Positions 1-64,000 of a stretch of DNA of 64,000 bases are shown piece by piece. Positions within the stretch are counted from its first letter, which is position 1; every line of letters starts with the position of its first letter. The translations under genes and the position numbers were made by a program. Source of the DNA: Sphyrna mokarran (taxonomy: Eukaryota); the NCBI GenBank assembly GCA_024679065.1, contig JAGIQG010000013.1:35030001-35094000 (forward strand), in the 5' to 3' direction. Below the pieces are notes generated by a model, which was given only the letters and a program-made list of their open reading frames with translations, was not told where the DNA came from and made no database searches.

Positions 1-1029
1 TTACCCACTACAAGTAGGATGATTCATCTAACAGGGATAAGAGGGTACAAAACATGTGCCTTCTTGAGCGAGACCACATTAGTAGAAATAAATAATTTGT
101 ATATGCTTATGAAATTCTGTGCGTAAAAATAATGAGGGTACAATTATGGGAAATGATTTAATGAAGAAGTATGAGGTTTTGATTGATTGTGGGAAGAGAA
201 CATTAATCTGGCCAAAGAGAGACAGTTGGAAAATTAGAATATGAAAATTCACAAGTCACCTTGAAACTATCAAAGTGGCCATAGCCACCACGAGAGATTG
301 GAGATTAGAAACAGAGGGGTTTGGAATCATCTGTGCCACTGTCCCTGGAGTATGGGCTGTGACAGGATTCTGACCCAATGACAGTGAAGGACATGGTTCC
401 AAGTCAGGATGGTGAGTGACTTGGTGGGGAAATGGTGTTCCCATGTATTTGTTGTGCTATTCCATCCAGATGGTAGTGGTTGTGGGTTTGGAAGGTGTTG
501 GAAGACAACTTAGTTTTGTCACTTGCTGATATATTTCCTTGAAATCTGTTCCCTTTAGTTAGAAATTACCTTCCTTTTTGTCTAATTGTTGTTTCATTTG
601 TGATCATTGGCTGGTGAGTTATGAACTATGGATGAACAAGCTTCGTATTGAGAAATATTCTGTCCTTGTCTTATATCTAGACCCATTTTCAGCAGGAATG
701 AGTGAGTAGTAAATGGGAGTGAAAATGAAGTCCTAAGATCAACTATTGTCTTTCTAACTGTTATAATTTGAAGTGCATCCAAGACACACCAATACCTTAG
801 AAAGTTCCATTCCACGCACAAGACTGCCTTCAATTAATTCATTAATTATTAGAGTATTCTGTTATTGGCATGCAAATTGTAGTGTGATCTCCATTTAATC
901 TTTTATGAACAACTTCCCAGGTATAAGAAAAATACAACAAATATTTTAATTCGGCTGTAACTTTATTAACATTATTGATAAATATGATTGTATGAACAAG
1001 TAACATTAAAAATAATTTCAAACATAACA

Positions 1030-1343
1030 TTTATTCATGATTATTACAACACACAAGTTTAATTACTGCCAACCAAATGACTTTTATCCACAATTATTAA
1101 TATGTAATGTAACTAAATTGGTAATAAATGGATGTCTATTAATTTGTTTACTAGTTTTTTTCCTAAGTATGAAGCATTTAAGAATCATTTTAATATTCAC
1201 GTTGTATAAAATCAAAAGTACTGATTTCTTTGGTGATCATGTTGTAAAAAAGAGCATTAACAGAGATATAACAGCTTGGAAACAACTCTCCTCATTCTGG
1301 GAATGCTCTGGTGAAGACAATCATGCAAGGTTGATTCCAGTGA
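1030..1343 (-). other. Possible untranslated terminal exon of the V-J gene
   Basis: Acceptor acttatttatcctgcag| at 1344-1345; minus-strand AATAAA at 1030-1035 followed by TG-rich sequence. Confidence 0.35.
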
Positions 1344-1644
1344 CTGCAGGATAAATAAGTTAGCTGGGTAACTTTGACTGCTGAGCCATTATTTCAATAC
1401 GTATGTAGAGTTAAGATTAACTTCTCTGTTCCTGAAGGTCCAAATAATATTTTTTTGTTAATTGATCATATTAAATTTTCAGTGTAAGTACCATGTTAAT
1501 AACTTTGATTTGACTTGTTATGAGAATCATTAATGTTGTAAAACATCTCAAGCTGCTTAACAAAAAGAAAAAAGCTGGAGATCAATGGATGTTTGAGCCT
1601 GAAGAGAATCAGGGATTTAATTAAAGGATATGGATGTGTGGGGG

Positions 1645-1693
1645 TATGTGTGCATGCGTCTGTGTGCGTGTGCGTGTGCATGTGCGTGTGTGT
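1645..1693. repeat. (TG/TGCG)n microsatellite
   Basis: tgtgtgcatgcgtctgtgtgcgtgtgcgtgtgcatgtgcgtgtgtgt. Confidence 0.8.
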
Positions 1694-2110
1694 GGAAGTG
1701 AGATAGAAATTCAGCCATGATTTTCGTGAATGGTGGAGCAGAATTGATGGGGCATTAAGGCCTACTGCTACATTTATTTCTTATGTTTTTCTTATTTAGA
1801 GGGAAGAAGGGAAAATACATTGACAATTGTATTTTCAATTGGAGGACAGTTCCAAGTATACTAAGTTACTGAGGGCTTTAATTGGCTAAAATCTATTTGG
1901 ATGAGTGGAGGATAGGGGCATTGTTGAAAAGGTGCAGAACAAGAGATTCTGGCTGTCTTAAAGCTACCTCAATGACAGGGGACTGAATTTTCACTGAGGC
2001 ACACAGGAATGCAAATTTGATTTAAAAGCCTCCAAGCCATTTTCCTTGAGATGCACCTTGGGTCAGAAGGATTACCCACCATGAAGTGTTGATAACCACT
2101 TGCGGTGATT

Positions 2111-2360
2111 AAAAGTTAAAGTTATATTTAATATATTAGTCACAAGTAAGACTTACATTAACACTGCAATGAAGTTACTGTGAAATTCCCCTAGTCACCA
2201 CACTCTGACACTAATTCAAGTAACTGCGGGAGGAAACTGGAGCACCTGGACAAAGCCCACGCAGGCACGGGGAGAACAGACAGACAGTGACCCAAGCCAG
2301 GAATCAAACTTGGTCTCTAGCACTGAGAGGCAACAGTGCTAACCATTGTACCACCATGTC
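2111..2360 (-). mobile_element. tRNA-derived V-SINE (HE1-like)
   Basis: tRNA-like head, V-core and (AACTTT)n tail. Related copies at about 24700-24960(-), 25610-25850(+), 31824-32120(+) and 57755-58068(-). Confidence 0.75.
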
Positions 2361-2523
2361 AGTAATGGAGAAGGGTGGGATTTTGGCTGTAGTATCATGG
2401 TATGTCAGAAATTAGAGTTTATTTCCACCATTTCCTTAATATAAAGTAACATGAAAGAATGAAAACTGCTGAATGTATAAGGTATAATTTTGAATATAGC
2501 ATATTTACATACCTCCTTTCATT

Positions 2524-2669
2524 TTAGTAGCCGATCTCAACGATTATGAAGTAACACATGAGCAGAACAAACAGAATATAGCGGACGACTGACAGATTGT
2601 TCAGAATAATTGCGGATTCTGCAATATAATCACATTGGATAATAATTCTGTAGCTGTAACTGGAATAAT
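2524..2669 (-). CDS. Connecting-peptide/transmembrane exon of the V-J gene (TCR-alpha/delta-like)
   Basis: tttttttag|AT TAT TCC... phase 1, encodes DYSSYSYRIIIQCDYIAESAIILNNLSVVRYILFVLLMCYFIIVEIGY*. Stalk Cys, NLSV, Arg in the hydrophobic segment. Donor AG|gtatgt at 2513/2512, 11 nt after the stop. Linkage to the V exon is inferred from strand and phase only. Confidence 0.7.
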
Positions 2670-2744
2670 CTAAAAAAATTGACAATTTGTTATTAGTCCA
2701 GTTTGCAGTAGCATATTCCACTTGAATTGGGAGGGACTGCAGGT

Positions 2745-3729
2745 TACATAGATGATCTGGAGGAAGGGGCAGAGTGCAGGGTGACGAAGTTTGTTGATGA
2801 CATGAAGATGAGTGAAAAAGCAAATTGCGTGGAAGGTGTGGAAAGCCTGCACAGGGATCTGGATAGGTTGAGTGAGTAGGCGAGGACCTGGCAGATGGAG
2901 TATAATGTTAGCAAGTGTGAGGTTATCCATTTTGGTAAGAATAATGGTAGGAAGGATTACTATTTAAATGGAGAAAAGCTGCAGCATGCGACGGTGCAGA
3001 GGGACCTGGGGATCCTTGTGCACGAATCGCAAAAACACAGTCTTCAGGTACAGCAGGTGATTAAGAAGGCGAATGCAACGTTGGCCTTTATAGCTAGGGG
3101 GCTAGAATATAAAAGTAGGGAAGTTCTGTTGCAGCTGTATAGGGTGCTGGTGAGGCCGCAGTTGGAGTACTGTGTGCAGTTTTGGTCGCCGCATTCAAGG
3201 AGGGATTTATTGGCCTTGGAGGGGGTGCAGAGAAGGTTTACTAGGCTGATACCAGAGATGAGGGCGTTGGATTATGAGGAGAGACTGAATAAGCTAGGTT
3301 TGTACTCTTTGGAGTTTAGAAAGCTGAGGGGGGATCTTATAGAGATGTATAAGATAATGAAGGGGCTGGATAGGGTAGAGGTTGAGAGACTCCTCCCATT
3401 TAGCAAAGATAGCAGGACTAGAGGGCACAGCCTCAAGATTAGGGGGGGGCAGTTCAGATCGGAGTTGCGGAGGGGTTTCTTCATGCAAAGGGTGCTGAAT
3501 CTTTGGAATTCTCTGCCTGATGAGGTGATGGAGGCTTCCTCACTGAATATGTTCAAGTCAAGAGTGGATAGGTTTTTAATTGACAAGGGAATTAAGGGTT
3601 ACGGGGAGAAAGCGGGAAAGTGGTACTGAATCACTACAGATCAGCTGTGATCTTATTGAATGGCGGGGCAGGCTCAAGGGGCTGTATGGCCGACTCCTGC
3701 TCCTATTTCTTAAGTTCTTATGTTCTTAT
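2745..3729 (+). mobile_element. 5'-truncated CR1 LINE
   Basis: ORF 2895-3629 encodes the CR1 ORF2 C-terminus (KCEVIHFG, LVRPQLEYCVQFWSP, RGDLIE, WNSLP); tail TTCTTA(A/T)G repeats. Confidence 0.9.
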
Positions 3730-6534
3730 CACAAGATTACAGCTCATCACACTTTATTTATTTCCAGATATAACTCAATGAATAAATATAGACTAATAAA
3801 TAATATCCCAAATAGTAAATACACGCTCCTGATCCAAGCTTCTTCAGAAATGCGGAATGTACCTTCAATCCAAATGTTTCTTTGTCATGCTGGATTATTG
3901 GGGAAAGATGAACCATACCCCATTTTTACAGTACTAGCTGCAATATTTTGGTAAGTATTCATTAACACTGAAAATCTGGGGGACATTTAAACAATTTTCC
4001 ATTCCAAACATGTGCAGGTTAGGTGGATTGACCATGCTAAACTTCCCCTTAATGTCAGGGAGACTAGCTAGGGTAAATGCATGGGGTTGTGGGGATAGGC
4101 CATTGGTGGGATTATGGTCAGTGTAGACTCTGTGGGCCGAATGGCCTGCTCCTGCAGTGTAAGATACTATGTGCGGGATTTTCTGCCAGCACTTGCCTTT
4201 AATCCGGAGGATTAATGGACTTTTGCATGATCCTCCCATCACCTGCTATAATTCCCATGCCGGGTGGGATTGGAGAATTCCGGCCTATGATTATATGACT
4301 GTAGTATTTGAGTGCTTGAGAGAATGGGTAAATATGGAGATGGGCTGAGAGCTGTTGTAAGGGGATAGAGTGATAGTTGGGTAGGGTGGCAGAGTTGCAG
4401 GTAGACTAAGAGTTAGTTGAGGAGGGGGGCAGGTGGTTAGGGTGGTGAGATAGGGTGGTCTGGTCAGGGATGAGGTGGGGGGTGTTGGAGGCATGGAGCT
4501 GGATGCTGGGAGGGTGTGGCTTGGTTGGGTCAGAGTGGTTGTTGGTGGGGTGTTGGGACAATCAGGGGGAGTCAAGTAGTGATATTGGTTCAGGTTTGGT
4601 CAGTGGATCTAGTAGGAGGGGTGGGGGGAGTGGGGGTTGGGTATCAGGATGAGTGATTGATGAGTCTATTATGCAGTGACCCAGGAATTTGATCAGGATT
4701 TTTTGTGTCTAAATCTTCCTGAGTAACTATCAAGGTAAGCCAATTGTCAGAAGTCTGAATAGAATTCAAGAGTTAAAGACCTTTGCTGAGGACCCTGGGA
4801 GCAGAGGAATAGTTCACTAGGAACTGGGTGCCTCACTCAGTTACATTGCCCTAAAACTCAGAAATTAAACCAGTATCTTGGAAAAAAATGGCTTTTTACG
4901 TCGTGTGGGTGTTTACTTCTAGATTTGTCATTGCTGGAAGACTTAAGGTACATCTTTCTGTTAATTCCCATTAAATCTTACAAAACATGTTTTTTTAAAA
5001 TCTCCTTTGTTGTACTGATCCCATTTGAAATCTTTGATCAAAGATGTTTGGGGCTCGCAGAGGTGCTACTGAGCTAGTTTGCCGTGCTGGCCTAGGAGCG
5101 CAATGAGCTGGGAGACTCAAGCTGAAGACGCGGAGCGGATTTCCTGCTGGGTGCACGGTCTCCACCCTTCTCCGGCCACCAGATTTCCGCTGCCATCAGC
5201 TCTGTGCAGAGCTGTGTAAATTATGCTATTGAACATTAGCATAGCATTTGCGGGCCGGGACTGAAGTTTCCAGGCTCGCTTGCATCTCCCACCACTCCCC
5301 CCGCCTCCTCCAGGGTTTCATTCCAGCAGGGTTTACAACACCTCCCCACTGATGGGGAACTGTCTGTCCATGTCTGCTGGAGTGAAAGGCGGCTATGGAG
5401 GCCCCCAGGAGATCGGGATTAAGGGGAGGTGCTCCCCTTGGCCATTGTCAGCTCAGCAGTGCCAGCCTGGCCCCCTGTCCGAGAGCCAAAGTGGTAATAC
5501 CTAGGGGCATCTTGGCACAGCCCACAAACCATCCAGCAGCACCAATAGGGTGGAACCAAAGCAGGGGCAGGACGTATGGGAGAGCTGGGGCCTGTGGTGG
5601 GGGGGGGGGGGGACATCAATGGTGTTAGGTGATCCCAGTGCCATTCTGCACTCAGTGGTGACAGAGGGAAGGAGACCAGCAATGGGCATGGCCATTGGGG
5701 TGGAAGGGGAAAGGGGCTCAGTGTGGAGGGAAGGTCAGGACGGCAGAGAGGGGGAGATGCCATCAAAGCTGTGGGGATGAATGGTTGGGAGATTGTGAGT
5801 GCGGAGGTGGGAGATCCAAGCGGACCAGTAGGGTGGGGAAAGTTGGGGCTTGCCCACATACTTCTGGGAAGTCAGCGATCAGGGTATGGGTGAGGGAGGT
5901 GGTGTGGGGGAGTTGGGGGTCGCATGGCCAGCGATGCAGGGTCATGGGGCTGGCCAGCAATCAGGAGGCTGGTGTACAGAAGTATTGGACTTGCATTGAT
6001 CTTGGCACATGAGCAGTGGCTGGCAATGCTTTGCTATCAGCCTCTGCAGTGGGAATTGGCTTCTAAATGAGATTGACGCTCGGGCTCCCTGCTGTGCACA
6101 GAGTGTGGGAGATTCATTTTGAAAAGTTCCATGGAAAAAATCAGCGGGATTCAATCCCGCTGAATCAGCGGGATTCAATTGAATTGAATTCAATTTCAAT
6201 TCGATTCAATTGAAATCGAAATTTCAATTTTGAATGGAAATTCGACAATTTGAATTCTTTTGGGAGAATCTCATCCAAGAATTTGGTGTATTTCTCAGAC
6301 TGATTCAAGCAGAGTCAGGCAACACTTTCTTTAAATTTTATTTATATCTCACACCGTATCCCACACACAATTTGTTTTCTCTGGCAAACGTTTGGTAGGC
6401 TATAACTCTGTGATTTTAGTTCTGCTTTGTCCCTTCCCATTTCTAATATATCCATCATTCCCCACTTCAAAAGTTTCCATCTACTACATAACTTATGATT
6501 ATGATAGAAGTCTAAAGAGTTAATTCCTATGGGG

Positions 6535-7775
6535 AACATAGAACACTACTGCACAAACAGGCCCTTCGGCCCACAAGTTGTGCCGATCACATCTATACCT
6601 ACCAGGCCATAGAACTATCTGTAACTCCCAATCCCATTCAATCCCATGTACTCATCCAGAAGTCTCTTAAAAGACCCCAGCGAGTGTGCTTCTATCACGA
6701 CTGACAGCAGCCGATTCCATTCACTCACCACTTACCTCTAACATCTCCTCTGTACTTGCCCCCAGGCATCTTAAACCTGTGTCCTCTCATAGTGACCATT
6801 TCAGCCCTGGGAAATAGCCTCCGAGAATCCACTCTATCTATTCCTCTCAACATCTTATAGACCTCTATCAGGTCACCTCTCAACCTTCGTCTCTCCAGGG
6901 AGAAGAGACCTAGCTCCCTCAACCTACCTTCATAGGGCATGCCTCCCAATCCAGGCAACATCCTTGTAAATCTCCTCTGCACTCTCTCAATAGCTTCCAC
7001 ATCCTTCCTGTAGTGAGGCAACTAGAACTGCACACAGTACTCCAAGTGGGGTCTGACAAGGTTCTTATAAAGTTGCAGCATTACCTCCCGACACCTAAAC
7101 TCAATTCCCCTATTTTTGAAGGCCAGTACACTATATGCCTTCTTGACCACATCCTCCACTTGTGGGGCAGATTTAAGAGTCCTATGGACCCAGACCCCAA
7201 GATTCTTCTGCTCCTCAACACTGCCAAGACTCCTATCCTTAATATTGTACTGCTTCGTCCCATTGGTTTTGCCAAAATGGACCACCACACATTTATCCGC
7301 ATTGAAGTCCATCTGCCATTTCTCCACCCAGTCTTGCATCCTATCTATGTCTCGCTGCAACTTCAGACATCCCTCCAGACCATCCACAACACCACCAACC
7401 TTTGTATCGTCGGCGAACTTACTAACCCATCCCTCCACTTCCTCATCCAGGTCATTTATGAAAATGACAAACAGTAAGGGTGCTAGAACAGATCCCTGGG
7501 GCACTCCACTGGTGACTGACCTCCATACAGAAGAAGACCCATCCGTAACTACTCTCTGCCTTCTGCAGGCAAGCCAGTTCTGGATCCACAAGGCCAAAGC
7601 CCCTTGGATCCTATGCCCTCTCACCTTCTCAAGAAGTCTTGCATGCGGGACTTTATCAAATGCCTTGCTGAAATCCATGTAAACCACGTTCACTGCTCTT
7701 CCTTCATCAATGTGTTCAGTCACATTTTCGAAGAATTCAACTAGGCTCGTAAGGCACGATTTCCCCTTTACAAAG
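6535..7775 (-). mobile_element. 5'-truncated CR1 LINE with an internal deletion
   Basis: ORFs 7022-7723 ([22 protein letters not shown]) and 6725-7021; 3' UTR and tail near 6535. Confidence 0.9.
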
Positions 7776-7811
7776 GGAAATGGAAACTAAATAAAAATAT
7801 AATGCACCTAC

Positions 7812-7841
7812 CATCATAATTTTTATTCTTCCGTGTAGCAA
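7812..7841 (-). CDS. Putative 30-nt hinge microexon of the V-J gene ((V)ATRKNKNYD)
   Basis: Branch-like CTAAT, strong pyrimidine tract tttctttctctaatctcatttttacag| and donor G|gtaggt. Phase 1 to 1, in frame with both neighbouring exons. Sits in a small island between TEs. Confidence 0.55.
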
Positions 7842-7969
7842 CTGTAAAAATGAGATTAGAGAAAGAAAGTATTTAGAAACAAACTTTTAACAATAAATAT
7901 ATGATAGGTTTAATCATTGCCAGGATTTTGATTCCATTCCTGTGATAGCCACAAGTACATAAATCATGA

Positions 7970-8308
7970 CACCTCCTCCACAAACATCCTCAACAACGGT
8001 GCCCCACAAGGTTGTGTTCTCAGCCCCCTACTATACTCCTTATACATCTATGACTGTGTGGCCAAATTCCCCTCCAACTCGGGTTTCAAGTTTGCTGACA
8101 ACACCACCGTAGTGGGTCAGATCTCAAACAATGATGAGACAGAGTACAGGAATGTGGTAGAGAACCTGGTGAACTGGTGTGGCAACAGTAATCCTTCCCT
8201 CAATGTCAACAAAATGAAAGTGATTGTCATCGACTTCAGGAAGTGTAAAGGAAAACAATCCCCTGTTTACATCAATGAGGACAAAGTAAAAAGGGTCAAG
8301 AGCTTCAA
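7970..8308 (+). mobile_element. Rex1/Babar-type LINE RT fragment
   Basis: GAPQGCVLSPLLYSLY..DCVAKFPSN..KFADNTTVVGQISNNDETEYR...LNVNKMK. Confidence 0.75.
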
Positions 8309-10156
8309 TAAAGAACGTCTTTCACTAGGATACTGTAGTTGCAAATCTTTATATAAGCTAAATTTGAGCTCAATACTTAGCCTCTGAAAAAACCCATACA
8401 CTAATCCTCCTGGGTTGCCACAGCAGTTGGGAAAGGACTGCAGTATGGAACTTACAAGGGCGATCTTATGCAAAAAATTTTAAGCTCAAGATCAAATAGA
8501 GTTTCCAATCCATTTTTTGGGTGAGTCCAAATTTGTGATCTTATGTAAAAAAAATCAAAAATGTTTCTTGCCTGTAGGGGGAGGGAGTGGAGCTTAAATC
8601 GTGTGAATGCTCCTTCAGAGCAACAGATGGCTCTATTGTGCATGCTTAAGTCCCTTTGCTCTGGGAGCCTCTGCTGCGCTCAATTAGCCTCCATGCTTTT
8701 ACAGGCACCTCCCTCCCCCAGCTACTGTGGGGACCGTGATCTATTGCAACTCGCAGTAGTCAAGCCCGCCCCTCACCCTGATTGGCCTGCCCCAGTCTGG
8801 CCCCACCCCTTGGCACAGCCCAGTGCCTAGTGGGGAGTGCCAGGATGCCAGCTTGGCACTACCCGACAGATAGAACATAGAACATAGAACATTACAGCAC
8901 AGAACAGGCCCTTCGGACTTCGATGTTGCGCCGACCAATATAAAAAGCAATGACCCTCCAAACTAAACCATTCCCTTCTCTTCCATATACTTATCAACTA
9001 ACCTCTTAAACGCCACCAAACTTGGCGCATCTACAACTGCTGCAGGCAGGGCATTCCACTCCCGAACCACCCTTTGGGTAAAGAACCTGCCTCTGATATC
9101 CGTCCTATAACTATCACCCCTTAATTTAAAGCTGTGTCCCCTCGTGCTAGTTTTCTCCATCCTAGGAAAAAGGCTATCACTGTCCACCCTATCTAAACCT
9201 CTAATCATCTTATATGTTTCAATTAGGTCCCCTCTTAGCCGCCTCCTTTCTAACGAAAACAACCTCAAATCCCTCAGCCTCTCTTCATAAGACCTGCCCT
9301 CCATACCAGGCAACATCCTGGTAAACCTCCTCTGTACCCTCTCCAATGCCTCCACATCTTCTTATAATGTGGGGACCAGAACTGCACACAATACTCCAAG
9401 TGCGGCCGCACTAGAGTTTTGTACAGTTGCAACATGACTTTGCGGCTCCGAAATTCAATCCCCCTACCAATAAAAGCTAAGACTCCATATGCCTTCTTAA
9501 CAACCTTCTCGACTTGACTGCCGACTTTCAGGGATCTATGCACATACACACCAAGATCCCTCTGTTCATCAAGACTACTAAGAATCCTACCATTAGCCCT
9601 ATATTCTACACATTTATTATTCTGCCATAGTGCATAACCTCACACTTTTCCACATTAAACTCCATTTGCCACCTCTCGGCCCAGCTCTGCAACTTGTCTA
9701 AGTCCCTCTGCAAACTATATCACCCCTCTTCACTATCTACCACTCCACCGACTTTAGTGTCATCTGCAAATTTACTAATCCATCCTTCAATACCCTCATC
9801 CAGATCATTTATAAAAATTACAAACAGCAGGGGCCCCAAAACAGACCCCTGAGGTACCCCACTTGTCACCGAACTCCACAATGAATATCTCCCATCGACC
9901 ACCACCCTCTGTCTTCTATCTGCTAGCCAATTCCTAACCCAATTAGCTAAATCACCCTCTATCCCATACATCTGCATTTTCTGCAGAAGTCTTCCATGGG
10001 CCACCTTATCAAACGCCTTACTAAAGTCCATATATACCACAACCACCTTATCCCCATCCACCTCTTTGGTCACTTTTTCAAAAAACTCAATGAGGTTAGT
10101 AAGGCACGACTTACCCTTCACAAAACCATGCTGACTATCTCCAATCAATTCATTTA

Positions 10157-10950
10157 GGTGGCAAATGGAGTTTAATGTGGAAAAGTGTGAGGTAATGCAC
10201 TATGGCAGAAATAATAAATGTGTAGAGTATAGGGCAAATGGTAGGATTCTTAGTAGTCTAGATGAACAGAGGGATCTTGGTGTGTATGTGCATAGATCCC
10301 TGAAAGTAGGCAGTCAGGTCGAGAAGGTTGTTAGGAAGGCATATGGAGTCTTGGCTTTTATTGGTAGAGGGATTGAATTTCGGAGCCGCACGTCATGTTG
10401 CAACTGTACAAAACTCTAGTGCGGCCGCACTTGGAGTATTGTGTGCAGTTCTGGTCCCCACATTATAAGAAAGATGTGGAGGCATTGGAGAGGGTACAGA
10501 GGAGGTTTACCAGGATGTTGCCTGGTATGGAGGGCAGGTCTTATGAGGGAGGCTGAGGGATTTGAGGTTGTTTCGTTAGAAAGGAGGAGGCTAAGAGGGA
10601 TCTAATCGAAACATATAAGATGATTAGAGGTTAGATAGGGTGGACAGTGATAGCCTTTTTCCTAGGATGGAGAAAGCTAGCACGAGGGGACACAGCTTTA
10701 AATTAAGGGGTGATAGTTATAGGACGGATATCAGAGGTAGGTTCTTTACCCAAAGGGTGGTTCGGGAGTGGAATGCCCTGCCTGCAGCAGTTGTAGATGC
10801 ACCAAGTTTGGTGGCGTTTAAGAGGTTAGTTGATAAGTATATGGAAGAGAAGGGAATGGTTTAGTTTGGAGGGGCATTGCTTTTTATATTGGTCAGTGCA
10901 ACATCGAAGGCCGAAGGGCCTGTTCTGTGCTGTAATGTTCTATGTTCTAT
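10157..10950 (+). mobile_element. 5'-truncated CR1 of the same family, inserted antisense into the host CR1 ORF2
   Basis: Near-identical reverse complement of about 8878-9674; ends in TTCTATGTTCTAT. The host rejoins as caattc-ATTT-ctctct, with ATTT at both junctions. Confidence 0.85.
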
Positions 10951-11659
10951 TTCTCTCTAAATAACTATAAATCCTATCCCTAATAATTCTCTCCAATACT
11001 TTGCCCACAACAGAAGTAAGACTCACTGGCCTATAATTCCCTGGAAGGTCTCTCTTCACTTCTTGAACAATGGGACCATATTCGCTATCCTCCAGTCCTC
11101 CGGAACCACACCCGTAACCAACGACGACCTGAAGATCAGAGCCAGAGGCTCTGCAATTGCTCTCTTGCCTCCCAGAGAATCCTAGGGTAAATCCCGTCCG
11201 GCCCAGGGGACTTATCCAACTCACAACCCTCAAGAATATCTAGCACATCCTCCCTATCTACTTCAATACTTTCCAGTTTGCAACCCTGTACCTCAGTGTT
11301 CTCCATAACTACATTTACATCACCCTGCGTGAATACCGAAGAGAAATATTTATTCAGTGCCTCTCCAATCTCTTCAGGCTCCACGCACAACTTCCCACTG
11401 CTGTCTATGACTGGCCCTAATCTTGTCCTAACCAATCTTCTATTCTTAACATATCTAAAGAAAGCTTTAGAATTCTCCTTAATCCTATCAGCCAAAGTCT
11501 TCTCGTGTCCCCTGTTAGCTCTCCTCAATTCACTCTTTAGTGAATTGGCTAATCTATAGCTATGATGTAAAGATGCCGGCGTTGGTTTGGGGTGGTAAGA
11601 ACTCAGTAAGAATTTAGCAACACCAATTTTTAATCCAACCGATTTATTTGATAGTAAAA

Positions 11660-11696
11660 TTGCGAGCTTTCAACACTCCATGTCTTCCTCAGGCAA
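11660..11696 (-). ncRNA. Second copy of the hammerhead ribozyme in the inverted PLE arm
   Basis: Reverse complement TTGCCTGAGGAAGACATGGAGTGTTGAAAGCTCGCAA; one substitution relative to the + copy. Confidence 0.65.
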
Positions 11697-12041
11697 ATGC
11701 AGTGTTCTGGTCTGCAATAGCACACATCAGCACAGACAGTCAGAGATTGCTGATTAGAATGCGAATCCTTACATCTAACCTGCTATTCAAGTGTTAAAGT
11801 GGCTAACAATGTGTGTGAAGGGAATCCTGAGCATTGATTAGAGAATTGTGTATTTTCTCCAGACAGCACAGTAAGTGAGGTTTTTTGCTCACCTCTTTTG
11901 CTAACCTTTTGCAAATTACGGGGGTTACAGACAGTGTGTCATGAAGCCAAGATCCCTGTTAAGACCGTCCTCATGTGTGCGGAGCTTGGCTATCAGTCTC
12001 TGCTCAGCGACTCTGCGCTGTCGTGTATCACGAAAGCCCCG

Positions 12042-13544
12042 GCTTTCTCCAGCTATATCGAGGGCATCCTGAAACCCATTGTACAAAGAACCCCCAGCTT
12101 TTGTCTTGACATTACGGACTTCTTACAGAAACTCAGCACACGTGGAGCAGTAGAACCAGGGACACTCCTTGTCACAATGGATGTCTCGGCGTTCTACACC
12201 AACATCCCCCACGACGATGGTATTGCTGCAACTGCCTCAGTACTCAATGCCAACAACTGCCAGTTTCCGGATGCAATTTTACAACTCATCCGCTTCATCT
12301 TGGACCACAATGTCTTCACCTTCAACAATCAGCTTTTCATCCAGACACACGGAACAGCCATGGGGACCAAATTTGCACCTCAGTATGCCAACATCTTCAT
12401 GCACAGGTTCGAACAAGACTTCTTCACCACACGAGATCTTCAACCAAGGTTATATACTAGATACATTGATGACATCTTTTTCCTTTGGACTCATGGTGAA
12501 CAATCATTGAAACAACTGTATGATGATATCAACAAGTTCCATCCCACCATCAGACTCACCATGGACTATTCTCCAGAATCAGTTGCATTCTTGGACACAC
12601 GCATCTCCATCAAGGACGGTCACCTCAGCACCTCACTGTACCGCAAACCGACAGACAACCTCACAATGCTCCACTTCTCCAGCTTCCACCCTAGACACGT
12701 TAAAGAAGCCATTCCCTATGAACAAGCCCTCCGTATACACAGAATTTGCTCAGATGAGGAGGATCGTGACAGACACCTCCAGACACTGAAGGATGCCCTC
12801 GTGAGAACAGGATATGGCGCTCGACTCATCGATCGACAGTTCCGACGTGCCACAACGATAAACCGCACTGACCTCCTCAGAAGACGAACACGGGACACGG
12901 TGGACAGAGTACCCTTTGTTGTCCAGTACTTCCCCGGAGCGGAGAAGCTACGACATCTTCTCCGGAGTCTTCAACATATCATTGATGACGATGAACATCT
13001 CGCTAGGGCCATCCCCACCCCCCCACTTCTTGCTTTCAGACAACCGCACAACCTCAAACAGATCATTGTTCGCAGCAAACTACCCAACCTTCAGGAGAAC
13101 AGTGACCACAATACCACACAACCCTGCCACAGCAACCTCTGCAAGACATGCCGGATCATAGACATGGACGACATCATCAAACGTGAGGATACCATTCACC
13201 AGGTGCACGGTACGTACTCTTGCAACTCGGCCAACGTTGTCTACCGAATACGTTGCAAGAAAGGATGTCCCGAAGCATGGTACATTGGGGAGACCATGCA
13301 GACACTACGACAGCGGATGAATGAGCATCGCTCAACAATCACCAGGCAAAACAGTTCCCTTCCTGTGGGCGAACACTTCAGCAGTCATGGGCATTCGGCC
13401 TCCGACCTGCGGGTAAATGTTCTTCAAGGGGGCTTTCGTGATACACGACAGCGCAGAGTCGCTGAGCAGAGACTGATAGCCAAGCTCCGCACACATGAGG
13501 ACGGTCTTAACAGGGATCTTGGCTTCATGACACACTATCTGTAA
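12042..13544 (+). CDS. Penelope-like RT-GIY-YIG polyprotein (N-terminally truncated, otherwise open)
   Basis: RT motifs VTMDVSAFYTNI, GTAMG, RYIDD, FLD; linker PCHSNLCKTC; GIY-YIG motifs NVVYRIRC...YIGET...RMNEH...E...GLN. Confidence 0.9.
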   Translation, partial: AFSSYIEGILKPIVQRTPSFCLDITDFLQKLSTRGAVEPGTLLVTMDVSAFYTNIPHDDGIAATASVLNANNCQFPDAILQLIRFILDHNVFTFNNQLFIQTHGTAMGTKFAPQYANIFMHRFEQDFFTTRDLQPRLYTRYIDDIFFLWTHGEQSLKQLYDDINKFHPTIRLTMDYSPESVAFLDTRISIKDGHLSTSLYRKPTDNLTMLHFSSFHPRHVKEAIPYEQALRIHRICSDEEDRDRHLQTLKDALVRTGYGARLIDRQFRRATTINRTDLLRRRTRDTVDRVPFVVQYFPGAEKLRHLLRSLQHIIDDDEHLARAIPTPPLLAFRQPHNLKQIIVRSKLPNLQENSDHNTTQPCHSNLCKTCRIIDMDDIIKREDTIHQVHGTYSCNSANVVYRIRCKKGCPEAWYIGETMQTLRQRMNEHRSTITRQNSSLPVGEHFSSHGHSASDLRVNVLQGGFRDTRQRRVAEQRLIAKLRTHEDGLNRDLGFMTHYL

Positions 13545-13770
13545 TCCCCGTCATGCAAAAGGTTAGCAAAAGAGGTTAGCATAAAACCTCACTTACTGTG
13601 CTGTCTGGAGAAAATACACAATTCTCTAATCAATGCTCAGGATTCCCTTCACACACATTGTTAGCCATTTTAACACTTGAATAGCAGGTTAGATGTAAGG
13701 ATTCGCATTCTAATCAGCAATCTCTGACCGTCTGTGCTGATGTGTGCTATTGCAGACCAGAACACTGCAT

Positions 13771-13807
13771 TTGCCTGAGGAAGACACGGAGTGTTGAAAG
13801 CTCGCAA
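13771..13807 (+). ncRNA. Minimal type-I hammerhead ribozyme in the PLE 3' region
   Basis: TTGC-CTGAGGA-A-GACAC(GGA)GTGTT-GAAA-GC-TC-GCAA: stem I, CUGANGA, stem II, GAAA, palindromic AGCU stem III and a UC cleavage site. AATAAA follows at about 13819. Confidence 0.7.
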
Positions 13808-14960
13808 TTTTACTATCAAATAAATCGGTTGGATTAAAAATTGGTGTTGCTAAATTCTTACTGAGTTCTAAACTATAGCTATCGATTGCACTAACTGAGC
13901 CTTCAAGCCTCATCCTAACATAAGCCTCCTTTTTCCTTTTAACCAGCGAATCAACGTTTTTCGTACACCAAGGTTCCCTTACTCGACCATTTCCTCCTTG
14001 TCTGACAGGGACATACTTATCAAGGACTCGCAGCAGCTGCTCCTTGAATAAGCTCCACATTCCAGATGTTCCCAGTTCCCAGTCAGTTCCAGACTAGTTT
14101 CCTAGTCCAATCTATACACCCTAATTCTCTCCTGATGGCCTCATAATTACCCTTCCCCCAGCTATAACTACTGCCCCAGCTTCATGCCTATCCCTATCCA
14201 TCACTAAGGTGAACGTAACCGAATTGTGGTCACTATCACCAAAATGTTCACTAACTTCCAAGCCTAACACCTGGTCTGGCTCATTGCCCAGCACCAAATC
14301 CAATGTAGCCTCACCTCTAGTTGGCCTATCTACATACTGAGTCAAAAAACCTTCCTGCACACTTTGTACGAAAACTGACCCCTCTAACGAGCTAGAGCTA
14401 TAGCTATTCCAATCAATATTAGTAAAGTTAAAGTCCCCCATAACAATTACCCTATTACTTTCACTCCTGACCAGAATTGACTTTGCAATCCTTTCCTCTA
14501 CCTCTCTAGAACTTTTAGGAGGTCTATAAAAGACTCCCAACAGGGTGACCTCTCCTCTCCTGTTTCTAATCTCAGCCCATACTACCTCAACAGACAAGTC
14601 CTCATCAAACTTCTTTTCTGTCACTGTGATACAGTCTTTGACTAATAATGCCACTCCTCCCCCCCTTCTACCTCCTTCTCTACTCCGACTAAAGCATTTG
14701 AACCCCGGAACCTGCAACATCCATTCCTGTCCCTGCTCTACCCAAGTCTCTGAAATGGCCACAACATCGAAGTTCCAGGTACTGGTCCAAGCTGCAAGTT
14801 CCTCCCCCTTATTGCGAATACTCCTTGCATTAAAGTATACGCATTTCAAACCATGCCCTACCCCACCCGTACGCTGCTGTGTTTTACAGCTTTCCTCTAT
14901 GACCCCCTTACTCTCATCCCTCTTAGCACCCCAACTACTTAGGATCCCACCCCCCCCGAA

Positions 14961-15884
14961 TCAGTTTAAAGCCCCCTGCATAGCCTTAGCAAATTTTCCC
15001 CCCAAGATATTAGTTCCCCTCTGGTTCAGGTGTAGACCATCTCTCTTGTAGAGGTCCCACCTATCCCTGAATGAGTCCCAATTGTTCAGGAACCTGAACC
15101 CCTCCCTCCTGCACCATCCCTGCAGCCACAAGTTCAAACATTCCCTCTCTCTGTCCTTCTCTAAACTATCCCTTGGCATAGGCAAGAGTCCAGAGATAAC
15201 CACTCTGCCAGTTTTGGCCCTAAGCTTCCACCCCAACTCCATAAATTTCTGTTTAATATCCCCTTCCCTTGTCCTTCTTATATCATGTGTCCCTACATGA
15301 ACTATGACTTGGGGCTGACTCCCCTCTCCCTTAAGAATCTTAAAAACCCGATCTGCGACATCCTGGACCCCAGCCCCTGGGAGGCAACACACCAGCCCTG
15401 AGTCACTTTTATTACTATTTACTCTCCTATCTGTCCCTCTAACTGTGGAGTCTCCAATTACTAGGCCCAATCTTTTATTCCCCCTACCCACCTGAGCATT
15501 CTCAGCAGGCTCACCCCCAGAGACCTGCTCCCTTTGGTCATCTCCAGTTGATTCTTCCTCAATTGTAGCCTCCAAGACAGAAAATTTGTTTTGGAGGGGA
15601 ACAGCCCCAGGGGATTGTCTACTCGATTGCTTCTTACCCCTCCTCCTAATAGTTACCCAAGAATCACTTTTAGGAGTGACTATCTCTTTGTTACTCCTGC
15701 CAATATCCTCCTCAACCTCTCGAATTACCCTGAGTTCCTCTAATTCCAGCTCCAGCTCCTTAACACGATCCGCAAGGAGCTGCAAATGTGCACACTTCCT
15801 GCAGGTGTAATCAGCAGGAACACTACTGGTGTCCCTCACCTCGTACATACCGCAGGAGGTGCAACGTACTGCCTGCACTACCAT
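14961..15884 (-). CDS. CR1 ORF1p: zinc finger/leucine zipper plus SGNH esterase, open 307 aa
   Basis: CTSC...CRKC followed by an LxxxxxxL coiled coil; esterase motifs VIGDS, HVGTHD and DGLH. Confidence 0.88.
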   Translation of the reverse strand: MVVQAVRCTSCGMYEVRDTSSVPADYTCRKCAHLQLLADRVKELELELEELRVIREVEEDIGRSNKEIVTPKSDSWVTIRRRGKKQSSRQSPGAVPLQNKFSVLEATIEEESTGDDQREQVSGGEPAENAQVGRGNKRLGLVIGDSTVRGTDRRVNSNKSDSGLVCCLPGAGVQDVADRVFKILKGEGSQPQVIVHVGTHDIRRTREGDIKQKFMELGWKLRAKTGRVVISGLLPMPRDSLEKDRERECLNLWLQGWCRREGFRFLNNWDSFRDRWDLYKRDGLHLNQRGTNILGGKFAKAMQGALN

Positions 15885-17541
15885 CCCTGATACTTTAATT
15901 TCCAGGAGAGAGAAAAAAAAACTTCCCACACACTTTTATTATTAGGTTAGAGGAGGGGGGAGGGTGGGATACTCTACCTGTGTAGAGTATCGGGTTTCCT
16001 CTCTGTACCAATTTATAGAGACAGAGAAAACTACAATCACCGGCAGCCTCCTAATGACGACTTCTGGTTTCTAGTTAGTTTAAATAAAAAACGGCAAAAA
16101 CTACCCCCGCTCACTATTTTAAACAAAGAGAAAAGTTAAAAACTACTTAACACTCAAACTTCACGCTCTCCCAAATCGCTGCCTCTCCGTGCTGCTCCAA
16201 GGGAACAATCCTTGGATATCACCCTCTTACTGCTGACCTCCCCGGGAGTCCTCAACAAGCCTTTGGTTCTACCGGCGAGGACATCATGTCTGGTTCCCCT
16301 TGCTGGGGATCAGTTGTGACCCTCACCGGAGAGAACCTCATCCAGCAAGGCCATAATGACATTAATGAGCCTGGACAATAATGTCCCAGGCTCACTAATT
16401 ACATTTAAATTATATTAAAATTCAATTTAAATAATTTATTCAGCCTTGCACTGGATATGGGAGTGAGATTGATCTTGTCAGATTTCTAGTGCCAGTAAGA
16501 TCACAAAAGACGAGAAATCAAGCACGAACCTAATTTCTTGGTGCAACCTTACCAGCTCGTCCCATCACCCCATGGGGCATGATAGTAAGATCGTCCCCTA
16601 CGGAACCATGTTTGCACTGATCTACAAGATGAGAGACTTTTAAAAACATTTAATCACATAACTGAAGGAATAATTATAATGACTGAGGCCCAGGTCAAAG
16701 GGTGGGCATGTGATAATCTCTTCAGAGATCTGATAGATAAAATTAAGTCTGACATTGAAGATTTGAGATTTTGAACCATTCCCCAACATTTGCCTCCCTA
16801 TACAAAATAAACTTTTTTAACATTCACCGAGACAAACATGAATTAATGATCACTCGACCGAATGGCAGTCCAGTGAAGGGGGCTACAAAATTTGTTTTGG
16901 TGCTCCCAGAGGAAAATATTTCCAAACACGGTTTTCAAGGACTGTTACAGATTTAAATCACTACGGACAGAAGAAGGTGGCTGGGTTCGCCGAGCCAGGT
17001 CTAAAGGATTTATGACCCATAAGGAGGATGAGGCACATTTGAGCACAACAGAATGCTGTTCAGAATCAGAACATTACATAGTGTGTTACTGTTGGATCGT
17101 TGAGCCTTGAGGGAACATCAGCTAGTTATTTACCATTGAAGGAAGCATTTAAAATAGTTCAGGTGGGCCCCATGCAATGGTACATGATCACACTGGAGAC
17201 AGAAATAATCTCTGGGGCTTTACTTTGTGAAAAGCAATCACAGCTTTGTTTGTCAATGACAGACTCATTGACTATGGGAGAGTTCCCTCTCCCTGGAAAA
17301 ACAAGAAGTTCCAAGCTTGGTGCCTGTTGGGATGACTCATTGTACGTTGATGAGACATTGAGGGAAGTGGTCTGACAGGCCATGCGAGAGGCTATGGAAT
17401 TTGTCCATTAATATATCAGACATTCCAAAGAAAAGATCCATAAGGTATGGATACAGATGAACCCAGACTGCCACTAGATCGAAACAATCAGGATTACACC
17501 ATTGGTGATATGAATTTGTTCCAAGAATGGCAGGAAATCAC

Positions 17542-17831
17542 CTAACTAAATGTGAGAAATAATCAGGATGTGGATTAACATAGAGACAAAGATAATGTTA
17601 TTGTGGGCCAGCACAATGTGCTATTAGTAAAGAACATTTGTTAAATTGGCAGATTTGGCAGTGTCTTGCTATGCTCCTATGCTATCCTGCAAAAAGGGAG
17701 AAAGGGGAAATTCAGAAGCTGAAATTTACAGCAGGGTATATTAGGAAAATGTCTGACATCTGGACAATCAGCCATCCAAAAGATTCAGAGAGGTGTTCTC
17801 ACCATCATATTGGTCTTTTTGGGTGGTCACT
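17542..17831 (-). pseudogene. Possible degenerate hinge microexon (17803-17831) plus TM exon (17542-17686)
   Basis: 29-nt ...GTG ACC ACC CAA AAA GAC CAA TAT GAT G|gtgaga (VTTQKDQYD, compare VATRKNKNYD). Then a strong acceptor ccctttttgcag| and a stop-interrupted DTAKSANLTNVLY**HIVLAHNNIIFVSMLIHILII. Confidence 0.3.
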
Positions 17832-19727
17832 CTAATGGCCAAAGGGTGAGAGGTGAAAGAGTTAATTATCCCTCAAGTTTAAAAATCACACAAATTGCAT
17901 TGGGAAGCCTCAGCATCATAGTGACTTTTGCTCTACCATATTTGTTCTCATCATTTCTTCTCATTCACCCGAAGAGCCTCCTCACTCTTTGTCACTGGGC
18001 CAAGATGATCACCAATCCAATACAATCATCTCAGTGGGTCCTCATGTGCAGTTAGCACGCTGGTGCTCCTATTGCTAGTTGCTGTCTTCCTTGTACTCAG
18101 GTACCTACCTACCTGTCCAACTGTGCTCGACAAGACTTCCCCCCCCCCCACTCTTCCCACTCAACTACCCCTGTAATTTCAGGAGAGCAGCTGTTTACTG
18201 CACAGCCCCTCACGTGTGCTACAGGAAAGTCATATATTTTCAAATGGATGAGACAGATCTCTTTGTGCCAGTCACTTGTGTACAGAGTCTAGGTAATTCC
18301 CTGAGGTGGACACGACCAACTCCCCACTGTGTGATTGTCTCCCTTCATCAGATCTGCCTTGGATAATGTATGCAGTCCATATGTCCTATGAAAATCTCAA
18401 CATCCCCATTAATGAGCTTAAGTTTTTTTGATGAGGCAATAGTGTCAATGAAGGTAATACAGTTGATGTGAAGTACATTAATTTCCAAAGGACATTTCAT
18501 AGATTACCACATAACAGGCTTGACTGCAATGTTACAGCTCATAAAATCAAGCAGGACATGGATATGAAATTGGCTGGGTGATCGGATACAGAGAGTAGTG
18601 GAGAATCATTGTTTATTTGACTGGAAGAGAGTACGTTTTTTTTAGGAGTCAGCTATTAGAACCACCGCTTTTCTTGGTATATTTCAATGCTTAGACTTGG
18701 CCATGCAAGGCGCAATTTCAAAATTCACACGTGACACAAAGCTCCAAAATATTGTAGCCTGTGAGAAAGTAGCGATAATCTTCCAGAGGAAATGGAAAGC
18801 TTCATTTAGTGGTTGCACACATAAAAAAGAGAAGAGTGAAGTAACACATTTTAGTAGAAAGAACAGAGAGGAACAATATAAAATAAGGATGCAATTCTAA
18901 AGAGAGTGAGAACGTGTGTGAATATGTGCAGAAATCATTCAACATAGCAGGGTTGGTTCATGAATTGGGTCAGCAAGCACCTGAGATCCTGAACTATATA
19001 AATAGCAGTGTGTACAACAAAGTTATAATTGAACCTTTATTAAGACACTGGGTCAACATTAATGGGCATATTGGTGAAAACTTTCTGCTCCTGTTCTGTA
19101 CGGGTAGGTTTGGGAGATGGAAGTGGAAAATCTTGCAAGAGGCCCAAATCATGTCTTTCTTTGACAGGTGGTGTCACCTCGATTGGCCCTGCCCCTGCCA
19201 CCCCTACTAGTTATGTAATGGGAATCCTGATATTCAACACTGGGACAGTCAGGATCTGAGTTGAAAACCCTGGCCTTTCAACAAGCTAATAAGATTCATA
19301 GGCAGAATACAGTCTTTAAGAGAACAGGGAAATCAGTAAAAAGTTAAATGATTATTAGGCAAGCTAATGCAAACAGCTTACACATATGTGAAGGCAGTAA
19401 GTGAATCATAACAGGCAGTTATGATTATAAAACATGGATGCTGATATTTTAAGTGTATTTTAAACGGATTATTCACTTTAGTCAAAGTTACAGAAAGGAT
19501 GGTGGTAAATGTCATTAGTTTAAAACCAGAAGTCTGGGAATCGGCTAGTCAGCATATTGGGAATTCCTATGAGGAAACATATTCTGCAACATTAATGAAT
19601 AGATGTATTCACTGCCCACACGCACACACACAAGGATAGAGGTGCCGCTGGATGCAGGAATACACGTCTATTCAACTTGGCAGTGAGCCGGTGGGGATGT
19701 TCACTTTGACCTTACGGCAGCATCTAC

Positions 19728-19870
19728 CTTGTCAGGCAACAGGGATGTAGTTAGAGCCAAGAAGAGAGGCTGTCAGGATTTAAAGGAGGAACAAAATATC
19801 ACCATGGTATTAAGTATCATATGTTCGGCTGCTGAGGTACTTGATGGAGATTTGCACTGATACATAATTA
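19728..19870 (-). pseudogene. Possible degenerate copy of the CP/TM exon
   Basis: tttaatttag|TA ATT ATG TAT CAG TGC...: VIMYQC...AAEHMILNTMV then (frameshift) ILFLL*ILTASLLGSNY, resembling IIIQC..AESAIILNNL..YILFVLL. Donor AAG|gtagat. Confidence 0.3.
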
Positions 19871-21341
19871 CTAAATTAAATTGATATTAATGAAAGGCAG
19901 AATTATTGATTAGGAAAAACTACATATGATCTGTATTTGATCACATAGTTTAGGTCTTTTGGAATAGTTCTGTAGCTCTGTTCCTAAAGCTGTTAATCAT
20001 TTGGAAGTCTCGGGTCAACTGTACGTTTGTTCTATATAAAATATATTTGTTGCATCTTTGCACAGAGATATTTGCCTTGTGTGTTTTGAATTGTCTAAGT
20101 TAAGATACAATTGGCCACCTTCAAATTTCCCCTCAACAGTCTTTCATGGTGTGCACACGACAGGAAAACCTCACAGATGAGTTCAAGTAGATGCATTACT
20201 CAGACAGGAGAAGGTCATGCCTAGGGAGTACCCGAGCAATAACAAGGGCAATGCCAGGGGGCAGACAGAGGGTTCCACCTGAACTTTTGTGCACTGGGGC
20301 AACTTTTATACATGGTCCTCTGATCTTCAAAAAACTGAATTGCTGGCAGAGTAGTCTCTGCCAAGCATTAAGTCGTGGGACCCACCCTGGAATTTTTTTC
20401 ATTATATTCCTAACAATACAGTGGAAAAGCCGTGGCTGGTGCTGATGGCTTCAATTCCACTTTTTCCATCTGTTGCAGTTCATGACAGTGTCAATAGAGA
20501 CTGTTCCCATTTGCCAATAGATTGAGAACTAGGGGAGACCAATTTAAGGTGAATGGCTAAAGAAGTGACATGACTTTGTGACTAGGACCTAGAATGCAAT
20601 TCAATGGTTTTTGAAAGGGAACTCAATAGCTATCTGAAGGGAAAACAATTTGCAAAGCTCCAGGAAAGAACAGGTAACCAGGACTAGCTGATTTGCTCTT
20701 GCAGAGAGCAGAATGAGGGATTTCTGTACAGCTGCATGCATTCTATAATCTGGGACTTATTGTGTACATCTCAATTTAAGGAATGGGCAGTTTAAACCAA
20801 ATGACATTTACTGCTGTTATTATGTTTTAATGTGATTGACTTTCCAAAAAGTAACTATACATAACTACAGATTACATTTCAAATAATTTTCCAAAAGTAC
20901 TAACTTATTAATATAAATCTCACTGGTATTACTGCTCTCGCCATTTCTGCAGCTACTTATATTTGATTATATCTGTTAACTCTAACACCGTAGAAAAAGC
21001 TATTAGTTAAATTCAAAGCTGAGAGATAGAGGACAAACTCTAATGAACAATGGCAGAATGGTGGAAATTATCTGGAATGTGTTACAGAAGTAATGTCCAG
21101 GTCGGAGGGAGTGCTACAGCATGAAAAGATTTCCCACACTATTTGTGGGGCAGCCTCTAATGATACCCTGAAGGGCCACTGACTGGATTCGCAGTCTGTT
21201 ACTAATGGTTAGACCATTGACATTGCATGCCAGGCTATTCACACATGAAAATTACAAACATGGTCCAACAACATATCTTCTTAATATCTAATCTATTGCC
21301 TAATCCAAACAACAAAGTTTCAATAAGATATCTTCCCTCAC

Positions 21342-21695
21342 CTTGAACAGTCAGATGACTCCCAGAGCCCACGATCTTCTTTAAAAGTGAACCTTTGTGA
21401 ATAAGGATGTTACAATAATACATCCCTGTGTCACTAATAAGAAGGTCCCTAATTCTCAATTTGCTGTAGAAAAATGTTGTGTTCACCCTGGACACAATGA
21501 TACGATCATCTTCCAACTCAGTAGTGATATTTCTCACATGTGTATCACCAAGTGTCACTTTAACGTAATGCCAATAGATACTGCCATTTGCCGCCTTGCC
21601 TTCATCCTGTAGAATGCAGTCGAAATAGGCAGTCTGGCCTTCCTGCAGCCGGAGTGTGGAGGGAAACTGTAGCCTCTTTGATCCAACAGCAACAC
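21342..21695 (-). CDS. Germline-joined V+J-type Ig domain exon
   Basis: ctgtaatag|GT GTT...GTT CAA G|gtgagg, 354 nt, open. Translation CVAVGSKRLQFPSTLRLQEGQTAYFDCILQDEGKAANGSIYWHYVK...SKLRIRDLLISDTGMYYCNILIHKGSLLKKIVGSGSHLTVQ. Contains B-strand Cys, C-strand Trp, DxGxYYC and a J-like GSGSxLTV. Confidence 0.93.
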
Positions 21696-21826
21696 CTATT
21701 ACAGAACAACCTCATTAAAATGTTGAAGATAGCTACAAAACTTCAATGTAAGTTATAATAAATCTGCCACAATATTGAGAGCGATTAATCAGATACATTA
21801 CTTATATCTGGAATGAATATACTTAC

Positions 21827-21860
21827 AGGCTGCAAACAAAAGCAATGTGGCAAGCATCAT
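21827..21860 (-). CDS. Leader exon of IgSF V-J receptor gene
   Basis: ATG ATG CTT GCC ACA TTG CTT TTG TTT GCA GCC T|gtaagt = MMLATLLLFAA. Phase-1, 131-nt intron, as in antigen-receptor V leaders. Confidence 0.85.
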
Positions 21861-21926
21861 GCGTTATCACTAATGATGGTGTGAATAAGCACATTTTTTT
21901 TGCTGTTAAGTTAACTGTAGCAGCAA

Positions 21927-21941
21927 TTTCACTTCCTCTTT
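21927..21941 (-). promoter_or_regulatory. PU.1/ETS-IRF composite element (AAAGAGGAAGTGAAA)
   Basis: Exact GGAAnnGAAA core with a purine-rich PU-box flank, 67-81 nt upstream of the leader ATG. Confidence 0.6.
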
Positions 21942-23188
21942 CCGTAGTAAACACTTTTCCTTTGCTACATTAGTTCTCAGAATGCCTCTCATTTTAATGA
22001 AACTAATTTCTTGTTTGAAAGATCCATTGCAAAATGCATTTTTTTCTGTGAATTTCCAAGTGTTAGAAAAACATTTGCAAATATCCTGAAATATGTTGAT
22101 AATAAGAGAATCAAGTCATTAATTTATTTTGAGAAACTGGCATTTTTACTCTTTCTAGAATTCTAACAGGTCAGTTATTGATGAGAAGCTCTCTTTCTGA
22201 CTTGATCTATGGAATGTTACTGGGATTGTTTCCATGGGTGTTTTTCTTTTGCGTTATTAAGGTTTAATGCAGCAAATAGGAAAGCGAGTATCTCCCACCT
22301 GTGAGAGTCAAAGTAAGTCTATCTAAAATGGCCACTAAGAGAATGAGGAGAGATTAGGACAGATTAAGAGAGATATCTTTATACAGCACATTGTTAAGAA
22401 TCAGGAATGTTTAGTCATTGGAACCAATTGCATCTTTTAAAGAAAAATTGGATCAAGTTTTAAACAGAGGAACCTAAATAGAAAATGCTGGAAATACTTA
22501 ACAGGTCAGAAACTTCTAACAGACAGAAACAGAGTTAACGTTTCCATAATCAGTTTGAAAAGTTTCCAGAATCCATTGAACTTTGCTTTGTGTTAGTTTT
22601 AGAATGCTTTTGTTCTGGAATGTTTTAGCTGAGAAATAGCATAGACATTATGGACTAATTGGCTGCTTCTGTGCTGGTCAACTACTATTTGTGGTATCGC
22701 AGTTCTACAAAGGGGATTGATCTCAATATAAGCAAGGCAAACATTTGCCAAAGGTTGTAATGTGACCTCTTGCCGCAGTTTTGTTATTGTAAGAAGTGTA
22801 AGAACAAATATTCAGGAAGACTGCAAAGCCAATAAATGCTCATTTGTTGAACACGATGCTTAAGGCCAACAGTATGAAGTAACAACTATGCTGAACTCCT
22901 ATTTAATGAATAATTGTGCTTGATTGACAGATCCAAAGGAACCTTCAAAAGGAACACTATTGTTATGTTACATCAAGAGGTTGATGTTAGGTTCCAACCC
23001 AAAATTCAGTTAAGAAGTACAACTGAAAAAGACAAGCACAGTACTCATGAATAAAGCACAAGCTAATGGGGGCCACAAATGACTGCTTGGAAGAGAAGAA
23101 ATCAAGAAGTACAATAATGATGTATAAATTATTTGGGAAAAATGTGATTTGTTTCTCTGGCTTTAATACCTTCAAAATGCTTTCCCCT

Positions 23189-23472
23189 TTGAATGTTTTC
23201 ACAATCTTTGAGTGAGAGCCAGTGACAACACAGCTCGGAGTTTCCTGCTCATGCACTCAGTAATTTAGACTATGAATTGCGGGGTGAAGCAGTTGTTGGA
23301 ATCAGTTGATACAGAGGGAACTGAGCTGACAGATAAATCTGGAGATACAGAGTCCTGGAAATTCTTATTAAAGCACTTCTTAATTTTATGAACTTCTCAG
23401 AATCAGACTACTGTCAAATTTTCCTCTATGATATTAGACCCCTATGGGTCTAAGCACTGAATTTTGTTACAG
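23189..23472 (+). pseudogene. Decayed V-J Ig-domain exon, head-to-head with the intact V-J gene
   Basis: Read across frameshifts and stops: LNV(S)Q..PVTTQLGVS.LMH.NLDYELRGEAVVGIS*YRG (TGA in place of Trp)...RYRV..IKALLNFMNFSESD-YCQIFLY...GS.TEFVT. Confidence 0.5.
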
Positions 23473-23639
23473 TGATCTCCAAAGTGACCCCTATAAAATT
23501 AATTGTTCTTATACGACCTTTTCCCAGAGTGCCAGTGGGTTTCTTTCTTAAAGCTAATGCCATGTTTCTTTTCTCAAGATATAACCTGAGGGTGTAAAAC
23601 ACAGGAGGTGATTAATTGCTTATGCTCTATAAAAATATC

Positions 23640-24120
23640 ACAGGACAGAGATGACCCTCTTCTCTCAGGAATGTACAACTGGTAGATCTTCTGGTGCTTG
23701 CTTCTTGGAAGCCAGAGCCCCTCTTCAATGTTGCAGTAGTTTGGTTTGAGGGGTGAGGGAAAGTTGCAACATCTCCTGGTATCTGGAACAACGGTAGTAT
23801 CTCAGGCAAGTGAATTTGAATAGATTTGTCATTTCAATGGGCTCTGGTTCTGTAACCCAACTGAGCAACAAACTAATTCCATCAAATTCAAAATACCTGA
23901 GGCTCAGTCACCACCTTAGCCAAGAAGCTGTGGATTTTTGCGATGCTCAATTCTGTTTCCCCAGTTCCACTTAGGCTGCAGTCTTGTGCTTCCATTGAAA
24001 TGGAGTTGCTGGTGAATCACTGGCTAATTATAGGCTGATGAGCCATAGCCAACACCAATAAAGTTATCATTTGTTCCGTTATTGGCTGCAAGGAAGATTT
24101 TACTTTTGAAATGCAAACAT
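23640..24120 (+). pseudogene. Decayed C1-set-like constant-domain remnant
   Basis: IFWCLLLGSQSP/(frameshift)FNVAVVWFEG gives C1-like Cys...Pro...V.W spacing (Cys codon 23695). A later LLVNHWLII...VIICSV (Cys codon 24072) may be the second half after an intron. Several stops. Confidence 0.3.
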
Positions 24121-26001
24121 GAAAGACAAATGTAAACCCAAGATACACAGCAGTTACTTGCTGAACATTCTTGGAGATTGGCTCCAAGCCTGCACGTTTG
24201 TGTGAAACTTCTCAAGCATTTTATTGGCGATTTTAACATGGGCTCAGTCAAAGCACTTCCATCTCTAAGAAGGTTGTAAGTTCATGTTCTACTCCAGAAA
24301 TCTTTGCACAAACTGAACTAATCTTTCACTGCAGTATTGAATGTGCTGTCAAGTATGCTGTCCGTAGGTGATCCATTAAACTCAAACTACATCTGCTCCC
24401 TAAAGTGGAAGTAGAAAATTGCATGCTGCAATTGCAAAAAGGAGTATCAGTTCAAAGTTTGACTAACTGCAGTTTGTTTCCCACTGAAGTGCCAGATATG
24501 TGATTTGTGCCTATTCACTAAACTAAGGATGAATTCACAACAGGAGATGATAAACAAGATGGCATCAGAAATTGTCACGTTTCTGTTCTTACTAATTCTC
24601 AACATAAAGATGAGTATGTGTGACTAGAGGCCTAGAAACATCTGGAACTGTCCTTTATAATTTGCAGAGAAAGAGAAGAATGAAAGGTTTGATAATGGCC
24701 AAGTTAAGTTTATTTATTAGTCACAAGTAGGCTTACATTCACACTGTAATGTGGTTACTGTGAAAATTCCCTAGTCACCTGTTTGGGTACATTAAAGGAG
24801 AATTTAGCATGGTCAATTCACCTAAATTTTGAACTGTGGGAGGAAACCCACACAGACACAGGAAGGATATGTAAACTCCACGCATATAGTGACCCAACCC
24901 GGGAATCAAACTCGGGTCTCTAGTACTGTGAGGCAGCAATGTTAACGATTGTGCCACACTAAATTTTCCCTTAGTGTACCTGAACAAGTGCTGGAGTGCG
25001 AAGACTAGGGGATTTTCACAGTAACTTCATTGCAGTGTGGATGTACTTGTGACTAATAAATAAACTTAATTTATCCCTATCCAGAAGAACAACAGGATAG
25101 ATTGCATTTATTTCTCAAAGTGATTAATATTTAGAAATATTGGGCAGAATTTTACAGCCTTTCCTGCTGGTGTGATTCTCCAGTCCTGCGATGTCAATGC
25201 ATTTTACACCTTTATTCTGGTTGCAAAAGGGCCGTAACATTCCACCTATGAAATATGCCAAGACATGGTCACACATAGCTGTTACATGGTAAAATATTTA
25301 TCAGCTTACAAAGTGCTAAGTAAACTAAGTCCTTTAAAAAGCTGGATGAATTTGGATTTAAACAGTATCAATATATAAATATCTTATTGAATATGAAGCC
25401 CATTGCCTGCTCTGGGAGAACCAAAGGTCATATCATTACAGAAGATAACCAATCACAATAATGTGGATTGTAATGTTCGATGAATATTTGGCAGTTTCAC
25501 TAGTTATTGAAATTGAATTTGGTTAAGTTTTATCATATATTGTTAGTGTTCCTCAGTCTGTAACAACACTCATCTAATAATATGAAGCATGAATGCAACT
25601 GATCGCTGTCACTGCCAGTGTGGAGTTTGCAAATTCTCCCTGTATCTACATGGGTTTCTTCCGGGTGATCTGGTTTCCTCCCACAGTTCGAAGATGTGTG
25701 GGTTAGGTTGATTGGCAATGCTAAATTGACCCTAGTGTCAGGTGAATTAGAAAGGCAAATGTTTGGGGGTTATAGGGAATAGGGCCTGGGGTGGGATGTA
25801 GTTAGTACAGACTTGATGGACCAAACGGCCTCCTTCTGTACTATAGGAATCCCATGATTTCATCAAATTCAAGTCCTTTAACAAATGATGACGATTATGG
25901 TTTTGAACATTTCATATATTTTTCACACATACGAAATAGGGACGTCAATGCAAACACAACACAGGAATCAGAAGGATGAAAAGTAATACTTTTAAATAAG
26001 T

Positions 26002-28324
26002 TTTATTAATTCAATCTTTTAAAGTCTGATGAATATTATAGAATAAACGAATCACAAAAATGCTTATAGAGAAAAGCCCAACAGGTTTTCAAAAAAGTTC
26101 AACACTTCAATGTGACACATGAAATTGGTTCAGGTTAGTAAGAACCAATTTTATGCATTAGCCCACAGCCTTAATTAATCAAAATCTTTAGATTTAACAG
26201 AGATATTGCAAAAAGAAATGTATACCTAAACAGCTTGTTGTATTCATAAGAAAGGTTGATTTGAAATTTGTAAACAATTTCAGAGGATGTCCCACACAAA
26301 AGTGCAGAATGTAATGTGGGCAGTGGAGGTCCAAAATTATGATATGGAATCTAGTGGAGTTCATGCCAGCCTAAGCTCCAGGATCCCCGATGGAATAAAG
26401 TTCCTAATTGGCAGTGGGAGCCATGCCATTTGGGTTCCAGGTCCCCAGGGACCATTTAATTGCCGCACTATTGTGAAGTCAGCAATACTGCTGTATCAGC
26501 AGCACACTGACAGGAGTCATCCCCAGGGAGTCGCTGATGTATTCTCCGGAGATCGGGCAAGCCTTCCCTGCCTAGATTTAGTTGGAGGGAATCAGGAAGG
26601 CAGCAGGATCTTCAGTTTCCACCTTCCCACAAAAGTTGCGCAATGTAAATAACATTCCACATCATTCAAGGACTCATTTAGACTAGGAGTATTTACCCTA
26701 AGATTTTATTTAATCTATTGAGAGAGAGAGAAAATATATTTAGAAATTTAACATATTTATCATAAAATTATATTTAATCTCCCAAATGAGAGAAAAACAC
26801 TCAGAAATTGAAAAAAATGAAATGCACCAGGGCTGAAATACCTCAACTTGCAAAAACTAGACACCTGCAACTGAAGAACAATAAATTAGTTTTGAAATTG
26901 AACAAGTGAAACTGAGTTTAAAAATGTGAACTACATAATTCATTGTAAGAAATACATCAAAATACTAACTTTTTTTATTAATGGGATGCAGCTGTTGCTG
27001 GTTGGGCCAGCATTTATTGCCCACCCTTAATGACTTGAAATGACTTGCGAGGCCATTTAACAGTCAACTAATTATTGTGGCTCTGGAGTCACATTTAGGC
27101 CAGACAAGATAAAAATTGCAGATTTCCTTTCCTAAAGGACATTAGTGAATCAGGTAGGTTTTTAATGACAATTGATAATGATTTTATGGTCAATGTTAGG
27201 CTTTTAATTCCTGTCTTTTATTGAATTCGAATTTCACTATCCCTCATTGTGGGATTCAAACTTGGGTCCGAAGTTCATTACACTAATCTCTGATTACTAG
27301 CCCACTGACAATACCATAATACCATCATTTCCTCTTAAAATCTGCCACTCAAAATACGCTGTTTCAGATGTACTGCGGATGTAATGCATCAAAATAAATT
27401 TTAATGAATATTTTGAAATTGGAACAAAACTAATATGTCAAATATAGACCATATATTTGTACAATATTATTTGAAAATTATAAAATTGATTTATTTTTGA
27501 CAACAGTATTGACGTTGTTCTAAACATCCATTCAATATAAATCCACAGTAAGAATATTTAGGCAAAATGTGAATATTTACATTAGGCAAATTTGAAACAA
27601 TATGCAAGGTACAAGCCAACAACTTTGTATATACTCCCCAAATAGCATATACAAAGTCAGCTCCATTTCACATTATCCTTCTCCATATTTTTAGCATCAA
27701 GGGTCAAGAACCATTTTAGTAGGAAAAGTTCTGAACATAATTAAGTTCAATTGGATCTGTTGTTTGCTATCATTAAGGTATATTTAATTCCAAAATGGTA
27801 GTTCACGTTAATTTCTCTCATTCTGCAAAATGTTGATCATTCCAGCTCAATTAGTTTGGAAATTATTTTTCAATATATTCTAACACTAAAATGCGTCAGT
27901 GCCTCTCGTACAAATTTAATTCCACTACACTAGATCCTTTTTTTTTTAAACTTTATTACATTGTGCTATAGACTATTCACTTATGAAATCTGCAAACATG
28001 TTACTATTTCCTTTGTTATTCTTCCACTGGACTCTTTTATCGTTGGCTAAGCATTGGTTTGATGAACTTTTAACTTTCTTGTCTTTGCATTTTTAACTAG
28101 CTTAAATTAGTTGTTTTGACAATGTTGCCATTGTAATCAATATTGACCAGATCACAACATCTTTATTTCCATTCTCACCCTTGTAATGAGAAAGATTATA
28201 TCAGCAATTAAATTGGCAAAGCTTTAGGTAATCTTGAATTTTGAGAGATTGGCTGAGTAGTCATGACTTCACCGTAAACTTTCCATTCATCAGTCTTAGG
28301 TATGTGGTTCCCTTGCCTTGATTT
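26002..28324 (-). other. TRIM45: Probable TRIM45 3' UTR with candidate AATAAA signals
   Basis: AT-rich non-coding sequence after the stop. Minus-strand AATAAA at 28162-28167, 27952-27957 and 26002-26007, among others. The site actually used is unknown. Confidence 0.4.
26980..27330 (-). mobile_element. tRNA-derived SINE sharing its 3' tail with the 39110-40240 LINE (another copy at about 40515-40770, +)
   Basis: Tail ...aagggtgggcaataaatgctggccc; body ...cactaatgtcctttaggaaaggaaatctgc. Confidence 0.6.
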
Positions 28325-28473
28325 TTATAGAGCGACAGTTCTAACCAGGCTCTGGTAAGAACTACCATTTATTGTTCCAGAGCATTCCGAAGTTTCAGTC
28401 AACTTTCCACAACAGGACCAATGTGGCTGGCCAGGGTGACCTTTGTGCCCATGTCCGCAACCTTGATACCCAC
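28325..28473 (-). CDS. TRIM45: TRIM45 coding exon 6 (Cys/His-rich C-terminus, stop)
   Basis: ttggcag|GT GGG TAT... encodes GGYQGCGHGHKGHPGQPHWSCCGKLTETSECSGTINGSSYQSLVRTVAL*. This matches the characteristic TRIM45 C-terminus (...HWSCCG...RTVAL). Confidence 0.95.
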
Positions 28474-29305
28474 CTGCCAATCAAAGGCAAAGAGCAAATT
28501 TTCACAATACTGTACACTCAGCAATATCAGTAAATTTAATGTCAGAAAACATATCAAACTAACTGCATATTTATCTTTTTTAAGAAGGCAAACATTAAGG
28601 TATGATAAAACACTGTCCTATATTCTGCTCCACACCTACAATCTGAACATTATCATTCCAACGAGTTCTGAATCAGTGAGCTGGATTGAGCATAATAAAA
28701 ATAAGTCACCTTCTCTGTGTTCATATTTAATCACTTAAAAATAGTCATAGATAACTTAATGGAAAAATCTACATTATCTTTGGGATAATGATGAAGGAAA
28801 TAAATAGGGAGAGAAAGAAAAGAAAAAAAAGCTTATTCTGTTCCAATTTGTTTGTACTGTTTCTAATTTCTCTCTTTTAAACATTATTTCTTTGAGCTGT
28901 TGGACAGCCAAAGCTGCTGTTCTTTGCAAATTTGAAAATCAATCATTTTATTTATTGTCCATTAAAGGTTATAATTTGGTCACTGAGCTAACTTACTTAT
29001 GAGGAAGGATGTCAATGACAACTGTAAATTAAGATACATCCAAAAAGTTATTTGGGCTATTATTGTTAATTTGTGTATTAATTGAGTGTATTGTCTTTGG
29101 ATGATAAGCATTAACTTCATCTGTGCTCTTCTGTATTTGAAGACACTGAGAAGTGTGGTTGTTGAATTTGGAAGTGTGTGCTTGTAATTTTCTGTCTCTA
29201 TAAATTAAGTTTAAACTATGTAAAAAATAGCCTCCAGTTTTATCCTTCACTGCCTATCTTCCTTAAGTGGAACAATATATGCAAGAGTTTTTCTATTAAA
29301 CTCAC

Positions 29306-29432
29306 CAGGCATTGTGCCTCTGCAGCCACAACGAACATCTTTTTGTCCAGCGCTAGAACAGAATGTGCAACAATGGAATATACCAGAGTGTTTCCGGAAT
29401 TTGCTTGTGACTGTTATAGTGAATGGAGATCC
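29306..29432 (-). CDS. TRIM45: TRIM45 coding exon 5
   Basis: tttttccag|GGA TCT CCA...CCT G|gtgag. Encodes GSPFTITVTSKFRKHSGIFHCCTFCSSAGQKDVRCGCRGTMP; 127 nt, phase 0 to 1. Confidence 0.94.
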
Positions 29433-30619
29433 CTGGAAAAACAGTAGCAGCTTATTCAGGTTAGATTGAAGTTAAAGTACGTTGAATAAATAATATATAT
29501 TTTTACAATTAAGTGCAAATGCACAATAGCAAAACAAATATTTATTTTTACTAAAAATTAGCTCCTGTATTGCACAGAAGTTACCAAATGTACAGCTGCT
29601 CTATGGAAGAACAAGTTTCAATCAATAGTATTGTGGCCTCTCCAAGTCATATTTATAATATAAAAATAGAAAATGCTGGAAAATCTCAGCAGGTCTGACA
29701 GTATCTGTGATGAGAGAACAGAGCCAACGTTTCAAGTCTGGAGATCTCAGTGCGGATGATGAGGTTGTCAAATTATTGTAAAAACCGATCTGATGTATTT
29801 TGGGGAACAAACTCACCTTGCATTAAGTTGATCTTTCTCACGCTCTAGCATTGACTGTAACATTACATTCTGCACTCTCTCAATTCCTTCTCTATGAACG
29901 GTATGTTTAGTTTGTATAGCATGCAAGAAGCAATACTTTTCACTTGTAATGTTAATACGTGTGACAATAATAAATCAAATCAAATCATATCTATGTGTAC
30001 CTCGTCTAGCCTATATGCAACTCAAGCCTCACACCAACATGGCTGACTTAATTGCTCTCTGAAGCGGCCATGCAAACCAATATATCAAACCATTTCAAGA
30101 AGACAGTCTGTTGGACTAACAGATTAAACCCAATATATTTATTTAGAAATAATATTAAACAAAATTGAAAAGACAGAGAATAGGCTGAAAATAATATAAT
30201 CCATTCACAAGATAGAAAACTACCTCCTTTTCTAGAACATGACCCAATTTTCATTAGTTTGTTCGTATATCACATTAGTCAGGCCATTCTAATATAATGT
30301 ACATAGTTATGATCACTGCATAGTGAAGGGTCTGATCAAACTAGAAAGGTTTACAGAGGTTTCAGAGAGCATTATCAGGACTGTTAGCATAGGCTGGAAT
30401 TGTTTCCTTTGGGACAGAGGAGACTTTGGTTAGATTTCATTGAGATGTATAAAATTAGGAAGGGGCTAGACATGTTTCCCTCAGCAAAAAAGTCAATAAT
30501 TGTGATACGAGGAATCGATTTTAAAGAAATTAGTTGAAGGATGAGAGAGGGACTGAGGAAAAATATTTCCCACCCCCTCCTCCAGAGGATTTAGAACTGA
30601 TTGCCTGAAAGAGTGGTAG

Positions 30620-31472
30620 GTTTACCAGGATGCTGCCTGGTATGGAAGGACTGTCTTATGAGGAACGATTGAATAGACTGGGGTTGTTTTCCCTTGAAAG
30701 ACGTCGGCTTAGAGGGGATCGAATAGAGGTGTATAAGATTATAAGGGGTATAGATAGAGTAAATGGTGGTAAACTTTTTCCACCTTCAGAAATGGATAGG
30801 ACGAGGGGTCATGGCCTTAGGGTGAGGGGGGCTATGTATAAGACGAATATTAGAGGGCAGTTTTTCACTCAAAGGGTAGTGGGGGTGTGGAATGCACTGC
30901 CGACTAAGGTGGTGGGAGCAGGCACGCTAGGGCTGTTTAAGGGTCTCTTGGACAGCCACATGAGCGGTATGCAGATAGAGGGATATAGTAGGACTGTTTA
31001 ACTATGACTTTTTTTCCACAGGTAATTCGGTCCAACTTGACCAACAAGGAGCATGCATTCGGCAGGTGGTGCGAGGACAGCTCTTGGATGTTGATTCATG
31101 GGTTGCCTGGTGCTTCATGTCGTAAATGAGTGCTTTATCTGGACCATCTGAAGGGCACCATGACAGCTCAGTGACTATCGCTGTAGCTGTGCAGACACTT
31201 GGAATTGGGCCGGTGTCTGCGGGAGTTTGCGCGTTCTCCCCGTGGTTGCGTGGGTTTTCTCCGGGCGCTCCGGTTTCCTCCCACATCCCAAAAATTTGCT
31301 CTTAGGCTGATTGGGAAACAAATTGTCCCTACATTGAGACTCTTCCATATTAGGAATAACCTAAAATTAGAATAGGATAATGGAATTGTTACTATATAGT
31401 TATGACGGTGGCGCTGGCTCGTTGGGCCGAAGGGGCCTGTTTCCCGTGCTGTGTTGCTCTAAAAAAAAAAAA
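30620..31472 (+). mobile_element. 5'-truncated CR1 with a V-SINE-like core in its 3' UTR, nested in an older CR1 (about 30330-31650)
   Basis: ORF2 end 30630-31001; UTR; core gagtttgcgcgttctccccgt...ggtttcctcccacatccc; terminal gggccgaagg..cctgtttcccgtgctg plus an A-run. Confidence 0.8.
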
Positions 31473-34400
31473 ATCAGAAATCCTCCTCCCATTTTAAGAA
31501 GTACTTCGATATGTGCATGAAGTACCATAACTTACAATGCTACAGACCAAGAGCTTCAATAGAATTAAGTTGGATAGTTGTTTTACAGCCAGCACAGGCA
31601 CGGTGGATTGAATAACCTCCTTCTGTGCAGTAGATTCTTTATGATTCTGTGAATTCTCTATTCCCTTCTCACCCATACCTTATCTAACTTTTTCTTAAAT
31701 CCATCTAATATAGCCATCTGAACCACTCTTTTCGATATTGAGTTCAATATTCTCACCATCTTTCAAATTTCCAGTTTAATTTCTTTAATGATAATTTTAT
31801 ATTAATGGCTTCCAGTTTTAGATAGCATGGTGGCACAGTGACTAGCATTGCTGCCTCATGGCGCCAGGGACCTGGGTATGATTTCTAGTTTGGGTCACTG
31901 TCTGTACAGAGCCTGCACATTCTCCCCACGTCTGCATGGGCTTCCTTCAGGTACTCTGGTTTCCACCCACAGCCCTGAAAGATGTGCTGGTTCGGTGCAC
32001 TGGCCACGCTAAATTCTCCCTTTGTGTACCCGAACACGTACCAGAATGTGGTGACTAAAGGATTTTCACAGTATTTCATTGTATGTTAATGTAACCCACC
32101 TTGTAACAGAAATAAACGAACTTCCGGTCTTCCCCACCAGTGGCAGCAATCTCTCTGTATTTACTTTCTCAAAATATTTCACAATTTTTTAATGGAACTC
32201 AAATTGGTCATCCTTCCCCATTTCTTTCCAAGAATAATAGAGCTATTTTAATATGTGCCTCATGAAGTCGGGCTTAGATATCTGCTTTGCAAAAAGTTTA
32301 GTTGAATTACATATTTAAGTGACTTTGGGAGTATATGCACAACTTTTTAATTTCCTTAATTGCTGGCAATTTTATTAAATAATATCCCACAACAAAATTC
32401 ATAACATTTGAACATGCTCACTTCTGTGTCAATACAAATGTTTCTGAACTGCAATGGGTTTGAGATCTTCAATTTCTAAAGGTATAACCGATGGATTTTT
32501 GCAGTTTGTGACTTATTCCATGTTTGACTTTCCTTACTGCTTTATTTTGTTACTTTGCTAGGTTCTTCTGCTGTTTTTGCTGGTACTTTGCATTGAATCT
32601 AAATTTAGTTACCTTTATTATACACCAAAATAAATAAAATGCAGAGACTGTTCACAGAATTTAAGGGAACTAAATAAATATCACAAACATAAAGTCATTA
32701 GAGTAAAATACCAAAATAAGCAGATAATTGAATGCAAATAAAAGAGGAGCAAGTAATGGAAAATTTATACAAGACAACAGTGGAGAAATAGTTCTGAAAA
32801 AACTCTCCTCTGGAGTTAACTCAAGAAAGGAACCAATACTGGAGACAGGATGTCAAAGCAGCAATGTTACAAATAATATCACACAGCATTAATTTATTTT
32901 TAGAACACTATCTTATTTTTACTCATTGGTTCACACAACATAGACATTGTTGGCATCAGGGTGTTATGTAGGTACAAGTTCCTTTGTTCTTCAAGATCAG
33001 GGAAGAAAAGGGAGGAAGGGGGCTTAAAACAAACACAATTCCTAGGAAAACTGTCAGAGCTAAAGACAGACAGATCTTCAACACCTTGTGGTCTGCATCC
33101 TAGGATCTTAAAAGAAGTGGTTGCAGAGCAACATTGGTTATATTGCTCCTAAATTCTCCAGATTCTGGAAAGGTCCTAGCTGGTAGATGGAAAACTAATT
33201 ATGAATAATTTTAATTTGTTTTGATTATCAATTAAAAATTGGTTGATGAACAAGTCAATACAAAATAGAGGAACGACTGAGGTCAATGAACACATCGCAT
33301 GCTTGTTAGGCATGCTCAATGTTTTAAAGAACTAATTCAAGTTTAATTGAGCTTAGAGTCAATTTTTTATTTTTGGTATGATAGGGGCATTACCAAGAAA
33401 TTTGATTTATTAGAGAAAATATCTCAAAAGTCAGACCATAAAGAGAAGTTAAACATTTGCAGAAGTGTGAGATACAGCAACTGAAGGACATGATTGGAAG
33501 AGTTGGTTAGCTCACTTGGTTCGATGGCAAGCATGTTCATGTTCATGTTCAATCTCTACTTCAGCTGAGGTAGACTTGGGGCTCGCATCCTCCCCCTGCC
33601 CCCAGAGCAAAAGCAAGGCTTAATCTACAGCCCGGTATTCCTTGAGTGATTGAGCACATGACTGCAGAATGGGAATATTACAAAACGAGGTGCGAGATAC
33701 TGATGCTAAAAATCTATGAGTAGAGACCGTATTGTATGGATTAAGGACATGCTCAAATCTGTATCCTGCTAGAGAACGAATGTGAGCTTCTTAAAATGTA
33801 GTTCAGAGGAATTGGGAATGGAAGTGGCGGAACTCAAACATTTTTAACCAAACTCCAGCTACATCACAGGATAGGGATAAGAAGACAGAGAGAGACAGTA
33901 ATACCACAAAATGTGTCCAGTAATATCACAAAAAATAACCCCATGAGACCATAAGATATAGGAGCAGAATTAGGCCACTCTGGTCTGTTCTACCATTCAA
34001 TCATGGCTGATAAGTTTCTCAACCCCATTCTCCCAACTTTTCCACGTATTCTTTGGTCGCCTTGCTAATCAAGAACCTATTTATCCCTGTCTTAAAGACA
34101 CTCAATGACTAGCCTCCACAGCCTTCTGTGGCAATGGATTGCATAGATTCACCATCCTCTGGCTGAAAGAATTCCTCCTCATTGCATTCTAAAGGGTCAT
34201 CTCTTTACTCTTAGCCTATGCCCTCGAATCCTAGTCTCTTCTACTAATGGAAACATCTTCTCTGTGTTGACTGTATCCAGGTCTTTCAATATTCTGTAAA
34301 CTAAATGGGATTCCCTCGTTCCTTCTAATCTCCATTATGTACAGACCCTTGAGTCCTTAAGCAGTCCCCATATGTCAAGCCTTTCGCATCTTAAACATAG

Positions 34401-35809
34401 AAAATGTTATAATCCAATTACTGTTCAGGTGGTGTCAGATCACAGGTGCAATAAAATAAATGTGAATGTGCAATTAGCCACATTTGCCTTCATTTCGCAG
34501 CAGTCCTCTGAGACATCATGACTTGAAAACATCAAATTAGATAACTAGGTGCTGGGGCTATTTCCTCATGCCCTGGTCAAAAGGCCCACAGAGGAAACCC
34601 CAAACAGGACTAGAAAGTAAAATTTAACAAAATTCATGCTTCCATTCCTTTGACAAAGAAACTTCTACATTGATCAGGGAAATGTTCCTGCATCCGTGCC
34701 TAGTAGATCCTGGTTTTCTGGAACTCTTGGCAAGAGATTCAGCAAGGTTAGCATGCAGTCTTGGCACAGGCAAAGGCCATGGAAATAGAAATAAGCAGAG
34801 TTGGTAAAATTGGAACATCATACCTTAATTAAAAAAACCTTTTACTAAGGGTATTAACAGTTGATAAAATATATTGTTTGCCATTTTAGAAATCAAAGAT
34901 TTAACTACCTAAACATTGGCTGGAATTCTCCAACCACACCGGTGGCTGGGATTCTTTGTTCCTGTTGCAATGAATCGAGATTTGGCAGAGCACCAATTTC
35001 TCCATTCTCACTGGGAGCAGTAGTGGGCTGTATGAGACTGGAGAATTGGATTTATAAATGACTGGTTAGTGCATTAATTTACTGACTACGTTAGTGTAGT
35101 GCAGACAGAAACCATTTGAAATAGGTTATTGAATACATTCCTTTCTGCTGGTTAATGCAATGTTAAATGTGAACCAATCTATTCAACTTAAACCTCTGGC
35201 TTGATAAAAATTCCTGTCTTTATCAAGATGGGAGCAGGTTCCAAGATGCTGCAACTTATCAAGTCACATCAATATAGGAGTATTTATATGTTGTCCACTC
35301 TTTTAATATGGTTTAATATGAACTAACTAGACATAATGGCTCCGCAAATTTTCCCATCCTCAATGATGGGAAAATCCAGCAAATCAGAAGATAAAGCTGA
35401 AGCATTTGCAGCCATCTTCAGCCTTCTCCTCCTGAGACCTCCAGCATTACAGATAAAAGTCTTCTGAAGTTTTATTCACTCCACATGCAAGGCAGAATTT
35501 TCTGCACCCCCACCCGTGGTGGCAGAGAAGAGTAACCATCACTGGGATATGCAGCATCTTGGAACTTCTCCCAATAACATTCTGTTCTTGATCTTTCTAA
35601 TGTTGGGAACTCTTGTTGATTGATCCAAATATTGATCACTATAAGCCTCCTCAGACAAAAACTTCCATCTTAGTTCACTTACTGAGAAAATAGATGAGAA
35701 TAAAAAGTGCTGTTCCTGTTCTTTTTTACTCATTAAAATTGATAAAGATGGGAATTTTAGTTGATCCAGAAGTTCAATTGCTCCTCAGTGGGACAAAGAG
35801 AATCTGAAT

Positions 35810-38800
35810 CATAGAAACATAGAAAAACTACAGCACAAACAGGCTCTTCGGCTCACAAGTTGCGCCGAGCATGTCTCTACCTACTAAGCCTACCTATAAC
35901 CCTTTATCTTATTAAGTTCCACGTACTTATCCAAAAGTCTCTTAAAAGACCCTATCAAATCTGCCTCCATCACCACCGGCAGCTGATTCCATGCACCCAC
36001 CACTCTCTGGGTGAAAAACGTACCCCTAGCATCTCCTCTGTACCTACTCTCCAGCACTTTAAACCTGCGTCCTTTTGTGGCAACCATTTCAGCCCTGGGA
36101 AAAAGCCCTTTAGAATCCACTCAATCAATACCTCTCATCACCTTATACACCTCTATCCCAGGAGAAAAGACCGAGCTCCCTCAACCTACCCTCATAAGGC
36201 ATGCCACCCAATCCACGCAACATCCTTGTAAATCTCCCCTGTACCCTTTCTATGGCTTTTACATCCTTTCTGTAATGAGATGACCAGAACTGAGCACAGT
36301 ACTCCAAGCACTGACCAGGGTTTTATACAGCTGCAGCATTATCTCCCGACTCCTAAGCTCAATTCCTTGACTGATGAATGCCAGTACACTATATGCTTTC
36401 TTAACCACAGCCTCTACCTGCAAAGCTACTCTGAGCGTCCTATGAATCCAGACCCCAAGATCCTTCTGATCTTCCACACTGCCAAGAGTCTTACCTTTAA
36501 TATTATAATCTGCCATCATATTTGACCTGCCAAAATGAATTACCACATACTTATCAGAGTTGAAGTCCATCTGCCTCTTCTCCACCCAGTCTTGCATCAT
36601 ATCAATATCTCGCTGCAACTTCTGACATCCTCCACACTCTGCAAACCTCCAACCTTTGTGTCATCAGCAAACTTGCCAACCCATCCCTCCATTCCCTCAT
36701 CCAGGTCATTTATAAAAATCACAAAGAGCAAGGGTCGCAGAACAGATCTCTGGGGCACTCCACTGGTGACCGACCTCCATGCAAAAAAAGACCCATCGAC
36801 AATCACTCTTTGCCTTCTATGTGCAAGCCAATTCTGAATCCATAGAGCAATGTCCCCTTGGATCCCATATCCCCTCATTTTCTCAAATAAGCTTTGCATG
36901 GGGCACCTTATCAAACACCTTGCTGAAGTCCACATAAACCACATCTACTGCTCTTCCTTCGCCAATGTGTTTAGACACATCCTCAAAAAATTCAATCAGG
37001 CTCATCAAGCATGATCTGTCTTTGGCAAAACCAGGCTGACTATTCTTGATCATATTATACCTCTCTAAATGTTCATAAATCTTTTCTCTTAGGATCTTCT
37101 CCATCAATTTATCAACCACTGAGATTAGACTCACCGGTCTATGATTTCCTGGGCTCTCCTTCTCCCTTTCTTGAATAAAGGAACCACATCCACAATCCTC
37201 CAGAACCACTCCTGTCTCCACTGATGACACAAAGATCATTGCCAGAGGCTCAGCAATCTCTTCCCTCGCCTCCCACAGTAATCTGGGCTACATCCCATCC
37301 GGTCCCGGCGACTTACCTACTTGATGCTTTTCAAAAGCACCAACACATCATCTTAATGTCTACATGCCCAAGCTTTTCAGTCCACTGCAAGTCTTACTAT
37401 AACCACCTAGATTCTTTTCCACTGCAAATACTCATTTAGTAAAGTACTCATTGAGCACTTCTGCAATTTCTACCGGTTCTATACAAACCTTCCCACTGTC
37501 ACAATTGATAGGTCCTTCATGTCTTATCCTCTTGCTCTTCACATACTTGTAGAATGCCTTTGTGTTTTCCTTAATCCTACCTGCCAAGGCTTTTTCATGC
37601 CCCCTTCTGGCTCTCCTAATTTTCTCCTTTAATTCCTTCCTACTAACTCCTCTTCTAGATCCCTAGCATTACTGCCTGAACCTTTTGTAAACTTTTCTTT
37701 TCAATACAGCTTTTGTGCACCATGGTTCCTTTAGCCTACCATAACTTCTCTGTCTCATTGGAATGTTGCTGTACAGAACTCATTGGGGTATTAATTATAG
37801 GATGGATGTCAGAGGTAGGTTCTTTACTCAGAGGGTAGTAAGGCCGTAGAATGTCCTGCCTACAGCAGTTGTGGACTCGCCAACTTTAAGGGCGTTCAAA
37901 TGGTCATTGGATAGGCATATGGATAACTTTGGAATAGTTTAGGTTAGACGGTCATTAGATTCGTTTCACTGGTCAGTGCAACATCGAGGGCCAAAGGGCC
38001 TGTACTGTGCTGTAATGTTCCATGTTCTAACTCCAGACAAATATTCCTTGAAAATTTGCCACATTTCTTCTGTACATTTCCCTGAGAAAACCTCTTTCCA
38101 ATTTATGCCTCCAATTTCCTGCCTGATAGCCTCATAATTCCCCTTACTCCAATTAAACGCTTTCCTAGTTTATCTAATCCTTTCTCTCTCCAAAGCCAAT
38201 GTAAAGGAGATAGAGTTATAATCACTATTCCCAAAATGCTCTCCCACTGAGAGATCAGACACCTGTCCAGGTTCATTTCCCAATACCAAATCAAGTACAG
38301 CCTCTCCTCTTGCAGGCTTATTCACATATTGTAACAGAAAATCTTCCTGAACACGCCTAACAAACTCCTCCCCATCTAAACCCTTTGTCTTAGGGAGATT
38401 CCAATCAATATGTGGGAAATTAAAATCTTCCATCACAACAACTCTGTTTTTGTTACATTTTTCCACAATCTGTTTCCCTATCTGTTCCTCAATATCCCTG
38501 TTACTATTGGATGGCCTATATAGATGGCCTAGAGTAAAGTTAGTGACCCCTTCCTGTTCTGAACCTCCACCCACAGAGACTCCATGGACAAACCCTCCAT
38601 GGCGTTCACCTTTTCTACAGCCGTGACACTATCTCTGATCAACAGTGCCACTCCCACCTCTTTTTTTTTTCCCCTCCCTGTCCCTTATGAAACCTGGCAC
38701 TTGAAGTATCCAGTCCTGTGTTTGAGTTATCCAAGTCTCTGTAATGGCCACATCACATTCCCATGTAGGAATCCACACTCTAAGGTCATCCACTTTGTTC

Positions 38801-39068
38801 ACAACTTCCTTGCGTTAAAATAGACACACCTCAAACCTTCAGCCTGAGCACTCCCCTTCTCCATCATCTGCCCACCCATCCCCTCACACTGTCGACAAGC
38901 TGCCTCTATTTGTGAGCTCACCTACTCTCTCCCAGTCACTTCACTTTGATTCCCAACCATTCTAGTTTAAACTCTCCCCAGTAGCCTTAGCAAACCTTCC
39001 CGCCAGGATATTGGTCCCTCTGAGATTCAAGTGAACCCATCCTTTTTGTATAGGTCACACCTGCCCCT
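35810..39068 (-). mobile_element. Long degenerate CR1 (ORF1 end, APE, RT, 3' UTR) with an antisense CR1 3' end inserted at 37782-38028
   Basis: ORF fragments 38170-38574 (APE), 36883-37239, 36597-36944, 36259-36618 and 35890-36120. The insert is flanked by AACTC (37777-37781 and 38029-38033). Confidence 0.88.
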
Positions 39069-39109
39069 AAATCTGCTGGTGGAAATGCCTACAAAATCCC
39101 ACTCGATAT

Positions 39110-40240
39110 CAATAATCTGCAGAAGTCACTGGATACTACAAAGGTTACAGGCACGGACAATATTCCAGAAATAGAACTGAAGAGTTGTGTTTCAAGACAA
39201 GCTGTGCCCTAAGCCAAGATATTCCAGTGTGGCTACAACACTGACATCCACCCAGCTTTATGGAAAAATGCCCAGGTATGTGCTGGATACAAAAGCAATA
39301 CAAATCCAGCCCAGCCAATTAACGCCCCACGTCTATTTTCAATCATCAGGAAAGTGATTATAGGGGTTGTCAACAGTGCTAGCAAGTGATACTTACTTAC
39401 TGATGCTCAGTTTGGATTCCAGCAGAGCCATTCAACTCCTGACCTCTTAGCAGCCTTAGTCCAAACATGAACAGAAGAGCTGAACTCCAGAGGTGAGGCG
39501 AGAGTGACTTCCCTTGACATTAAGGCATCCTTTGACCGAGTGTGGCATCAAAGAGCCTTGGCAAAATGGAAGTCAGTGGGAATCAGGGGAAAATTCTCTG
39601 CTGTTTGGAGTCATACCTAGCACACAGGATGATGGATGTGATTGTTGGAGGTGAATTTCCTCTTCCCAGGACATCGGGGAGGAGTTCCTCAGCAAACTGT
39701 CCCAACCACCTTCAGCCACTGCATCGATGACCTTGTCTCTATCATAAGTGGGTATGTTCACTGATGATTGTACAATGTTCAGCACCAATCAAGACTCCTC
39801 AGATACTGAAGCAGCCCATGTGCAAATGCAGCAAGATCTGGACAGCATTCAGGCTTGGTCTGATAAGTGGCAAGTAATATTCATACCTCAAGTGCCAGTC
39901 AATGACCATTTCCAATGAGACAGAATGCAATTATCTCTCCTTGATACTGCCATCACAGAATCCTCCATTATCAACATCCATAGCAGATGCATGGGAACAC
40001 CATCACCTGGAGGTTCCAATCCAAGTCAACAACCCAACTTGGAAACATATCACTGTTCCTTCCCTGTTGTTGAATCAAATTCCTAAAATTCCCTCTCTCA
40101 CAGCACTGTGGGTGTATCTACACCACAGGGACTGCCGTAGTTCAAGGCGGCAGCTCACCATCACCTTCTCAAGGGCAATTAGAGATGAGTAAATAAATGC
40201 TGGGCTAGACAGTGACACCCATATCCTGTGAAAGAATTTT
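39110..40240 (+). mobile_element. Degenerate LINE of a second CR1/L2-group family
   Basis: Frameshifted RT remnants (LDTTKVTGTDNIP, QFGFQQSHS, LDIKASFDRVWH, MFTDDC); 3' end ...aagggcaattagagatgagtaaataaatgctggg. Confidence 0.7.
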
Positions 40241-40769
40241 AAGAAGGAGCAAGATGGCTGCAAAAATTGCAATGCTGTGAAATAATCCAGCTATGGTCAA
40301 AGAAATAGCACATTCTATATATCCAGTGCCATAACCAACCCTGAGACAACACTGCTTCAGAACAAGTCCCTGGAGAATTTTGTCAACAAATGTGTATTAG
40401 AAATGAACATTTTACGGTGACCATGTGAATGCATTCGACATAAATCTTTTGGCGGTCAGATGCAACCAGACCATTTCAAGATTCAGAGGAAATCCAATTT
40501 AACTATGCTATTTAAAGGGAGATGGTGATGTCTTGATAACATCATGGCCCAGTAATCCAGAGGCTCAGGCTAATGCCCTGGAGGCACGGATTCAAATTCT
40601 ATCACAGCAGCTGGTGGAATTTAAACTCAGTTAATAAAATTTGGAATTGAAAGCTGGTTTCAATAATGATGACTCCAAAAATACATCAGGTTCATTAATG
40701 TGCTTTTGGGAAGGAAGTCTCCATCCTTATCTGTTCTGACCTATTATGACTCCAGATCCACAACAACGT

Positions 40770-41335
40770 CACAGAGTCATAGAGGTTTACAGCATGGAAA
40801 CAGGCTCTTCGCCCCAACTTGTCCATGCCACCCTTTTTTTTGAAACCCTTAAGCTAATCCCAATTGCCCACATTTGGCCCACATTCCTCTATACCAATCT
40901 TACCCATGTAACTGTCTAAACACTTCTGGCAAAATTGTATCCACCTCTACTACTACCTTTCGCAGCTTTCTCCAAGCATCACCATCCTCTGTGTGAGAAA
41001 GTTGGACCTCTGGATCCTTTTGTTTCTCTTCCCTTTGACTTTAAACCTATGCTCTTTAGTTTTAGACTCTCCTACCTTTGGGAAAAGATTTTGACCATCT
41101 GGTTGATTTGTACACCTCATTATTTTATAGACCTCTATAGGATCACCCTGTCTTCTGTACACCAGAAAGATAGTCCTACTCTATCCAGCCTCTTCTTATA
41201 ACTCAAACTATCAAGCCCCGGTAGCATCTTAGTAAATCTTCTCTGCACTATTTCCCATTTAATATCTTTTCTATGATAGGGTGGCTAGAATTGTACACAG
41301 TATTCCAAGTGCGGTCTTCCCAATATTTTGTACAA
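40770..41335 (-). mobile_element. CR1 3' fragment
   Basis: GDPIEVYKIMR...HRFKVKG remnants plus 3' UTR. Confidence 0.75.
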
Positions 41336-43498
41336 CTGTCTTCTCGTGGGATTTTACACGCTGCTGGATTGGGCACATACCTGGTCCAGACAGTAAAATT
41401 CTGGCTCATGCCAGACTAGAAGGTGACAGCTTGACAATAAAGACTTTCTATTTAGGACTCTAGATTAGAAATCCTATAACATAATCACTACAATAACATT
41501 TCATTCAAAAGACAGAGCATTTTCAGCACTGAATTGACCTATCACATTTGATTTTTACACACCAGCCTTGGCATGGATCTTGAATTCTGGAACTTTGGGA
41601 ATCAACTGTAAGGGTTACAAACTGACCTATGTTAAAAGTGCACTCACCTCATATTTTTCTGCCCATTATTTTGGTAGTGAGGAAAGCTAGTTCAAAATCC
41701 ATGGGTTAAGCCCTCAAATAAAAGAATGCCAAAGTAGAGAATTTGTCACTAAAATTGTTGGCGAATTATTTGGTTCCATATATCGTTACAACACTTATTT
41801 ATATCACAGACATTCTCAGAAAATTGTGTCAAAATGGATATTATTAGTTTCGATGTGTGAAAAGCAAATCGACAACTGATGATACTTCCTCTGCAAAGTT
41901 CCCTTTTCAGTTGCACATTTTCAACAATAGCTGGGATATTGAGCATTGAACAAAAAGTTGTATTTTAAAACTTCAACTTCAAATATTCAGCCAAGCAGGG
42001 GAAACAATTCAAAGACAATGTGGGTAAAATTGGGCTCAGTTGCAAGATTTTATTTTGTATAATGAGATGCCTTGAAATTGCAAAAGGGAGAATCAACTAA
42101 TTGCTGGAATGTTTATCTTGGATGATATTCTCTTGAGTTTTGGGTGTTTTTCCAAATTTGTTATACCTTTGAACATTTTGGAGGAAGTGATCTGGCTGGT
42201 GCTAAAATGTTTTTTTTGTATCTTTAAGGCTTATTCACAAACCAGTTAAAATCTTGGCATTGAGCCTAACTGCAGAATAAGCAGAGGTTACACAGAGTAT
42301 GATAAAGCTGTGAGAAGAAGGAGAAGGAGATATAGAAAGATTCTCAGCAGAAGAATACAATGACACAGGGACAGCGTGGAGCAGCTGCTTCTGAAGACTG
42401 GTTTTAATTATACTCAGATACTCTGGAAGCTCCCATTGCACATGAGTGTTTAAAGCTATGATTACAGCATTGTGAACTTCTGCAGCACTAAAAAATTGGG
42501 TGGTTAGTAACTTGTGCTGTGATGAATTGTGTCATGCTTAACTCAAAAGATTTGTTAATGCTGGTGAACACTAAACATTTGCAAAATAGCATGGGTTGCA
42601 ACTTCTGTGCAAAGCCCTGTTCACCATAATACTGAATGCAGACCTTGTGTCAGGATCCTAATGCGCCAAGCACCTCGATGTGTTCATCCATTTGCATTTT
42701 CTCTAGCTTGGCACATTGAATTTCTCACCTGAATACCTGAACAGCATGCAGGACTGGACTGTGAGCAAGCATCTCTTGAAAGTGCGCTTGACCACATTAA
42801 ACTGCTTGTGGTATTGGATCAAGGTCATTGGGCCTATACTTCCAGCACCGATTGCTATGTTTGTCTTTTTCCACTGCCTTCTGTGAAACACAAAACGTTA
42901 GCATGCAGCTACAGTATGTAAATAGGAAAGCAAATGGAATGTTGGCCTTTATTGAAGGAAGATGGGATATAAAAATCAGGAATCTTGCAATCAACAGGAT
43001 GTTAGTAAGACTTCACCCAGGATAACTGTATATAATTCTGTTTAACTTACTTAAGGAGGGTACACTAACATTGGAAGCAATTCAGAGAAGGTTCACTAGC
43101 TTGGCTGATTTCTGGGGTATGAGGGGAAAGACTGTGTAGGTTAGACAGTGAAGGGGTTCATAATCACATAATTTAAAAAAATCACATAAACTGCTATGAG
43201 AAAAGAAACAGAGAATTTTATAAAAGTCTTCACAGATAAGCACCAGGACCTTGAGTGAAAATTCATTAAATCAGACATCTGGAGCTGGGAGAAGAGGCGA
43301 TATACTGACACAAATGGGGATATCAATGATGACTTCTAACAGTGATGAATTAAATCAGCTAACATGATTATATCTTCATGCTGGGTGGATGTTCTAATTA
43401 AGATAATAATCTTTGTGACTGTCTTTAATATCGGTACTTTATGAATGATGTAATTTTAGACAGCCGTTGTGCTTGGATAGAGATAATTCCAATACCCG

Positions 43499-44715
43499 GA
43501 TTTGATTTTATTAGTGTCACATGTATCGGCAAACAGCGAAAAGCATCATTCTCTGCGTGCCGCACACACAAAGCACACCGCACACAGAGCAGGAAAAGAG
43601 AGGCGCAAAATGCAGTCACAGCTAGGAAGATCAAATCCAACACGAGGTCCGTTCAAAAGTCTGATGGCAGAATGGAAGAAGTCACTCCCGAATCACTCAG
43701 CATGTGCCCCCAGGTCCCTGCATCCCCCTCCCCCGAAGAAAGAAGGTGAAAAAGAGAATGTCCAGGGCACATGGAGCCCCCGACCGCATTAACCGCCTCT
43801 TGGAGGCAGCGGGAAATGCACACAGCGTCAATGGATGGGAAGTTGGCCCGAGCGATGGACCGGGTCCCGCCCACAACCCCCTGCAGCCCACTACAATCCC
43901 GGGCAGACAGGAGCCACACCAAGCTGCAACACAACCAAAAAGAGCACCCCCCCCCCCAACACCCCACCTGCCCCCCTCAACACCCCCACCCACCCCCCCA
44001 ACCCCACCCCAACACCCACCACCCCACCCCACCCAACACCCCCACCACCCCCCGCCCCACCCAACAACTCCCCCCACCCCCCCAACACCACCCCCACCCC
44101 CAAACCCCCCCAAACATCCCCCACCCAACCCCCCTCAACCCCCCCTCAACCCCAACCCCACCCCCCCAAAACCCCCCCCACCATGGTGCACCTGCAAAAA
44201 GTGATGAGCATCGCAATAGACATGCCAAATTTCCCCAATCCCCTGAGAAAGCAGAGGTGCTAGCAGGCCCCCCTACCACAACTACAGCATCAGCATGGAG
44301 GGACCCAGAACAAGCTATCGGTGATCTGGACACCCAAAAACCTGAAGCTCCCAATCAACTCCACCCCATGCCCACCAACACATAGGGAGGACCACTGCCC
44401 TTGCACCAGTCCACCAGACCCTCCTCTCCCACCTCCCCCCGCACTCCATCCCATCACTGCCCAAGATCTGCCCCACCACAATCACGCGAGCAGCAAACCC
44501 AAAAATCGAGCTGCAGGGGAACGCGGCCACACAGCCACAGGCACACAAGGAGCACACCAAGGGGCCGAGGACGTAGCCCTGTGGGGCACCGGCACCGAGG
44601 ACGACAGTAGAGGAAGCATCGCCTGCTCCACTCCCAATGGCTGCAATCCGTAGGCCAGCAGGTCCAGGATCGAGCCACAAAAGGACCAGGCCACAAAGTT
44701 TGGAAATGAGTTGGT
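43499..44715 (-). mobile_element. Rex1/Babar-type LINE, heavily A>G mutated, with a central C/A low-complexity tract
   Basis: (GATTT)n tail at 43499. The RT reads GAPQGYVLGPLVCSLCACGCVAAFPCSSIFGFAA versus GAPQGCVLSPLLYSLYIYDCVAKFPSNSGFKFAD in the 7970 copy. Confidence 0.8.
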
Positions 44716-44950
44716 ATATGGAGATTGGTACATGCTAATTAAATGTAATGAAATTTGAAACTATAACTGCTTGTGTATTCCTGAATTCTGGACTCTGGTT
44801 AGTTATTAGCTCTGACCTGTGACTTTCCAGCATCCTTTCTATACAGCTTGAATTAAAAACAGCTGTTTAAGAGAACTCTGTGACTTGGTCTGGTTACTTG
44901 AATGATTCAAATTAGAAGTCTGAATATCAAAGCCTGCAACAGGTAGATAC

Positions 44951-45058
44951 AGATTCAGTTCTGAGGAAGGGTCTCCCAGATTCCAAAGGTTAGCTCTATT
45001 CTCACTCCACAGATGCTGTCGGACCTGCTGAGATTTTCCAGCATTTCCTGTTTGTGTG
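44951..45058 (+). mobile_element. Short Penelope-derived terminal fragment with a degenerate hammerhead core (related fragments at about 29660-29740 and 22478-22545, -)
   Basis: CTGAGGAAGGGTC...CCAAAGGTTAGCTCT...CACAGATGCTGTCGGACCTGCTGAGATTTTCCAGCATTT. Confidence 0.5.
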
Positions 45059-46661
45059 TACAAATGAGAAATGGAAAAATGAGAGGGAATATTGTTGAAA
45101 TAAATGATACTGAATTGGCATGGGAGAACAGGAGTCCTTGACAGTATGGGTGCTGAAAGATCATTTACTGTCACTGAGGAATCTGGAATTAAAAGGCAGT
45201 TTCAAAATAAAGAGTCTTCTATTTAAAACAGAGATGAAGGGCATTTGTTCTTTGAAAGAGTCATTGGAATTTTCTTTGCCAGAGAGCAGTGAAGACTGGT
45301 TCATTTAATATTTTTAAGGTTGAGTTAAACAGAATTTTGATTGACTGAGGAGTTGAGGGTTATGGAATTCAGGCGGGAAAGTGGAATTAAGACTTCATGC
45401 AAATCTGCCACGACCTCATTAAGTGATGGTTCAAACTTAAGAGGCCAAGTAGCCTAATCCTGCTGCTATTTCTTATGTTCTAACCTGGTCAAAAATTTGT
45501 CTTCAGTTGCATGAATATTAAATTTAGTTGCCAATTTCTTTTGCAGAACCTTACTGAAAACCTTTTGGAAATTCATAGAGCACATCCACAGACATTTCTT
45601 TTGTATGGATAGCTATTTTGTCAGGGGTATTTGTGTGCATGTGCGTGTGCATGCGCATGATTCTGGCTATGTCAGTAACAATACTCATTTGGTATCATTT
45701 GTGATAGTGGATAAATAGTAGGGAGAGCCACAGTTACCTCCGTTTCCTTGTCACTGAAACTGGACCTACCCCCTGTCAAGGACCTGTGTCTGCTGATATG
45801 CAATGGCATATCCATGTTAAAAGGCGTCCCACATTGGCCATCTAACTAGAAGAAACCAACACAACGTCCATACAGACAAACCCTGCGAGAGATGATGGGA
45901 CATGACTGTGAAATCTAGAAATCTCTAACTTTGGATCGGTATGTAGGAAATGAAGTTTGATTCAGTTATCCTACCTCTCGAAATGGGGACAGGAGAGCAT
46001 TTTGGCAGCTTCCTTCACAGCTAAGCAGCCCTCTTTAGGATCCACTCTCTGTTCACCCCAAATTTGATTTGATTTGATTTATTATTGTCACAAAAGTGAC
46101 CAAAAGATAGTCTGTTCCATCTGCAATCTGACTGGAAAACTGCATCCAATGGGCTCATCTACCTGCAGTCAGAAAATCGAAGCTGAACACAATCTCAAAA
46201 CCTAGAATGTATAAACCCTTATGGATAATGAACCAAACAATCCATCAGAACAGAGGACTGTAGAGGGAATACAGCGAATGCTTACCAGGCTGGTTCCTGG
46301 GATGGCAGGTCTGTCATATGAGGAGAGATTAAATCGATTAGGAGGCAGATAGGCAGGAAGGGAATTGGTGACCACCAGACAGAGCAAGAGAGATAGGCAG
46401 ATAGAGCAGGAATTTCCTGTGACCACTCCCTTGCAGAACAGATATACCGCTTTGGATACTGTTGAGGGGAATGACCTCTCTAGGGAAAGCAGCAGCAGCC
46501 AAACTCGTTGACTCTTAACAGTCCTCTGCAAATAACCAAGCATACTATTCAGTTCAAGGACAATTAGAGATGGGCAACAAATACTGGCCCTGCCACCAGC
46601 CCCAACGTCCCAGAAAAAGTTATTTTAAAAGCACATATTCAAGCCCAGATCCCAAAGACAT

Positions 46662-46788
46662 AGGCCGGAATTTTACCCTCCTGCCCGCCATGGAAATTGG
46701 AGCAGGCAAGGGCAGATCTTGGAAAGGTCCACCGACCTCAGGCAGGATTTTACAGTTTTGGGATGAGCGAGGATGTAAATTCCTGCCC
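46662..46788. mobile_element. Small MITE with GGC.GGAATTT(T)AC-type TIRs (similar ones at about 4172-4287, 25141-25247, 34917-35048)
   Basis: Left end aggccggaattttac; right end gtaaattcctgccc. Confidence 0.5.
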
Positions 46789-46835
46789 ATTATGCAAATT
46801 GCCACCCTTTTGACCTCCATCCTTTGTTAACTGAC

Positions 46836-46950
46836 CTGTACGTGTTGTCCCTTTACACACACACATCCCACATATGTGCCTGATACACGCGGAGTGTACG
46901 TAAAACAGTATGTTCCATCATGATTGTCCTGCATTTTGGTCTTGAGTGCG
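46836..46950 (-). CDS. TRIM45: TRIM45 coding exon 4 (filamin repeat)
   Basis: ttcatacag|C GCA CTC...GTA CAG|gtcag. Encodes ALKTKMQDNHDGTYCFTYTPRVSGTYVGCVCVKGQHVQ (filamin DNxDGTY motif); 115 nt, phase 2 to 0. Confidence 0.93.
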
Positions 46951-47214
46951 CTGTATGAAAGAGGACCAAAATATTCACCATAAATACTTTCATTCAGTTG
47001 AAAAATGAATTACTACGAACCTATGCACACAATACATTCCGGAGGTTCTCTGTCTCAAAATGTAAGGTGAGCAACCAGTCTATTTTCGATATGTAACACA
47101 GAAGGCTCCTTTAACATTCAGAACTTTAGTTCAATATTCCCACCATAAATTTTAAACACAGTAGTTCATCCAATTCTTTAACTCTTACACAAGCAGCACG
47201 ACAGGTGGCAAGTT

Positions 47215-47560
47215 CAGGGAGATTGAAGGGGCGACCCAATAGAGGTTTACAAAAGTGTAAGAGGCATGGATAGAATGGATAGTTGGAGTCTTTTTCCCAG
47301 GTAGAAATGTCAATTACTAGAGGACATGGTTTTAAAATAAAAGAGGGAAAGTTTAAGCAAGATGTGAGAGACAAGTCTACACAGAGGATGGTGAGTGCCT
47401 GGAAAGCACTGCCAGAGAAGGTGATAGAAGCAGATACAATTGCAACATTTAAGAGGCATCTTGAAAGATATACAAATTGGCAGAGAATAGGGGGATGCAG
47501 ACTGACTGGAGACAAAAGATTTTTAGTTTAGAAAGATGTCATGTGCCAGCACAGCCTTGG
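47215..47560 (+). mobile_element. CR1 3' fragment
   Basis: TRGHGFKIK...WKALPEKVIEADTIATFKRHL. Confidence 0.75.
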
Positions 47561-49145
47561 TGAACCTGGGTCACCATGATTTTTAAAGTTTCCCACTTCT
47601 GGATATTTTTTGGCCTGCAGATCTGGGTCTGATCTGGAGTAATTGATAGAAGCTTGCCATGATAAATACAACCTCTATCATTATTGTGCCATGTGACTGC
47701 CAGGACTGTGGAAGACAAGTTAGTTAAATCTTGGTCTTATCTAGCAATGTCCAGTTCTCATGATCTAATGAAGGAATCTTCTGAAATGTACAAACAGCAA
47801 TATGTAACACAGAAGGCTCCTTTAACATTCAGAACTTTAGTTCCAAATGTTAAGGAGACAAAAATATTGTTTATCTTCTGCTTTTAGTGCTTTGAACTAC
47901 AAGACATGTCTGAACAAGAAAAATATGATTGGAATGATAGCAACCATAAAAGTACATTTTAAACATCCAGTAAAATAAACATAGGCAGAAGAACTAACTT
48001 TAGTATCAGGAGAATGTTTAGGGAAGATTAGCAGTAGTATGTATATAAAAAAAAATTACTCAAAAGAATTTGAGAACAATTAGATCAGGAAATCCTTTCA
48101 AGTAAACAGCTTTGACCATTTATGTAAACTGACTGTTTTCAAAGGATTCAAGACTAGATGCATCATAAGGGATTATCTGCAAACTTGCACCTTTGATAGG
48201 CAAACTAAGGTTTGTAAAGGAGCACATTTTTTAATTGTTATTGGGAAATTTTAAAAAACAGATGAATAACTGTAAAGCTCCTCTCTATAGAGGAGTTAGA
48301 CTGACTATCTATGCCATATATAAATGTTTCTCATACTTGCTCAAAGTGTGGCAGGATCAGGAGAAAGCTAATTGTTGATTCTGGCACATACCAAAAATAG
48401 GTAACAAACACACCCATACAAAAATCTTAGTGAAATAATGATGCAGCAAATGGCAGCTTTCTATGCAGAAATACCTGAAAATCAGATAGAACATAAATAT
48501 ACTCAAAGCAACAGAAATCCACCTGCTTCAGAAAAAAAGCAGACAACTAAGTATTTACTTCTACGAATCATTGGAGAAGTAAATTTCAAAAGAATTAGTA
48601 CAGGAATTGTGCTTTATGCTCAGCAATTAAATAAAGTTTTAAACTTCTAGCACATATATGCTTTGAAGAAAAATTGGATGCTGAATATTAGAATCAGATT
48701 TACTCACTCAGATACAAGCACTTGATCAGAACTGGAATCAAACCCACCATCTTGGTGTGATTAGCACCACATTGTAAATAAATGAGCAAACTGGGGGTGG
48801 AATTTAATATAGCTGACAGGGATCTCTCTTACCATGTTATTTGGAGAAGAGAGTGCCGTACATGTTTCTTTCTGGGAAGGGCCCTCCTTCCCCCATTAAT
48901 TTCCAATCTGACTCTTACTGAATAGTAGTAGGCCTTCCCCAAATTCGAGGCCCATCCCCCCCTGCCTCCCCACTAGCTGTCAGCCAATCGGAGGCCAGAA
49001 CCACTCCGAAGCTCAGTAGTGCCACCAGGGTAGCATTAAATTTCACTGAAGGGGTTAACTAGCTGATCAACAGCCCAAGCTTACCTTAAGCAAAATTGTG
49101 TCAAAAGTTAGTTTACAGCACAGTTAACTTGCACAAAATACTCAC

Positions 49146-49275
49146 CATTCTTTATTCTTCTTGTTGAAGATGCTAACCCGAATGGATTCGTCTCCTTTCC
49201 CCATCTGCTTCCCCGATTGATCATTACAAATCAGTACAAACACACTTGGTTGGTCTTGACGAGCCACATGGAGGC
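49146..49275 (-). CDS. TRIM45: TRIM45 coding exon 3 (filamin repeat)
   Basis: ttcag|GC CTC CAT...GAA TG|gtgag. Encodes GLHVARQDQPSVFVLICNDQSGKQMGKGDESIRVSIFNKKNKE; 130 nt, phase 1 to 2. Confidence 0.92.
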
Positions 49276-50074
49276 CTGAATGGGGGAAAATTGGAACCAT
49301 GTTAAGCAGAACTCACTAATTTTTGTCTCTCCAAGAACAGGTCTCACAGGAAATAATACCACAAACCACTTACTTCTGAATCTCCCGCACCATCTCAATA
49401 TACATTATTGCATAGAAGTCATGAATTTACTGAGGTGACTCCATGCACAAAGGAAAACAGGTTTGATTCCATGCCTGAGCTCAGCTACATTCTCTCTCAC
49501 AATATCTGAACATAGGTTAGGAGCAATCCAAAGCAAATCACTCCGTTTTCCATTGTCTGAATGTCGGGGCTGTTAAGAGAATGTTGCTGATTTAACTCTC
49601 TTAGCTACAGCTGTCTACTCGATCTTGGAAACAGAGAATTAATCCAAAAGAAAAATTCTCGACCCCAGGACCAGAAATGGGCAAGTCTTCTGCTCTCCCA
49701 TCAGGAGCCCACTCCTATACGATTCTATTTAAACTATCAGTGGCATGCACAGGAGGCATGAGTCATTACATGGCAGGAGCATTCATGGGTGGACTCCCTG
49801 TCAACCTGGGCTGGGGCCTCAAAAGGCCCCAGTTACACACATCATATGCGAGTTACACACATCACATGTCTCTGGGAAACATACACATGACCTTTGTGAT
49901 TGCACAGAATGAAAGTGCTTGTAATTCAAAATAAAACCACTGGCTAATCCCAGGGAGCTTGAATGGTCACGTAAGTGTGACAGTGATCTCTTGCACTGTA
50001 GGGAAATGAGCAGAAATGAGCGATGGTGGAAAACCTGATGTCCTGGCCACCTAACCTCAACAGTGGAGTATCAT

Positions 50075-51910
50075 ATAATCACAGAGTATTGCAGTACAGA
50101 GGAGGCCTTTCAGCCCATCAAGTCTGAACCGACGTATGAAAGGTCCTGATCTGCCCACCAAATCCCACTTGTCAGCACTTGGCCCATAACTTTGAATGTT
50201 ATGGCATGATAAGTACTCATCTTCAACTGAGGGAAACAGCTGCTCTCTATCCACCCTGCTCATGCCCTTCATAATCTTGAACACCTCAATCAGTTCGCTC
50301 CTCAGTCTTCATTGCTCTGGAGAAAACAACACAAACCTGCCCAACCTCTCTTTATAACTTAAATGTTCCATTCCAAGCAACCTCCAGGTGAATTTCCTCT
50401 TCACCCCCTCCAGTGTGATCATGTTCTTCCTGTAATACCGTGACCAGAACTGTACACAGTACTCCAGCTGTGGCCATACCAAAGTTCTATGCAGCTCCAT
50501 TACAACCTTTCTGCTTTTGTAATCTATACCCCGATTGACAAAGGCGAGTATACCATATGCCTTTTTCACCAGCCTGTTAACCTGCCTTTCCATCTTCAGA
50601 GATCTGTGTACAAACATGCCAAGGTCCCTTTGCTACTTGGAACTTCTCAGTGTCAAACCTTTCATTGTGTATACAATGTCAAATTACTCCTTCCAAACCG
50701 CATCGCCTCACACTTTTCACAGTTAAATTCCATCTGTTACTTATCTGCCCCCGTCTGACCATCTCCTCTGTAGCTTTCTGTAACCCAAGACACTCAACCT
50801 GACTGTTAATCACCCAGCCAATTCTTGTGTTATCGGCAAACTTACTGATCTTACCCCCAACATAGTCATCCATGTCATTTATATAAATGACAAACAATAG
50901 GAGCCCAGCACACATCCCTGTGGTACATTACTGGTCACTGGCCTCCAGTCACTAAAACAGCCATCTGTCACCACCCCCTGTCTCCTACAGCTAAGTCAAT
51001 TATGAATCCACCTTATCAGATCACCCTGTATTTGCCTCCTTAATAAGTCTCCCATGTGGGACTTTGTCAAGGGCTTTGCTGAAATCCATGTAAACTACAT
51101 CAACTAAACTATCCTCATATACACATTTAGTTACATGTTCAAAAAATTCAATCAAATGTGTCAGCCATGACATCCTTCTGACAAAACCATTCTGACTATT
51201 GCTGATCAAATCTTGCCTCACCAAATGGAGACAGATTCTCTCCTTCAGAATCTTCTCCAGTAGTTTTCCAACCACAGATGTGAGACTCATTGGCCTGTAG
51301 TTCCCTGGCTGGTCTCTATAACCTTTTGTAAATTAGCTATTCTCCAAGCCTTTGGCACCTCCCAGTAGGCCAGAAAGGAATTAAAAATTTGGGTCAGAGC
51401 CTCTACAACTTGCTCCATTATCTCCCACAACAGCCTAGGACACAATTCATCCGGATTCACTTTGTGCCTGCCAATACTTTCAATGGCTTGTCACTCCCTA
51501 TGATAATTTCCTCTAAAGCTTCACAATCTCTCCAAGTTCCACAATTACCTTCTTAGGGGTGAAGACAGATGTGAAACATTCATTTAATACTCTACCAATG
51601 TCCTCTAGGCCCATTCTTTCCCTGGTTATCCTCTTCCCCTTGATATACTTATAGACTATCTCAAGATTTCCTCTACTTTTACAGCCAGAGCTTTCTCATA
51701 ACCCCTCTTTACTCTCCTATTTTGTTTCTTAAGCTCCATCCTGCACTTCCTGTAGTCCACTAATGCCTCCCCTTATAATTGTTAAAAGCCTCTCTTTTCC
51801 TTCTCATTGTATGTTGAGTGTGTCTGGTCATCCATGAATCATCAGGTTTGTTACATATTCCTATTGCCCTTGAGGGAACATGTTGGGCACGTACCCTCCC
51901 CATTTTATCT
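50075..51910 (-). mobile_element. Degenerate CR1 ORF2 and 3' UTR
   Basis: ORF pieces 51021-51290 (SLTSVVGKLLE, DFSKALDKV), 50679-50915, 50309-50617 and 50057-50284. Confidence 0.85.
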
Positions 51911-53940
51911 TTGAAGCCCCACCTCCCCGCCTCCAACCCCACTGCTCTTCTTGATTTCTCCACAAGTAATTGGAGAATTCCTTCACAATAAGGAGGAGGG
52001 CAGAGGTCATCTTTATGCACTTGCATGTTGTAGTCTATAATAGACACATAGGAGTAGGCCATTTGGCCCTTTGAGCCTGTTCCGCCATTCATTTTGATCA
52101 TGGTGGTTCCTCAAATTCAATATCCTGAATCTGCCTTGACCCTAAATTCCTTGATTCCTTTAGCCCCAAGAGCTAATATGTAATTTCCCCTTGAAATCAG
52201 ACAATGTGTTGACCTCAACGACTTTCTGTGGTAGTGAATTCCACAGATTCACCACTCTCTGCGTGAAGAAATTTCTTCTCATCTCATTCTAAAAGGTTTA
52301 CTCCTTATCCTCAAACTATGACCTCTAATAGACCACATATGTCACCTGTGGAGTGCTGTAAAGTACTTGTTATGAAAATTTGAGGACCATTAGAATGAGA
52401 TTCCACATGGCTGCAAGTCTTGCTGCATCATTGCACATATTTCTATGATACATTCCCAGGAATTGCTTCAGTCATCTCTGGCATTGTCTCTCAACACCTA
52501 CAGAATTGGTTCTTGCCCTAAGGACACATGATGTATCAATGGTCATCTTCTATGATGCTTTATCTGAATGGCTGCATCCTGACCTCTACACTCACTGGTG
52601 CTGCCTGCTGATGGTTTTGTGACCTCTGTTGTTGATTAAAAAAAGCCCTCCTGCTGCTCCTAACTTTACCTCTGTCCATCCTTGGATCCGTCCTCCACTC
52701 CTCCAGGTTCCAGACTCAACTGCAATCCATCCCACCCTTGCTGCCAGCACCCCACTCACCTGCCTTGCCCTTGCCCCTGCTGAGCCTCAATGAAAGCTGC
52801 CATTCTCCTGCTCCTGTCCCTTGTGCCACAGAGCTTAACAAATAGAACCACAGACCTCAAACATAAATGCACAAAGGCTGGTGCACACCATCTCTAAACA
52901 GATATAAACCAGTTACCTCAAAAACAGCGTATGCTTCTGACTTGTTTTTGAAGGCAGGGCTTACTTACAAGATGTTTGAATATAATGAGGACTCATGGCA
53001 TGCTAATGTATTATAAGGGGGAACCCATCGTGAGACAATGTGAAGCCATCCCGTGATTGCCAGGACACTGACTTTGTTTCTGCGTCGCGGGCCACCATGA
53101 GAAAATCAATATTTCAGTTCCTTCTATTAAGTTGCCCTGCCCACCACTTTTCCAGCTCTTAGACACACTGTTAGTTATTGCCCACTTTCTCCATTCTCCT
53201 ACAGCCAGCTCACATTCTGAAACAGCATTTTATTGACTTGCCCAATGTGCCAACATTCCACTCAAAGCGCACCACAAATAATTCTCACAATGCTACCCAT
53301 GCCACTGGCTGGCTGCAATTCGACAAATGGAACTACAGAGAACGTGGGATCCTCACAGATCTTATGGGCAAATATCCGACTTCTAGTCAGTTCAAGTAAA
53401 CAGCAAAATCAGAATGACAGCATACATTATGCAAGATCTCAATCCAGCAATTAAAAGGTTTCAAGTCCCTCAGATCTAATACTTGTGAAACAAGACACAA
53501 TTTCACAATGTTTAAGAAATAATAATGATGTGAGATAACTATGGCAACCAGATATCAGACATCACTATCTAACATCACTATCTCCATCAAGAACACGCAA
53601 AGTTCTGCTTTTCCCTTCCACTGTTTAGCATTAGTGTGATTCACACAAAGATTCGCATAAACAAAAATGACTTTGCACTTCTCATTTTTTAGAGCTGTGG
53701 TGTATGACATATGTATCTCAGCCATACATGTTCTTGATGTGAATCCCCCTGTCAATTCTGAATCTCTTGAATCCATAGTGTCTCAAAATTTATCAACTTC
53801 AGTTTTAATGTAGTCGACGACTGAACATCCAGAGCCTTGTGAGGTGCAGAATCCTAAAAGTACACAGTGTCCTCAAGTGAAAGAAATTTACCTCATGTAT
53901 TCTAAAAGTACACCTTCCAGTGTCCCCTATCATTTACTGT

Positions 53941-54525
53941 GTGGCACGGTGGCACAGTGGTTAGCACTGCCATTTCACAGCGCCAGGGGACTCAGGTGGA
54001 ATTCCGACCTTGGGTCACTGCCTATGTGGAGTTTGCATGTTCTCCCTGTGACTGTATGGGTTTCCTCTGGGTGCTCTGATTCCCTCCCATAGTCCAAAGA
54101 TGTGTGGGTTAAGTGAATTAGCCACAGTAAATTGCTACTTAGCATTAAAGAAACGAGCTAGAGTAAATGCACGGAGTTATGGGGATAGGGCCTTCTGGGA
54201 TTATGATTGATGGGCCGAATGGCGTACACTATATTTTGGGTGGCACGATGGCCCGGTGATTAATACTGCTCTCTCATAGCACCAGGAACCCGGATTCAAT
54301 TCTGGCCGCTGGTCATTATGCAAGCTCCACACAGACATTTTCCCCATGTGCGTGGGTTTCCTGCCACAGTCCAAAGATGTGTGGGTTAGGTTGATCGACC
54401 ATACTAAATTGACTCTAGTGTCAGTGGCACAAGCTGAGTAAATACATGGGGTTATGGAAATGGAGCCTGGATTATGTTGCTGCAGATGTGATGGGCTGAA
54501 TGGCCTCCTTCTGCACTACAGGTAA
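53941..54525 (+). mobile_element. Two tandem tRNA-derived V-SINEs
   Basis: GTGGCACGGTGGCACAGTGGTTAGCACTGC head (A box) with V-core gagtttgcatgttctccc...ggtttcctc; second head at about 54238. Confidence 0.8.
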
Positions 54526-56937
54526 TCTAAAAGGTAGAATTACCACATTAGGTGCGTCTACACATGATGGACTGCAGCAGTTTGAGACTGGAATGATTTT
54601 CCATCCCTTTTCAAGGGCAATTGGGATGGGCAATAAATGCCTTGCTTAGCCAGCAGCAGCCATATCCAGTGATCAAAGGAAAGAAAAGGTAGGGTAGTTC
54701 ATCTAGTCCCTCGAGTCTGCTCTGTCAGTCAATAAGATCTTGTATGATATGACATGGCCTTAACTCTACTTTCCTACCCATTGCCCATAACCATTCACTC
54801 CCTTGTCAATCAAAAATCTATCCAATTCAGTCTTGAATAAATAAATGACCCAGCTTCCACTGCGCTCTGGTGGAGAGAATTCCAAATGCTACTGACTGTG
54901 TGAAATTCCTCCTCATCTCAGCCTTAAGTGATTGACTCCTTAAGCTGTGGCACTTGTGTTAATTTTTACTAATTAATATACTTAAATATGACAAAATATA
55001 ATTCTTAACAACTAGCTAAATCTATTGTTCCAACTTAGCAGTATACCCCACAGATGTGAATCATTTCTTTAGAACCAATTAGCACAGAAACCAAAGATAC
55101 TTATGTAAATACTCAATTTTGAGACTTCTGGTACTTCTGGAGAGTGATCCAGACAGACACCTGTCTTCTAATTCTCATACAGCAACTTCCAGAAAAACTC
55201 CAAACAGTATAATCTCAGAGAGAAAGGCTTATTCCTTGGCAGATCCCAATCTCCACTTCATACAGAGCAATAGATACAGAGAATGCAACCTCTCTCTAAA
55301 AACCCCAAAAAGCTGACTGCCTGGAGTTTTCAGTGAAAGCCGAGCTTCCAGCTTTCAGTGAAACCCAGTCATACGACCTTATTTGTCAATCAACCTTATC
55401 AATCTCCACACTGAACTATCCCAGGGGAAAATACAAAACAATAGAACCTGGCATTAGTTCAGATGAACAGTGCATCAATTATGTTGCTGCAGTAACAACA
55501 CCGTGTTGCTGGATCCAGATAATACATCTTTGATAGCAGAAACAAACTGCTGCAACAGATCCTGCACAAATACATTTCTCAAAGACATGGTATTGTCACA
55601 GCTGGTTCTAGATTCATCCATGAGGGACACATCCTCTCAGTATGTCAAGCCCCCTTAGAATCATATATATTTTCTCATGATCACCTTTCTTGCTTCCAAA
55701 CTCCAATGACTTTAGGCCAAATCTGCTCAATCTTTTCCACAGAAGACAATCTCTTTACCCTTGGAATCTTCCTTGCACTGTTTCCAATATAAATATATTC
55801 CTCCTCAAGTAAGATGACCAAAAATGCACATGGTATTCTAGCTATAGCCTCACCCATGCCCTGTGCAGCAAACATTCCTTTTTTCATAGTCCATTCCCCC
55901 ACTTGCGACAAAAGGCAACATCCCATTTGCCTTGCCACTTGCTATACCTGCATGCTCACTTTTTGTGATTCCTGTACATCAGCATTTTGCAATCTTTATT
56001 AATTCTAAATAGCCAAGCATTTATTCTGTGATTGTGACCCCATGTCATAGACTCCCTTTAAGAACTGAATATGCTAAATTGAGATTGCTCCTCATTCTTC
56101 TAAACTGCTGAGAATAAAGGCCAGTCAACTTTGTCTTTTCTCATAGCATAATCTCCAAAGTCCAGGAATGCTTCTAGTAAACCTGTGTTTCACTCTCTCC
56201 AAGTCTTTTCCACTACTATATTTGTTCTAGCATTTCTTGCAATGCTTCACAAGTTTTTCTCACTGTGGGCACATTTCAAGTGACCTGTCAGTGGAGCTAA
56301 GAGAGTAGTTGAGTGGTTGGGAGAGAAGAGTGCTTTATCTTCAGGAATTTTTAAAAACTACCTTTTTTGGGAGGAGGAATCAAGCCTCCAACATTAGTCA
56401 CTTAGGTTACACCCAAAACTTATTATTAAACATGAGGTTTTAAAGGGATCTTACAGCTGTTATTGTTGAGTCAGAAGTCCACAGCTGCCATTGCTGCCTC
56501 AGAGCACAAGCTCCCAACTCTATTCTCGCAAACCCTAGTTAAAAAAGCCCTGCTTCATTGTAAGAACTGCCCTCCTCCACCTTTTCCATCTGGTCTAACT
56601 CTGCTAAAAATCAAACATCCCACATGTATTTATTTCCCAACCTTGGTCACTCTGCAACCATAGGTTGGCTTTAACTTGCCACCCTCGTTCCACTGACACT
56701 GTGGCCAGCATCAATGTATCATTTGCTTATCACAGGCTTTCCCATTGCTCATTTACTAGATTGCCCAATTACTGGCCCTCACCACATATTTAACATTCCC
56801 CTTCCACTCTTACGCTGCCACTTGTACCGTAATCTCCGATCTTCACATTGCCACCAAATCCATGGAAGATGCACAGTAATTCAAAACTTTAAAATAAATG
56901 CAACACTGGAAAAGTTGTGTCAATCTTTCTTACTCAC

Positions 56938-57674
56938 CTTCACCCTGAAGGATACACTTGCTGGGATCAACTGCCTTTGTGATAATAATTCCGAACGTCT
57001 CAAATCCATCACATTGTCCTGCTCGCTCCTGCGGCTGGAACTGTATTCCATCATCCTCGCCAGGATGAGTACTGTAACCAATCTTATTCAGCTCTTTCAG
57101 CCGGTTGACCACCACACATTTGGTTAGTAGGATTTCCACATCAGAGCCACTGGTCAGCAAATGCTCTGTGAAGTCCACTCCATTCCTCATATCTGCCAGA
57201 ATCTGTTCCAGCTGGATCTGCTGCAGATTTAAAGAGTTCTCCCTCTGGACTCGCAGTTCCTCCAGTTCTTTCAGAAGTCTGTTCCGATGTTTTTCCAACG
57301 CCCTGATATAATTGTCTGTAAAGTTATTAACCTCTTCGGTTATCATGCTCAGTCGCTCTTGTAGCAGGTGCCTAGCATTGGCAATCTTTTGTAAAGTTTC
57401 CTGCAGAGCACCGATATGTGGCTGTGTTTCCTTCAGAAGCTCCCTGATGAAGCTGCCATGCTTGCTAATGACACTAGCAATGAAGTTACTATTGTGGCCA
57501 CGATGGTCCACCATACAACAATCCCGGCAGATCAGACGATCACACGTCTCACAAAACATCCTCAGCTCCTCCATGGGATGAGCAGAACACATGATGGGCC
57601 GAATGATTCTCTCATTTCCACCTTGGAGGTCCTTCAGGACCACTGTGTTGTGAGAAGCAGTCAACTTCTGCCTC
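56938..57674 (-). CDS. TRIM45: TRIM45 coding exon 2 (B-box 2, coiled coil, start of filamin repeat)
   Basis: Acceptor ttcctgtag|G AGG CAG AAG; RQKLTASH...CSAHPMEELRMFCETCDRLICRDC...AVDPSKCILQGE; donor G|GTGAGT. 737 nt, phases fit both neighbours. Confidence 0.95.
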
Positions 57675-58431
57675 CTACAGGAAGGATTAGTTTTACAGCT
57701 TAAATATTATGATCACCAAGATGTATGAATAGATAAATTTAACTGCAATGTGATCAATCATAGAATACCTACAGTGCAGAATGAAGCCTTTTGGCCCTTC
57801 GAGCCTGCACTGACAACAATCTCACCCAGGCCTTATCCTTGTAAATGCATGTATTTACCCTGCTAATCTCCCTGACACTAAAGGGCAATTTACTATAGCC
57901 AATCAACCTAACCTGCATATCTTTGGAGTTTGGAAGGAAACCAAAGCACCCAACGGAAACCCATGCAGACATGGGGAGAATGTGAAAAGTCCACATAATC
58001 ACCCAAGACAGAACTGAATCCAGATCCCTGGCACTGAGAGACAGCACTACTAACCACTGCACCATCGTGTCTCATATTACATAATTGTCACAAAGATATA
58101 TGCAATTGAGAAAGACTCAATGAGGAGAATGAAACATCCCTGGCTAACCAAAGAAGTGATGGATAGTATCAAATTGAGAAAAATCTATACAATGCTGAGA
58201 AGATTAGTGATAGCCCAGAGAACTGGGAAAATTTTACACACCAGCAAAGAATGATAACAGAATTGATAAGGAGGTCAAAAAAAGAGTGAATAAGCAAGAA
58301 ATATAAAAATAGACAGTAAGAGCAGCTATATGTAAATAAAAAGGAAGAGTACCTAAGTTAAATCTTTGTCTGTTAAAGGATGAGATGGGAAATTAGTAAT
58401 AGAAAACAATGAAATGGTCAAAATTTGTACC

Positions 58432-59851
58432 AAGCTCAGTGACTATCGCTGTGCTGTGCAGATACATGGATTTGGGCCAGTGTCTATGGGAGTTTGCGCA
58501 TTCTCCCTGTGCTTGCGTGGGTTTTCTCCGGGCACTCCGGTTTCCTCCCACATCCCAAAGATGTGCTCTTAGGCTAATTGGCAAAACAAATTCTCCCTAA
58601 ATTGTCTCAAATTTGGTTTTTAATCCATTGATATATAAACATGGACAGGGATCGCAGGTAGAGGTGGGAACATTGGGATGTCTGCGCGGGCTCATTGGGC
58701 CGAAGGGCCTGTTTCCCGTGCTGTTTTGTTCTTTGTTCTTTGTGACAGAGCAGGTGGAGAAGGTTGTGAAGAAAGCATATAGTATGCTAGCCTTTATAGA
58801 AAGGGTATAGAGTACAAGAGCTGGCCTTTAATGTTGCAGTTGTATAAAACGTTGGTTAGACCTCATTTGGAATACTGCGTCCAGTTCTGGTCGCCTTACT
58901 ACCGGAAGGACGTGGAGACTCTGGAGAGAGAGTGCAGAGGAGGTTTACCAGGATGCTGCCTGGTATGGAAGATCTGAGTTACGAGGAGAGGTTAGGCAAA
59001 TTGGAGTTGTTTTCCTTAGAAAGAGGTAGACTTAGAGGAGATCTGATAGAGGTGTACAAGATTATGAGGGGTATAGATAGAGTAAACAGGGTTAAGCTTT
59101 TTTCTAGGATGGACTCAAATAGCATGAGAGGTCACAGGCTTAGGGTGAGAGGGGTAAGGTATAATTTGGATGCTAGAGGGAGTTTTTTCACACAGAGGGT
59201 GGTGGGGGTATGGAATGCGCTGCCAAGTAAAGTGGTGGAGGCAGGCACTCTGGAGTTATTTAAGAAATACTTAGATGGGCACGTGAACAGAATGGGAATG
59301 GAAGGATATAGAAAACTGATTTAAAATAAGGATCATGAGCCTTGGAAGTCCCTGGGAAGTGTGTAAATAGATGATGATATTGATGTACTTGTTTTTATCC
59401 TACAGGTGTTTTGGTCCACCTTGTTGTCTAACGAGGGGCATACACGCGATGGGTCATGAGAGAGCTGCTCTTGGACTTTTTTCTCGAGAGTATCCTCGTG
59501 CTTCACATCATTAGTGTACGCTTGACCTGGACCATTTAATGGGCAACACGACAGCTCAGTGACTATCGCTGTGCTGTGCAGATACGTGGATTTGGGCCTG
59601 TGTCTGTGGGAGTTTGTGCATTCTCCCCGTGCTTGCGTGGATTTTCTCCAGGTGCTCCGGTTTCCTCCCACATCCCAAAACTGTGCTCTTAGGCAAAACA
59701 AATTCTCCCTAAATTGTCTCAAATTTGATTTGTTAATCCATAGATCTACAAACATGGACAGGGATCACGGGTAGAGGTGGGAACATCGGGGTGGCGGCGC
59801 GGGCTGTTTGGGCCGAAGGGCCTGTTTCCCGTGCTGTTTTGTTCTTTGTTC
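58432..59851 (+). mobile_element. Two tandem 5'-truncated copies of the same CR1/V-core family (58432-58741 and 58742-59851), nested in an older CR1 (about 58100-60800)
   Basis: Both end in (TTTGTTC)n. The second includes the ORF2 C-terminus 58932-59324. The flanks rejoin as degenerate CR1 ORF2. Confidence 0.8.
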
Positions 59852-60809
59852 AAATATTTTATATGTTTTCCTCACAGAAGAAAATTAAAAACATCTGAAA
59901 ATAGTGGAAAACCAAGAGACAAATAGGAAGGAGAAATATATTGCAACTACTAGAGTAAAAAAAAAGGGAAAACTAATGGTGCTGAAGACTGATAAATCTC
60001 CTCCACCAAAGGGCTTGAATCCTGGGGTCTTGAGAGAGGTGGCTACAGGGACAGTGGATGTATTAGTTGTAACTTTCCAAAATTCCCTAGATTCTGGAAT
60101 GGTTCTAGGGAATTGGAAAGCTGCAAATATTACATCCCTATTCAGCCAAGGAGGGAAATAGAAAGCTGGTTAGCCTAATGTATGTTGGTGGCAAAATGCT
60201 GGAAATATCAACAAGATATTTAGGAAATCAGAATACAATCAAGCAAATTCAACATAGTTTTACGAAAGGAAAACTATGTCTGACAAATATATTAGAGCTG
60301 CTTGAGGATGAAACATCAGGGTGGATAGAAGGGATATCAATAAATGTATTGGATATAACAAGGTATTGGAAAAGATGCCACATCAAATGTTGCTGGACAA
60401 ATAAGAACTCATGAATGTTGAGTGTAATATGTTAGCATGGATAAAGAATTGGCTAACAGCAAAGAAAACAGTCCTGATAAATGGGTCATTTTCAGCTTGG
60501 CAAATTGCAACTTGTGGAGTGCCACATTGACCAGTATGGGAGCCTCAAATATGTACAATCTACATAATAACACGGATGAATAGACTGAGTGTATTGTAGC
60601 CAGATTTCCTGACAAAAGGATGAAGGTAAATTATTATGCGACAAAATTTTGACAGGGGGAGAAATTTTGACAGGGAGGAGAAACTTTAGTAGAAAGAATA
60701 GCAAAGCAGAATATTATTCATATGGAGAGAGACTACAGAATGTTATGATACAGAGGGATCTGGGTGTCCTTGTACGTGAAACCCAAATGTCAGCATGCAG
60801 GTTCAGTAT

Positions 60810-61780
60810 TGTGCAAAAACACAATGCCAGTTTCCATATGTACATTGATGATACTCAGGGCTACATTTTCACCACCTCTCTTGGCCCCTGTTGCACTGTC
60901 AGATCCGTGTCCAATTGAGAGGAAGTGTCTCCAACTAAATATCAGAAAGGTTAAAATCATTGTCTTTAGTCTCTGCCACCAACACCGCTTCACCTAGGCA
61001 ACTAGACTGTACACAGTCTTGGTGTCACACATGACCCCAAGATGAGCTTCTGACTACATAGTTGAACCATCATTTAGAGCATCGATCACAACATCATTGT
61101 ATTCCATCCCTGCTCCAGCTCTGATATTGAAACTGTCATCCATGACTTTGTTGCCATGAAATTTCAATATTCTGTCTTACCCCTGGTTGCTCCATAGAGA
61201 TGAGCTTATCCAAAATTCTGCTTCTCATGTTCCAACATCCCATTCACTGATCACCCGCTGCTTGCTGACCTACACTGGCTCAGGTTAAACAATTCCTCTT
61301 TTAAAATATGCATTCTTGTTTTCAAACCCCTTCATGGCTTTGTCCCCTATTTATTTGTTATCTCCTCCAGATCCACAATCCCCTGAGATATCTGCACTGC
61401 TCTAATTCAGTCTTCTTGAGTATCCTCAGTTTTAATCTCTCCACAGTTGATTGATGATTAGGTACATTGAACATACTAAATTCTCCCTCGGTGTACCTGA
61501 GCAGATGCTGGAGTGTGGCAACTATGGAATTTTCACAGTAACTTCATTGCAGTATTAATGTAAGCCTTGCTTGTGACTAATAAATGAACTTTGACTTTAA
61601 ACTTTAACTGTGAACTGAGCTGCCTGAACCCAAAACGTTGAAATTTCCTCCCTAAACCTCTCTCCTTCACTTTCTTTTTTCAAAGAACTCTTTAAAACTT
61701 ACTGGTGTAGCCAAGGTTTAGATCATCTGCCCCATTATACCTCAAAGAGGCCAAGGTTTAGATTATCTACCCCACTATCT
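60810..61780 (+). mobile_element. Degenerate L2-type LINE fragment (with a SINE tail inserted at about 61455-61600)
   Basis: FHMYIDDTQ, LQLNIRK, IQNSA and LADLHWL remnants. Confidence 0.6.
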
Positions 61781-62007
61781 GCTTTTGTGGCTGGGTTTAA
61801 ATTTTGTTTTATAATGCCTAATGTGAAACACCTTGGGATACTTTATTATATTAAAATGTCATATATACAAACACACATACACACACAGTTGATCTTGTCA
61901 CAAGTGAAATCTTTATCGATAGTACAGTTCACTAGAATCATTGCTCTGTGCACATAATAAATAAAGTTTTGAGAATGCAGCAAAATCGCGGTGACCTGGG
62001 ATCTTAC

Positions 62008-62465
62008 CTGTGCGCTTTTGAGCAAAAGTCGCAGAGATTTGTTGAGCAGATGTGACACCTTCTTTCAGCATTTCCATCGTTACAAAGATCACAGACTATC
62101 CTGCAGTCGGGTCTCTTCAGATTCTCTAGCAGAACTTCATTGAGAATCAGGTGATTACTGGTCAGGCCTCGCAGACCAGCAGCGGGGACTTGCACCTCAT
62201 AATCACAGACTGGACACAGGACGCAGGCCCCAGGTTCAGTGCAGTCTAGAGATCCCCCGGATCCAGACTCACCTTCCCCCCGTATCCTGGGCACGGAGAA
62301 CTGCTCCAAGCCTCTCACACAGTCCAGGCAGAATGTATGAAGGCAAGGTAAGATCTTGGGATCAGAGTAAACGTTTTTACACATCAAGCATTTCGTTCTG
62401 CAGCTCCTTGGAGGTTCTGAACTTGTCGAGCACGGTGCAAAAATCTTTCCCAGACTCTCCGACAT
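62008..62465 (-). CDS. TRIM45: TRIM45 coding exon 1 (RING finger, B-box 1)
   Basis: ATG at 62465 (MSESLGKIF...). RING CLMC...LPCLHTFCLDC...CPVC; B-box CDLC...CHICSTNLCDFCSKAH. Donor CAG|GTAAGA after 62008; 458 nt, ends phase 2. Confidence 0.95.
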
Positions 62466-63169
62466 TTTTGGACAGCACACGCTAAATTAATTCAGTTTCT
62501 AAATCCCAAATATATTAAAGTTCTTAGCATCCAAAAAAAAAACCAAGCATCCTAATTGGTTGATATCAATATTTAAATAAGATTTTAAATCTGAATTTTA
62601 AATACTTTTGATTGATTCTACAGCTGTCTATTGATCTACAGAGTCGAAAATATGTATTTCATATTTTAAACCTTTCCACCCTTTTCCCTACACATCAAGG
62701 CAAATTCCTAATAAAGACAATTAAAAATTCAGAGTGTTAATTCATTACCAGTACTTATAATTCTTAATTCGTATGAATTGTCGTCAAACGATCAAAGCTG
62801 TTAAGTTTCCAACTACTTTGTAATTAATCGTTTAATTTACAGGCATTTTTCAACATTATAATGTAGACCACCAACTACATAGTATCAAACTGCACCGTTC
62901 GAATGTCTTCCTACTAAATATAAAGTCAAACTTTTTCTAGTCTCAAGCCCCAACACATTCCCCGTTCTTTACTCAACCAGAACAACCAACTCCGGCAACT
63001 TTTGTTTCCCTATACTTTCCCTGTTGTTTGTGCAAAGTCAAGTTCTGCTGCAATCAAGTAAGAACGAGTTGTTAAATTAGACCACATTAAAATTTCCAAA
63101 GGGAAGAGAGTTCCAACGAAAACCTGAAAACTTTTCTCCCAAGTTCGTCACTTTCAAACATTCCCTAAC

Positions 63170-63325
63170 TCTTCTTGTGATTGACGGACAGGCAAGTCAA
63201 TCAACAGCGTCTCACACCCACCCATCCACCAATCGAAAACAGGGAGGCTGGATTACCCAAAGCTCGGAACTTTTTCCCTGAGACGAGAGGTTCCTCCAAG
63301 CTTCAAGCAGTGGTGATTGGGCGCT
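63170..63325 (-). promoter_or_regulatory. Candidate TRIM45 promoter (CCAAT boxes)
   Basis: CCAATC near 63229 and GATTGG near 63316, plus GATTGAC/GTCAATC variants at 63179-63203. These lie 0.7-0.9 kb upstream of the ATG in locally CpG-richer sequence. Confidence 0.4.
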
Positions 63326-63499
63326 GATGCCAATGCTGGTTGGAGGACTAGTGGCAAGGCATCGAGCCCATCCAAGTAGTTCCATGTGTGTTTACAAAAG
63401 TCAATTATACCTGTCATATTTGCACCAAAGTAAACCATTAAACATTTTGAAAATATAAAACAACATTTGTGAACAAATAAGTCAACATTTCATTGACGA

Positions 63500-63700
63500 A
63501 AGGCTTATCTCAATTGGTAGCATGCTCATCTCGGAATCAGAAGGTGGTGGGGTGAAGTCCCACTCTACCAAGTAATCTAAGGCTGTCATATCAGTGTAGG
63601 AATGAGTGAGGTTCCTTTGGTAGAAGAATCCACCTTTCAGATCAGACGGAAACCAAGGCTTTATATTCTCTGTAGAATGGACTCAAAATGTTGGGTGGAA
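63500..63700 (+). mobile_element. Degenerate tRNA-head Deu-type SINE (another at about 24240-24450)
   Basis: tRNA-like head followed by ggctgtcatatcagtgtagg...ctttcagatcagacggaaaccaagg, resembling the Deu-domain start. Confidence 0.5.
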
Positions 63701-63915
63701 TACTCAAAAAAATTCTAAGTGCTGAATTCGCTTAAAAACTGTAGTAAATCACACTGTCTTTTTTCCCCAGCAGGATTTTGAAAATGAATCTCCCCCACTC
63801 TGTGCATCACAGAGAGCCCTACTGTGTATCTAATTAAAAAGCTCTGGGTAAGGCCTATTCCCACTGCAGAGGCTGCATCATAGCATTGAACGAGCCACTG
63901 TGCATTCTCTGATCT

Positions 63916-64000
63916 GATGTGGAAATGCCGGCGTTGGATTGGGGTCAACACACTAAGAATTCCAACAACACTAGATTTAAGTCCAACCGATTAATTTGAT
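63916..64000 (-). mobile_element. 3' terminus of another, related Penelope-like element (runs off the window)
   Basis: gatgtggaaatgccggcgttggattggggt...aagaatt...tccaaccgattaatttgat aligns with 11564-11652. Confidence 0.7.

Follow-up and report, generated by a model that had tools for sequence, protein, structure and literature searches.

A germline-joined V-J gene beside a TRIM45-type gene in Sphyrna mokarran: a candidate tail-less, adaptor-coupled receptor of galeomorph sharks

The search for single-exon VJ genes, in the MHC and in regions paralogous to it, is a search for witnesses of the gene split by the RAG transposon, as set out in passages of PMC12227049 and PMC10751288. In a stretch of the Sphyrna mokarran genome (the window, 64,000 nucleotides in all), a V exon ending in a J-like strand lies next to a TRIM gene. 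Here, we asked whether this exon belongs to a real non-rearranging gene and what kind of receptor such a gene could encode. The reading we favor, to which we give a probability of about 0.5, is a four-exon gene of galeomorph sharks encoding a C1-less, tail-less, non-rearranging VJ receptor that would be coupled to an adaptor.

The gene model has four coding exons on the minus strand, and every part of it was read directly in the window sequence:

21827 to 21860, minus strand: coding portion of exon 1; starts with the ATG at 21860 and encodes the leader (signal peptide) MMLATLLLFAA, with the first base of a split codon
21696 to 21826, minus strand: intron 1; 131 nt, phase 1, read directly
21342 to 21695, minus strand: exon 2; 354 nt, complete V-set Ig domain and J-like G strand (IVGSGSHLTVQ)
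7812 to 7841, minus strand: exon 3; 30-nt micro-exon, phase 1/1, encoding a short basic stalk, (V)ATRKNKNY(D)
2619 to 2669, minus strand: optional 5' extension of exon 4; long acceptor AG at 2671-2670 behind a T7 tract, adds (D)YSSYSYRIIIQCDYIA with a stalk Cys
2524 to 2618, minus strand: conserved coding portion of exon 4; preceded by the short acceptor (AG at 2620-2619), reads (E)SAIILNNLSVVRYILFVLLMCYFIIVEIGY and then the stop
2418 to 2423, minus strand: AATAAA, probable poly(A) signal about 100 nt past the stop codon

Exon 1 ends in the donor CAGCCT/gtaagt after 21827. Exon 2 is bounded by the acceptor ...ctgtaatag/GT and the donor CAAG/gtgagg, and exon 3 by the acceptor ...tttttacag and the donor ATGATG/gtaggt, both of them strong. 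The stop codon occupies 2526-2524. With the long acceptor, the reading frame comprises 34 + 354 + 30 + 146 = 564 nt, is phase-compatible, and encodes 187 aa; with the short acceptor (exon 4 from 2618), it comprises 513 nt and encodes 170 aa. An earlier note on this DNA had described the leader, the 131-nt phase-1 intron, and the 354-nt V+J exon, as well as the phase-compatible 30-nt micro-exon and CP/TM exon that complete a 564-nt, 187-aa model, and all of these were recovered in place. Each exon region occurs once in the window. Retroelement pieces fill the two longer introns (13.5 kb and 5.1 kb).

Exon 2 translates into 117 codons without a stop, with Cys26, Trp41, and a YYC motif (Cys94) followed by KIVGSGSHLTVQ, and it matches the Pfam V-set family with E = 1.8e-8, scoring 35 bits where the cut-off is 26. 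KIVGSGSHLTVQ is the J-like GxG strand; it stands immediately 5' of the splice donor, and its motif G.G..L..Q is invariant in the 3 shark sequences aligned. No RSS heptamer (CACAGTG or CACTGTG) occurs in positions 21001-22100. The proposed fusion of V and J in one germline exon without an RSS is borne out by this reading and by the heptamer scan, and the sequence supports a non-rearranging gene with both segments in a single exon. No Ig-family Pfam match was found when the introns and downstream flank were scanned through their 20 largest stop-free segments, where the sole match at E ≤ 1 was to a non-Ig family (E = 0.065). The C1-bearing amphibian proteins XP_029433897.1 and A0A8C5P6H9 matched no C1 exon in the window. 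When 66 IgSF proteins were compared with the 64 kb by tblastn, 94 of the 95 HSPs (E ≤ 0.01) lay in the V exon and the remaining one in the last exon, and no second Ig gene or other Ig exon besides V was found. The Pfam scan of these segments and the tblastn comparison with the 64 kb agree with the earlier statement that an intact C1 exon is apparently lacking.

The gene is already annotated automatically in two other sharks. These were the only two relatives found among 5.8 billion clusters searched, and both are automatic gene predictions. XP_078088791.1 of Mustelus asterias (predicted, uncharacterized, 171 aa) matches the V exon with E = 7.4e-57; its alignment is colinear with the four exons of the window and agrees with their boundaries. 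It is identical at 11/11 full codons of the leader, 97/117 of the V exon, 7/10 of the micro-exon, and 24/28 of the last exon. XP_043556870.1 of Chiloscyllium plagiosum ("CD8 beta-like", E = 6.6e-27) keeps the V domain with all hallmark residues between shark orders, at 46-49% identity. Its tail differs and is non-hydrophobic: no micro-exon counterpart was found in it, and the hydrophobic C-terminus is absent (Kyte-Doolittle mean 0.66 in the best 19-aa stretch). Only two fairly close species therefore show the membrane end, and the 3'-exon identity with Mustelus could partly reflect recent common ancestry rather than constraint. Judged by its conservation, this is a real gene common to other galeomorph sharks. 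Our literature search found no paper on this TRIM45-adjacent VJ gene.

The last exon aligns with residues 140-171 of XP_078088791.1 (tblastn E = 4e-9), and the one indel is a single whole codon. The 16 consecutive residues SVVRYILFVLLMCYFI, which include an Arg, are identical in Mustelus; given the 83% identity of the V exon, the chance of such a run is about 0.83^16 = 0.05. The identical run and the in-frame indel suggest that the helix is sequence-specific and not simply a hydrophobic plug. The hydrophobic segment (Kyte-Doolittle mean 2.51 over 19 aa) carries an Arg near its presumed outer end and a Glu near its inner end, and has no cytoplasmic tail; the best 19-aa window ends 4 residues before the C-terminus in the window sequence and 2 residues before it in XP_078088791.1. 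With the conserved Arg and near-absent tail, a charged membrane segment with almost no tail, as previously claimed, is retained. Its assignment as a TCR-alpha/delta-style stalk and transmembrane segment is not: the 47-aa last-exon translation gave 0 PDB matches at E ≤ 10, a weak test for so short a query, and the NLSV of the window reads NLQSV in Mustelus.

In the receptor reading, the product, of about 170 aa or, if the long acceptor is used, 187 aa, would consist of a signal peptide, one germline-joined VJ V domain with 2-3 N-glycan sites, a stalk, and a membrane helix. The stalk would consist of the 10-residue micro-exon plus 8 residues, or plus 25 with the long acceptor. The C-terminal helix would hold the conserved Arg about 3 residues in from the outside and the conserved Glu about 4 from the end. 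The V domain would bind a ligand. Because it has no tail, the chain would be unable to signal alone and probably requires a signaling adaptor. As in NKp30, SIRPbeta, and TCR alpha, the buried Arg may pair with an acidic residue in an adaptor helix of the FcRgamma, CD3zeta, or DAP12 kind, and this pairing may also be required for the chain to reach the cell surface. Membrane topology, adaptor pairing, including coupling to CD3zeta/FcRgamma, expression, and immune function are inferred.

The main rival is a GPI-anchored single-V protein of the Thy-1/CD160 type, in which the hydrophobic end would be cleaved and the mature protein would have no transmembrane Arg; we consider it unlikely. Thy-1 and CD160 are GPI-anchored proteins with one Ig domain, a hydrophobic C-terminus, and no tail. 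The shark product resembles both in size and single Ig domain, and resembles Thy-1 in ending on a hydrophobic signal without cytoplasmic residues. The closeness of the hydrophobic segment to the C-terminus in both sharks, with no basic stop-transfer residues, fits this rival. Moreover, the helix extends right up to the C-terminus and has an acidic but no basic residue on its inner side, which departs from the positive-inside habit of type I membrane proteins and resembles a GPI signal. GPI attachment would call for a conserved small-residue site 8-12 residues ahead of the hydrophobic stretch. Small residues (S, A, N, N, S) do lie just upstream, and N-L-S, judged by eye, fits the small-residue rule; however, Mustelus has N-L-Q at this candidate site, and the two sharks have no other clean site in common. 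GPI signals usually keep hydrophobicity alone, whereas the 16 identical residues include Arg, Met, Cys, and Tyr. Neither Thy-1 nor CD160 was among the best 60 matches listed in either PDB search, and neither protein is known to have a J-like strand.

The gene could also be a decaying or silent relic, or have its true 3' end elsewhere, exons 3 and 4 being prediction artefacts carried between close genomes. The micro-exon is not selectable from the sequence alone because 58 open AG-30nt-GT phase-1 cassettes arise by chance in the 18.7 kb scanned. However, across all six frames no other 10-mer reaches its 7/10 identity to residues 130-139 of XP_078088791.1; the runners-up match 5/10, and there are 4 matches in all at 5/10 or better. 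The differing Chiloscyllium tail and the retroelement-filled introns would suit a relic, but every one of the four exons has an open frame and good splice sites, the sole Mustelus indel is in frame, an AATAAA follows the stop, and the V exon is retained between shark orders with its hallmark residues intact. A relic or artefact is, on this balance, distinctly unlikely.

The earlier note had started the last exon at 2669, whereas the XP_078088791.1 model enters at the equivalent of 2618 (AG at 2620-2619). With the short acceptor, the stalk Cys falls inside the intron, and the 17 extra codons of the long form, this Cys among them, have no counterpart in XP_078088791.1. If 2669 were used, the Cys could form an interchain disulfide, and the product could be one TCR-alpha-like chain of a covalently linked dimer and a remnant of the pre-RAG antigen-receptor precursor. 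The frame is open, the 2669 acceptor behind its T7 tract looks stronger than that at 2618, and TCR alpha leads the PDB searches of the V domain (see below). The tail of the Chiloscyllium protein is weakly similar to the long-form extension, with 22/2000 shuffles reaching the score, but this weakens to 175/2000 when the whole open frame is the target. The lack of PDB matches for the last exon and the unconserved NLSV also speak against this reading, and no partner gene was detected in the 64-kb window. The disulfide-linked dimer put forward earlier is thus unsupported, because the stalk Cys is absent from the only orthologous model with a membrane end, and we judge the covalent dimer improbable.

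Among solved structures, the V-J domain is closest to that of TCR alpha (E = 1.3e-6 with the single sequence and 2.3e-8 with a profile), whose V-J chains occupy the first ten rows of the PDB profile search, and this part of the earlier TCR-like reading is supported. NKp30 ranks below TCR alpha and VNAR (E = 7.8e-5 with the single sequence and 2.3e-5 with the profile). The nearest non-shark V among the sampled proteins belongs to XP_029433897.1 of the caecilian Rhinatrema ("SIRP alpha-like", 37 bits for the single domain), in which a tyrosine-motif tail follows V, C1-set, and TM parts. A tree of 89 V domains, built without NCR3, places the 3 shark sequences with XP_029433897.1 and the two frog V domains of A0A8C5P6H9 (Leptobrachium) at an SH-aLRT of 86. 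Atlas features for XP_043556870.1 point to SIRP-alpha-like (0.96) and SIRP-beta-2 (0.95) clusters. CD8 beta is characterized by a CD8A neighbor, a long Cys-bearing stalk, and a basic tail. That the gene is the shark CD8 beta chain, as the automatic NCBI name of XP_043556870.1 has it and as a single VJ-type domain among joined-VJ IgSF members would allow (passages of PMC11599192), is highly improbable: no CD8 chain is among the best 60 matches listed in either PDB search, no CD8A or second Ig gene occurs in the 64 kb next to the TRIM45-like neighbor, and the shark gene has neither a long stalk nor a basic tail.

Joined-VJ receptors of the IgSF include CD79, NITR, SIRP, CD8, NKp30, and PRARP, according to passages of PMC11599192. 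The shark gene shares with them a V-set Cys-Trp-Cys core and a J-like GxG strand in the same exon, without an RSS. Like the amphibian V-C1-TM receptors and the SIRP family, it has a V domain with a J-like GxG strand; XP_029433897.1 and A0A8C5P6H9 fall in its clade of the V tree but, unlike it, have a C1-set domain (Pfam E = 6e-11 and 2e-8), an uncharged helix, and long tails with tyrosine motifs. With TCR alpha, it shares V-J similarity, an Arg in the helix, and the near lack of a tail, but it is non-rearranging, with no RSS, no C domain, and no detectable stalk or TM match, and the Arg-Lys pair of TCR alpha is missing. NKp30 signals with an adaptor through its membrane-helix Arg and has a cytoplasmic tail. 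The single germline VJ-like domain, the short stalk, and the helix Arg are common to NKp30 and the shark gene. Nevertheless, NKp30/NCR3 is MHC-linked, as stated in passages of PMC10751288 and PMC12227049, and lies in MHC class III rather than beside a TRIM45-type gene. Its V match is also weaker than that of TCR alpha.

PRARP is reportedly the subject of Fu et al. 2019; VJ-C1 genes located in MHC paralogous regions are reportedly treated by Ohta et al. 2019. By description, these have a C1 domain and a signaling tail, whereas the shark gene lies beside TRIM45, has no C1, and its protein ends 4 residues past the core. In passages of PMC10751288, PRARP is cited as a VJ gene in the MHC, and these non-rearranging single-exon VJ genes are discussed as relics of the antigen-receptor precursor. 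UrIg and UrIg2 (Flajnik et al. 2023, 2025) are, according to the abstract and passages of PMC12227049, shark non-rearranging VJ genes in the MHC or a paralogous antigen-receptor complex. They encode long, antibody-like V-C1-C2-C3 proteins forming disulfide-linked dimers. The present gene is set apart from this description, since it encodes about 170 aa with only a V domain and a membrane segment.

The VJ gene lies downstream of a gene on the same strand, in agreement with the earlier statement that it adjoins TRIM45:

46830 to 62480, minus strand: TRIM45-type gene, upstream neighbor, by Pfam architecture
62004 to 62480, minus strand: its RING and B-box exon (zf-RING_UBOX 1.4e-7 and zf-B_box 7.9e-10, reported for the gene)
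56930 to 57664, minus strand: its B-box and coiled-coil exon, by Pfam
46830 to 47009, minus strand: its filamin-repeat exon (Pfam Filamin 2.7e-7)

We take this neighbor to be a probable TRIM45 from its RING/B-box/coiled-coil/filamin architecture; the coiled coil is weakly supported (TRIM_CC E = 0.0076, 16.5 bits against a cut-off of 30). Galeomorph sharks would retain, beside TRIM45, a single-exon VJ gene reduced to a V domain and a charged, tail-less helix. If expressed, it would be a minimal natural model of adaptor-dependent receptor assembly and a marker for following VJ genes on the chromosome-1-type paralogue; if silent or merely GPI-anchored, it would be one further orphan IgSF gene. 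A bolder reading, which we regard as a long shot, is that sharks have, in addition to UrIg (MHC) and UrIg2 (antigen-receptor complex), a third type of non-rearranging antigen-receptor relic, represented by this gene. A TCR-alpha-like VJ would have persisted on the TRIM45/VTCN1 block, in the chromosome-1-type MHC paralogue, stripped to V and a charged helix, and would serve as an adaptor-coupled receptor for a B7-H4-like ligand. To our knowledge, the B7-H4 receptor is still unidentified in mammals. If this were true, it would provide a linked pair of a B7 gene and a VJ receptor, as with B7H6/NKp30, and place VJ genes on three MHC paralogues.

The receptor gene lies on the minus strand, within sequence of 41.7% G+C and zero N, and its parts are as follows.

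ATG at 21860 to 21827, minus strand: leader exon (exon 1), encoding the hydrophobic MMLATLLLFAA and a split codon, then gtaagt
131 nt, minus strand: intron 1, phase 1, between leader and V exon
21695-21342, minus strand: V exon (exon 2), 354 nt, a stop-free full V domain with the donor CAAG/gtgagg
7841-7812, minus strand: 30-nt micro-exon (exon 3), phase-compatible
2669 to the stop at 2526-2524, minus strand: last exon (exon 4) as first read, phase-compatible

The earlier note had placed the leader, the phase-1 intron and the V-J exon correctly in coordinates and reading frame. Its sum of 564 nt (187 aa) is also right, and the micro-exon and the last exon entered at 2669 are compatible in phase. 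AATAAA is found ~100 nt 3' of the stop, and each of the three exon regions is single copy within the window. The translated V exon carries Cys26, Trp41 and DTGMYYC (Cys94), followed by NILIHKGSLLKKIVGSGSHLTVQ, and Pfam recognizes it as V-set (E 1.8e-8; score 35 bits, cut-off 26). Neither RSS heptamer is present in 21001-22100. Since V and J share one exon that ends in a splice donor and lacks an RSS heptamer, they are germline-fused and the exon is spliced, as had been proposed. If the V-exon donor is left unused, translation could continue for 34 further codons (GEGRYLIETLLFGLGNRLDIKKICCWTMFVIFMCE) up to a stop (21238-21341, minus strand). This would give a hypothetical read-through form whose end is short and hydrophobic.

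To find orthologues, the V exon was run with HMMER exhaustively against 1.84 billion representatives. At E<=0.001 it matched 53 proteins, of which only two were close. The first, P0001 (XP_078088791.1, "uncharacterized protein LOC144506486", Mustelus asterias), has 171 aa and is 83% identical (E 7.4e-57). The second, P0002 (XP_043556870.1, "T-cell surface glycoprotein CD8 beta chain-like", Chiloscyllium plagiosum), has 171 aa and is 49% identical (E 6.6e-27). Word-indexed searches yielded no further orthologue among proteins 0.55-1.75 times the query length, so shorter or longer kin may exist outside that span. Automatic annotation predicts the gene in two further shark species, where it has neither a name nor a study of its own.

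Judged from the window sequence alone, the micro-exon and last exon are not above chance. From the V exon to 2670, a span of 18.7 kb, there are 58 open phase-1 cassettes of the form AG-30nt-GT, and 719 when lengths of 15-60 nt are admitted. The 3' exons are credible because a relative matches them, not by their own sequence. The searches were run exon by exon with no joined gene model, and P0001 is the natural full-length proxy. It is colinear with four places in the window: the leader (11/11 full codons identical), the V exon (97/117 identical), 7842-7813 (VATRKNKNYD, aligned to its residues 130-139, VAARKNQNYE) and 2619-2527 (residues 140-171, E 4e-9, with 24 of 28 aligned residues identical and one single-codon gap). 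Among 10-mers in all six frames, the micro-exon is the sole 7/10 match, and the other three that reach at least 5/10 score exactly 5/10. These alignments show a conserved gene, whose predicted product enters the secretory pathway and has one VJ domain, a short stalk and a hydrophobic C-terminal segment.

In the hydrophobic C-terminal segment, 16 residues including an Arg are identical to Mustelus, an agreement that recent common ancestry may partly explain, and a Glu four residues before the C-terminus is also conserved there. Receptors whose partners are FcRgamma, CD3zeta or DAP12 are marked by an Arg close to the outside in their membrane helix, and adaptor assembly through a membrane Arg is well established in the case of NKp30, SIRPbeta and TCR alpha. 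A tail-less chain would be unable to signal by itself, and by likeness to these three receptors it could pair through its outer-end Arg with an adaptor of the FcRgamma, CD3zeta or DAP12 type. We give this adaptor-coupled reading about an even chance (roughly 0.5). Its main rival, a GPI anchor, draws on a hydrophobic stretch that extends to the C-terminus with no basic residues; the attachment site, however, is not conserved, whereas the helix is conserved letter for letter, and we consider an anchor unlikely. That the gene is a silent relic, or its 3' end mis-modelled, appears less probable still. The best 19-aa Kyte-Doolittle mean is 2.51 in the window and 2.09 in P0001, compared with 0.66 in P0002, which lacks a hydrophobic end. 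The P0002 tail bears a weak likeness to the long form, in which the last exon begins at 2669; its score was reached by 22 of 2000 shuffles, and by 175 of 2000 with the whole open frame as target.

The start of the last exon bears on the stalk. The P0001 model joins this exon at the equivalent of AG 2620-2619, which places its start at 2618 and not at 2669, where the earlier note had set the acceptor. The 17 extra codons of the long form, (D)YSSYSYRIIIQCDYIA, contain the "stalk Cys" and have no counterpart in P0001. In the window the upstream acceptor looks the better of the two, with a T7 tract before tag, and thus a form of 170 aa or of 187 aa, both predicted, may be made. A disulfide-linked receptor, as first suggested, would use the Cys that the long form includes and P0001 lacks; we regard it as improbable. 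The reading of stalk and membrane segment as TCR-alpha/delta-style was not supported. The last exon, a short query of 47 aa in translation, found zero matches in the PDB even at E<=10, NLSV of the window is NLQSV in Mustelus, and the part with the Cys is missing from P0001, so the likeness is one by eye, with no detectable relationship. The 5' part that the long form adds to the last exon (2619-2669, ..YRIIIQCDYIAE) and the start of its conserved part (2590-2618, SAIILNNLSV), both on the minus strand, share AATTATT in their DNA, which looks like a small tandem duplication.

The V domain was compared with the PDB as a single sequence and as a profile built from three shark sequences. Among the listed matches of the single-sequence query, a TCR alpha V-J was best (1.3e-6), followed by shark VNAR (1.8e-6) and NKp30 (7.8e-5). 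With the profile, TCR alpha chains took the first ten rows (best 2.3e-8), and NKp30 scored 2.3e-5. CD8 beta, after which P0002 was automatically named, is very improbable as the identity of the gene. The nearest Atlas clusters of P0002 are SIRP-alpha-like (0.96), SIRP-beta-2 (0.95) and PD-1 (0.94). Two sequons, NGS and N[IV][ST], are common to the three sharks.

Outside the orthologues, the best single-domain match (37 bits) is P0041, a caecilian protein (Rhinatrema, XP_029433897.1). Besides its V, P0041 has a C1-set domain (Pfam 6e-11) and a membrane helix, and its tail is long and carries several tyrosine motifs. The frog protein P0031 (Leptobrachium, A0A8C5P6H9), of V-V-C1 type, is similar to it. 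Shark multi-V proteins, automatically named IGSF2-like, IGSF3-like or SIRP-alpha-like, score high in the HMMER search because many weak domain scores are summed, their single domains reaching only 14-25 bits. In Chiloscyllium plagiosum, four of them (P0005, P0032, P0060 and P0062, named IGSF3-like, SIRP-alpha-like or perlecan-like) lie on a contig of 105,880,166 bases and P0002 on another of 88,215,405 bases, so the multi-V family is unlinked to the P0002 gene in this species.

For a quick tree, weakly supported in its deep branches, 88 of 370 domain hits were kept and joined by the window, giving 89 V domains; the 282 excluded pieces scored <8 bits or covered <76 profile positions. The window pairs with P0001 (SH-aLRT 98), and P0002, P0041 and the two domains of P0031 join this pair in one clade (SH-aLRT 86). 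The shark multi-V families fall outside it, as do a TRAV-like array and the fish V-V proteins. As the sample consists of the query's own matches, the tree is silent on Ig, the other TCR chains (beta/gamma/delta), NCR3, CD8, PRARP and UrIg.

The claim that the gene has no intact C1 exon was upheld. On the minus strand, no stop-free segment of C1 size (at least 95 aa) occurs outside retroelements. In the 20 largest stop-free segments of the introns and downstream flank, Pfam found no Ig family and nothing else of meaning at E<=1; its single listed match is to a non-Ig family (E 0.065). Two V-C1 receptors were searched for by their C1, TM and tail regions, none of which matched anything in the window, and tblastn with 66 IgSF proteins produced 95 HSPs at E<=0.01, 94 in the V exon and 1 in the last exon. 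On these results, a C1 exon concealed in the 13.5-kb intron was rejected. A candidate paralogous V at 23189-24120 was also rejected: its 12 stop-free segments on both strands had no Pfam Ig match, and the 66 proteins found nothing there at E<=0.01, the two weak plus-strand matches being 23224-23376 (E 1.5, spanning a stop) and 23958-24020 (E 3.6).

Single-exon VJ genes are a recognised kind that includes NKp30, PRARP, UrIg, UrIg2, SIRP, CD8, CD79 and NITR, and members from the MHC and paralogous regions have been looked for as remnants of the precursor of antigen receptors (PMC12227049, PMC10751288, PMC11599192). The excerpts consulted make no mention of a gene adjoining TRIM45. A literature search on shark and TRIM45 found no description. 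The gene may be an addition to this kind, and an earlier description, for instance in a supplementary locus table, is possible.

The surroundings of the gene include the following features.

62004-62480, minus strand: TRIM gene RING/B-box exon, upstream of the receptor gene (Pfam)
56930-57664, minus strand: TRIM gene B-box/coiled-coil exon (Pfam; TRIM_CC E 0.0076, score 16.5 bits, cut-off 30)
46830-47009, minus strand: TRIM gene filamin repeat exon (Pfam)
13710-15929, minus strand: 5' part of a non-LTR retrotransposon inside intron 2 (GDSL esterase-type ORF1, 1.6e-8, then apurinic-type endonuclease, 4e-20)
11898-13544, plus strand: 548-aa open frame inside intron 2 (RT 3.9e-10; GIY-YIG 3.9e-4, just below cut-off)
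7025-7723 and 9723-10148: further reverse-transcriptase fragments

The neighbour named TRIM45 in the earlier note does have the RING, B-box and filamin repeat of that architecture, upstream and on the same strand; its coiled-coil match is below the Pfam cut-off, and by its domain architecture it is a putative TRIM45. The introns of the receptor gene are enlarged by retroelement pieces. These are an element combining RT with GIY-YIG, a pairing typical of Penelope-like retroelements, other reverse-transcriptase pieces, and an endonuclease with an esterase-type ORF1. The segment 43500-44730 is G/C-rich, and both of its strands have long open frames rich in Gly/Trp or in Pro.
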